Source: Podarcis gaigeae
Lineage: Eukaryota
Length of the DNA stretch: 64,000 nucleotides
Strand: one strand, 5' to 3'
Assembly: GCA_964106915.2 (NCBI GenBank)
Contig: OZ066919.1
Shown: positions 1 to 64,000 of the stretch, piece after piece
Position numbering within the stretch: position 1 is the stretch's first letter
Layout: each line of letters opens with the position of its first letter
Program-made: the position numbers and the translations under genes
Notes under the pieces: model-generated
Database searches by the model: none
Told to the model about the DNA's origin: nothing
Seen by the model: the letters and a program-made list of their open reading frames with translations, nothing else

Positions 1-41
1 GGGCTCGGGCCCCCTCAGGCCCCATGGAGTCGGCGCCTATG
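1..41. mobile_element. Right end of a non-autonomous hAT-like DNA transposon (same family as 61092-62870), truncated by the window edge
   Basis: 1-41 (gggctcgggccccctcaggccccatggagtcggcgcctatg) is nearly identical to 62830-62870, which ends an element flanked by an 8-bp TSD. Confidence 0.75.
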
Positions 42-377
42 ACTGTGGGTAAAACCTCAGTGCCTAGGACTTGCCGATCGCATGGTCGGCGGTTCGAATC
101 CCTGCGGTGGGGTGCACTCCCGTCGTTCGGTCGCAGCACCTGCCAACCTAGCAGTTCGAAAGCACCTCCGGGTGCAAGTAGATAAATAGGGACCGCTTAC
201 CTGCGGGAAGGTAAACGGAGTCCCGTGTGCTGCGCTGGCTCGCCAGATGCAGCTTGTCACGCTGGCCACGAGACCCGGAAGTGTCTGCGGACAGCGCTGG
301 CTCCCAGCCTATAGAGTGAGATGAGCGCACAACCCTAGAGTCTGGCAAGACTGGCCCGAACGGGCAGGGGTACCTTT
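42..377 (+). mobile_element. Sauria SINE (Squam1/POMSINE-type), 5' tip missing
   Basis: tRNA-like head with B-box ggttcgaatccc, core gccaacctagcagttcgaaagcac...gtgcaagtagataaatagg, tail tacctttat; homologous to copies at 28028, 50019 and 55178. Confidence 0.9.
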
Positions 378-426
378 ATTTTTATCTGTAAGCTGCCTTA
401 AGTCCCTGTCAGGGGAAAAGGTGGGG

Positions 427-430
<4 letters not shown>

Positions 431-460
<30 letters not shown>

Positions 461-464
461 TGTA
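431..464. repeat. (TATG)n microsatellite
   Basis: about 8 direct TATG units. Confidence 0.95.
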
Positions 465-1949
465 TAAATAAACAAACATCAACTTTTTTTATTTTAAAGC
501 TTAGTTGGGGAGCCTTTAGTTGTTGGACCACATCTTGTTGGACCAAACCACTGGCCATGCTGGCTGGGATTGAAGGGAATTGGAAGTCAAACAACATCGG
601 GAAGGGCTTCTACTCCCTCCAATTTAAACAATATACAAAGTGCTATCTGAAGAAAAGAAGAAACTAATTGGGTTCACACCACAAAGAAATACCCAACACT
701 CAGCATATTAAATTCCTACTGAAATAAATATATATTTGGTTTCTGATCACCAGGACAGCAGTGTTCCTGAAAGTGCAGAGGTCCTCCAATTTTATGCCAT
801 GTTCTTTTGATTCCTCTTGTTAACTGATAGACAACTCAGTGGAAACCTCTCTCTTCCAGTTCCTTCCTCAAGAAGGATTCCCAAGGCCCAATGAAATACT
901 TGATTTTTTCAGATAAGATGTCTGATGTAAGTTGTGCCTGAGCTGATAATGGAAGTGGAAGAGTTCTATATCAGCCTGGAGCTTTCTGCCCATTCCTCTA
1001 GTTTCATTATCACAAGGTGATAAGCCCCTTCAGACAGACCGCAGTAGGAAACCGTAGCATTCCATGTTGATGGAGTTGTCTTATCTCACACAACTAGAAT
1101 CAATTGCTCATTCTTATCGCTACAATGTGAGCCATCCTATCCCCCTTATCATTACAGATTTCTCTGCCTTGATTAACTGTAAGGAATGGTGTAGTTAATA
1201 TGTTAAAGTTTAGCAGAACTTTTAATTCATGGTGGTTAACCCACCTTAAAAATACAAAAGGTATATTGGAAGAAGAATGCATTAAAATGCACTTCTGAAC
1301 CTAGAATGAGCCCCTTAAAGTTAACTTCTGTCACTTGCCCCTCAAGCACATAAATTGACAAATAAACTGCAGTTGTTTTTCTGTCAGTTGAGGGATATTG
1401 ACAAGTTCTTACACCCATTAGCAAGCCTATATACCCCTTTATCCTCCATGTAGGTGGTTGAATACAGACTTACTCTGAATTCGTAGCACTGATGTATCTG
1501 TGAAAAGCATTATTTGAGGGAGGGAAAACCCTCAGCTGGACTTGAAACTCAAGCCGTCTTCTTCCCTGCTACTACGGTACAGTGTACATACTTGAAAGTT
1601 TGTTCCTTGGGAACTGTACAGAACAACACTTGCAACAAATGAGACCAATATCTCCGTAAGTCTGGTAAAGAAATAATGATGTCTAACAACTGTAGAGCAG
1701 TCGGTGTGGAAGCACCTTCACAATGTGCAGTTAAAGTCCAAATGTACCTCTTTAACCACCACCACCCCCTTCCCAACAAACACTGCCAAAGTCAGTGACA
1801 TCAGCATGTCACACGGTGTGCGCACAGCATGCACACTTCACAAAGCACCAACCCCACACAATTGAAGAGGCAGGCTGGTGCACTTGTTCCCGATTATGGT
1901 ACTTTTAGCCAGGCATGATCTAACCTGGGAGAAGAAAACAGTGTCTTAC

Positions 1950-4031
1950 TCTTCAATGCCTCTTCCATTTCACTCTTCCGGTTTGCAGCATGGTACCAGC
2001 TGACCAGCAACCCATCTTTCCGGTCTATTCTCCTCAGATTGAACAAATAATCCAACATATCTCCACCTGTACTGAAGGCTTGAGAATCTAAACAGGAAAT
2101 TGAACACAAATAAACATGGGTTACGCCCAGTGCTTTTTTCTCTAAAAAAATGTTTAGGGGTACTCTCATATCACCATTTTATAGTTTAAATTGGGGAAAA
2201 TAAATACAGTAAATGGACAAAAGTACAGAGATTCACAAAATATTTAGGGGTATGTGTACCACTGCGTCCCCCGAGAAAAAAAGCACTGGTTACTCCTAAT
2301 AAAAACTAAACCTACACACAAAACAAAAGCTTTATGCAAATAAGAAAATAACGCAACTTCCCGTGTTATTCTTCGTAGTTAGAACCAGTTAGTGCATATC
2401 TTTGGTGTTGAAGGAACATACCATATTTCATTCATTTCAAGAAGGGAAGGGTCAACATTTCCTTTCTAAATAAATATACATATGGCTGATAACAAGATGA
2501 CATTTAACAGAAGGGCCAGAATTGGTGCAACAAATGTACAGTATGCCATACCTAAATTTTACAACAATACGTAAGAACAGTTTTGTTGGCAGGTTTTAAC
2601 ATTTTATCCTCCATGAAACTAGACATCAGATTTGCCAAAGTTATTTTCAAGGATAGGAATTGTCCTTGCAACCAGTTAAAGCCTGAAATGGTCTCTCGTG
2701 TGTCCTTTAACTATAGATTTATCAAGGGGTTTGAGAAAGAATAATTTATCCTATTAACAGATGGATTTCTGGTCAAACCTTAGAGAACCTTTTGAGTTTC
2801 TTCCTTGAGGGGTGGTGTTGGTAATATATCTGAAGGTTGTAATACTGTATCTCTCAGACATGCTGTGATTTTTATTTTACTAACTTGTCACCTTTAGTAA
2901 TTCATAATCAGTTCTGCTGAGGTTGTGATTTTGAATTATTTTGTATTTTGTACTTTGCCTAATGGTTAGTTGACTGTAATAAACATTTGATTGATTGACT
3001 GGTTTAGCATCAGGTATCCAAATCCTGTGAGGAGGGGTCTTATGTTACAGTTCACATCTTGGCTTCCCCTTCATGGGCTTACGAGCTCTTGGCTTCGCTT
3101 TCTTCCTTGCTATGTAGAAGTGCTTTTGTTTTAACCCCCCCCCCAAAAAAGGGGTAAAGATCCTTAATCAAAATTCTATGCAAATTCCAAGTATTGAAGA
3201 AGAAAGACACTCAACCTATGGAGTGTTATAACTTAACACTCTGCTTGATACAGAGTCAGACCATTGATCCATCTAGCTCTGTGTTGTCTACACTGACTGG
3301 CAGGGCTTCAGACAAGAAACATCTGGAGATACACAGGGACTGAAACTGGGGCATGGATGCTGTGCCACTGAGCTTTCCACTATAGCCCAGGGAAAATATC
3401 AGGCAAGGTTGTGAGGGTTTCACAGGGGTTGGGTTGAGGCTGTGCACATCTTAGGGAAAACAAAACTGAGTTTGCTCACCTTCCCACTACCCAGCCACCT
3501 CTTGTGTATACCGATTTCATGGAATCCGCCCCAGAAATATCCTGTGAGGCTAAAAGACCTGAAGTAATACATTTCATTGAACCAACTGGCCTCAAAATAA
3601 GTAAGCATTCACATTTTACCATAGAACCTTCCGCCTGAGGAAGAGTTCAGCAAAACAGGGAGCTTGCATACTTGTGCATCAACCTAAGCCAAAAGCAGTT
3701 GCAATCTAGTTGGACTAGATGGCCCTTCGATTCCCTTCCAACTCTACAATTCTATTCTTATAGCTGTAACAGAGAGCTTCTCATGTCAACGTATAGATAA
3801 GAAATGCAATATGAATTCTAACCCAGCAATCACAGCACTTATGTGAAATTCACTGGCCCCCGCCTCCAGCAAACCCTGGTCTTCTTGCTTAGTACCTTGC
3901 GGGGATTTCCTGTTGACTGTCAGGGTTATGGTGAGAGCTATGCAAACGGAAATCACTGCCATGGCAGTGATCACAGCAATGACAACTCCTTTTCTTCCAG
4001 TGGAAGGACACTTCATGCTGGAAGCTGTCAT
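1950..4031 (-). CDS. FAM151A: FAM151A (menorin family), first two coding exons; gene continues beyond the left edge
   Basis: Exon 4031-3896 encodes MTASSMKCPSTGRKGVVIAVITAMAVISVCIALTITLTVNRKSPQ (N-terminal TM anchor) and ends at donor G|GTACTA. Exon 2087-1950 encodes DSQAFSTGGDMLDYLFNLRRIDRKDGLLVSWYHAANRKSEMEEALK, with AG acceptor and A|GTAAGA donor, phases 1/1. It matches the recalled FAM151A motif DMLDY...WYHAAN, and synteny with TTC4/PARS2 agrees. Confidence 0.92.
2128..2288. mobile_element. hAT-type MITE in FAM151A intron
   Basis: TIRs cagtgcttttttc / gaaaaaaagcactg; 8-bp TSD gttacgcc (2120-2127) and gttactcc (2289-2296). Confidence 0.85.
3707..3760 (+). mobile_element. CR1 LINE 3' end fragment
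   Basis: ttggactagatggcc...cccttccaactctacaattctattc resembles the canonical CR1 3' terminus. Confidence 0.65.
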
Positions 4032-4729
4032 GTTCTTTAAGTGTGCCAGCTCCTTGGCAGCTTCACCTATACAATTGCAGTTTCCTTCCAAATACAGGAT
4101 GAGAGAGTAAATGAAGGTGAAGAGGCAATCCAGAATGTTTAAACTCCAGCCAAAAGCCTTGGCCCCCCGAAAACAGGACGAAGGGATCTTAATTCAGTGG
4201 TATTCTTTTTCTCCTTTTAAAAATCCAGAACAGTTCTGAAGAAGTTTCCTTCCAATAATCCACTGTTGCCTTGAAGGGATTCTCTTAATAACTTGTGATT
4301 TTTCTCACTTTAATAATTATTGCCTTGGACAAGTCACTTGCGATACCATGCTACTGTCTTAGAGGAGATTCCTTCTAATGATGTTTTGCTGTCTTGCAGG
4401 TGTTTCTTTTTAAGAAGCTGGTACTTTCTTGAAGAATTGCTTTTCTAACACACCTTCCTGGCCTTCCTTTCTTCTGATAATCTGGCACTGCCTTAAAAAA
4501 TAATTATTCTTTTTTGTTAAAAAAATAGTTCTGTGTTCCTTGCAGGATTTATCTCCTGGCAATCAAAGATCACCATTGTGGAGTAACAGGCTAAGTTTCT
4601 GCAATAGCTATAGGTTTTCTACCAAGAGGGGGGAAAGGCACTGGTGATGATCTCTCTAGCTTAGAAATAATTTTACTGAAGTTCTCTGAGGTTGTGCTCC
4701 TATGAAAAATCCATCAGGGCAATATTTTG

Positions 4730-4742
4730 AGGCCAAAGTCCA
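4730..4742 (+). promoter_or_regulatory. Candidate HNF4 (DR1) site upstream of FAM151A
   Basis: AGGCCAAAGTCCA contains the HNF4A-specific CAAAGTCCA, about 700 bp upstream of the FAM151A ATG. Confidence 0.4.
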
Positions 4743-7700
4743 TCTACTTGATATGTGCTGGGGGTGGAGGGAACCTTCCCTCCAAGAATTTGTTATATTA
4801 ATGCCATGTGTGTGAAGGCAACTGTTCTGAGATTACGTAAAGATGGGCCCTCCCTCTTCAGATCTGCACATACAAATGCTGGATCACATTAGACCCCCAC
4901 CACCAGGAAGGAAGAAAGAAAGACTATGCCTGCTAGTTTTAAATTAACAGGTTTGAAATAATACTGACATTATCACTTCTAAGCTTTCCTGACCTTACTA
5001 GATTAAGAGAATATATTCCTCTGAAAAGCTTCTTTTAAAATTACAGCATTAGCCACACACACACGCGCACACACACACACACGTAAATGCAAGAGGTTCA
5101 GGATCTCATAACAATTGAACTCATCCCACTGTAGATACAGGAGACCTGAGACATACCTCTGCAAATCCCACTAAAGCCCTTAAGTACTGTGCTTGCTTTA
5201 CATATCCCAAGACAGGGTTGGGTATACACTGTGTATGCTGGGCCAAATCCTCATGGTGCTCTCTTGCTTTGCCTAGTGAAAACCATGACAACCAGGTTCA
5301 AGCCGATTCAAATGGCAGGCATGTGCGACGGCTACAACGGAGGTGTTTCTGCTGCACAAGTTTGTGTTTCCTTTCTCTAAATCCCAGTGGGCTGCTGCTG
5401 TCACTCTCCTTCTTTCCAATAAGAAGCAGAGGCGACTGAACCCCAGCTTGGCGGCTTCTCGCTAGCAGAAAAGGAAACTGTCCAGTAGTTTAGTTTGGGG
5501 CACAACAGTTTTTGTTAAGGTTAAACTCTTGAATGAACGTCTTCGAGACAGTTCACATGATCAAACAATCTGTTCTATATGTGGCAGGCAGGAAAGGTCA
5601 GTGTGCAATGCCAAGTGGCCAAGCGATTATTCCATTGTCCTGCCAGACTGAGACTGCCTGTAGTGTGCAGTTTCCAAGCCCATGGCTCATCCTTGGATTA
5701 AAAACAAAGGGAAACCACAAAACTGGTGTTGTGCTGTGTTTTTCGTATATAACATGTCGTTGATGCTGTTAACAGTGCATTAGAGGTGGATTCATACTGG
5801 ACCGTCCAAATTTCATTCTGCTTCATTCTGCAATGCTTCCTCAGCGTTACTGACTTGTTACCTAATTATAGCCATCTGAAGGGGGGCACACTTGAGCTAC
5901 AGCACAACGAAGGTGGAACATACACACACACAGCATGGGATGAAACTTTACATGACTTCAGCAAGAAGCTATGCACTGATTGGAAACCTAGCTGTTTGTT
6001 TACTCCCAAAACTTTTGCAAGCATGAATGGTATCGGAATGATGCAACAGTCCCGATACCACCATAAGCACAAATTCTACTGAACGCACAATAAAAAGGAC
6101 ACTTGGAGAGGCCCAAGGCTTCCATGTGGCTGAGGAATCTCCTTGTCCAGTGGGGAGGTGCAATGCCAGCCTCACGTCTCAGGGACACTGTGCAGTTAAA
6201 CCATGAATCAACAGCCTGCGTGGCTTATTTGGCAATTTTTATGCAGTTTCTTTACTCCCTGTTGAAGTTTGCATAGAATCAGCATCTTAATATTCAAGCA
6301 GCACCTTATTGCTAGGGATAAAAGTAGTGTCCATCACAGATCCGGTAATTCTACCCTGTTTACAGCATGATCTGATCATTTTTATTTGCAACTTATATTG
6401 TTAGAATGTAATCAATATAGTTATCATGCTATCAATAAATTTATGAACATGCACTTGCTATGGGAGCATGACATTCTTAAGACTACTACATCCTTTCCAA
6501 AGCTGTCACCCAAACGCAGCAGACATTGGTCCATTAGGCCATATGGGGCACTGCTCCAGCCAACCTCAGTCTGCCATCAGCCAGGCCCCACCTGCCCGCC
6601 TTCTTACTTGCAACCAGCCAGAAGGCAACTCTGTTGTCATTGGCTCTATTCCATCTAATGTTGGTCTTCCTGCCTTCTGCCCCACCAGCCCCAATGAGCA
6701 CAAGCTACCACTGTCCAAACATTGTTCCATTTCTATACCACAATCAAAACACAAGTGTAGTATGCATGCAGACCAGCAGAATGAAAATAAAGTCGGATCC
6801 AGGATTTATGGGCTGGACAGGTGGCTCCTGAGAAGCCTCGTTTTAATTCATTTCTAAGCTTTTATGCGTCAGATTCACTTTTCTCAAAGCTTCCCTTCTA
6901 CTGCCACCTTCTGGCTGACTTGCTGGGACAATTTAATTAGACCTTGTTCCATTTTACAATATTCTTTACAGGATTCTAGTGGTGTACTGGGGAAAAATGA
7001 AGTACAGGAGATCATCAGGACAGTCCCCATAGCAATATTCTAAAGGAGAGTCCAAAATGTTGGTGCAAAAGGGGGGGGGGGGGAATTAAAGGATGCTAAG
7101 ATCCAAGTTTGGAGCAAGTACTCTTTGGTGAGAGAACCCCAGCAGAGATTTAAAATCACAAAATATGCAGCAAGTAAAGCATGGAGATATAGGCTGTTAG
7201 ACCTTTAAAATATACCCTTGTAAGTTCTAAAACTTCCCACTTCCCTCAGCATAGGAAAAAACCACCTTTGGGAAATAAAAAATTGGTTTACTTACAAATT
7301 CTTCAAAGGTTAGGTTCATGTACATTTTCATACATCAGTCAGAAAAGTTGTACAGGCAGCAAAAACTGGCTTAGTCAAAATGGAGAAAGTTCCTAAATTA
7401 TTGCTACAAGAACTCAAGAATGGCTTGTGAGAGCAATGTGACTAAGCTGGAGCAATCATCTTAGCCTCCTCACAAGCTGAGCTTCTTAAGTAGACTGGAA
7501 GGGGAATCAAGGCTTGATTACTAGTCCCTCCCAAGGTGAGCTAAGCCTGGCAGGACAGCTTACTCTATGGTATTAAGCCCTTCATGCATTAATTTGACTT
7601 AAGAATGCTGGTTATATGAGGTTGGTTATCCCACAAAAAATGCAAGCAACTGTGTTAATCCATTATCTATAGACATACACACACACAAACACCACACAAT

Positions 7701-9380
7701 GTTCTATTGATTAGGCTCATAATCCTTTGCATAGTTTACCTGGGAGTAACCCTATTGAACTCAGATGCTTACTTCTTATCAGGTCAATTTGTAAAATATA
7801 GTGAGCTTTAACCAAAGATCTTTTATTAGAAATGCAAACCATCTTGTAAAGATATGTTTCCATTTAAACTGATACCATGAAGTAGGAACCCCCATCAAAG
7901 GAAAGAAGAAGCCAGTTTCTGCTTAGCTATTTCCTCCTATTCGCTGAATTCCTTTATGGGAATATATCCAGAATAACAAACACAGGTTGCTATTATGAAA
8001 TCCTTCAGTAGGCTTTTAAGAATCAGTTGCTCATTACCCTTTTTGACACAGGTGAAGATAGTAAATTCAGTAAATGGTAGCTCATATTCTAATACAATTG
8101 TCTCCTGCACTTCTTGAATTTCTCTTCAAAAAACAACTGTGTTCCATTGCTGCTGCTTTGGTGTGTTCTAAAATAGTAAATGAAATACTGGTGCTTCCCC
8201 CACTGCTTTTTGGTTGCCTTTATCTAACTGCCACGGGGTGGAAAGAAGAGGGAGGGGAGTTTCCAATGGGTATAATGGGGCTTACTCACAGGTAAACAGG
8301 TAAAGGATGGCAGCCACAGGGTTCATGTACCTTTAACAGCTGTATGGCAGACAGAATTTCAACAGTTTAAGCATTTTCTAGTCCGGAAACACATACATGG
8401 CTTCACCATGATTGCGCTCTCCCTAACTTTGTGTTGTGGCATGTCCCCCATGGCAGATATGTTGTGAGAATTAGAGAATAGAGGGACTGCCATCCATCAG
8501 ACTAAAAGTGACAGGTGCCGTTGCCCTCTTTCCAGTGTAAGTTCTATCCCCTTTTTGGATCACTTCAGGATTCCACATTAAAATGCTATTTTGGGGTAGT
8601 GCCCTTAAATGTTGTTTCGAGTGCTTTGTGATCCTGCTGTACATTCATCTCAGTGACTTGGACCATACCGAATGAGTGTTGAGTCTCCTCAACCTCATGA
8701 CTCTGGAAGCAATGACACAAAAGGCTGTTTTGGTGTATCATGATTGGCACGGTGCCCCTGATCTGAAGAAACAGGCTTAAAGTCCCCCTGGTCCAGTCCT
8801 TCTATTTTCTGTTGTGCTATGCCATGCTCCCATGGCAGCCATTTTGTGTTATGCCAACACCTCCATGGCAGCCATTTTGTGACTGGCACCCACAGCCTGC
8901 CTCAAAATTCAAAATATGCCCCTGGTCCAGAAAGGTTGATGACACCTGCCATACTCCAACTATTTTCTCTGCCCACCCCCTCTTATTTTCCCTCATAGTG
9001 TATTATGTTTGGGGGAGGGAAAATAAGCAGCAAGTGTGACAGGGAAGGAAGAAATGGGCCTTTTAGCTTTTTGAAAAACAAGAAAATGCCTAAATACAGT
9101 TGATTTAAAATAATAATAACCACCTGTTATTCTGGTTTCTGTCTGTTACTTGTGCAGTGCTTCCAGTATGTTGCACCTTCCTGTCTTTAGGAGAATTCCA
9201 GGCATGCTTCTGCTTTGTAGAAGCCATTTAGCAGCCATTAACTTCTCTGGGGGAAAGTGCAGGCAGAGGAAGCACAGCTGACAGCTCCTTTGTCTGCAGA
9301 CCAGATTTGCTGGTAATTTTTGACAATGCAACTCTCTCTCTCATTAGAGTGCTAACATGACAGTCGCTCATGGAGAAAGT

Positions 9381-11555
9381 ATTTTTTTAAAAAAATAAAT
9401 AAATAATATTTATTACTTTTAAAGATTACAAGAAGGGAAAAGAAAAGAAAAGAAGACAGGAGGAAAAAAACAAAAGAGAAAGAAAACAATACAATACAAT
9501 ATATAGACAATACAAAACACAACCTAAACACATTAAACTAAACTAAACAAAACCCTATCCCTAACCCTAACCCTAAATAAAACAAAACAAAAACAATTTA
9601 AAAACATACATTACATCATTTCCATACTCTATCTTTCATTCCCTTGTTTCCTCGACCTCCTCTCACCTCCCTTTTTGTATTCCACTTCTATTAATTGTTT
9701 CAGCAAACCCTTTCCATCTTTCTCTATTTTCTATCATATTATAAATATCTTAACATATTTTTAACCTTATTTTCCATTAAAACTAAAATAGTTATATATG
9801 CTTAACCCCTTATAACACTTCTGCTAAGGCCATAAAATTTCATTCCACCATTTTTCTATCACTCATTAATTTTACAGTATTTCTATATATAAACTTTAAA
9901 TTTTCCAATCTTCTTTCACCATCTCCTCTCCCTGGTTTCGGATTCTGCCAGTCCTTTCCGTCAATTCGATATAGTCCATCAACCTGGAGATCTTATGTCT
10001 GAGGCTCTTAACTCTTTTCCAGGTCCCTTCTGCAGGTCTTCTTCATATTCTTTAATGCTAAAGAGCAGATCTCGGGAAGACTCCAACCTAACAATACTTT
10101 TATTCCTTCTGGACAGGTCAGCCAAATTTCCATAGTTGTAGCTAAGATCCATAAAGTGTTTCAGGACATGTTTCAAGATTCCTCCAAATCCAAAAGCCCC
10201 CAGAACTTCAATCTTCTCCAGACCCAAGTCCATGTCCCAGAAGTCAGTTAATTCCTGCATAGAGGGATCTTTCCAACTTTCCTTCTTCAGTCCAAGCCGG
10301 GATCCAATCCTCGAAATCTGACTTTTTCTAGATTCAATAATAAAAGGCTTCAACTTGTAGTCCTCAATTTGCTTCTGTAAGACTGAGGATCCCACTTGTA
10401 TTACTTTAGGTTCAACAACAACAGCTTTCTCCTTCTCCTCCACAATTTGTACTGCCAAAGTAGATTCCTGTACCAAGTTCTGAATTATTTGTGTTGGTGC
10501 TCACTTTTTGTCTCAAATTAATCACTTTTTGTTCCTAGTTGTCAATTTGAAAGTCATGTCATCCGTCTTCTTATGAAGCTGTTCCAGCGAATAGCTTATC
10601 TTACATAATACAGTTACTATGGCTTCTCCTGTCAACATTTTTAAATGATCCAAGGTCAATCTCTGGTTCTCACAATTTCTTATCTTGCAGCTGGAGATTC
10701 CCCAGTTACACTCCTGTAACAGTTTCAAAAGCTCTCCACTTGTATCAATCCCTGAAACAGTCTCCACTTGTATCAATCCTTTCAAACACAACTCAAGCCA
10801 TAAAGGTAGTTTCAATTTTCAGTTACTTTTCCTCCTTTTCAAACGCAGAAGGGGACAATGGAAACAGTATCTTTCTCTTATTTAGCTAGCTGTCAAATAC
10901 GTTCTGTTCGCAGTCAATGAACTCTCCCAAAACGTCACTCCCCCTGGCAGCCCGTCTCCAGGTTCAGAGCAGTGGCAATTTGATTTTTCACTCTCTCCTG
11001 CAGGCTCGCTAGGTCCAAAATTTCCCCCCTCTTCTCCTGCTTCCAAGGGGTTTTTTGTAATTTTAACCGATGGAGATTTAATCCTTTGCCAAAGGCTTTC
11101 AAAGACTTTAGCTTGTAACGTCTTTGCTTCAATCTATTTACAAAAGAGGAAGGCGGACTTCCTGTTTAAGACCTTCCCGTTTCGGTGCCAAATTAAGGTA
11201 TTTAAAGATCCAATTTTCCGTTCTACTCACGGGTAGTTGTTTAAAGTCCAATTGTCCACAGGAAAAAGTCAGCGCTCTCCGGCAACAGCAATGCGGCTTC
11301 ACTCCGTGAAAGAAGCAGTCAATTTGAAGCACCGCACCACTCACCCCACGTCGCTCCAGATCCCCAAAACAGGGTTTCCCCACGAGTAGAGGAGGCGCAA
11401 AAGGTGCCAGCCGAATCCCAGGTTCACAAGCTTCTCCCGCTTGTGATTTCAGTGGGTCTCCGCCTTCGCCGTGGCGGTCAGACCCTGCTTTCCACGGAGC
11501 AAGTTCCTCCCGATCGGAGGAGCTCCGCCATTGCCGGAGGCGCCAACCTGGAAGC
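9381..11555 (-). mobile_element. Internally deleted L1-like non-LTR retroelement with both ends present
   Basis: 16-bp TSD cgctcatggagaaagt at 9365-9380 and 11556-11571. The low end has an A-rich tail and AATAAA on the minus strand. An L1 ORF2 C-terminal-like remnant LMDYIELTERTGRIRNQGEEMVKEDWK lies near 9900-9985. Interrupted K/E/L-rich ORFs at 9979-11132; CpG-rich 5' region at 11140-11555. Confidence 0.8.
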
Positions 11556-11795
11556 CGCTCATGGAGAAAGTCAAGGCTTTTTTGCTGCAAAAAACAAAAC
11601 AAAAAACAGGACATAGACACAAAGAAACAATTTCTAGCCTTTCCAAACACTTGCCTTCTTATATGTGAAAAAGCATTTCTAAAATTGTTTCTAAAAACAA
11701 ACTGTTCAATACTATAGACCCTGTATTACTGATGGACAAGGAAAGGGGAGGTTGTGAGATATTATGTACATGCTATGGGAGCTGGGAGGCAAATA

Positions 11796-12021
11796 CAGTG
11801 GTACCTCGGGTTACATACGCTTCAGGTTATAGACTCCACTAACCCAGAAATATCACCTCGGGTTAAGAACTTTGCTTCAGGATGAGAACAGAAATTTTGC
11901 TCCGGCGGCGCGGCAGCAGCAGGAGGTCCCATTAGCTAAAGTGGTGCTTCAGGTTAAGAACAGCTTCAGGTTAAGAACGGACCTCCAGAACAAATTAAGT
12001 ACTTAACCCGAGGTACCACTG
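11796..12021. mobile_element. Tc1/mariner (Tigger/pogo-like) MITE
   Basis: TIRs cagtggtacctcgggtta / taacccgaggtaccactg flanked by TA on both sides. Confidence 0.9.
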
Positions 12022-13449
12022 TATTGAAAATGTGGCTTACTATAACCCTGGAATGTCTACCATATATCCCCATATTGCAAGTGGATAGAAAAAGCTGCAG
12101 CCAAGTAACTGATGATGATGTAATGCTATCTGCCATTTATATGCCCACATAGCAGAATGGAGTGGGAATTATAACCGATGTGTATCATGAACTCTGCATT
12201 TCAGATGGATGCTAAGGTTGACAGACAATGGCTCATAATAGCTCTCTAATAAACAATCCTAAGAACTGCCCCCTATTCAGCCTCTTATTGGTGAATTAAA
12301 ACATCTGACATGCCCCTTTCATTGCCGTACTACAGAGTACACAGGTATTGCCAAGATACAGGCAGTTATGTAGGATACAAAGATATTTCAAATAAGCTCA
12401 TTTCGTCACACAGTGATGCTGGAAACAGACACCACAGCAAAATATATCCTTCAAAAAGCAAAACATATTGTATGGGGAAATTTAGCTAAATTTTCTGCCT
12501 CCTTTGCTTCCCAACCTAAAGCTCAACTGAACACAGACATGCTGGGCTCAGTTCACAAACATCAGACTGCACCAACCTGTTGACCTCCAGATATTTTGGA
12601 CTACAACTCCCATCAACTGCAGCCAGCATGTTGTATGAAGCATCACACACGCTGTGCTCTTAGCAGTCTTACCGTATAAATGGAGAGCCTAAAACAGGAA
12701 ACCAGGGAATATGTGTTACCCTAGACTTTTCCTATCCTCATGGGTTGTACTTGGGGAACATGGGGATAAGATGTGAGGCTGGTGATGCACCCCCAGAACA
12801 TTGTCCTCAAATGCAGGGCGTCTCCCCCATGGCAGAGAATCATTGTGGTTCTTTTTAATTCAGACACCCCCGTTGCATCATTTTGCTAGCTCTGCAACAA
12901 CATACAGAGGGAATAGTGTTTCTCTACCTGCACAGTTTTTGGATATATAGAATTGCACTTGACCATCCTTTACACCTGAACTTTCTGCACCACGTTACTC
13001 ACTGGAGAGTTATGACGCCTCTAGTTACTTGCTTTTGCAGAAACAAACATGACTCTCTGCTAACTCCAGCTACCCAATGCAGGGGTACTTTCCTCCCATC
13101 TGCAAAGCTCTGCCAGCTTGTTCTGGCTCTAGGGAAAGCGGCTCAGGGCTGAGGTGCCATAAGTGAAATCAAGTATGACCCCCCATGGTTGATGGTTGAG
13201 ATGCGTGATAGCTTTTACTAGACCAAGGTACTAAAGTTGGACATAAGGCAGCTGAGCTGCACAGGACTCTTCTTCAAAAAGGCAGGCGTTCTGTGCTACT
13301 GGGAAGCTGGCGCTTTGAATATGGCGCAACTCCCTTGTTTTTGTCTGGGGTCATCTGTCCTCGGGTTTTATGGTGTCCAGAGCTTCCATCTCAGCAAAGG
13401 AGCAGCTGTAAAAGCCTCGGTGATGATGGGGGCTCAGGAAAAATAAACT

Positions 13450-14100
13450 AGGGCAAAGGCGACGTCTCTCCAGAGGCTGAGACTCCCACCCACCGCTGGC
13501 CCCGCCTCAGAGTGGGAAAAAGAGAACTGGGGAGATCCGTCGGAAGAACGAGGTGGGCAACCTCAGAAGGGAGTCGGGTAAGGGAGGTTCGCCTCCACCC
13601 AGTCGGGCTAAGGTAGGTGGGGAACCAGCAGGATCTGGGGTGATCTTTGCAAGCCCTGCGCCGACCAGTCCTGCGCCGCCCCCCCCCCCCCGGCTGAGCA
13701 CCCAGTAGTGTGGCCTGGCCAAAAGACCCCGCCTGAGCAACTGCCTGCCACGAGGGGGCCGCTCCCCTCTCGGATTGGCACCCGTTTTCCCACGATTGCT
13801 GGGGTACGGGCTGAAGTTTCCTCCAGTCGTAGGTAAAAGAGCACTTGCAAAAGAGAAAAGTCCCCCTGTGCAAACTTGCACATCGCGACACGCCCCCCTC
13901 CGCTTGCGCTTCTGACTCGTTTTTAGCACTAGCACGAGGATTTCCCCATCGCCCAGTCCAGTCTGTCTCTGCATTCCCGCCGCAAGGGGGACTTTCTTCC
14001 CAGTTCCGGGATGTAGTTCCGTCTGTTTGCACAGCGAAATGCTTTCCATGCAGATTATCTGGCCGCGCTTGGGGACCGTTTGATGTGGGATCTGTGGTGG
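13450..14100. promoter_or_regulatory. CpG-island promoter, probably of the TMEM205-like gene
   Basis: High GC/CpG content; GC box ccccgcc near 13727, inverted CCAAT (attgg) near 13774, ETS plus ACTACA-like cluster ttccgggatgtagttccg at 14004-14021; candidate donor G|GTAAGC at 14308 for a non-coding first exon. Confidence 0.7.
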
Positions 14101-16038
14101 TGGATCCGCTGCTTTTGAGTGTTGTGCTTGGTTCTTGATCGTATCCTTTCCGACCCTGCTTATTTTGATGGTAAAGATGCCATTCTTGTTTTGGGATCTG
14201 ATCCGGCAGCTTTGCTAGTGTTTGTGTTTCTGAGATTCTAGCATTAGGCGGCGGGGAGTCTGAGTGACACACTGAAAAACGCACCAGTGCAACATTATTC
14301 ATCGGTGGTAAGCAAAGTTTTGTTTTGAAGTTAATATTTCAACTTGCTAGTCGCTGAACACCCGTTTGAAATGTCTTTGGCCACCCACTCGGCTGCAGCA
14401 CCTGCTGTTCTTTCAGACTAAAGGGACGTGACAGTACTGCTATACTAAGGATCAAGAGTGCAATTTATAATCGTGGGATTCCTTTATGCAGAGTTCTTGC
14501 TCATGTACTCCTAATTGCAATTTATCTGAGAATCCCTTGGGGAATACAGTATTTGTCTTTTACTAGCCTCCAAGTTTTCCTTTTGTGCTGCAGGTTGAAG
14601 GGATGAGGAAGACAAGTGTCAGCTTAAGTGTTTCTCTGAAAGTAAACTGCCCATCTTGAGGTACTTAGAAGTTTAAGGAGTGGGAAAAACCTGTTACTCT
14701 CCTAGTTTGCTTTTCCTATATTATATGCAGTATTCTGTTCAGATGAGGATGTGCATTACCCTGCTGAAAATATTTTACTGCTTGGAATAAGGAGCATGTT
14801 GCTGCAATCCCTAACAATTTGAGTCACTTCCCATGACGTCTCTCAAAGCAGTTTCACAATACAATAAAAACCATGTAAAACCATTTCAAATAAATTCAGG
14901 TATGGACTCTTTTGTTATAGCAAGTGGCTTTCATGAGCAGCTATCAGTCGGGATCTACATTTGTAGTTGATTCTCCACCTGGGGGTCTGTAACGGCAAGT
15001 GTATTTTTGGTAGGTGGTTGGAGGATGACGAGGTGGGATGGCTGCAGGACCTGCTACAGACAATTACTGAATAATTTTTTTCATCCCTGCTTGTGGCTTT
15101 CTAGATACTAATGATGTAGGAGTTTGAGTTTCTGTTAGCCCACACCATTCTAATGGTTTTAGCCCATACTAAAATTTACATTTATGCCCTTTGCATCCAC
15201 TTTGTTACAGCACTCTGGACATTTAAAGAATTTCTCCATAATAATTGATGTGCCCCTCACTGGCAACCACCACACATGGAACATTTCCTCTAGCAGGGTT
15301 TCCCAAACTTGGGTCTCCAGCTGTTGTGGGACTACAACATAAATTTGTGACATTGGAAGTGGCCCTAATTTTTGGTAGGCTGAAATAATTGCTTTGAACT
15401 AAATCCAGACCAACTTTACGCAGCCTAAGCATTGACTGGGGTCAGAATTTACCTGAAGTAACAGAGAAGCTTCCCTCCACTGTAATTTGAAGGCCATGGA
15501 ATAAATGCTGGAAAAAATAAATAAAAAAGAAGCCTGTGTTCCAAGTCCTTAAGAATGCAACCCACATCCCTCTGTAATCACTGGTTAAATGCTCATTGGC
15601 ATTAATGGTTCCAGGTGTTGCCCAAAGCCTTTAAAACCTGCACCTGGCTTTATGGTGGCATATGGTGTGCTGACCTGGCCATCTTTTTATCAGTGTAGTT
15701 AAAAGGGGAGGCTATGAGTGCCACTGTTCACAGATGTCTCAGAATAGCTTTCTCTTGGGAGCACTGGCTGAGAATTTTGTTAAGCACTATTAGCTGGTCC
15801 ATTTAAATTCAACTCCTTCACAGCAGCAATACAAAACATATACCCCTAAGAAATGTGGTGTGAGAGAGAACACATGTGACAATTACACTTTAATTTTGAG
15901 GGGACAGGACATTTCTGACTACTTTGAAGCTAAAGTAACTTTCTTTTGCCTCTCAGTGTGTCTGAACAGGTAAAACCAGTGTCTCCCAAGTTGAAGTTTG
16001 GCCAAGGGAGTTGCAAGCGACTATCTTCTTGAAGTACC

Positions 16039-17738
16039 ATGTCCACAGATGCTGATCCCTCGACCTTAGTGAAAGTGCTCCACTTGGTTTTCCTTTCAAC
16101 TTTCTGGGGAATGCAGATCTGGGTGACTTTTATAGCCAGTAGGTTGGGACCGTTCCACAGCCCCCCTCTTTGCACACAGATGCTTAAAGGCCAAATTAAT
16201 CACAGTTAATTTATTTAGGGAGGGATTCAACATTTGGAGCAATGGGAGTGCTCTGCACTGGCATATGCAGTGAATTCAGAAAGGGGAAAAGGGCTACTTT
16301 AGCTTGGCAGTAAGATGTAGGCTGGGCAAATAGGGATAACATTGGCCGGCAAGAAGATTTACTTTCTGGATTGGTGAGTCTATATTCCTAGACACCAAGC
16401 AGCTGAATGATGATGATGTGAAGGTAAAACCACCAAGTGTGGAAAATCCTAATAAACAATGGAAATAAGCACAGCTGTCAACTTTTGGATTTGAAAATAA
16501 GGGATCAGCAGCCTCACCTGTCCCAGGGACAGTCTATGGGATATCTAACAATCCGGGATAGCAGCGGAAAGCAGCGCTGAAATAAGGGAATTTCCCGCAA
16601 AAAAAGGGAATGTTGACAGCTACGGAAATAAGCCAATCTGAAGCTAGAAGAGATTATCTAAAACTGTATACGTCTGCTAATTTTGCATCCAATGGTTTTT
16701 TTAAAAACAGCTATTCATTATTATTTTTAGCATTTAAATAACCTTGTTCCTTTGTGTTCGCCCCACTTGTTCTTGCAGGTTTTGTGATGGGCAACAATCT
16801 CTCACAACATACATTCGGATTCATTCAGAGTTGCCTCTTCCCGTATTACTTCCACATTGGCTCAGCTTGTGCTTTCATCAACCTGACCATATTTGCCATG
16901 TGTCACCCCAGCGAACTTCTCAATGAGGAAGAAACCATGCAGGTAGTGGGCTCCCTCTTTTAAATATCACATGCATCCATTCGTTCGCCATTCTGCTTTG
17001 TTACATGGCCTCGCTTGTGATGGCATGCCTGCCTTAGGAAGAAGTGGTTGGACTGAGAAGCCACCCACGCTTACTAGCAGGGCACTCCTTGTGTTTCCTG
17101 TAACTACCACCACGGCTGGTAGGGGGTAGTATTGAGACAGTAGGTGGTGGGGCAGAGCAGCAAAGGAGCACAGTTTGGTGACTTGGCACAGGAACGGAAC
17201 ATCCTGCACCAAAATATACCCTATTAATCCTAATTTGAAAATGCAATGGCAGGGCCAACCCACAGGGTTATTTTAAGGATGATATGAACTGCTGGGGCCA
17301 CAGGAACCTGCCTAGGTACCAGCCATGAATCTAAATATTATTCCTGCAAAGCGATTGCAGCTACATGTGATATGAAAACCCCCACATACTAGCTGATGCT
17401 ACCAGACAATGAATAGTATAACTATCTTTCCTTTCCAGATTACAGTCTTCTTCATTTGTGTCATAGTTGCTGCTCTAAACGCTCAGTGGTTTGGGCAAGT
17501 GACTTCAGATATTATGGCCGAAATGCACCTGATTGAGCAAAGCTATGGCTTGGGAGAGGATGCTGGGTGGTTCCCGCAGAAGTCCTTTATGCGGCTGCGT
17601 CAACTGGATTCTCATTACAGGGAGCTGACAAGCAGACTGAGCATCTATCATGGTTTCTCTTCCCTCTGCAACCTGTGCTGCATCGCATGCAATGGCTTGA
17701 GCCTCTACTATATGGCTGCTCACCTTTCAACATTATAA
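16039..17738 (+). CDS. TMEM205-like multi-pass membrane protein (DUF4149 family), 187 aa, 3 coding exons
   Basis: Exons 16039-16138 (MSTDADPSTLVKVLHLVFLSTFWGMQIWVTFIA), 16779-16942 (FVMGNNLSQHTFGFIQSCLFPYYFHIGSACAFINL...) and 17439-17738 (ITVFF...YHGFSSLCNLCCIACNGLSLYYMAAHLSTL*). GT-AG introns; 564 nt in frame. Motifs WGMQxWVTF, HTFGxxQSxLFPxYFHI and YHGxSSLCNL match recalled TMEM205. Confidence 0.92.
16470..16624. mobile_element. hAT-type MITE in TMEM205-like intron
   Basis: TIRs cacagctgtcaac / gttgacagctacg; 8-bp TSD gaaataag at 16462-16469 and 16625-16632. Confidence 0.85.
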
Positions 17739-19891
17739 GCACATGGGTAAATAACCTGCATGGGCATGATTGTGAAAAGATGGACTGCAAATGGCAGAAG
17801 CCATGGCCTGGGTTGCTGTAGAGTGCTCCTCCAAGCAGGATTCACAGGTGCTTGGATCACCCTGTTCTGAGTGTAGCATGCTATACATTTTCCAGCCATC
17901 ATTGGGTTGGCGGCCCATGCACTAATCAACCTTTCATAGAACACTGGACTCCTTGTTGATCAATGAGACATCTCATTGTAATAGTAATACTTGGTCACAC
18001 AATTATGAGACAATTTAAATGCCACCCAAATACTTGATGCAAGTAACAGGTTTCTTTTTGAAAATGAAAAATTCGTAAGCAGATACCTACAGCTGAAAAA
18101 GGATTTGTCACTTCATCTGCCCTCTGCTCACCTTAGTCTTCTAAAGGACCAGATATTAACCTTTTAAGGTGGCTGCAGCCTTGATAGTTATGGGTATCAG
18201 CTTAAGGGCACCTATGACTTCCTAACTGTGCTTGCTCTAGTCCAGAGAAAATCTCTTCTGATATCAAATATATTTGATCCCAACTTCTGAAAAGGTAAAA
18301 TGCTCTTCCCAGCCAAAAGGTGACTGGTTTTTAATTCTACCATGGATTATATTAAAGCATTACGTTCCAAAGAGCAACAACAGATGAGGTAATAAAACGA
18401 AATCTAACTGAAGTAATGAATTTGTTTCCCAGCCGAAAGTGCCTTATTGTAAAACGCTCCTGTTCTTTGTTTGCTATACAACAGAGGTCTAGTTTCAAAA
18501 CTCAAGCAGCAGTTTGGTACCTCCTTTTCCCTGGAGACAAGCACTAACCAAGGTTGTTCAGGTAATACTTGCCCTTCTATATAGGTTGAACTCAGGAGTA
18601 AGTTGCTGTACAGCACATCCCTTGCCTTATATGCCTTAAGTTGCGTTTACTGGATCTTCCCACCTCCATGAAAAGTGACGTGAGTTCCAAGTTCAGAAAG
18701 CACTTGTATGAGAGCACTTCAAAAACAATTAAGCTGTATACAGAGGGATGCCAAAGATAGACTCAGTGTGAAGGCGCATCCTTGAGATATTGTACTCTTG
18801 AAACAAGTCATTTTATGTGGTTTTTTTTACTTCTTGTATATTAGCAGCATGGAGAAGGATGCTACTGTGGCCACAATTTTAGCAATTGGGTAGGCGTAAG
18901 AAATGTACCTCCGGAAATTAAAACCATAATTTAGAACATATAAAATGTGCCCAGCTCCTTTTAAAACCTATTTTGGATAGGTTAATGCGATCGTGTCACA
19001 GCAAAAAGCCAGCAAAATTGTAAAGCTCTCAACAATGGCATTCCACATTCCTATGCTGAAGTGCACAAGACAGTAGTGAATAAATCGCAGCTGTGGTTTA
19101 ATCTCAGTGCCTATTGAGCAGGCAAACGCTCTGAATGAATCTATTGGAAAAGTAACAACAGGTGGCAGGCATTTAGGGGTCCCCCTCCATATTCTAACTA
19201 TTCCTAAAACAGAATTGTTAGCTGTGCTTGCATAGCACTGGATGCAAGTATGCTCCCTGACCCCTAGATACACTTATTTTATGGCACTTAAATCTGTAAA
19301 GTTATACTGTGTTGCCCCAAGCTGCAAGTAGAAGCCCCATTAAGATTAACACGGTTTATGGCAAATTGGATATTTCAAGAACTAATCAGATATTAGGGGG
19401 GGGGGGGGAGGGAGAATCTGTTTCTCTCAAGCGAAACTCAGTGAATAATGTAACAGGAGCCCTGCTGAATCAGGTGAAAAAGAGGCCCATATAATCCAGC
19501 ATGTCGTACTCACAGTGCCCAAGCAGATACATGCAAGATGCCTGCATGCAGGACCGAAGTGCCACAGCCTTCTCCCCACCTGTGATACTCCGCAACTGGT
19601 ATTCAGAGACATAACTGCCTTTGACAGTGGAGGGTGAGGTTTTCTACTTAACGTATGCCCTGTTTTGTTCTATTCCTTCACTTTTAAGGAAATGTGAACG
19701 ATGCTTATTCACTCCAATTAAATAGAAGTGCAGGTGCAGTTTCTGTGGTTAGGATTAGGAAATCTGCCATCTCAATTGTTGTAGAAGAAGATACATGTGT
19801 ACGAAATGTTCCGTCTTTTAGTTTAGAAATCTAAAGAGGCCTTGTTTCATTATGTGTTGTATTCCACTCCCAACCCCCTCAAAATGTTCAT

Positions 19892-22800
19892 TCACTTTAG
19901 CCAGTGGACTTTCTTCCCAAAGAAGTAGTTTTTAGAGAAAGGTGCACGTTTCACCAAAACCAAAAAGGTAGGAGTCCCAGCTTTTATGAAGTACCTGCAG
20001 AAACAATTAGAAAGTCAACCTCCAGTCTTGGCTCACAACATTTTAAGATAACCTATATGCTTGTGTTTGTGCATGCATGTTTGCTTACACTACCATCCCA
20101 TTTCCCCACCCCATTCCACACTGAAAAATACTGGAATAACTTGATAGGTTAGATCCTCACCTGCTCTACAAATTTGGAAGAAGATAGGACAGAAACATAA
20201 TATGGGTGGGATTCACCTAACAAGCCCAGTCAGCAGAAGCTCTTATGCCCAGAAATTGGCTCTGGGCAGGGGTCAGGAGAACCTGCAGAATAGCGCACAG
20301 TGGAGAGAAAGGTGGGCTTCATTCTGTCTGGCAAGCTGAAATGTTTGCACAGAGGGAATGCTCACCATGGCATGATGCTCAAGTCCATCACCTGCTTTGA
20401 CTGTTGGAAAATCTAATAGGCTAGGTTGGTAAGAAGAGATGTCCCCGCTGCGAAGATCCATGACATTCTAAAAGTTCAGGCAGGAGCAACTGCAGCAAAT
20501 TACCCTTTCTTTAGAAGCTGATCACCTAACCTTTTGCTACAAGGCAGTATAAAAATACAGCCACCTTTCAGTGAAATGGCTATGCATTGTTATTCCCGTG
20601 TCACGTCTAGCTGGTTCCACTAAGAGAAAACTGAGGCAGCCCTGTAGTGAAATGGATGAATAAGCTTCAGCTGAAGCGGACACCTCTAATCTGAAGTGAC
20701 AACATATGGGCAGTTTTGTTGGCTGTTGATATCTAAGACTACTGTATCCTTAACAGCAGAATCTGCTGACGAACAATTATTTCTCTGTCAGATTACTGTT
20801 AGACAAAAAAAAACCTTCTTGATTTTTTGAAGCAAGTAGATGGATCCTGTTGATTCAACATTACACATGTGTCATTTTGACAATAAAGATGAGTAACATG
20901 CAGTCCCCAGCTCAGAATCTCACCTTTGGTGCTGCAGCGCTTGTAGCAATGTGGTTTCTGTGTCTATCTGGTATATCTCTCCTTTTTCTTCATCCTCAAA
21001 ATACAGCTGTGCAATTTAATATGAGAGACAAATCGACTAAATATGTGAACGAGGACAAGCAACATTACCTGTAAGGCTTAGTACGATATTTATGCAGGTC
21101 AGCAGGGCATCCGTAATACTAACAACCAACAACTCATGTGATGGAAAACCCTTTTTATTGCTTCCGTTTGAGACTGCAGTTTATTAGGGCAAGTTCTGGG
21201 AGTCCAGAATTGTGGTAGTTTAGGGGTTGTTTTTTACCGGATTTAATTTTATTTCTATTTATTGCTTGCCATATACTTCAAGCCTTTGGAAGAGCTAAAT
21301 AAATGAATTTTTATTCAAGCCTACAAATCTAAGTACTTAATGGAAGTTTTAAAACAATTTTGCAGTTGTTTATGGATAACACAACCCTCTGATTTGAGAT
21401 TATTCTCTGCCTGTCTGACCTATCTGTGGCTATATCAGGGTTGGGGAGTTTGGCCCTCCAGATGTTTTTGGACTGCAAATCCCATTAACCCCAGCATAGC
21501 CAATGATCAATGAAGATGGTAATTTTAGACCCAACAGCATTTGAAGAGCCATAAGTTTCCCATTCTTCGCCTGGGATGCAGGTAGAGGCTGACTTAGGCT
21601 CTGTCAAACTCCACGATGAAGCTGTTGCTTAGTATACTGTTGTGTGAAGGCAAAAAGTGTGGTTGCTCTCTCAATCTTTGCTGGAAGGCTCCTTTTTACT
21701 CCCTCTAACCTCAGTCTTTCTGTCCCCTCTCTCTCCACCTCTGCTAGAGCCCATTGCTCCCCTCCCGCCCCTCCTTAGGGTACAAAAGGTCTAGACTCCA
21801 GGCATCCCACATGGGGCTACACTGCTCAGGGTTATATATATTAGAATATCCATTTTAAGAAAGGACAGATAAATGCCAAAAGGCGTTGTATCTTACCTCC
21901 AGTTCACTAGGAATATATTTCTTTTCTACATCCCAGGGAGGTAGTTCTTCAAACATGACCATTAAGTGGTCAATAAATCTGAAACACAAGATGCATCATG
22001 TTACTCTCCAAGCCATTAAGTTCAGCTTCAGCAACTACTAGAGTTGAATTCAAGTAGATACTGTACACTGACGCTTTTGGAATTCAAAGCAATGTAGCTT
22101 CATTAAAGGCTGCTAACCAACGCAGTATTTTTTTAAATTAAATTATTCAATGCTTTTTTCAAAATAGGCATGCTCAGGAAGATCATAAATCTATTCTCTT
22201 ATTTAAGGTTAATCCAAAAATAACTACTTTCTCACAGCACTGCTCAGAGTCTCTAAAATAGCTCACAACCACCACTTCATATAAACATGCTCTAAGACTC
22301 CAAAAGTTTTGGACCACAACTTCCATCATCCCTGTCCATTGCCCATGCTGGCTGGGGCTGAAATGAGTTGTAGCCCAAAACATTTGATGGAAGGCATCAG
22401 GCCGGGGAAGACTTGTTCAGACATTACTGAGATTAGCAGATGAGGCTGGCAGGCATGCTCCTACTCTTCACATTCAGAGCATCTCAATGGTCTTACCAAA
22501 GTACTGGAAAACACATCAAATAAAATGTGTGAATTGAACCCACTGTCTCCTCCCTTCCATATTATGTTCATTTGTATTTATATAAATTCAGCTTTAAAAA
22601 ACAACCACCTCGATTCTTCATGAAAAGAGGAGATGAAGTCACTTTGCCCATGCTCGGGATACAGGAACAGCACAGGCCAGGTTAGGCTGCCATTCTCATC
22701 TAAACAGACTTTGGCACCGATATCATTTTCTGAGCCAAGTCCATCTAAAGACATCTCAGCCAGGTCTGCTGATATTGTTGTGTCTTCCTTAGAGGATGCT

Positions 22801-25800
22801 AGAGACAATTTGATGTTCCGATCCTATATCGGAAGAAAAAAGAAAAAAATAATGAGGCAAGTATCCACATCTTTACACATTAAAAATTTCCAGGGGCAAT
22901 TCTTCCCACCAAAAGAAAAAGTTACCTTGATAGCTTTGAGTAAGGCCTCCTTCCGAGACTGTTCCCTCTTCTCCTGCAATTTAGCTTTTCTGAAATCCCT
23001 CTCTTCAGTGCGCTGAAAGACAAAGCTACATCGTAACTGTGGGGAGGAGATTGCTGTTCCACCAGTCTTAGTCTACTGTATAAACAGGTTTCCATTTGCC
23101 CCCTTCTAACCTTTAGTCTATCAGCTTTAGCTCTTGTTTCCAGAAGTTTCTTTTCTTTTGGATCTATTCTCAATCCCTCCTCGCACCATGTTATGGCTTC
23201 AGAGAAGTGTTTAAGTTCCAAATGGCACAGTGCTCCTAGAAAAGCAAGTTTGTTTCACATATGTCCGCAGCAAACACAGATACACTCAACTAATTTTTAA
23301 AACATCAGTGTGGCAAACAGGGAGGTACACTTACACTGGTCAATTTGTTTCCAGACTGAAGGCACTGAAGAGCCATAGAGGCCTGAATTCTAGGCTGACT
23401 TTTATTTATTTTCTTACATTTATGCCCTACTTTTCTTCCATCATATAACCTAGCATGACCCTACATTTATTATTACGGTACTTTTAGAAGTATTTATAAC
23501 CCACTCTTCACCGACTATTTTCAATCTCAGAGCAGGGAGCCACATAACAAATAATAAAAACATGTCCAGTAAATAATAACAAATTTACAGCTAAACTACA
23601 ATAAGGGCAGCAATTGCAAAGATCTCCCACACCTCTTCCAAAGTAGCAACACCACAAAAGAAGAAGAAGAAGAAAAAAAGACAAGGGTGGCAATAAGCCT
23701 CAACTCTTGTTTATTTCTTCTTCCTGGTCCCAACAAAACTCACAGGGCTCAAATTTGGTAGGGCTGCTGGGAAGGATGCGGCAGGTGGATTTGTGAGCAT
23801 CTCCCATCTCTCTCTTTACTAGCGAGCACAAACAGCATTCAGCATCCTCCCATGGTTCCCAGATGCTAACTAGACCAAGACCTGCTTTGCTTCATTGGAA
23901 TGGTGGTGGTCTCATGTGCCTTCAGACCACATGCTGCCCCTAACATACTACAAATAACTTTGTTCCAAGGTTCCCATGCTTCTTTCTTCTCTCTATCTCA
24001 AGTAGACACAACCCTTTTAAGTTGCATTATGTTAATATTTCATGGCACTTTGAAAGTTTACTTTTCAAGAAGTTTACTTTTATTGCTGTTATACAGTGCC
24101 CCCACTTTCTTAATTACACGGAGGCCTTTATTAAAATGCAACTGTTGAACGTTCTTTTACCTCTTGTAATTGCCTTGAGGTGAGTGGGTTTCAGTTTTCT
24201 TGCTGCGATAGCATCATTGAGAGCAGAGCGATAGTTACCTAAACAAAACATACCTCTGTAAAACCTGGGTCATTACATTGGATTTGTAAAGGAGGCTGGC
24301 AAATTGCTCCCTAAGAAACACTGGGCTACACTGAGGCAAGACACACAAGGTCTTCAAATATGACATTAATTTATATGGGTAATGAAAAGAGGAGGCATTA
24401 TAACAGATTTCAAAAGCTGCCCCTCTTTTTTATAAATGTATTTGATAAATAATAATTTGATTTTGTTGCAAAAACTTCAACACAACCTATTACTTCTTGG
24501 CTTTCTTTTCAGACTCTGTATTTGAGGCTATTCATCCCTACTAAAAACCAACAGCCCTCAATTCTTTTATTTATCCAGACTAGCTGCTCAAGAGACATCT
24601 CTGCTTGCACATACTGAGTCTTGGGACCTGGAATACATTGGATCAAATTATGTCTAACAAAATTTAAAGCACTGCAATGTGGACAGTGACAGCCAAACCA
24701 GATGCAATATTATGCATATTTGAGAGTAAGTCCTAATGAACTCAGTGCTGCCTATTTTTTGGGGGGAGCTCCACATACACTGCTAAATTCACATCTAACA
24801 AGGATAAGGGTCTAAAATTTAGCATCCACAATACTACTTGTTTGTTTGTTTAAAAAAAATTCAAAAACAACTTTATGACTGCTGGAACAGCAGTCCTACC
24901 TTTGATATTCTTCTGCTATATAGAATTTGAACTAGGCACAATTTTGAATGCAATACATTACCCAAATAAAACTGGGCTGCAGCTCTGTTTGTATGAAGAA
25001 CAGTATTCAATTCTGGATCATTGCACTTCTTTTTCAATCCTTCTGAATAGGATATCACAGCCTTCTTATAATCCTTTCCCTTGAAATAATCATTGCCCTC
25101 ATTCTTATAGGCCTGGGCTTGAAAAACACCAATAAAGATAAACATTGCAACGTTAGAAAAGCAATTATAAGCACTCCTTTAAAAGTCAAGTTATCTATAA
25201 CAGATAAAGCACAGATCTTATGCTTCCCAGAAAACTCAAGCTAATCAGCCTGCTACACTATGCTTTTTTGCTTTTATACCAAAGGGGGTCAAGGATATTT
25301 CTGCAGCTATTAAAGTTTTTAATGCTATGATAACCTCTCATTTTTTTATGGAGCTGTGTGTGCCAGCCAAGTTAAATTTCTACAAGTCCTATGAGCCCCA
25401 ATATGTATTTTTTGAAATGGGACAGTGCCCTTTCAAGATAAACACTTGGTTGTCAACCTTAAAGCTCTGGCTTAAGATCTTTATTTTCAAAATGGGAATA
25501 CAGTAGGGCCGTCAGCTCATTTATCTGTGGACACCTATTGCAGCATTTGGACAAAGGTTATGACAGAGGCTGTATTTGACTGTCACCCTTTCTCCTTCAA
25601 ATGGGACACAACATAGCACCTGCCTTGGTAAGACAAAGCTGGGATGTCTCTTTTCAAGACATTGAACTGATTGAAATGAAACAATTATGCCCTTTGATTC
25701 CTAGAGAAAGTGTTGCGAGAACAATGTAAATTTCATCAGCTGATACATTTACAGTATGTAAGTGGAGACTACCTTCAGTTGTTTGGTCCTCATCAAAAAT

Positions 25801-27752
25801 AATAGACTGAAGACAAGCAAGGTCAGGATTCTGCTTAGGATCTATTTCAGCAGGAGCTTTCCTCATGAACATTGGGATCTGGTCAAATTCCTGTCAACAA
25901 ATGCAGGCAGCCCAAGTTACCAAGGATAGAAGAAAAGGGTTCAAAATAGCCACATGTCTTTGGAAATAGAGCCTTTATTCGAGATACTTAACAGAAGAAC
26001 TTGCATTTTTTCCCTCCCATACATTGAATTTTGTCCTTGGGTATTTCTAAAGAATTCACTTAATTCATAGTTCTTGGCTTTCTAGGTAAGTAATTTCAGA
26101 CTTAGCATCAGCCCTTGCTAAACCTTCAAACCCACCATTTTCCTGTTACAAAAACACAAAACCAAACCAAAAGGAATGTAAGATATAGATCCTGTAATAT
26201 CCGTCATTGAATTATATTAAATTTCTCTATTCTTTCAAGTCAATTCTTGTTTACCAAGAAAGACACATTGGTGAGGTTAGCACATAATGCTAAACCATTG
26301 TTTATTAAACTACAGTTTATTAAACTGTATCATCAATAAACTAGTTAATAATAAACTAGTTTAATAAACAGTATGGAAAAATGTGACTAGAGAATTCATC
26401 ATCTTATTCAACATCTAGCCCTCCCTCCAGAATTCTGGCCCTCCCTCCAAATGTTGTTGGATTCCAATATCCATCAGCCACAGTCAGCATGGTCAAGGGA
26501 CAGCAAAGAGGAGAGAACAGTCCAGCAAAGTCTGCAGAGTCACAAGTTCCCAAATTCAGGTTACAATAAAAATATATATATTTTTTGATACACTGACATG
26601 TATTGTGAACTTGCAACCCAATATGCAGGTTTAAAATGCTACCTGCTCTAATGTCACAACACACATCCCACCCCTTGGTTAGAAAGTCAACATCCACTGT
26701 ACATGGTCAAATTGTAAGTTTCAGTTGCCAAATTGTATTGACAACATTGTGCCAACCTAACAGTTATAGTTTGCAAGTGGCCTCTGTTGTTACGTGCAGA
26801 TTCAGTATATACCAACAACTGCTCCATGATAAAACAATGGTGACAATATTTTAAATGTCAATGTGAAACATTACTGTGCTGCAAAAACCCACGGCTGTCA
26901 GGAAAACCTGTCCAGAAGTCGGTCATGTTCTCTAAAACTGCACTCTACATCCAGGTGTGGGAGATGACTGGTTATTAACACTGGAGGCAAGGCATTCTGC
27001 ACACGCTCTAGAGGCACTCTCATCTTTACTGCTGGCTCATATGCCTTGAAGTTGAAAGTAGGCTCCAGAACTGACCTCTGGCTCAATCATAATTTAGTAG
27101 AGCTAACCAGCAATGCTCACAACAAATAACCCTATTAAGATCTGTACCATCAACCCTCGCCTTGCAGTGGTTAGGAGGAAGACTGGGAATTAGTGGTTTG
27201 CAGAAGGCTAGCCAGTGTTTGTTTATATCTTACCTTTCATCCAAGGAGCTCAAGACAGCGCGCATGATCCAACCCCCTTCCACATGTCATCCTAAAAACA
27301 ACAACAACCCTGCGAGGTCGTTTAGGCTGAAAGAGGCAGTGACCGGCTCAAAGCCACCCCAGCAAACTTCCCGGGCGAGTGGGAGATTTCGAACTCGGGT
27401 CCTATCCCGACATTCAAAACTGCAGACCAATTCCCCCCCAAAAGCTCACCCTCTGCCAACCTGTCAGGGCTGTTAGAGAGGACGGAAAGGGGGGGGGGGA
27501 CAAGAGGCCGGCGAAAAGTGGAGGCTGGAGACTAAACTAAGAGGCTGGAGACTCTTCCCCAACTTGGCATCTCCCCAGGAGCCCGTGCAGTCGAGCGCGG
27601 CCACCGGCTCCGCCCTCGTCCCGCCGCCCGGAGAGACGCACCTGCTCCCAGTTGTCGGGGCTGAGGGCGCCCGCGTAGCGCTCGGGGCCGCGGAACCGGT
27701 CCAGGAAGGCATCCCAGCCCGCCTCGTGCTCTTCCTCCTTCTCCGCCATCAT
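19892..27752 (-). CDS. TTC4: Tetratricopeptide repeat protein 4 (HSP70/HSP90 co-chaperone, Cns1 homolog), 385 aa, 10 exons
   Basis: Exons 27752-27642, 25890-25773, 25117-24962, 24238-24161, 23235-23111, 23012-22926, 22823-22609, 21978-21897, 21006-20924 and 19994-19892. All GT-AG with consistent phases, 1158 nt. Motifs NPDLACLQSIIFDE, YKNEGNDYFK, TNRAAAQFYLGN, WPVLFLYPE and SDFISSFHE match recalled TTC4. Confidence 0.96.
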
Positions 27753-28020
27753 TTTGCGCTCCCCTTCCAGTCGCAGCCAGGCTCGCTCGCTCCGCCCTTC
27801 CGGAGGCGGCGCCTTTCCGCCTCTGCTGAGCCCGAAGCGGGAGGAGCTCGACGCTGCTTCCCTGGGCCAGCAAGGGGAACGCGGTGCTGAAGCGGGGCTT
27901 TTGCAAGATCGCTCTATCACCGTCCACCCTTGTTTTAAATTATTTCGCTTGTGGGGGCGTCAGTTGTCTGGGGTTGCAGGCGGGAAAAGGCGAGCTGAGG
28001 AAAAACCAGTGCCGGATTTA
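27480..28020 (-). promoter_or_regulatory. CpG-island promoter and first exon of TTC4
   Basis: CpG-dense region spanning the ATG at 27752, with GC boxes and ETS-like ttccgg motifs. Confidence 0.8.
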
Positions 28021-28027
28021 CATATAA

Positions 28028-28387
28028 GCGGGTGGCGCTGTGGGATGCGGGTGGCGCTGTGGGTTAAACCACAGAGCCTAGGACCTGCCGATCAGAAGGT
28101 CAGCGGTTCAAATCCCCGCGACGGGGTGAGCTCCCGTTGCTCGGTCCTTGCTCCTGCCAACCTAGCAGTTCGAAAGCACACAGTGCAAGTAGATAAATAG
28201 GTACCGCTCCGGCAGGAAGGTAAACAGCGTTTCCGTGTGCTGCTCTGGTTCGCCAGAAGCGGCTTAGTCATGCTGGCCACATGACCCAGAAGCTGTACGC
28301 AGGCTCCCTCGGCCAGTAAAGCGAGATGAGCGCCACAACCCCAGAGTCGTCGGCCACTGGGCCTAATGGTCAGGGGTCCCTTTACCT
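28028..28387 (+). mobile_element. Full-length Sauria SINE with duplicated 5' tip
   Basis: gcgggtggcgctgtgg occurs twice at the start; standard Sauria SINE body; tail ccctttacct. Confidence 0.92.
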
Positions 28388-28558
28388 AAGATGACTAAAC
28401 AACAACATTGGTATTTAAAAGGGGCTTGCAGGAGTGTTGTATACAAGCTAATAAGTGACTAGGGCATGCATGCCTTGATCTTCATAGAAAAGCCTATCAT
28501 GATGTAACTATAGCAAGCAAAAGTCCAGGAGGCTGGATTCTGTAGGGAATTGACGTTC

Positions 28559-28564
28559 TTTATT
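28559..28564 (-). terminator. Candidate AATAAA polyadenylation signal of the MROH7-like gene
   Basis: tttatt on the plus strand about 160 nt downstream of the stop at 28722. Confidence 0.5.
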
Positions 28565-28721
28565 ATCCAGGTAGCTGGTAAATTATCAATTCCTTTTATG
28601 GTCCTTTATAATGTTCTTGCTGAGGTTCAGTATAGGAAGAGTGATATTCACAGCCTTTTTGTTGTTGCTGCTATTAGGAAGAGCTATACACCAAGATCCT
28701 TTCTCCTCTTCCAGTCCACTA

Positions 28722-31700
28722 TTAATTTCCATTGGCCGATCTCCAGAGGTTTATAACAGCAAGAAGTCTGGAAGGGGTGTGGCGGATACTATTCAGGGCT
28801 CTGGAACTCCTTAGAGCATTTTCAGCAGCAGTGTCGCCGGCTTCCGTCTTGCAGTTGCTTTCAAGCCTCTCCTTCTGACTGGAGAGAACAGAAGAAACGC
28901 GCTCATGGGCATGTGCTGCAGCTATGCACACAGAAGCATCTGGGTCGTGCATTAAACCTTCAAGAGCTGAAAATGAAAGGGACACATTAACACATAAGGG
29001 GACTCTGATCCAAATAAATGCTAAACCTTTCACATTAAACCTTCAGCTATTTAATGTCCATTGTGGTTGTTGTGGATATCTTTAAAAATAACTCCACAAA
29101 TTTTATGACTTGGACATATTTAGTGAATTTGCTTATTCATGTCTTTCATTTTAGGGTGGATTGAAACAGAGAAAACCCCCCTCTATAAGTAAGCCAGAAA
29201 TTAGATCGTTATAACAAAAGAAAGAAAGAAAACCCCTCTATGGAAAATCACATTTTAAAATTTCCTGCTCTCTGGCACCATCTGGTGTTGTGTGTTTGTA
29301 GCGCATTCAAATCACTGTTTCTTTAGTAATATGCCTGAGTCCTGAGTTGCACATTATTATTATGGAGCTTATTATTAGGGACCAATGTAATAGAGAGATT
29401 GGATGTAGAGAGAAAAGGCACAAGTCCTGAAGGGAAAGAGCCTTACCTACAACTATTAGCTACCGAAACATTAGCCGTTATTTCTCCGCAACTGTGGGGA
29501 CCAGGGTTTACATTTTAGGAAGGAAAATATGACAGTCCCATAATACTGCAGAGTTTTCGGCAGATTTAATTTCCTGAACTGCAGCATAATTGTGTCCATA
29601 TAATCATTATGTAAAACCATATCATAGAATCACCCTTTTACAGCCTCTTTTTCTAAAACTGATACCCTACAAAAAACAAGACGGTAAACTTTCTTATGTC
29701 TAATAGAGATTTGAAAAATACTTAAAGGTGTTTATATATTACCCTAAACGCACTTTGATCTCTTCCCCTCCCTAAGTATCTAGCAGTTTGTGCAATTCTG
29801 AATGCAACTGGGAGAAAAAAGCAAAGTTGATTTTTCTGATTATATAGCGTGATTTTATGTATCCCATATGAAAGGATGTGCTCTACTTTAAGCACCACTT
29901 GTTGAATATTAAAGAAAAAATACATTGCTGCCTCAGGGCGGCCTCATAATGTTTTAAGGTGCTTTCAGTATTTTAATAGCAAGAATAATTGATGTGAGTT
30001 AATTCATAAATTATCAACCAATAAGTCTTTGAACTTTGTTGCTTATATTCTGTCTTTTTTGTGTCTATATTATCTTTCACGATTCTGGCATTTTAATAAA
30101 AATGAAGGAAGAAAGGGGGAAATATACACTATATACAAGTGTAACAGTGTCTACATCTAATTGTCTCTCCTTTGTGTTCACTCTCTTCATTTAGTACCTA
30201 AAGACATGACAGCAATAATCTTACAATTTCTCTATTTAACCTACCATGAATGATCATTTCCAAGTCTGTAGTTCCTGCCTTGCTGTCCATATGTTGTACT
30301 AGAAAACCTAAAGGCAACACACAAGGATTTAGTCATCATTTACTTGGGTCAATGCCTGGTAGCAACGCGTGTAACTAATTCTACTTGAAAACAAGCCCTT
30401 TGTTTCAATGAAATGTCTTAAAGTGGGTTTAAAATTGTTATATGCTCAAGGACAAGGATGTAACTCTGTACTGGTTATCAGGGGAAGGGAGGACTGGGTG
30501 TGCGTTCTGAAGCTAGCATTTGCTGAGTAGAAGCTTTCATACAAACAGATGTCCACAAAGCAGCTTTATCAGCATCCTTTCAGCATAGCAGTGGTAAACC
30601 TTGCTCCTGAGCTGAATGAGGCTGTGCGTTTGAACTGTGACAATGCCTCTTGCTTGTCTGGATAAAAGTGTGTGTGTGTTTGTATAGAAATCTCTGGCTT
30701 TGATGTTGCAGGAATGTAGCCTACTGTACAAAAGTTAAGAGGCCTATCCGTTGTTCCATGCCCCCTTGGTTCTGGGCACACCCACTACTAGAAAGCTGCT
30801 TATAAGTGAATTTGGCCCTTGGGTTTAAATAAATTCCCTAAACTTGTTGTAGGGAGTTTGCATGATTTTAATGAATCCTCTCCACAATAAAACGAAGATT
30901 AAAAGGTCCTGGCAAGAGCTAATGCAAACAGTTGAACTTGTGTTTTTCATTTACCAAGGAACACGATGGAAGCCCTTTTTATTGGAAGAAGTTCACTCTG
31001 AGTGTAGTAAAGGTTCTGGTACAAGAATCTCTGGAGAGTTGCCTCTTGCTTCTGCACCTGGAAACTCAAGAAATGCATAATTGGCTTCATTAAAAATAAA
31101 AATAAAGAGCTGGTGTGAGAGTTGGGAAAGAGCTACATAAATAAACATGCAACCATTATCGTCATCATCATATCTGATTTTTAAATGGACAAATATCAGC
31201 TTGCTGTGAAGAATCAAATGAAGAAAGCTGTGCATAGTCTTTCATAGCGATGAGCAGGAGGAGGGATCTCAGTGCTGCTGCTCAACTCACAGCATGGCTT
31301 TTGTTCCTGCAACTGGCTGGACTAACAGAAGAGGAGGAGAGCATCTTTGAAAATCACCTCTTACACAGAAGCAACATTTGGATTGAAAGCCATTATGTGA
31401 GCTAAATGCCAGTGTCAAATTCCACCCCAGAATTCCAAAATGTCACAATTAGGGATGTCCCTCAGCTCATAATCTTTCAAAAAGATTATCACCCCACTTT
31501 GCCCTTAATCTAATCTAGACATTTATAAAAAACAAATAAAAGGAAAAAATTGTGCCTATTTTTTTGTTTTTGTTTTAATTCCTTCAAGGTCTTTACGCTT
31601 GCCACAATCAGGCTTGTATTCTGCCTCTCTTGCTGTCCTTGTCTCTAGACTCCTTTGTACCAGCAAAGAACTTTCAGTGAAGCACTGGGAAGGGTTTATA

Positions 31701-34700
31701 TTCAGTGGTAGAGCACATATCTTCCATGCAAAACACCCTGGGGACAACCCCTGGCATCTCAAGACAGGGCTGGAGAAGACTCTGACATCCTGGAGAACGG
31801 ATGCTGTTTAATGTAAAGCAGTAGTCAGAACTAGTAGACAACATACAAGGTACTGGCAGGTTTCATCCAGAACTTCTTCATGCTCAGGCCAAGCTTTCCT
31901 GCTGATAACCTGCTTTGGTAGTTTCCATCCCAGGAACTGAAAGGATTCATTTAAGGCATAACTACATTCCTGCAAGATATGGAGATGATATATCGTTTTT
32001 TTACAGCATTCAGAAAACAAAACGGCCAACTACTGAATATTCTTTAGAAGGGACACACCTTCTGGTATTTGCTCATCAAGGGACAGAAAATGTGAATGTT
32101 GAGGTTTAGTATATTTACACTCAAGGAAGCATGAAAACACTGTATGGGAAATGCACCCTGAAGACAAAATGTATTGAGGAGTTAGTGATCTGACACAGAG
32201 CCCTTCCTGCCTCTGTTTCTCCCCCTCTCTTGCTCTTGTTAAGTTTTTTGATGGTGTGAGAACAGTCTTAGATGTCCTGAGAACATTGGGAGGAGGTGAA
32301 GCCCGCCCCCCACAGCTGCCTCATCTGTTGTGAAGGATAATGATGGGTACCCTCTTCCATGTTGGACATTCTTTTGAGAAAGTGAGGCATTGGGAGGGGG
32401 GGCTATCTATAAAATTGGACAGTTCAGGTAGAGTTTCTTTGAAGCTCATGCACAGACTGATTGGCTGCAGAGCCGTGCAAACTGAGGCTACCTGGGGGAG
32501 TCGCTTCGCTGCTTCTTGAGGGCTTCCAAGTGGCAGGCTGAAGTGCTTGCTTGGTATGTATATGTTGCTTGCTGTTTTAGAATAAAATCTTTAATCTTCT
32601 CACTCACTTGTGTAGTTTGAATTGCTTCTGAATCTCATTTTAAAAGAACCACCTTGCCTTTGGCAAGACATGCACTCAGATGGGAGGCAGAAAAGGCTAG
32701 AAGATAGAACTTTTTAAATTATCTGGTTGGTGAGAAGCATGATGGTTCCCCTGAAAACAAAGAAATGTTGGCAGAAGCTTGCCTTGTGGATGTCAGGGTC
32801 CTCCTCTTCGAGATGCAGAAGTAATGGAACCAAGTTTTCTAGTACCTGATGCCTCATTGCATGCTTGTTATTTTTCTTAGCCCATTTCACCATTTTCCCA
32901 AAAAGACATATGGCGGAAGCACGGACACTTGCTCTTTCCTGTCTCAAAAACAAAAGAAGGCAGTGAGATTGTTTCAGTAGAGAGTGACATGCAAACTGAG
33001 CCTGATTAAAAATTTGTAATCCCATTTCTCCATTATTTTTTAAAATGATCATTTCATTTCATGAAGCACCTCAAAGCGATTTCACAATACGATAAAAACA
33101 TATGCCAGGCTAGTGCCAAACGTATTGCTCTGGTGTCCACATCAGTGAGGTTGAGAGGTGGGGTCTTTGTCGTCTGGGCAGCCCAGAACCTCCATACACC
33201 CTGCCCAGCCTTGCATCCTGGGGAGATCACTTTGGTGCTGCTAATGCAGCAGTTTGACTTCACCCCTGGAGGTGCACTCCATTGTCTCTCGAGACAGACG
33301 GATGCCAGCAACAACAACAAACGTATCTAAAACAATCACATAAAAGTAATCCAAAAGCATTATATATTAAAAACAGTTAAAAATAATCACATATACTGCA
33401 TATGTATGTAATGTAATACTACTGGGATAAAAAATCTCCACTTAGAAGGCTTGTTGAAAGTGGAAAGTCTCCAGCAGATGCTGAAAAGGCCATAAAGATT
33501 CCACCTGTCTGAAATGTAATGGGAGTTCAAAAGGTTAGATACCAGCACACTAAAAGCCAGATTCCCCTTCATGTGGAATGAGCCTTCTGATAAGATGGAA
33601 TCTGCAGTATGTCCTCTCCTGCTGAGTGCAGTGATTGGTTTGGTATGTAAGGGATGAGATTATTTTTCAGATATCCTTGTCCCAAGCTGTATAGGGCTAT
33701 ATGGAACGGTTCATACGAGTGAATAGTAGCTGCTGCATTTTGCCCCCCATAGGGGGTTTCTGATTTTGGGGTATTGTTAAAGGATGACAAGTTGTCTACC
33801 TTATTACTATATTTTTGGCACCGCATGAGGATTTTCTGCCTCAGACTTTAACAGCTATTAGGTTATCTCCATTTTTTTACCTTACTGAAGCTATGCAGCA
33901 TCTATCTCTGGGCAGGGTTATCAGCTGTCAAATTTTTATTTTGCTCCCCTACGCTCAGTGTCACACCTATGATTCTCCCCTGCTATTTTATTCTTACAGC
34001 AACCTTGTGAGGTTGGTTAGGCCAAGAAAAAGAGCGACAGCCACAAGGACACCGAGTTTCTTTAATGGCACTGCCAGACTAGGGATCTGAACCTGAGAGT
34101 CTTTAAGTCCCACACTCCAGGCACTGCACCATATTGGTTCTCATTGTCAACGTGACCTCAAGAGAAAACCACTTCTGTGAGAGGGTAGGCCTGCCTCTTG
34201 GCTTGTAACAAAACCCAGCTAGTGTGACACTGCTTTCTTACATTGCTGAATAGTTCCTGAAGAGAAAGGCTGATATCGCAAATACAGTCTGCTCCTTCTG
34301 GGCCATTAAGAATCTTCTCAATTTCAGCAACTGCCTCTACAAACAGCTGCCCATCCATCCCAGAAAGACCTTTTGTCATGACAGGCAATACAATCTTTAC
34401 TTCCTCCTGCACAGAAAGGCATAATTTAAGTTAATAAACAGTCAAACCTCGGTTCTCAAATGGCTCCATTTTTGAACGTTTTGGCTCCCGAATGCCGAAA
34501 ACATGGAAGTAAATGCTCTGGTTTTTAATGTTTTTCGGAACCTGAACGTCTGACGCAGCTTCCGTTTTGAGTTTCCCTATTGAATTGAGGCTTCTGCTTT
34601 CAGTTTTTGAATGTTTCAGAAGTCAAATGGTCTTCTGGAACGGATTACGTTCGAAAACTGAAGTTTCATTGTACCAGACCTATGGATAACAAGCTATCTG

Positions 34701-37700
34701 GATGTTATGTTTAAGCATGAAGCAGTGGACAAGAAACATAATTTTAAGGCAAAGAAAGTGAAATAGCAATGGAGAATTAATATTTCATTGTAATATAATG
34801 TATGGTACTCACCTTCTCCAAGTGATAAAGTCTATTAAAAATAAAATCTTATACATGCCTGCTCAGAAGTAAGCCACACTGGCACATCAATATTTCCAAT
34901 TCTGGGAAAATTTTATAAGTGCATTCAACTGAGAACACTTAAAAAAATCTTCATGCTAAGCATGCAAAATGCTGAAGAGCAGTCCATGTGTCTATAGGTG
35001 TTTAGGGCATAATTTGCTTATGTCACGTACTGGAGAATTTGTGGCCAAAACTCATAGGCTTTGGAGATTACTGCTATTTTTTGGATGGGATTCAATTCAA
35101 CATACTGGAAAATTCAGGTTGCTCAATTAAAGTTGATTTTGTGCTCTTGCACAACAAACACACTTCACCCAAAATCAGACTTTTTGTAATAAGGAAAATT
35201 ATCGGAAAACACACTGGAAAGTATGGGCTAATTATTGATTGACACAACAATATAGATCCTCCCCACAAACAAATCAGAATGAATGATCAGTACAGTAAAT
35301 AGTTCATGTTGTCTAACTGCTCCACAAATTTTGTGCAAATTGAGCTGAATGCAATTAAATCCTCAACAGATATCCCTGAATTTATCAACTAAATCCAGTG
35401 AAATCATATGATGGGCCCTGTTGTTTACCTTTCCTATCCAGTATGCAATGTTAACCAGTCCTTTGATACACAATGCCCGGATGACTGGGTTTTCATTAGC
35501 CAGTCCTCGCTTCAGACGATACAAAGAATATTGTTTGGGAAGTCTTCTGGCCTCTGACATACAAAGAAGCTAAAAGACAAAGAAGAGGTCCATGAGAATT
35601 TGGTTCACAAGCAACTGCCTGCTTCAGATGCCAAAAATGTACTAACTTGTTTCTGGCACTTGGTTATCAATCCTCCCCAAAATTCCAAAGTACACAGTGG
35701 CCCTTCCAATGGATGCACAATCTGTTTCTTCGTCCATGTTAAGCAAAAATGGCTTGCAGTAGTTGCACCCATCCATTCTTCTGCCTTCCGGTGATTTACC
35801 GTATATTGTTTATTCTTTGTGCTGCAATCAACCACAGCAGGGGTAGGGAATCTCCAGTATGTGGACCAAATTTGGCCAGCACAGGTCCCAGTTTGTCCCA
35901 TGAGGCCATTTCCCCTGAGCCATGCCTACTTGCCGCACATCTGATGTCATATGTGACATGACCTGATGCCAAATGTGTAGGGAAAATAAGGACCAACCTA
36001 GCATTAGAGATCATGCACTTTCTCAAGTTCTGTTGTTACTTATTTTGCCACAGTTGAACAGCTTCTGCTTTCAGGTAGGTAGCCGTGTTGGTCTGACGCA
36101 GTAGAAATATATATAATTATTTTTTTTTTTAAAAAATTGTCCAGTAGCACCTTAGAGACCAACTTAGTTTGTTCTTGGTATCAGCTTTCTGCTTTGAATA
36201 AGTAAAACTGTGTTGTTTTAATAGACCAAATATTATTTATCAAATTTATTCTGCCAGCATCCTACACAAAATGCAACAGGATGAAGCGGCTCTTCAGATG
36301 CACTGTTACAAATATATTCTGTTTGATCCAACTCCACTTACACCACCAGTAACAACTATCTGAGAACATAACCACAGAGTCACAGGTGGGCATTATCACT
36401 ATGTTTGTACAACCATCCTTGGAATCAAGGCCAACAAGCCACTCTGCATTCCCAGAAAGGCCTCTATGGTTCCACAGTGCAGAAGTTGCATCTTCCTTAC
36501 TTCGCTGAAGAAAGCCAATCCTGTGATCTGGTGCTCTTCATCACCTCGCTCCAGGAAGGGAACTAGGAGGTACAAGATCCTCAAAAGGTCATAATTGGAG
36601 GTCTGAAGCATGATTCTGGTTAGGAAAGACAATGCAGATGTACACCGTTATGGCCAGTGGTTAACTCTACACTTGGGAATTTTTGTAAATGTTTGGGGTG
36701 CTCTAACCAAATGTTTACCACCGCGCACCTTGCAATAAGGCCTACTCCCCGATGGTGATCTTCACAGCTGGTGAGGAGCTCCCAGCCCCGCTCCTTCTCA
36801 ATAAGAGTAAACTCACAATAGCACCTCACAGCTAGGAGAAGAATCTTCAGTGCTGCTACAATATAGCTGAATTTAAAAATAAAATATGATACACATCAAG
36901 AAGCAGGTGTAGCACAGTGGTGACTTCCCAGTTGGGAAGTCTCCAGTTCAAATGTTACCTCTGCCACAAACCCAATCACTAGGTGGCCTTAGGTAAGGCT
37001 AGACTCAACCCTCCATCTGCAATATGGGGATAATATTACCATATTTTTTGCTCTATAAGACTCACTTTTTCCCCTCCTAAAAAGTAAGGGGAAATGTGTG
37101 TGCGAATGGAGCGAATGCAGGCTGTGCAGCTATCCCAGAAGCCAGAACAGCAAGAGGGATCGCTGCTTTCGCTGCGCAGCGATCCCTCTTGCTGTTCTGG
37201 CTTCTTGGATTCAGAATTTTTTTTCTCTTGTTTTCCCCCTCCAAAAACTAGGTGCATCTTGTGGTCTGGTGTGTCTTATAGAGCGAAAAATACGGTAGTC
37301 TGCTTTACAGGGTCACTGTAGGATTATCAATGAAAGCACTAGAGCACTTTGGAGAAATTCTATACAGTTGTACCTTCATTCTCGAACGCCTTCTGACTTG
37401 AACGCCACAAACCTGGAAGTGAGTGTTCCGGTTTGTGAACGTTTTTTGGAAGCCAAATGTCCAACGCGGCTTCTGTGGCTTCTGCCTGAGTGTAGGAAGC
37501 TCCTGCAATCAATCAGAAGCCGCGCCTTGGTTTTCGAATGTTTTCAGAAGTCAAACAGACTTCCGGAACTGATTCCGTTTGAGAACCAAGGTATGACGGT
37601 ATACAATTTAAACACTGTTGCTCAGCACTAGCTGAAGCTTCTGAATCAGACTCAGGAGCAGCCCCGTATATAGCATACACTGCAGTAATCAAGCCTTGAG

Positions 37701-40700
37701 GTTACAAATGCATGGACTACAGTGGTCAGGTTGTCCCTATTCAGGAATGGCTGCCTAGTCGTACTCCTGAACTGCTTCTGCAGGACATACATTTTGAAAA
37801 GACACCACTCCCTCCACATCTAATCCAGGAGACTTGGTGGCCTGCAGGCCTTTTAAACCAGCCCATTACCCTCTCTTCAGCATCTCTGCTTGCCTGGCAA
37901 CCTTTCCTCTGCCCACTTCCTGCAAAAGAGCCATCTTTGGGAACTGCCACTTTTACCATCACAATCATTGGAGAATGCTGGCTCCTCCAATGTGTGTGAT
38001 GCTGTGTCCACCCACCAGTGCCCCTTCAAGGGCATTGCCAGAAATTAAAATGGCGGCCTCCAAAACCACCTGCTTTTTTCAAAGGGAAGGGCTGGGACTC
38101 AGGGCAAGGCAAAAGTGGTGGGCCCCTTTTGTGGGGATGGGTTCTTGCAGCTGCCTGAGGATGCCTATGCCAGGGCTAGATTACGCCCACTGACGATCTG
38201 CTCTGTGTGGGTGAGATGTACTCAAGAGAACATAGCGTATGGAAGCATGCCGTTACAAAGGAGCACGCTCACATGTTCTTGGGAGTGCGTTTGACCCCTA
38301 CCATAACAATTTCTCTCATATTTACCCCACAGGCTCAAATTCCTCCTGAGAATCTGAGTTCTTTATTACGCTGTGCCTGATGCTATAGTGCACCTGAACA
38401 AGCAGCGCCATCAGCAGCCGGGGGTAGATGTAGAGGGCCACTTCCGAACTTTTGGGCATAGATAACAGCTTCGAGAAAGCGCTGGCAGCCTGAGGAAGAG
38501 GGAGAGGGAGAGGGAGAGAGAGACTGTGGTAAGATCTTTTCTCTGCAGAGCTCATTTATGTTTCTGGGGGTTGTTACTCCTGAACCACTTATCCTTCCTG
38601 GACTAATTTTAAATGTAAACACCTCTTCCCGAGTCAGGTCAACGGTCTATGCAACCTCTGTATAATTAGGTATATATTATTAGGTATAATAACTGCAATT
38701 GATTTGAAAGCCTAGTTAACAAGGATGTGATTTTGGCAAGAATGGGCACCGCCTGAAAGAAACGCAACCCTAAGCCTATTTATTCACAAGTAGCAGTCAC
38801 TGGATTCAACACTTCTGCAGTAACATCACTGTTCCTTTACAATCTCCCTGCATGGAGAATGCTCCCTGTCGGACACCGCACGGCACATTTGTTTAACGTG
38901 ACTGCTATTCACATGGGTTTACATTTGCTAGGAAGCAGCAATGAATGTACATGCTAGAAAATACCTGGGCATGCAATCACTATGTGATGCGACCTGTATA
39001 GGCTGCACGCTACTTCCTACAAGGGATTTTGTCACATCCAAAGCAGGTCCTGTGCCGAAGGAGTACTGGAACTTGCTTTAGGAACAGAAGAAGCTGCCTT
39101 CTGCTGAGTGGACCATCGGTCCATCTAGCTCAGTATAGCATACACTGACTGGCAGCAGCTCTCCAGGCCTTCAGGTAGGGTTCTCTCCCAACCCAACCTG
39201 AAGATGCTGTGGATTGAACTTGGAACCTTTTGCAGGCAAGGCGGATGATCTACCACTGAGCTATGCCCCTCCTTCCTTCTCTCTAGGGAGCTCATTTGCA
39301 AAAACCATCCAGACAAGTTGGAACAATTCCTTACAGCCAGAGGTGTGATATAGTTTCCCGTGACCTTTGGGCTCAGCTGCAGCTTTTTCAGCAGTACATT
39401 CACAAGGAGAGTTAGGTCATCATTCGAACATGTTTTGGTCAACACATGCCACATCTCAGAAGCATACCTGCAAGTTCAGGGGAGGGAAACAGAAACATTT
39501 CAGGTTGTATACCCACAACCATGTCAGTTGCCCCGCCCCAACTGTTCTGAGTGCATAAATCAGAGATGGGGAAGTTGTAGTCCTCCAGATGTTGATGGGA
39601 CTTCAGCTCCCATCTGCCCCCATCCAGCGTAGCCAAGGGACAGGGATGCTGGGAGCTGCAGTCCAGCAACATCTGGAGGACCACAGCTCCCCCAACCCTG
39701 GCATAAATGAAGACTTCGAAGAGTCCACAGAGAGCAACAATGGCTGCAGTGGTGGGATCAAAAGTATACCATGGAAACCAATCCACCAGGAAGGATACAT
39801 TATGCTTAAGTGACTGAGGTACAATACCGTTATTCAGACCAATAGAAATTATTGATTGGTCCTCAAAGGGAAACATTCACAGAGATGTGGCATGCGAGAG
39901 GAAAGTCCCAATCTGCACTTTGTAAAATGGCGAGGAGGAGGTGTTCTGCAGACTTGGGGGCCAAACTAGATGTGACCCCTGAGGCGTGTGAATGCATCTC
40001 TGTTGCTTTACTTCCCCCTCTGCCCTCAAATAACAGCCATGCCTCTTTAGCATCAGAATTCCCTTGTTCTATTTCACCTCAATCCAGAGCCTTCCTACAT
40101 TTCCATAACCACACCAGGCTTCTGCTCCAACCCTCCTAAATCCAGGAGCTGTTTGCTTTTTCCGTATGGGAACTGGTTGTGAAGGATGACCACGGGAGGC
40201 CATTCCGGTTCCCACTCTCTCCTTGCGGGAAAAGGTGGCACTCATAAGAATCTTCCCTGCTGGCTTTAGGTATTTTCTGATTTGTATTTCCTGGAGCACT
40301 GAGGCCTGATTGCAGGTGGGAGAGAATGGGAACCCGTGTTCCCATGTTGCCCACCCCCCACCCCAAGGTGTCCAGGGATTGAAGGCTGATCCAGCAGGGC
40401 TAAGCATCATTGAACTATGTACCTGTCAATTGGTAAAGGGCACTGGAGAAGGGCATTGCATACTTCTGCCATGTAGGTATGAGCCAGCTGCACCAGGACC
40501 CCCATCATTATTTGCCTGTCCTGGTACTGGTAAATGGAACCAAGCTGCTGGTAGATCTTATCCACAATTTCCGGCACCTTGAAAGAAACAAGCATGCTTC
40601 AGTTAAATGCCCTGCTAGAGGGAAGCAGCGCTGGGGCAGGGACCACACCACAAGGTACAAACCAGAGCCCTCAAAGAGCGGAAAGCAAACATATATTTAA

Positions 40701-43700
40701 AGTATGTCACCCAAAGCATCCTGGGAACTGTAGCTTTGTCGGGGTAAACTGCAGTTCCCAGGAATATTTGAGGGAAGCCACGTGCTTTAAATGTGTGGTA
40801 TGGATGCGATCCCCTGTTTTCATGGCCAAGCAACAAATCATTAAGATATTGATTATTTAGGGTATTTAAGATATTTATTATTGTTGTACTTTCACTGCTA
40901 GGGAGGGGGAGAAGTGCCTGTGGGATTTTCCGTCTTAAGTGCCAAAATAATGTGACTGGACTTAGGCTGGGGAGACTATTTGCTCAGTCAGCAAAACATC
41001 TGAGGCTGGTCCTGGAGGTGAGAAGGCGCAACGATCCCCTGCTCTGGTCATTTGGGTTCTCCCGAAGTTGGATGGCCATCTGTCATGGATGCTTCAGCTG
41101 AGATTCCTGCATTGCGGGGTGTTGGACTTGATGACCCTTGGGGTCCCTTCCCAGTCTGCAATTCTATGGTACAGGGAGCACGTGTCAGCTCATCAATAAT
41201 TAGGCAATGACGCAGGAAAACATCCTGTGAGCACTGACAGAGCCTTGCCAAGACCATTAATGGTCCTTCACCACAGATAAACTGTAAATGGGTTTTATGG
41301 TTTATCTCAGGGTATAAAATGGAAATGGTGGCTCTCCAGAAGCCGCCTCTGTCACTGCTGGGGTCTCTGCAGGCTCCAAACATCTCCTACCTGCTCATGT
41401 AACCTGTGCATGTATCGCTGCAGGATTACAGATGTGATGTCACGTGATGCCGCAGTGGTGCTCCTATTGGCTTCCTTTAGACAGTCTATAGCGGTCAACA
41501 AAAGCTCTGTGATCTGTAGGGCTGTGAGGTACGGCAGAAATTCCTAAGAGAGGAGACACAGAGCAGCACTTTGTGGTAGGGGAAGCAGCTGAGAGGACAA
41601 CAGCAAGGCAAGCTCAACTGGCATGGCTTCCTTGTTCTAAGAGACCTTTGCAGGAAAGAATTTAAGGCTCTGTGGAGGAGCCCGTTCCTCTGCCACTTCA
41701 CTTGGAAGTTAAATTCAACCAGCTACTCTGGAATTTGCTCCCAAGTAAAGGTGTACAGATTCGAAACCTGATGTTCTCAGCTTTTCATCTTACAGAGTTC
41801 TTCTAGCTCAGTACTGTCTTCACTGACTAAGTCTCCTGGGTTCCAGGCAAAGGATGTTCACAGCCTGGCCTGGAAATCCCATGGACTGAACCTGAGACCT
41901 TTCTTACCCAATGCATGTGCTCTCCCACTGATCTTACAGCTCTTCCACAAGTTTAAATCAGAAAACTGAAAATGGGGGAGATCCCATGCATGCAAGCTCA
42001 GAAGTGCCACACAGTTCAATGGGTCTTTCCCCTCTCAAGGAAGTGCATGTAGAATTGCAGCACTGATGACCTATGATCTGAAAGTGGAAATCTTTGCCTC
42101 AAAACTCCCTACAAAGATGTAGTAATAATTATGGTTCCACCCCTACCTTACACCCTATCAGACTAAGTTACGATGGCCTCTGCAGTTTGCATATCCTCTG
42201 TGTTGCATCATATCCAGCACTGAACAATTACCTGAATAATATGGGTGATATTTTGATGAGACGTAGTAGGGTCATAGGAACCCAGAATCTCTTCATACAG
42301 TTGGATCTCTTCTGTTTCCAGGGAGTCACTTTTGTTTTCGAAGCCTAACGAGAAAAAGAGTGACTTTAAAGTTTCTCCAAGCGGAGAGTTTGCTCTCAGG
42401 CTGCTGTGTGGGTGTCTGGAATTCGGAAAAAAGGGAGAGAAGGAGCCAGAATGGTTGGCTAATGACACATACTGTTCCAGCCACATCTTTTGTTAGGGAA
42501 ATTGCAGGAAAATGGCACAGAATGGCCAACAAACACTTTGGGACTCACCCACAGCTAAGGTGGGTCTTGGGTTCAGTGTATGACAGCAACAACAGAAGTG
42601 TGTTTTGAAACAGGAAAGGAAGGCAGAAAGACACAATCTGCCCCCCCAGGAAGCCACTATTTTGCAGGTGAGAATCAACTGCATGCCAACTAATTAAAGT
42701 TGTGAAGGTTGTTTATTTAGATGATAGGCATACGGCTCATTGTACAAGCCACAACACAGTTAAGTAACTAGAACAAAATAAGCTGTTTGCCTCCTCCAAT
42801 GCTCCACTTGAACGTTTGCAAATAAAGCAAATATTACAGAAATGGCATATATCTCTCAGCGTCTCTTCTCCAAAAGGAAGTCAAAGCCTGGATAGCATTG
42901 CCCCTGGAACCTGGAGATGTGGGGATGCATAACAATAACCTGGGTCACCCTGCCCCATTCCAAAATCCTCATTTATTCCCAAATTAGCTCTGGAAACTGC
43001 AGAGCGGGTATCCTGCTGCAACTGAGATGTGACACCCATGATTTGGCACTGAGCTATAGATCAAGAATATCTTCTCCACCAGGGACCTCTCTCAAAGTCC
43101 CACTTTGTAGCTACGTTAGGCAGGATCTTCCCCAGCTTCTGCACAGTGAGGACTACAGGGGTTGTCAGCACAAAAGCCAACGCACTATGGCAGAGACAAA
43201 AGGAGCATCAAGGGCAAACGGACCAGTGTCTGCAGAACAGCTAACTAAATAAAAACACTCTTTGCTGTTGCACAAAATGGACATGTCTCTCCAGATTTTT
43301 GGAACCCGCTAACAATGATGCAATGCATCAAATTAATAGTCTTCTGCTGTGGATTTTTCCAGAATTCCAGAATACTTCTTTCCACATGAAATAATAGAAA
43401 GTTGTTTTGAAAACTTTAAGTGGGTTTTAAGTTGGTGTGCGATTATTCAGCTGCAAAGCTGAAGGAAAGCACACACTGGCTTCTGATACCATTGAGAGGC
43501 TGCACCTCCTGCCTCACAACAAGAACATTGCAGCAATGGGAAGACCAATCTGGCTCCACCCATTGGCTAGTGAAGGTTCCTTCTCCCTCCCCATTCCTTA
43601 TGTCTAATAGATTGCAAACTTGTGGTCAGAGACAATCTTGCCTTTTGATATATGTGCAGTGCTTAGAAAATAGGCACCTTATAATAACAGTATTCCTATA

Positions 43701-46700
43701 GTTATTTGTCTGCATGTGTGTGCAGGTGTTTTGTCTTTTGCTAATGTGGAGGCCTGGAGTTTCTAACAGGAGGCCTGTTTTTTCTTCTGTGAAATGGGTA
43801 TTATGTGGTGCCAACAACAGTTGATTCTTCTTCTTCTTTATTAAATTGATTAAACACCTTCTCTCACTGCAGGCACTCAAGGCGTCTTGACAAAAAATAT
43901 ATATTTCCAAATGTGCCCTTGGGCCAAAGAAGAAGAAGAAGAAGAAGAAGAAGAAGAAGAAGAAGAAGAAGAAGAAGAAGGGAGAGAATTGGGGATTCCT
44001 GATATAATGCAATACTGCCTTTTCAGTACTGGTCCCGATCTGGTGGAATGCTCTGCCACAAGAGACTAGGGCCCTGTGGGACTTGACATCTTTCCACAGG
44101 GCCTGCAAGACAGAGCTCTTCCTCCTGGCCTTTGGTTTGGACTCAGTCTGACCTTTATGTTTCCCTCCCCTTATGGTCTTGATTTATCGGCTACTTTAAA
44201 ATGAGGGTGCATTTTAAATTGCATTTTAACCTGTATTTTAAATTGCCCCCCCCCCCATTATGTTTTTACTGTGATTTTATTGTGTGTTAGCCGCCCTGAG
44301 CCTGGCTCTGGCCGGGGAGGGCGGGGTATAAATATATATTTCTTCTTCTTATTATTATTACCCAGATATAATAAAATACAGGACATGAGAAGAGAGTGTC
44401 AAGGGCAACAAGCAAATGGCTGCCAAATAAAGTACAGTCTACTACTTCTATATAGATGCACAGTTTGGATACTGGAGTTTTCACAGCTCCTATCTTACCC
44501 TTTTGGCGCAGCATAAGCGAGTACAGGAAATACATGCCTTCCATAGCCTGCTCACCAATTTCCTCTTGGGGGTCATTGAGACGCAGACACAGCTGACCAA
44601 TCAGACGCCCAAGCTTAGGACATCCATCAGGTGATACCTGAATGGGGAAATTGAGAGTGCTGTCTTTTGACACAGAGGGGAAGAGAAGGAATCTTTGTGG
44701 TTCTTGAATGAAAAAAGTTCCCCTGTTTGGATGAACTGATGTTTGGAATTATATTGTTTTTTTCTGATGAGCCTTGTACCCTGTTCCTTGTACTTTGTAC
44801 TCTCCTCACACAAGGAGAGGGAGACAGGGCCACCATGCTAGCTGCCTCTACTGGCTCCACCATGCCTCCAACAGACAGCTCTGCCACCCCTCCACAGACA
44901 GGAGAGCAAACAACTGCAGCAGGAAGTCTGCTGCACTCTTAATGAGAACAAGCCTTGCATGATCAGGGGGTTCTGAGTCATGAGGGAAGCCTCCACAGAG
45001 ACAATAGGCTTTGTGCTGCAGACACTGCAGAGTGCCAATGTGTTTTTGTGGTTAGAGTGTTGGACTAAGAACTGGGAGACCCGGGTTCTAGTCCCCACTC
45101 GACCACAAAGCTTGATCTTGATTATGAGCCTAACCTACCTCACAGGATAAAATGGGGGGGGGGGGGGGAGAAACTATGTACACCAACTGAAGTTCCTTAC
45201 AGAAAAGGTGGGATATAAGTGTAATAATAATTATATTTATCTGATTCCATTTTATATCCAAACAGCTTCACAGTAAAAACCATAAACAATGAAAAACAAT
45301 AGATAAAGGCAGTTTTAAAACAATTTCAAATCTGATTCAGATAGAACTGGGGTACAGACCTCCACTTAAAAGGCTTGTTAAAGAAAAAAGGTCTTCCATA
45401 GGTCCCTGTGTGATATCTAGTGGAAGGGAGTTCCAGTGGTTGGGTGCCACCAAACTCAGGGCCCAATTCCTATATCATGTGGAATGGGCTTCCTGATGAG
45501 AAGGCATGTGCAGAAGGCTCTCTCCCTGTATATATAGAGAGTGAGATGATCTTTTAGATCAACTGGTCCCAAGTTGTACAGCTGTCTATGGTCTTACTTT
45601 TGCCCTCCCATGTTGCGTAGGGGTGGCAAGGCTGGGCAATGGGGATGTGGCGGAGGTGCTGGCTAGCTCTCCCACAGTGATCCTAATTGAGCGTGGGGCA
45701 GAACACCTTCACAGGGTTTAGATTCATACCCATTATCAGTTTGTAGCAGCCATACTGTGAAAAGGCTATGGCTCATGGCTGTAGCATGGTTTTTGCAGGA
45801 TATAAGGGATTCAAGCTATAATAGGCCAGTTTTGTCTCTAATAGACCATTTGGATATTAGAAAATGTCTTGTTCATTTGCTTCTGGCCATCCCAGACTCT
45901 AGTCACTAATTCCCCACCCCCTTTTTCAATAGAAGAATAGTGATGCAGAAATAAAGCACCAGATTACAGTGAGTACCAGTCCCTAAACTTGCTAGCACAG
46001 TCAAGAGAAGAGACATAGGGTTGCTCTTTTGTTTGGTGTGTGCATCCCTTGAACCCATCCTAGGCCCCTCTAACCTTTTCACAGTCTCTATCCACTCACT
46101 TCAGAGCACAAGAGGAATGCAATATTCACACTACAGAGCCATTCACATCTATCTACCTCCATTTTCTGTCTTAAACATTTGCAGGTCTCACAAGACCCAT
46201 TGCCCAGTCGCCTCAAGCCAGAGGGCAGAACTCACATGAAACGTGGGGCAGGTGGCTGCAAATTTTAACAGGGATACATAGGTGTTCGTTGCTCTTGCCC
46301 GCTCATGTGCTTGTCCTGATATCATCCAGGGCATCAAATGCTGTAAGGGTAGTGGGAGCAAACTGTTAGCAACTGTATAAGAAGAGAAAGTGCATACTAT
46401 TGTAATTCTTCAAAGTCATGCTTTTGTCTTTCAGAAAGGAACCCAGGAAGCTGCCTTATTCCAAGTCCAGCCATCATTTCATTAAGCTCGCTATTGGCTA
46501 CGCTAGGGTTTCCCAAACTTGTGTCGCCAGCTGTTTTTGGACTACAACTCCCATCATCCATAGGTAGCAAGACTAGTGGTCAGGGATGATGGGAACTGTA
46601 GTCCAAAACAGCTGGAGACCCAAGTTTGGGAAAACCTGGGTGGGGAACTTCAGGCATAGACCCTTCAGGTTGCTCTCTCAAAGCTGTCAAAACCTCACAG

Positions 46701-49700
46701 AGAGGAAGTAAGCTAGGTTACTTCCTCCCTCATTTCCCCTCCCACCCTGACACTTTTCCTGGTTTCCAAAGATTAAAGAACATGGGGAAAGGGCACTTCC
46801 TGTGTTACTTCCCAATGTCAAGGAAATCCAAATTCCACTTTTGGTGCTTTCCTTTCGGTCTTTAAAGTTCTGAATAATGTCATGATAAGTACTGTCAACA
46901 ATCTTATAGCTTGCTGTCTGGCCTCTTATTCCTGTTGTTGTAACTCTTCCTGACCAAACTGAAAGGAGCCATTCTGAGTGGACACCTTTGAAAATTAATT
47001 TTAACACCTCCTAAGAAAAACAAAAAACCCCACAAGTAGATTTTGGTGAATGAGGCATTTCTCTGCTCCCTGAGCAGCAAATGCCATTTCAGCCAAAGAA
47101 CTGTCTGAGAGAGCGTGGTGTAGCAATTGCACTGTTTGACTATAACAGGCACAAACTGGTTCAAATCTCTACTCAGTCATGAACCTTATTGGGTGATCTT
47201 GGGCCAGTGAGTATCTCTTATTCCACGATGACTCACATGGTTGTTGTGAGGATTGTATTGGCACGAGGAGAACCATATACACCAAGAAAGAAAAGAAAAG
47301 AAAGACTACTTCATGAACCTAGCTATAGGGCATATTCTCATCACTTGTGATTCTTTGAGCCACAAATAGATAACAGGAGCTTACTTCTAAGAGTGTGGCC
47401 AGTTCATCTATGTTTGGTCTTTCTGCTAATAAGCTTTTCAGCATTGATTCTATAGCCTCTAAGGTCTGCTTGTACAATGCCTGAGAAGAAAAAAAAAAGT
47501 TGCATAATATATTACTATAACATTGCAGGTCCCGCTGCCTTGAGCAACACCTTCGGGAGAGGAAAAGGCTAAAGAGTAAACTCTACACAAATCTGGAGTC
47601 AAGTCCCTAAGATGGTTGGATGGCACCCTGTACGCCTCTTTCCAGCAACTTCTGCAGCCACGCTGGTGCCAAACGTATTGCTCTGCTTTCTTTTGGACCA
47701 CTATAAAAGCAACACGGGAGGCAGCAGATTCAAGTTACCAGTCTCTGGGGCCACAGCTGTGTTTCTCCAGCAGTTTGACTTCACCCCTGGAGGTGCACTC
47801 CATTGTCTCTCGAGACAGCTGGATGCCAACAGTGTCCATGAACTGACATAACTAATAAAGCTGTGATTCAAAAGTGAGTGTAACTCTCCCCCATAAGCCC
47901 TATTACAGTGCATACGGGTTGCCTAACAGTGAACAACATGCTCAGTGTATTTCGTCCTACTTTTACCCAAGGATGGGTTAAGATGGTTGGGGGCCCTGGT
48001 GCAGTTCCCAAAATAGGGTCCCCTTCTTACTAAAAAAAGGAATGCATGAAGTAAGGTCCCACAGATAGGTTTTGTGATATCTCAAAGATTAACATGTTCA
48101 TAATGGCATTAGCTTTCTTGAACTACACACAAAAACCCTCTTTCACACTCTCAGCAAACGGCAGGCATATTTTTTTTCTTTTTTGTGAACCATGATAAAC
48201 AAAAACTCATTGTTTTTGCTCACTTCCTGCCCTGGGCCGGTCACCAACCCAGCTTCACCTAGCTCACATGGTCATCGTGAACATATAGGAGGTACAAAAT
48301 GGCTTCAAAAAGGGAACTTAGGGCTTGTTATCATCAACATCAAATTTGGGTTCCTTTAACCAGACTGATGTATCTTTGTTCCACATAGGGTCATGTTTTT
48401 GCTGCCCCCTTCCCCAAATCAGTACAGTTCTTTCTCTTTTCTTTTTAAACCGTATAGATTCAAACAGCAAGATGTTCTTATTTGGGCACATACCGTACCC
48501 TCTCCATAAGCAGTAAATTGGTCATGAGAAATCTTACGTCCCCCCAGACTGGACGCAAAATCTCACCAGCCCCAGCTAGAATAGCCAAAGGCAAGGAATG
48601 ATAGGAGCTACAACCCAGCAAGAGACATCTGGAGGGACACAGTTCCCCCCCCCACCTGCAACAAAGTGAGAAAATACCTGTACGTCAACTTCTTCTTTGC
48701 TCTGACTTTGTAAAGTTTCAACCGAGGGCAAGGCAAAGACGCTGGCAATGCAAGTGCTGAGCAGCTTCTCTTTAGGCCAGTGAGAAGGCTCCACTTGGCT
48801 GAGGAATGGCGGTCGGGGGAGAAGAAACAGAACATTCAATGTACGTTACGATTCTTCCTTACGGAAATGGAGCTTAACACAGAAAAAGTTCAGAGTACTG
48901 AGGAAAGAAAATAAACCATGTCTGAGCTGTGTAGTGCCTACTGGAATGGGCAGGCTACAAAGGGGTAGCCACTGACCAGAATCTGGTGTGAGTATGCCTG
49001 CCTTGAGCCCATGGCTCTGACTGGAATTCAGAACTACCAGGGTCAAGATCAGAGGACTCCATGCTCACCAATGTAGGTCATGTGATTGGTCAGTAGCGCA
49101 ATAAAGCAAGACAATCCCTTCCATATCAACGGAGCTGAGACAGGTTTGGCTTTTCTGTGTAGTTTGTTTCAAATAATTCCACNNNNNNNNNNNNNNNNNN
49201 NNNNNNNNNNNNNNNNNNNNNNNNNNNNNNNNNNNNNNNNNNNNNNNNNNNNNNNNNNNNNNNNNNNNNNNNNNNNNNNNNNNNNNNNNNNNNNNNNNNN
49301 NNNNNNNNNNNNNNNNNNNNNNNNNNNNNNNNNNNNNNNNNNNNGGTAGTCTCTTCCTGATGGCATTATTCAACTCTATTCTTAGCCCTTTTCTTCTGAG
49401 CTTTGCTTCAACATTTAGGTCAGGGAGGATGTTGGGTTGTAGATCCGACATACCTTAGTTCCTGAATGAGAAGCATGCCCTGACAGCGCAAAGCTGTGGA
49501 GCGCGAGTCGATGCTGTCCAGAGGCAGGTCTAAAATCTGTGCCTGTGAAAGAGCAGCAGCAAATTCTGTGAGGAAAAACTCTTCACGTGTTTGCTCTGTT
49601 CACCAAAGTTTCTGCTACAGCTGCACTAATGTGTGATTTCCCCCCGCCCCGCACTGGTCAAACACTTACACCAATTGTACAAGCTATTAAATACACAAAT

Positions 49701-49811
49701 AAAGGATGTGCATTGCATCTGACTCACCATTGTTTGCTCCACCAGCTGCAATTTCTGATTCCCATGCTGATAGTTTTGATTACCGTTCCCACTCATTTTT
49801 GAATCGAATTC
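28722..49811 (-). CDS. MROH7: Maestro HEAT-like repeat protein (MROH7 position); 20 phase-consistent exons (866 aa), 5' end not resolved
   Basis: Exons 49811-49728, 49542-49454, 48798-48678, 47480-47385, 46340-46236, 44637-44499, 42344-42232, 41543-41391, 40577-40423, 39467-39335, 38489-38326, 36866-36729, 36615-36501, 35569-35429, 34406-34242, 32938-32783 (GC donor), 31969-31847, 31057-30955, 30307-30245 and 28966-28722; 2601 nt in frame. MROH-typical motifs include LLSTCIASVFALP, HERARA, LGRLIGQLCLR, YPRLLMALLVQVHY, VRASAICLFG, LVPLLLHL and L..DPDASVC. The gene lies immediately upstream of and co-oriented with TTC4, as human MROH7 does. Confidence 0.85.
33110..33322 (+). mobile_element. SINE/LINE 3' fragment with (CAA)n tail (Squam2/Rex1-like)
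   Basis: cagcagtttgacttcacccctggaggtgcactccattgtctctcgagacag..gatgcc followed by caacaacaa; second copy at 47540-47830. Confidence 0.65.
34439..34672. mobile_element. Tc1/mariner (Tigger-like) MITE
   Basis: Degenerate TIRs cagtcaaacctcggttctc / gaaaactgaagtttcattg-ta; related copy at 37365-37602. Confidence 0.65.
37037..37297. mobile_element. Tc1/mariner-type MITE with an internal perfect hairpin
   Basis: TIRs taccatattttttgctctataagac / gtcttatagagcgaaaaatacggta; 30-bp perfect stem at 37137-37205. Confidence 0.85.
39080..39270 (-). mobile_element. tRNA-derived SINE fragment
   Basis: Minus strand reads aggggcatagctcagtggtaga...aaggttccaagttcaatcc (A and B boxes); similar pieces near 3250-3390, 31700-31800 and 41800-41940. 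Confidence 0.6.
43929..43980. repeat. (GAA)n microsatellite, about 17 units, in MROH7 intron
   Basis: Uninterrupted GAA run. Confidence 0.95.
44015..44335 (+). mobile_element. L2-like LINE 3' end fragment
   Basis: gccttttcagt...tggtggaatgctctgcc...ttagccgccctgagcc...gggcggggtataaat resembles the typical squamate L2 3' terminus. Confidence 0.6.
45040..45230 (+). mobile_element. tRNA-derived SINE (Squam3/MIR-like)
   Basis: gtggttagagtgttggactaagaactgggagacccgggttctagtccccactc head; similar copies near 36905 and 47110. Confidence 0.55.
46503..46640. mobile_element. Palindromic hAT-type MITE
   Basis: Long inverted repeat gggtttcccaaacttg...ggactacaactcccatcatcc / ggatgatgggaactgtagtcc...caagtttgggaaaacc. 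Confidence 0.75.
49183..49344. other. Assembly gap (162 N) inside an MROH7 intron
   Basis: Run of N. Confidence 1.
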
Positions 49812-50018
49812 CTGAGAACCCATATGAGACTAGCAAGGAAAGGGTGTAAGATTTTAATAGCACTTTCACATATGACCGTATTTGTTCAGAACCAGTTTCC
49901 AGTTGCATCATAACATGTGAAAGGAGGGCAACAGAATGCTGACTGGCATGAGTCATTCTGTTGATTGCCTGGTATTCTCTGCTTTAACACAGAAAACACA
50001 CATTGAAAATCAAGCCAG

Positions 50019-50386
50019 TAAGGTAGAGGACCCCTGGACGGTTAAGTCCAGTCAAAAGTGACTATGGGGTTGCGGCGCTCATCTCGCTTTCAGGCCGAGA
50101 GAGCTGGCATTTGTCCACAGACAATTTTCCGGGTCGTGTGGTCAACATGACTAAACCACTTCTGGCACTACGGAACACCATGACAGAAGCCAGAGAGCAC
50201 GTTTACCTTCACGCTGCAGTGGTACCTATTTATCTACTTGCACTGGCATACTTTTGAACTGCTAGGTTGGCAGGAGCGGGGACAGAGCAACGGGAGCTCC
50301 CTCCCTTATGGTCATTCAAACCACCAACCTTCCGATCAGCAAGCCCAAGAGGCTCAGTGGTTTAGACCACAGTGCCACCCGTGTCC
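50019..50386 (-). mobile_element. Sauria SINE, diverged
   Basis: Reverse-complement homology to 28042-28387. Confidence 0.85.
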
Positions 50387-50996
50387 CCATCCAGCCAGTA
50401 CTGGGATACAGGAAGGGAGCAATACCTTTTTCGTGGAAAGCTGCTTACTAATACTTAGAACATAATAATCAGAAATCAGTACTATCTCTGCTTCCTCTAT
50501 TTCCATCACTCACAATCAGTTCACTTTCCCTTAGTCTTCCCTGAACAATGTGCAAAAAAGTAATCCCTATGATTATACAAGGGCCAGGTCATCTGAATGG
50601 GAAAGGGAAGACTAAGTTCTAAGAGCTCATGTCACCATAGTAAAAAAAAAGAGGAATATTTTTATTCTGCAAGACTTTGAAGTCAGCAAATGATCTGTGA
50701 GCTAACATGGAAGGTGAGTCTGTGACTGGGATGGGCCCATGAGAAGAGAGACCCTCATTATACTGGTATAGTCTGATCTCCTCCGTTAGCACCTTACCCC
50801 AAATTGAAAATATCTACTATTTACTAAAACTTTATGCCTTCCAAAGTTGAGCTTTTGCACTGAAATAAGTTCTGAATGTATCTAATATTAAGGTTCAGGT
50901 ATATGCAGAATATTGCAGGTGTGTATTTACTGTTGAGAGGAAAGTGCAGGGAAGGGCAATGTTAGAGTTAGCAGAGTATTAGGAACAGGTTCCTAC

Positions 50997-52603
50997 CATT
51001 TTATCACGGTCATCAGAGGCTAGTGGTGTTTCCTTTTCCTTTCCTTTTGCGTCATACAGCATCATTCCATAGGCATTGCTGGAGGTTACTGAAGCTGTTA
51101 CAAATAAAAAGTAAATGGAACTGAGGTTGCAGTTGGTACGAAAATGTCCCCTGGTACTGTTACTCTAACACAGGGGTGGATAACCTTTGGCCTCCCAGAT
51201 GTTGCTGCCATCATCCTTGGTCATTGGCCCTGCTTGCTAGAGCTGGGAGTTGTAGTTCAGCAACATCTTGAGGGCCAAACACCCCTGCTGTTGGGGTGTG
51301 TGATAATAAGCCGAGGTTTACTAAGACTTGTGCAAAAATCTCCTTCCCTCAAACACAGCTCTTTTGTTCATTTCTAATCTTGAGCCATTTATTTAAAACT
51401 TTTTCTTTGTAACTCAATAGTAGGTTATCAGGAAGTTAAAACATAGTTTCATGGTGCAAATTAAGACTTCCAGCTGAGGAAGGGTTCTATGCAAGTAGAA
51501 ATCCTCCAACTGCAATCTTCATCTAACTTCATCTAACCATAGCAAGAGCTATGGGGTTTTGGTATCTATCTATCATCTACTTACCAACATTATTTCCATT
51601 CCACTTAATATATAAAAAATATCCCACTCACAGTTCTTTCTCCAGTCTCTGCCCCTTCTTCGGCAGTTGCTTTAGTAGACTGGTAAAAATCTAACTATCA
51701 AATTGCCAGTCTAATTTTGGTACAACGGCAAAATCAGAGTCAAAAAGGACAGATAATATTTCTTGACTTCACACAGGCCCTGTCTGGTTTAAAGCTGTTT
51801 GGTCAAGTACTTAGGAAGTTACCTTATAGTGAGTCTGGCTATTGGTTCATCTAGCTCAGTACTTGATTACAATTTTTCACACAAGTGCCTGGTGGGCATC
51901 AGTGAGGAGCCTGCTGTTTCAATATTGTGTAAGTTCTGTCTGGTGGTTTAAAGTAGTAACAGATGCATTGTTGCACCTGTGTTTTATTTTACCACATTAT
52001 TTTAAAACTTGTTGTCTCACTTTGGAATTGCCGGTGGCAATAAAAAGTAAGAAATTATTTAAATTAACTAAACAGAACTGGGTGATATCCAATGTGAGTA
52101 AACATAAGAGTAGATTCCACGGACTTGATTCCAGTGGGTCTACTCTGAGTGTCACTTAGCTGGGTATCATCCACTGACTTGCAGTGGCTTCCCAAGGTCT
52201 TTTGGATGTTATGGTTCCCTAAAGATAACCATCTAGAAGCATTAACCTAGGCAACTAAGGTTCAAGCTTGTGCATTGTCAGACGCACATTGGGGAATGAG
52301 CTAAAAGATTTGACTTTTAGTATTTATGCCTTATATATTGTACTTAGTTCTTCACTCTACATATTTACTCTCCAAACCCTAGAGGTTATTTGTCTTCACC
52401 TTCAGAAATTGTATCTGGCAGGCAGTTTTCCAACAATAGGGGATTCCTGGATAATTGTCTCTTTGTCGTCACGGGGCACTGTTGAATTGTTTGGACTTCA
52501 GCTGACTCTTCATTCTCAGTTTTTTTTATTTCTTTTTCCATCTTTGGGATCACAGGGAGTTTTTGTTTGTTAAGTACCAGAAGAGCAACTGATTCTTCAC
52601 CAG
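50997..52603 (-). CDS. Candidate upstream MROH7 exons 52603-52400 and 51094-50997
   Basis: Both are open frames with pyrimidine-rich AG acceptors and GT donors, phases 1/1 then 1/0 (GEESVALLVLNKQKLPVIPKMEKE...DTISE; SVTSSNAYGMMLYDAKGKEKETPLASDDRDKM); no recognisable homology. Confidence 0.35.
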
Positions 52604-53689
52604 CTAGAAAAAGATTGATGGTATTGTCCTTCCCTCATTCATTCACAAAGATCTATATAAAGATCCATTTTGAAAATCTTGACCCATAGCTTGACTTCTC
52701 CAGACTTAGACGTTCCAGTCTTGAAGACCAATGTTCACGACATGAGCAGTGTTCCTGTATGAGGGTCAGGAATTTAGAATGTCAGTGATGCCTCACTGGT
52801 GAACTTCAAATATTTTGCCTTGCAGATTTTCGGCTGGCTTTGGTCCTCCCGCTGTTGCATTGCTGTGAGATGGCTTAAGCCATGCTTTAGTTTAGTGTCA
52901 CCTGAATCTGGGCTCATAGTTTCTCTTGCTCCAGACAAACTACATGCCACAACTAAGGTTTGTCTTCAGTTTATAGCTCAAGGTTTTTCTGGAGGAAACA
53001 ACTCATGAGCCCAAACTCAGGCAACATGCTAAGCCAAAGCATGGCTTACTCACAGCAGGACTTGTGGATGAACAAAGTGGCCTCAATCTGGTAGCTTCCA
53101 CACTCATGCATTCACATCAAACCATGGCTTGACTTACGTGTAAACTAGGGCATATAGGGTGGTGGAGGAATCAAGCCTTCACATTGTGATTAGGGTTGAA
53201 GTCTGTTCAATACCCTATTAAAAACAAAGCAACTGTATTGGAGAGGATCCCAGCAGCCAGACTCTCTTCTGAGCTGATCGGTAGAGAGTTCTGTGTACAT
53301 ACAGAAGTTATCAGCTTTTATAGAGATGGCGATGTTATCACAACTTGATTAATGAAAGATCACAAGATATTAGCTGAAAAGAAAAGGGAAAATAAAAAGG
53401 AAAATGGCATTGGTGGTCAAAAGCCCTTCACCTTTTAAACTTTATGCTGACTTTATGCTTTTTTTACACTCTAACCATGGAATTTAGATAGAAAATGGCT
53501 CAAGCCTACGCAGTCCAAGATCCTTGCAGAACCCAGACCTATACATTTTGGTTCCATAGGCAGCTCTTCTAGTCCCTTTAAGAGAAGGAAGTATAAGAGA
53601 CAGTCTAGTGTCTTTGTAAAAAGAAAAGTTGACAACCAATTCAGATTTTGATACGAAATGTTTGGAAAGCAGTAGTCAGTGCTGGGAAT

Positions 53690-54205
53690 GTGAAAACCAA
53701 TATGCCTTGTGGTTGGAATCACAGCTAAAGAATCTCTGACAGATGACCATCCAACCTCTCTTGAAATACCTCAACGGAAGGACAGTCCACCACCTTCCGA
53801 GGGAGCCCGTTCCACTGCTGAACAGCTCTTACAATTGGAAATTTCTCCCAAATGCTTCATCAGAATCATTTGAGCCCACTTGTTCAGGTCCCATGCTCTG
53901 GAACAGCACAAACCAATTTCGCTCCATCTTCCATGTAACAGCCCTTAAGACATTTGAAGGTGGCTATCATATCAGTTCTCCTCTCCTCCAGGCTAAACAT
54001 ATCCAATTCCCTCAACTGTTCCTCATAAGATTTGGTTTCCAGACACTATCATACTGGTCACCCTTCTCTGCAGACCATCTAGCTTGTCAATATTCTTCTT
54101 GAACTGTGGTGCCCAGAACTGGACACAGGACTCCAGGTGGGATCTGACCAAGGCAGAATAGAGCGGTACTATTACTTCTCTTGATCTGGGCAGTATACTT
54201 CTTTT
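53690..54205 (-). mobile_element. CR1 LINE fragment
   Basis: CR1-typical strings gaactgtggtgcccagaactggacacag..ctccagg, ggctaaacat..ccaattccctcaac and ctctcttgaaatacctc. Confidence 0.7.
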
Positions 54206-54240
54206 ATAAGAGGCTCAGCTGATCCCTACAGAAAGCTCAC

Positions 54241-55073
54241 ACACTTGCTTACTTGCTGGTGAACACTCACAGCCATTTGCTAGTTTCACATTCCTTTTCC
54301 TCGGATGGAAAAAAGGTCTTACTAGTCAATGTCACAATGGAGATGTTTGTGTCATCATTCAAGCCAACAGCGCTAGTTGAACAGTATCTAAGATCCTGAA
54401 CACAATGGGTAAGGTAGCTGACCATGGTTGTAGAATAATACTCGCTGTCTTGAGCACTGCCCTTTCCTTGGCCCTGTCTTGTATCCCTTAGCAGTATGCT
54501 ATTGTTTTGCGTAGGGAATCATCCCTACTTCCATCTCTTTCTTGGGATTTGCATAGAAATAATCCGTAATTAAACATGCCAAACAGATTTGTTACATTTA
54601 TATTTAGTATCTCAGAAAAATGGGACTGAAAATTAGTAGAATTACCAAGGTGACCTAGTCATGTACTTCGCCGAGTACCTAAATGATGCTGACACATTTG
54701 TAGATAAAGGTATTAGACCAGATACTGAGGAACTGATGGACTCAACCAGAGACTCAGTTGAGCAGATCAGAAAAAGAAATACACTTGCTTACTTGTTGGT
54801 GAATGCTCCCAGCTGTTTGCTGGGTTCACATTCCTTTTCCGCTGAGGGAAGAAAGGGCTTACTAGTCAATGTCACAATGGAGAGGTTTGTGTCATCATTC
54901 AAGACAACACTGCTGGTTGCATTGTATCCAAGATAAGGTAAGGGAGCTGAACATGGTTGTGGAATACTGTAATACTTGCTGTCTTGAGCACTGTCCTTTC
55001 CTTGGCCCTGCCTTGTATCCCTTAGCAGTACACTATTGTTTGGGGTAGGGAATCATCCATACTTCCACCTCTC
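54241..55073. repeat. Local duplication of a unique-looking 295-bp segment (54241-54537 and 54781-55073)
   Basis: The two copies align end to end with scattered substitutions and two indels (+11 and -5). Confidence 0.9.
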
Positions 55074-55177
55074 AGTTACTTCTTCTGTTAAGAAGGATGA
55101 TTCCGAAGGAGCCCTCCAGCTTTACTTGTCCAGGGAGGATGGGTGAGAGAGACCTCCCCCCCCCAAAAAAAAGGGAG

Positions 55178-55460
55178 GGTAAAAGGTAAAGGGACCCCTG
55201 ACCATTAGGTCCAGTCGTAGCCGACTCTGGGGTTACGGCACTCATTTCGCTTTATTGGCCGAGGGAGCCGGCGTACAGCTTCTGGGTCATGTGGCCAGCA
55301 TGACTAAGCCACTTCTGGCAACCAGAGCAGCGCACGGAAATGCTGTTTACCTTCCCGCCGGAGCGGTACCTATTTATCTAGTTGCACTTTGACGTGCTTT
55401 CGAACTGCTAGGTTGGCAGGAGCAGGGACCAAGCAATGGGAGCTCACCCCGTCAGGGGGA
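55178..55460 (-). mobile_element. Sauria SINE, 5'-truncated
   Basis: Reverse complement of the Sauria SINE body and its ggtaaa-repeat tail. Confidence 0.88.
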
Positions 55461-56744
55461 TCTCCCCCAAATTCTCCCAGTCACAGTGGGAGGAAGCAAC
55501 CTGACACTTCATTCTCATCTCGCAGCACACCAGCAAGAGTAACTACAACCCCAGACGAAACCAGAGTCATTATCCCAAGAGATGCTGGCTTCATGCAATG
55601 GCTGCTTTTGCTTACATGCTGAACTTCAAGCAGGCCAATCCAAGCCATATTTATTTGGGGATAAATTCCACTGAATTCAGTGGGGCTTTCACCCAAAGTT
55701 AGTGGGCACAGGACTTCCTTTGCAGTAATTCTAAGCACAGGGAACCATGCCTGGTTATGCCTGGCACACCCAAGGGGAGCCAGAGCCTGGGTCACATCCT
55801 GCTCCAAAGTGGGACACAGCAGCAGCACTATCACCACACAAATATCTGGTAAAAAGAGAGAGAGAGAGAGAGAAATGGGTTCCCCAATGCACTTTGGGGT
55901 TAAAGGAGAGTCCTGGATTTCAAAAGGTTGAAAACTACTGTCCTAAGTGATCAGTTTGCTGCTGGTTTGAGATTTGTACAATTTGACAACAACGATGCTC
56001 TAAGCAGACTGAAGCTAAATTCCACAGAATAGGATTTATTGTAAGGATGCTTTTATTCCCAAGAAAATGTGTGAGAGATGGTAGGAAAGGTGGGGGGAGA
56101 ACAATGACTAATAATGGTAACATCCCTACCAGATATCTAAGTTAAATGGTTATGCACTTAAATGGTATTTCAGAGTACTCAAAGCATTCCACCTATGTAG
56201 TTCTTGTTTGGATGTAACAAACTATGTTTTTACATTACATGAACAAGTACAGGGATGGGGAATGTGTGATTCTCCAAATGTTGAACTCCCATCAGCCCAA
56301 GGCCCCATAATAATAAATGCAGTCATGGAAATATGACAACATGCAAAAACAAAATGAGGCATGTGGGCGGGGGAGGTGGAAATAAGACATAATTTGATTT
56401 TTAAAAAAGAATACTTATCCAGTCTCTTTCTGTGCAAATGCACTTATTCTTGAGGGAAAACCTTGCTTACATGCAATGTCACATTTAGCATGTGGCAAAA
56501 TCTGCATCACTTAACAAAAAAGTACTTGTAATGTCTTTTATCAAATCTCATCTTTTATTTGCTTAAATTTGCAGTTCTAAACTTAGAGTGTGCTGCAATT
56601 TGATCCGCTGCACATAAAAACAAGTTGCAAAACTTAACAAGTGCCTATTTTTGAGGCCCACTTTAAGCTTGAGGCCCTCTGATTGGCCCTGAACATGGCA
56701 AAGGGTGAGGGAAGATGGGAGGTATAAGCCAACACCTTCTAGAG

Positions 56745-56882
56745 CAGCGGTTCTCAACCTGTGGGTCCCCAGATGTTGTTGGATTACAACTCCCATCATC
56801 CCTGAGCTCTGGTCTTACTAGCTAGGGGTGATGGGAGTTGTAGTTCAGCAACATCTGGGGACCCACAGGTTGAGAAAGGCTG
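56745..56882. mobile_element. Palindromic hAT-type MITE
   Basis: Near-perfect inverted repeat; perfect 8-bp TSD ttctagag at 56737-56744 and 56883-56890. Confidence 0.9.
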
Positions 56883-58203
56883 TTCTAGAGGGTCACAGGC
56901 TTTCCATTCCTAGTGCAATCCTAAACATAGCTATTCAGTAGCAAATCCTGTTTAATTCAATGGAGCTTATTTCCAGTTAGGTGGGGCTAGGAGTGCAGCC
57001 TTACTCTCTTAGCCATGCTCAATGCTCACAACTGCTTTACCATTGGGAAAAAGTTACAGGAGTGTGGGTATGTCATATTTAAAGCAAAACGATATTCAAA
57101 CTTAGCTGTATATCTTTTAATTAAGTGAAATGCTTATGAAGACTGAAAATTCAGATTACAGTACATGATTTTAAAAAGGGGAAGAACAGCAGCAGCCTAT
57201 TTGGCAATCAAGTGTCAGGATTTCAGAATAATGGCCAATTTACCGTAACTGGCTCACTCAGAAGCTCAGCATTAACCAGCTTCCATCAATTTTGTTGTTT
57301 GGAATTTGTTTTCCATACTTAGAAATTGAACCCTACAGTCAGAAGAGGAAAATTTACTTTTAATCAACATGCAAAAAGGGGGGGTATACTCTACTCAAGA
57401 AGGCATGATTTTTCTTTTTAAAAAAACACAAAAAAAGTTTACAAAGATCAACTTGGTATATTTTTTTTAGCAAAGTCCATCTCGAATCCTTCCAGGAAAT
57501 ATTTGGCTAGTATAATCAAGACCCACTAGTACGTAAGCAGCAACTCAGTCTTTGAATTCATGTAGCTGATGATCAGATGGGACAGATCCAGTTAAGTACT
57601 CGGACCATGAGAGTCCGTCACACAGAGGCACAGCACACCTAAGAAAAACTAGAGGTGGTGATTCGCCTTTTGCTTCCATGACCACAGCTGCACTGGCAAA
57701 CACATTATTGCAAATTTTCTTTTTATCTTAAGGCTTTATCACATCTAGCTTCAAGCTGCTGACCCCCAAATAATTGTCAAGCAGGACACTATTATTATTT
57801 TGCATAACGAAAGGCCAGCCTTTGGTTATGCAAAATAAGCAGTGGGGAAACTGTGGCCCTCCAGATATTGTTAGCCTACAATTCCCATCACTCCTGGCCA
57901 TTGGGTCATGCTGGCTGGAGATTATGGAAGGTGCAGCCAACATCATCTGGAGGGCTACAGGATCCTCACCTTTGCAGAAGACCCCAAATGTACAGATGGA
58001 ACTGTCTGCTGTTGAAATCAAAGGGTAACCAAGTTTGCACATGAGGCTTTGGCATATAGGCAGCGCCATATCTGCCTTCACAGTAATCCTTGGGCTGGCA
58101 GATACAAATAAAAATAATTCCCATAGACTCCCATAGCCATATGCTTAAGATGGCAGAGGGGAAACACTGACATTTCAGTATTCAAAAGCTACACATCCAG
58201 TAT

Positions 58204-59634
58204 TCAGCGAGTCTGCACTTTACTCAGCAAGCTAACAATGGCTTCTTTGTTAAGGAACAAAGTCTCATTAGTATTTTGATTGCATACTTCAAATAGAGAA
58301 GGCTCATCCAAAACCTTCTTGCCACCTATTATAACATACGGGTACCCAAGTTTACTTGCATCTTTTAATCTTTTACCAATCGTGAATTGTGTCCGGTCAT
58401 CCAGTACTATCTCCTCCTTAAGCCAAGGGGCTGCTTCAACAATACAGTTATATAAATCCTCCAGGAGCATTGCCCCTTTCTCCTCCTTGCTCCCTCTCTT
58501 TGGGGGAATAAGGCAGACTTGATATGGTGCAATGAGGCTTGGCCACCGAATGGCATCCTCAGTAGAAAGCACCTCAATGGAGGCTGCAAGAATCCGAGTC
58601 ACACCCAGCCCATAGCAGCCCATTTCAGCCGGAACATGCTTATTTTCTGCAGTGCGGACGGTAGCATTAAAAACAGAGGAGTATTTTGTGCCCAAGAAGA
58701 AGGTATGGCCAACTTCAATCCCTTTGTACTCAGCTAGTTTCCCTTTGCAAACTGGGCAATGCTTCTCATCTGGGTTTATCGTTTCCTCATTGGCTGCAAA
58801 GTCACAGCCTGTGCACATCATCAATCGGTCCTCACCAACGTCAGCGGGCAGCTGGAATTCATGAGACATCGTCCCCCCAATGCTTCCAGTAGCTGCTTGG
58901 ACTTTCACAAAACGAAGGCCTAAGTTGTTGAATATGTTGCCGTAAGCGTTGCACACAAGGGCATAGGTCTGGAGGGCAGCTTCCTTGGAGGCATCAAAGG
59001 TGTACATATCCTTCATATAAAATTCTCTGCCGCGCAGCAACCCAAAGCGTGGTTTTGGCTCATCTCGAAACTTTCTTGTTACCTGGTACAGCAAGAGGGG
59101 AAGCTGCTTGTAAGACAAATGGCCTTGGGAAGCGATTAGGTCTGTGATGGCCTCTTCATGAGTAGGTCCTAGGCAGTATTCTTGATTGTGCCTGTCTGCC
59201 AGTCGTAATAGTTCACTGCCCATGAGTTCCCACCTTCCACTGGCTCTCCAGAGCTCTGCTGAGCTCAATGTGGGCATGTTCACTTTCTGACCCCCTATAG
59301 CCTGCATTTCTCGGTCTATCACTCTGATGAGCTTCTCCAGTGCTCGGACAGTGTAGGGCATATAGTGGAAGCAGCCGGGACTGGCCGGGTAGATAAGTCC
59401 TGCTAGTAACATCAATCTCTGACTTTTACATGTCAGTTCACCTGGTTTGCTGGTTTGCTGCGATGCTATGCTATCCTCCCGCAGATTCATCGACTGGAAG
59501 TGCTGGGATACACACTTTTGTCTTGCATGAAGATCACAATAAAACCTGCAACACTGTTGCTGCTTTTGGCACCATACAATCCAATTTTTCAAAGCAGGAA
59601 GAATCATTTTCCCTCTTCTGAGAAGCCCATCCAT
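58204..59634 (-). CDS. PARS2: Mitochondrial prolyl-tRNA synthetase, 476 aa, single coding exon
   Basis: Uninterrupted ORF from MDGLLRRGK (ATG at 59634) with class II ProRS motifs YCLGPTHEE, KFRDEPKPRFGLLRGREFYMKD, GIEVGHTFFLGTKYS and MGCYGLGVTR, plus a C-terminal anticodon-binding domain. The acceptor at 59669-59670 implies an upstream non-coding exon (candidate donor near 60691). Confidence 0.97.
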   Translation of the reverse strand: MDGLLRRGKMILPALKNWIVWCQKQQQCCRFYCDLHARQKCVSQHFQSMNLREDSIASQQTSKPGELTCKSQRLMLLAGLIYPASPGCFHYMPYTVRALEKLIRVIDREMQAIGGQKVNMPTLSSAELWRASGRWELMGSELLRLADRHNQEYCLGPTHEEAITDLIASQGHLSYKQLPLLLYQVTRKFRDEPKPRFGLLRGREFYMKDMYTFDASKEAALQTYALVCNAYGNIFNNLGLRFVKVQAATGSIGGTMSHEFQLPADVGEDRLMMCTGCDFAANEETINPDEKHCPVCKGKLAEYKGIEVGHTFFLGTKYSSVFNATVRTAENKHVPAEMGCYGLGVTRILAASIEVLSTEDAIRWPSLIAPYQVCLIPPKRGSKEEKGAMLLEDLYNCIVEAAPWLKEEIVLDDRTQFTIGKRLKDASKLGYPYVIIGGKKVLDEPSLFEVCNQNTNETLFLNKEAIVSLLSKVQTR

Positions 59635-60399
59635 TTCGAGACTCACAGATAAAGCTTCTCTTTCAAATCTGCAGGCAGAGAGAGAAAATAAAAGCAAATC
59701 ATTTCACATAAACAGATGCACATTTTATATCTAGCCAAGATTCCCCACATATTTTAGCTACTGTGAGAGCCGAATGCATTGAACACAGCCTGTTTGGCTA
59801 AACATGGGGCTAAATGGTTCTAGCCGATTCAGTTAATTGGCAAATAAATGAGGAGTTTCTAGAAGAATGCGCTTCCCACAACTGCCTCAAATGATGTTTA
59901 AGACCTGCTTCATCACCTTCAAAATGTATGCACAGGCACAAAAATATACATTTGCAATGCTCACACAACAGCTGTGCAGCTTCCCTTGCCCCACTTAGAG
60001 TATACATCTGTGCAGTACATAAAAAGGCGTAATGGCCCTTCCATTATCCCTGACCCATCAGTCTGGGGCTGATGGGGCTGCACCCAGCAACACCTGCAGG
60101 GCCAGAGTCTTCCTCATCCCTGCTGCAATACAAGAAGCTGCATGTTTTAATACCAACAATGAGCTAGCTTTTCCTATAGTTGCAAAGATAACATTTGAAG
60201 AGCCACGAAAAGCAACCAAGTGTCTTCACGGTCCAAATTAAGAAATTGTCCAAATCTGTTATTCTGCAATGGCCTCCAGAGACTTTTTGAGGAAGAAGGA
60301 AAAGAGAAATAAGAATTCCCCTGCTCGTCCTCCAATTACATTGCTATTGTAACATTCCCGTCATTTTCATCACGAGGCACCTATCTCTATGGTGCCTGC

Positions 60400-60960
60400 T
60401 TTGACATTTCTGCGAAGAGGGACGCCGGCGGACTGGGCGCAAAGTTGCAAGAGCTTCCTCGGGGGGAAGTCCCACCGAGCACAAGCAGGGCTTCCTTCCG
60501 AGAAAAAACACAAAAGCACTGGACTTGCACGAACCTCGCTGAACTGGAAGCGCAGCCGAGTCAAGTTTCATACGGAGCAGCTCCTTGAGAAGAAAAGCGA
60601 CCATAAGCGCCGCTGAAGTGCAGGACGCAGTTTATATCCCCGGGGAAGCCTGCAGGGCCAGACTCGTCCTTGCAACGGTCGCCGGCGTTACCACTCTGCG
60701 CTGCAACTTTCCAGCTCTTGCAGCGCCCGTGGCAGAAACCACGCGGCGGCGGGACTGGACGAGCAACACAGTATGCAGCAGCTGCACATGCGCAGCAGCG
60801 ATGCCCCGTCCCTTTCGGAACGGAGGCGGAACCATAGAGTTGAAGGAAACGAAGAAGAAAGAGCGACGCTCTTTCTCTCCCCCTCCGTCTCGGGCGTGCA
60901 GATGAAGTCCGCCAATAACCATGGCGATTCAGGTTCATGCAGCCTCTCATGACACGTGAA
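60400..60960 (-). promoter_or_regulatory. CpG-island promoter and non-coding first exon of PARS2
   Basis: CpG-rich; NRF1-like TGCACATGCGCA at 60783-60794, CCAAT near 60912, E-box cacgtg near 60953, ETS-like cggaa motifs. Confidence 0.78.
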
Positions 60961-61091
60961 GAAGCCTTGCTAAATAGCATCCCGACTCTTTAAATGTTCC
61001 TCTTTTTAGGCTCCTTGTTGCAGAAGTTTCAGTTTGCCGGCCTAGAGTAATGGGAATAGATATGAATTAATAAAATTACTAACTAAAAAGG

Positions 61092-62870
61092 CAGGGGCAC
61101 AGACTTATAAAAAATATTGGGGGGGGCCCATACCAGAGTCCTGTCCCGGGAAGTTTTCTAAATTTTAGATGAAAATTAGTGAGTTTTAAAGTTTTTTAAA
61201 AGTATTTTAGAGTCATATGATCAACATTAAAACCCCGAAAACTCGACTCTCTATAACTCCACACTCCGGGAAACTCGACAAGCCTGAAACACTTTTTGGC
61301 TTTGAAAAAAGAAACAAAACATAAACACGCACGGTATTTTCGTAAAAAGCTAATTTAATTTACAGTAACAATTATGCTTATAGACTATTACAGAGCAGTG
61401 AATATATAGCTCTGAAAAGACTGAAATGATATTTAAATAAATCCTAAACTATCATTAAAATAATAAAACATAAAATATTGCTGTCGCACAGTAATAGCAC
61501 TTTGATTAATAAGTAAAATAGCTAATTTAAGCTTACTTTGAATAAGGCTGAGGGTTCATTAAATAAAAATAATATCTCAAAGTTAATGCTTTAATACAGT
61601 TAATAAAGTTAATACAGTATGCCTAATACTGTATGTAAATACTGTAATACTGTATGTAAATAACGGGCTTTAATTGGGTCTTACACCCTAAAAATATTTA
61701 AGTATTTGAAAATAACTAATACAGTACTATAGTAATATAGAAATACAGTACTAAACTAGTACTAATATTTCGAAACTGAAAATTTAACATTCTGTATGTA
61801 TTTAATTCTCTATTTTATAAAGATTTTTAATATCTGACAGTGAGTTTGGAGTAGCCCAATGCAAAAATTCTGAGGATCCATGTGGATCCGTGCTTTGTAA
61901 CCACGTTTTTGCACCACTGTGACCCTAGGCAACAGTGGGTGCATGATTTTTTTGGTGCAAGATGTAGCCATGGACATGCTATGTGATCTGATGGTGAATT
62001 TGGGGTGACCCAATGCAAAAATCCTGAGGATCCATGTGGATCCGTGCTTTGTAACCACGTTTTTGCACCATTGTGGCCCCAGGCCACAGTGGGTGCGTGA
62101 TTTTTTTGGTGCAGGCTGTAGCCATGGACATGTAATGTGATCTGATGGTGAATTTGGAGTGACCCAATGCAAAAATCCTGAGGATCCATGTGGATCTGTG
62201 CTTTGTCACCACGTTTTAAATGGGAAGGGAAGGAAAAACACAGAAGGGACAAGAAGCACAAGAGGGGTGTGCGGAGAAGCAGCTGGCTAAGAATGCAGGG
62301 GAGGAGTTTAACGGGGTGGGGGGAGGAAAGGAAGGCAAAAGTCCCCCCCCAAGCCAGCCCTCTCTCTCTCTCTCTCCCACCTGCCAGTCCCTAGAGCACG
62401 GAGAGGAGGAGGTGGTGGGCTGGAGCCTGCACGCAGTGTGACTAGGAAAGAATTAGAAGGAAGGACTCGATCCTTTCCTTAACCCTCTGCTTGCTAAGAG
62501 GGCAGGGGATTCCCTGCTCTTTGTTGAGTTTGAGCAAACGCAGCAACAGAAGCAGGTGGGCAGTAAGACCCTGATGCAGAATGCAGGAAAGCAGCAGCTT
62601 CCGCCTTCCCTCCGCCCGACCGCCCAATCTTATTTTTGCCTGATTTTTGCCTATTTTTGCCCCTGCGCTCCGGCGAGTCAGCTCCAGGGACCACACATTC
62701 GCTCAATAACACGCACAGACATTTCCCCTTACTTTTTAGGAGAAAAAATCTGCATGTTATAGAGCGAAATTTACGGTAATAATTTTCTTAAATTATTGGG
62801 GGGGGGCGGAGCCAAACGAATTTTTGAGGGGGCTCGGGCCCCCTCAGGCCCCATGGAGTCGGTGCCTATG
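61092..62870. mobile_element. Non-autonomous hAT-like DNA transposon (1779 bp)
   Basis: Perfect 8-bp TSD taaaaagg (61084-61091 and 62871-62878); imperfect TIRs caggggcacagact / agtcggtgcctatg; no transposase ORF. Confidence 0.85.
61855..62216. repeat. 154-bp tandem repeat, about 2.3 units, inside the hAT element
   Basis: cccaatgcaaaaat.ctgaggatccatgtggatc recurs at 61855, 62009 and 62163. Confidence 0.92.
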
Positions 62871-63796
62871 TAAAAAGGCCAAAGCAGGAAAAGTTTAGTT
62901 TCTGCGCTTTCAGTGCGCAAACAAGTCCCAGAAATAACTGGAGGAACACTCACGTTAATTTCCTTGTAGGGATTCGCACCACTTCAAATCCCTTATTGGT
63001 AAACGGAAATTTGGCAGAAATTTAAAAAAGGCTTCGCGCACCGAGTCACACAACCCCCCCCCCCCCAAAGCAAAATATAGCTTAAATTTGTGTGCTTGAG
63101 GAAGAATGACAGGCGATATGGAAATTTCGAGAGATGCTGCTCTCCCTTTATTAGGTGGATTCATTGGGGAAGGCTGCTCCCCTTAGGCAACCATTTGAGA
63201 GAACAGGATATTCCCCATCCTCCACCCTAAATGAAGCCCAGCACCTTATCTGTAGTGTTGAAATATTGTGTTCTGGGGAAGTTCTCGGAATGAGTGCCTA
63301 AAACGGTCCCTGCTTGGAAAATTACGATCAAAAACAGGTATGGGCAACCTTTGGCCTTCCCTGTGTTGCTGAATTACAACCTTCACCAGCCACAGCAAGC
63401 TGGTCCGATGGCCAGGGATGGTGGAAGTTGAGTACTATCTGGAGGGCCAAAGGTTGCCCCACACCTGTTCTAAAATACATTGCACACAAGGAAAAGGGGG
63501 TGAGAAGAGATATTTACCTTTTTGACTGCACTTGGCCGTGCCACATTTACTCACGCTTTTGTAACTTCTAGGCTTGGCTATTGTAGGGTGCTGTGTAGGG
63601 TGCTGTGCCCTTAAGGACAGCTCTGAAGCATCATTTGGTCTAGAAGGCACCTTTTTAAGGGTGGGAAAAATGCATTCCCATATAGCCTCTTTGCATTTGT
63701 TGCACTGACTATCGCTATGGCTTGAGGCCCAGGCTAGATGCTATCTGTATCAAAGTAAAAATATCGCTCTTTCAGTAGCTCCATGTGATACTTTCA

Positions 63797-64000
63797 TTTT
63801 TTATCCCCCCCAATTTTTTATTGGTTTTCCAGATTTATAACAAACAAATAGAAAAAAGAACATCAAAAAACAAACAAACAAACATTTATCCTAATTGTAA
63901 TAGTTCCACTTTTGTTAACATATTGGGTGACTTCCTCGAATCCCCCTGGCTGAGCTTCCATATAAATCATTGTAGCAGTTTTCCAAAACTATTTTCACTA
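63797..64000 (-). mobile_element. Probable L1-like 3' end running off the window
   Basis: T-rich tail, tttatt and A/C-rich 3' UTR organised like 9381-9700. Confidence 0.45.

Follow-up and report, generated by a model that had tools for sequence, protein, structure and literature searches.

An intact TMEM205L gene beside TTC4 in the lizard Podarcis gaigeae, a probable genome-duplication sister of TMEM205

Genes and transcription at the locus

The window, the whole 64,000-nucleotide stretch of Podarcis gaigeae DNA analysed here (GenBank assembly GCA_964106915.2, contig OZ066919.1), carries in order FAM151A (- strand), TMEM205L (+), TTC4 (-), a gene of the MROH family (-) and PARS2 (-). The features, numbered from the first letter of the window, are as follows.

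1897..4193, - strand: 5' exons of FAM151A, approximate; Menorin-domain exon at 1.9-2.2 kb (E 3e-4, below the cut-off)
13500..14500, no strand: CpG island, likely promoter region of TMEM205L, with RNA-type contigs on it; composition in two 500-nt windows is given below
13894..14307, + strand (presumed): likely first, non-coding exon, 5' end approximate; contigs 13939-14306 (run X1) and 13894-14181 (run X9), donor GT at 14308; the link to the next exon is presumed
15957..16038, + strand: 5' UTR portion of the first coding exon; preceded by the acceptor AG at 15955-15956, free of upstream ATG triplets, start codon with A at -3
16039..16138, + strand: TMEM205L coding exon 1, residues 1-33, followed by a phase-1 intron; tblastn with shark, koala and lizard homologs; a run X1 contig ends at 16140
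16779..16942, + strand: TMEM205L coding exon 2, residues 34-88; Pfam DUF4149 at 36 bits, tblastn
17439..17738, + strand: TMEM205L coding exon 3, residues 89-187 and stop; 76 homologs; contigs of runs X1 and X9 start at 17436
17739..19891, no strand: 3' UTR zone between the tail-to-tail genes TMEM205L and TTC4, shared by both and covered by unstranded run X1 contigs
19892..27751, - strand: TTC4 coding span; Pfam TPR and Wheel, PDB 6HFO at E 1e-20, spliced joint 19992-20922 (runs X1 and X5), start exon
31811..47582, - strand: MROH-family (Maestro HEAT) gene, ends approximate; Pfam HEAT_Maestro and HEAT_MROH2B_C on four exon ORFs
58207..59703, - strand: main coding exon of PARS2; tRNA-synt_2b and anticodon-binding domains

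The three coding exons of TMEM205L join into a frame of 564 nt that runs from ATG to TAA, is free of internal stops and encodes 187 aa. Both introns (640 and 496 nt) begin with GT, end with AG and contain pyrimidine tracts. Exon 2 alone exceeds the cut-off for Pfam DUF4149 (PF13664; 36 against 24.6 bits). The Podarcis muralis protein XP_028589219, annotated as 'transmembrane protein 205-like', is 99.5% identical to the window protein, from which it differs at one residue, and scores 79.8 bits against the same cut-off. TMEM205L in the window is a real, intact gene, and the annotation of lacertid relatives already includes the same gene. A preliminary description of this DNA had proposed a complete, spliced 187-aa gene of the TMEM205 family; the open frame, the GT-AG introns and the DUF4149 match agree with it. 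Its argument that a gene with introns is not a retrocopy also holds, and the two coding introns rule that reading out.

The transcript evidence covers three presumed RNA runs, taken from three studies of a related organism, and one further run holding 95% of the words. The CpG-rich stretch at about 13.5-14.5 kb, upstream of the gene, has a GC content of 0.61 and a CpG observed/expected ratio of 0.64 at 13501-14000, and values of 0.53 and 0.79, respectively, at 13751-14250. The island that the preliminary description had assigned to the gene is thus present, and from the RNA-type contigs on it we infer its role as the promoter of TMEM205L. In the run X1 contig at 13939-14306, 30 unplaced letters remain just before the donor GT at 14308, and the fit of contigs from runs X1 and X5 starts at 15955, after 28 and 90 unplaced letters. 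The two contigs that start at 17436 come from different studies. Contig ends near exon edges, such as these and that at 16140, may represent branch points of the assembly graph between spliced and unspliced forms. Splicing as modelled is rated as likely, and not higher, because the coding junctions of TMEM205L are not among the 15 contig joints shown out of 41 and because low-depth contigs also cover the introns. It is considered highly likely that the gene is transcribed from the CpG island, with its 5' UTR exons spliced. The stop codons of TMEM205L and TTC4 lie 2.15 kb apart. Polyadenylation hexamers occur in the zone between them at 18351, 18391, 18917 and 19079 on the + strand and at 19102 and 18335 on the - strand, and the two 3' UTRs likely overlap in antisense. 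The depth of reads in this zone is not assignable to TMEM205L, because TTC4 ends there on the opposite strand.

The placement between FAM151A and TTC4, also taken from the preliminary description, is firm on the TTC4 side; on the other side it rests on the sub-threshold Menorin-domain exon, which we take to be FAM151A. The exon at 58207..59703 is presumably PARS2, by its position. The MROH-family gene between TTC4 and PARS2 was missing from the earlier list of genes and, by its position, would be MROH7. RAB3D and CCDC159/LPPR2, which flank canonical TMEM205, are not the neighbours of the window gene; FAM151A, TTC4, the MROH gene and PARS2 take their place. We take the human order to be FAM151A (-), MROH7 (+), TTC4 (+) and PARS2 (-). 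Unlike in this arrangement, TTC4 and the MROH-family gene in the window (19892-47582) share the strand of FAM151A and PARS2. On the assumed human order, therefore, the MROH7-TTC4 block is inverted between lizard and human with TMEM205L at one end of it, and the gene probably adjoins an inversion breakpoint.

Two further features of the window were observed. Long open frames with a CpG-rich end lie at 9982-11725 (- strand); they have no Pfam matches and, to our eye, presumably resemble the 5' part of an L1-type retroelement. A 162-base assembly gap lies at 49183-49344, past the last identified MROH exon.

Relationship to TMEM205 and distribution among vertebrates

TMEM205L is already known and named and is not a new paralog. 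Lovell et al. 2014 (PMC4290089, Additional file 1, Tables S2 and S3) gave the name to a gene near TTC4 in alligator, opossum and birds, and in their Table S2 four bird entries named 'TMEM205' were corrected to TMEM205L. The gene of the window is the same one: a TMEM205 paralog near TTC4, misnamed TMEM205 in birds. Adjacency to TTC4, the mark of the gene in that work, is found in the window in a tail-to-tail arrangement. Those tables list TMEM205L as missing in lizard, where lizard means Anolis, whereas the window copy is intact in a lizard; the rows concerned are without fish or shark members and without a genome-duplication argument, and the text traces a related set of pairs back to an ancestral tetrapod (PMC4290089). 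Two database entries represent the same gene, namely the RefSeq/UniRef 'transmembrane protein 205-like' protein of P. muralis, one residue away, and zebrafish si:ch211-121a2.4, which belongs to the TMEM205L clade and is known as a database entry only. The main-text literature on TMEM205L, on the zebrafish entry, on a loss of TMEM205 in birds or on a DOCK6/DOCK7 paralogon yielded nothing on this paralog; the prior report was in a supplement, and others may sit in supplements. A search of the supplement of Bornelöv et al. 2017 (PMC5470226) gave no match to the name TMEM205. The words 'largely uncharacterised' of the preliminary description are fair for function, but the paralog itself has had its name since 2014 (PMC4290089). 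What this analysis adds is that lizards carry the gene, that it is at least as old as the shark split, that the turtle copies are apparently decayed and that it lies beside a probable inversion breakpoint.

Exon 3 as the query gave 77 candidate homologs, of which 76 passed, and a second query, residues 10-80 of the protein from Zootoca, gave 91, of which 89 passed. A profile search against 1.84 billion representatives gave 797 matches, of which 150 were listed, and supplied the TMEM205-type and invertebrate sequences; a further search, with 120 of 257 matches listed, returned nearly all canonical TMEM205. The tree holds 72 proteins: 90 were chosen from about 450, 22 redundant, partial or distant ones were removed and 4 were added. 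It contains two vertebrate clades. One, TMEM205L with 28 rows (support 100/99), unites the window protein with its alligator, opossum and bird counterparts; the other, TMEM205, has 32 rows (95/95). Each has cartilaginous fish at its base and includes ray-finned fish, a caecilian and amniotes, and 15 species have one sequence in each clade. The vertebrates are separated at 100/99 from ten outgroup rows, of which the two named ones, amphioxus and a hemichordate, fall outside both clades. Identity between TMEM205L and TMEM205 is 42-47%; the window protein is 46.5% identical to lizard TMEM205 and 69% identical to the L protein of a chimaera. On these sequences TMEM205L is an ancient sister gene of TMEM205 that split off before sharks and bony vertebrates diverged.

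Both genes are found in five lacertids (P. muralis, P. lilfordi, P. raffonei, Zootoca and Lacerta agilis; the species of the window is not among them), TMEM205L on records of 95-102 Mb and TMEM205 on records of 40-43 Mb. The order of accession numbers was rejected as a proxy for the chromosomes of skate, in which a nearby number maps to another chromosome. In the TMEM205 clade, the models from alligator and caecilian read through into a Rab-3 gene (RAB3D in the alligator, a Rab-3 in the caecilian), and these fusions therefore tie that clade to the known RAB3D locus.

Plain 'transmembrane protein 205' is the database name of the bird, crocodilian, zebrafish and several shark members, as would suit a true ortholog of mammalian TMEM205 that has merely moved. 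That reading is scarcely credible, since a tree with rat TMEM205 forced into the TMEM205L clade is rejected (AU p 0.001), rat and echidna cluster in the other clade (99/92), and lacertids have a separate TMEM205; the bird names are misannotations in the rows of Lovell et al. 2014 (PMC4290089). No supporting point was found for a recent duplicate within lacertids or reptiles or for a retrocopy; these readings deserve practically no credence in view of the higher identity to the chimaera L protein than to lizard TMEM205, the two introns, and an AU p of 1e-39 when lacertid TMEM205L is forced together with lacertid TMEM205. A translocated ortholog and a young lacertid duplicate were the cases that the preliminary description had named as fatal to its view, and its claim of a second gene distinct from mammalian TMEM205 is borne out by the two-clade tree, the AU test and the presence of both copies in the five lacertids.

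The sole eutherian in the tree is rat. Its TMEM205 sits on a long branch (0.71-0.80; echidna 0.09) and has no H76-P77 motif, which is otherwise retained in both clades; alligator TMEM205 likewise looks diverged at this motif. The rat TMEM205 cluster includes a 69-aa sequence assigned to Mycobacterium kansasii; it comes from a 265-base contig and is probably contamination. Salvator has a fragment and the fish Aldrovandia a long-branch copy among the divergent additional sequences of TMEM205L type, which also include a bird-like one.

The preliminary description had proposed to seek the gene in other vertebrates, and it is present in birds, crocodilians, a caecilian, fishes and sharks, and, among the sequences collected, only as apparently decayed copies in three turtles. 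Lizards, crocodilians, many birds, koala, Tasmanian devil and the caecilian Rhinatrema are among the matches of the two homolog searches taken together, and the fish matches comprise bowfin, zebrafish si:ch211-121a2.4, sturgeon, sharks, rays and chimaera. TMEM205L is intact in at least 15 named species of lizards and amphisbaenians in addition to the window. The cluster of the koala protein holds 12 proteins from 9 marsupial species, which with Tasmanian devil makes ten marsupials. The statement that the gene was kept in reptiles and lost in mammals did not hold: ten marsupials, birds, crocodilians, a caecilian and ray-finned and cartilaginous fishes keep it, and in the three turtles it appears decayed. 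The TMEM205L-type proteins of Macrochelys (flagged as low quality), Pangshura and Gopherus are patchy and nearer to the TMEM205L clade than to TMEM205, and the two that were scanned gave no DUF4149 match. We read the three sequences as decayed copies, and an independent decay of TMEM205L in turtles appears likely. The turtle TMEM205 clade is intact. The three patchy proteins have odd stretches in common, which suggests one shared decay.

Among the 76 and 89 matches of these narrow searches, no TMEM205L-clade protein was named from snake, frog, salamander, coelacanth, monotreme, Anolis or a eutherian. Together with the data of Lovell et al. 2014, this absence in limited searches makes a loss on the eutherian line very likely. 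No bird or marsupial protein of the TMEM205 clade was found among the matches listed (120 of 257) in a likewise narrow search, and Yin et al. 2019 (PMC6321700) reported low-confidence TMEM205 contigs for chicken and duck, with genome matches at 37-46% identity. The losses look reciprocal, with TMEM205L decayed in turtles and absent in eutherians and TMEM205 reported missing in birds.

Origin of the gene pair

The vertebrates stand apart from the invertebrates at 100/99 and cartilaginous fish occur in both clades; the duplication is therefore placed, on the protein tree, after the split from amphioxus and before the gnathostome radiation. The lamprey sequence fell outside both clades in 763 of 1000 bootstraps, with TMEM205L in 102 and with TMEM205 in 132 (support 76/23). 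In a 32-row tree its support was 47/0, neither of the two alternative placements was rejected (AU p 0.40 each) and the program gave a long-branch warning.

Human TMEM205 lies at 11.45 Mb on chromosome 19 and adjoins RAB3D. We take ELAVL3 to lie near it, and SSBP3 to lie near FAM151A. Huang et al. 2023 (PMC9974502) placed ELAVL4, RAB3B and SSBP3 on ohno-chromosome A of cac15, which corresponds to chicken 8 and human 1, and ELAVL3 on ohno-chromosome B of cac15, which corresponds to chicken 30 and human 19. The marker genes of human 1 and 19 thus match the published A and B sisters of cac15 (PMC9974502), and the proposed tie to the loci of TMEM205L and TMEM205 uses background human positions. TMEM205 does not appear in the ohnolog table of that work, which covers only groups of three or more copies. 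The second duplication was limited to jawed vertebrates according to Simakov et al. 2020 (PMC7269912). The pair of a macro- and a micro-chromosome and the weak position of the lamprey outside both clades would fit this second round.

TMEM205L and TMEM205 are most probably whole-genome-duplication ohnologs. An ancient duplication of a segment or of the single gene, on the stem of vertebrates or gnathostomes, with a position on paralogous chromosomes that is coincidental or due to later movement, is compatible with the tree because the placement of the lamprey is ambiguous. For the genes immediately around TMEM205L (FAM151A, TTC4, MROH and PARS2), no sister beside TMEM205 came to light, and the lack of TMEM205 in a table of groups of at least three copies points the same way. 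Such an origin is nevertheless improbable, in that the timing falls in the window of the genome duplications and the human regions of the two loci, on positions that are partly background, would belong to the sister chromosomes A and B of cac15. Of the 'probable lost ohnolog' in the preliminary description, the ancient paralog stands and the genome-duplication origin is likely; it was not lost in all mammals.

Predicted protein and possible function

The AlphaFold model of the P. muralis protein, built with 116 sequences, has a pLDDT of 85 and four long helices (9-40, 43-75, 83-123 and 146-182); it replaced an earlier model from 18 sequences with a pLDDT of 63. The product is likely a four-helix membrane protein, as predicted by this model. 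A sequence search of the PDB returned only a stretch of melibiose permease (E 0.034), taken as chance, Foldseek gave nothing at E 0.001 for either model, and the matches from VIA-align were four-helix bundles of a generic or designed kind, the best with Z 14.1, rmsd 3.1, 146 aligned and 6% identity. Foldseek also returned copper storage proteins in weak rows (E 2.8), which were given no weight.

Canonical TMEM205 (human 19p13.2, beside RAB3D and CCDC159) resembles TMEM205L in its DUF4149 domain, its length of about 188 aa, four helices and shared core residues. It differs in its separate clade at 42-47% identity and in its neighbours, and TMEM205L has more Cys, Met and His. Residues conserved in both clades are W23-G24-M25-Q26, H44, Q50, F54-P55, N102, E121, Y148 and C165-N166. 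All 28 L rows have C64, C169 and C172, which are common in TMEM205 as well, and in the sequence comparison Cys and Met are conserved in helices 1, 2 and 4. The clade means for TMEM205L and TMEM205, respectively, are 7.5 and 4.8 for Cys, 7.6 and 5.4 for Met, 7.3 and 5.7 for His, and 9.4 and 16 for basic residues. Fixed differences between the clades include M37 and H118. Human TMEM205 was described, at second hand in a review (PMC9333335), as conferring selective resistance to cisplatin and oxaliplatin by export of platinum drugs, for which sulfur residues in helices 2 and 4 are needed. In that review functional data concern only the human protein, the natural substrate of which is given as undefined (PMC9333335).

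By analogy with the human protein, TMEM205L might tentatively be taken to pass soft-metal compounds along Cys and Met ligands. Whether the two proteins overlap in function enough for either copy to be lost is, by the same analogy, an evenly balanced question, and the identity of 42-47% together with the fixed differences could mean different jobs. TMEM205L may possibly have a job distinct from that of TMEM205, such as tighter metal binding in one tissue, with the losses reflecting loss of that job and not redundancy. Most lineages kept both copies, a retention that dates back over 400 million years, and the richer content of Cys, Met and His, the poorer content of basic residues and the fixed M37 and H118 are consistent with such a division. 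The core residues common to both clades argue against it, as do the reciprocal-looking losses of TMEM205L in turtles and eutherians and of TMEM205, reported missing, in birds.

Overall, lizard TMEM205L is very probably best explained as an intact sister of TMEM205, likely of genome-duplication origin, encoding a predicted four-helix membrane protein that may export soft-metal compounds via Cys and Met. In this account a TMEM205 ancestor would have duplicated before the split of sharks and bony vertebrates, likely in a vertebrate whole-genome duplication, and the two copies would then both have been kept from sharks to amniotes. Overlapping function would permit the loss of either copy, and TMEM205L would have been lost on the eutherian line and have decayed independently in turtles. 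The gene would be transcribed from the CpG island via spliced 5' UTR exons, and its four-helix product may use cysteine and methionine contacts to export soft-metal compounds, in the manner reported for human TMEM205. A more specific version is unlikely: a second-round ohnolog pair with three reciprocal losses (TMEM205L in eutherians at the MROH7-TTC4 breakpoint, TMEM205L in turtles and TMEM205 in birds), in which the slower, Cys-richer TMEM205L keeps the ancestral metal site. If it were true, it would be through TMEM205L that the natural substrate of the human cisplatin-resistance protein could better be sought.

An ohnolog lost in placental mammals belongs to a common class and is unsurprising. 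The record is corrected in that TMEM205L is not missing in lizards and, on the protein tree, is at least as old as the shark split. The 'TMEM205' entries of birds, crocodilians, zebrafish and some sharks are TMEM205L, so that wrong copies are compared wherever these are treated as orthologs of the human cisplatin-resistance gene. As a conserved sister with extra Cys and His, TMEM205L may help, by comparison, to identify the natural substrate of TMEM205.
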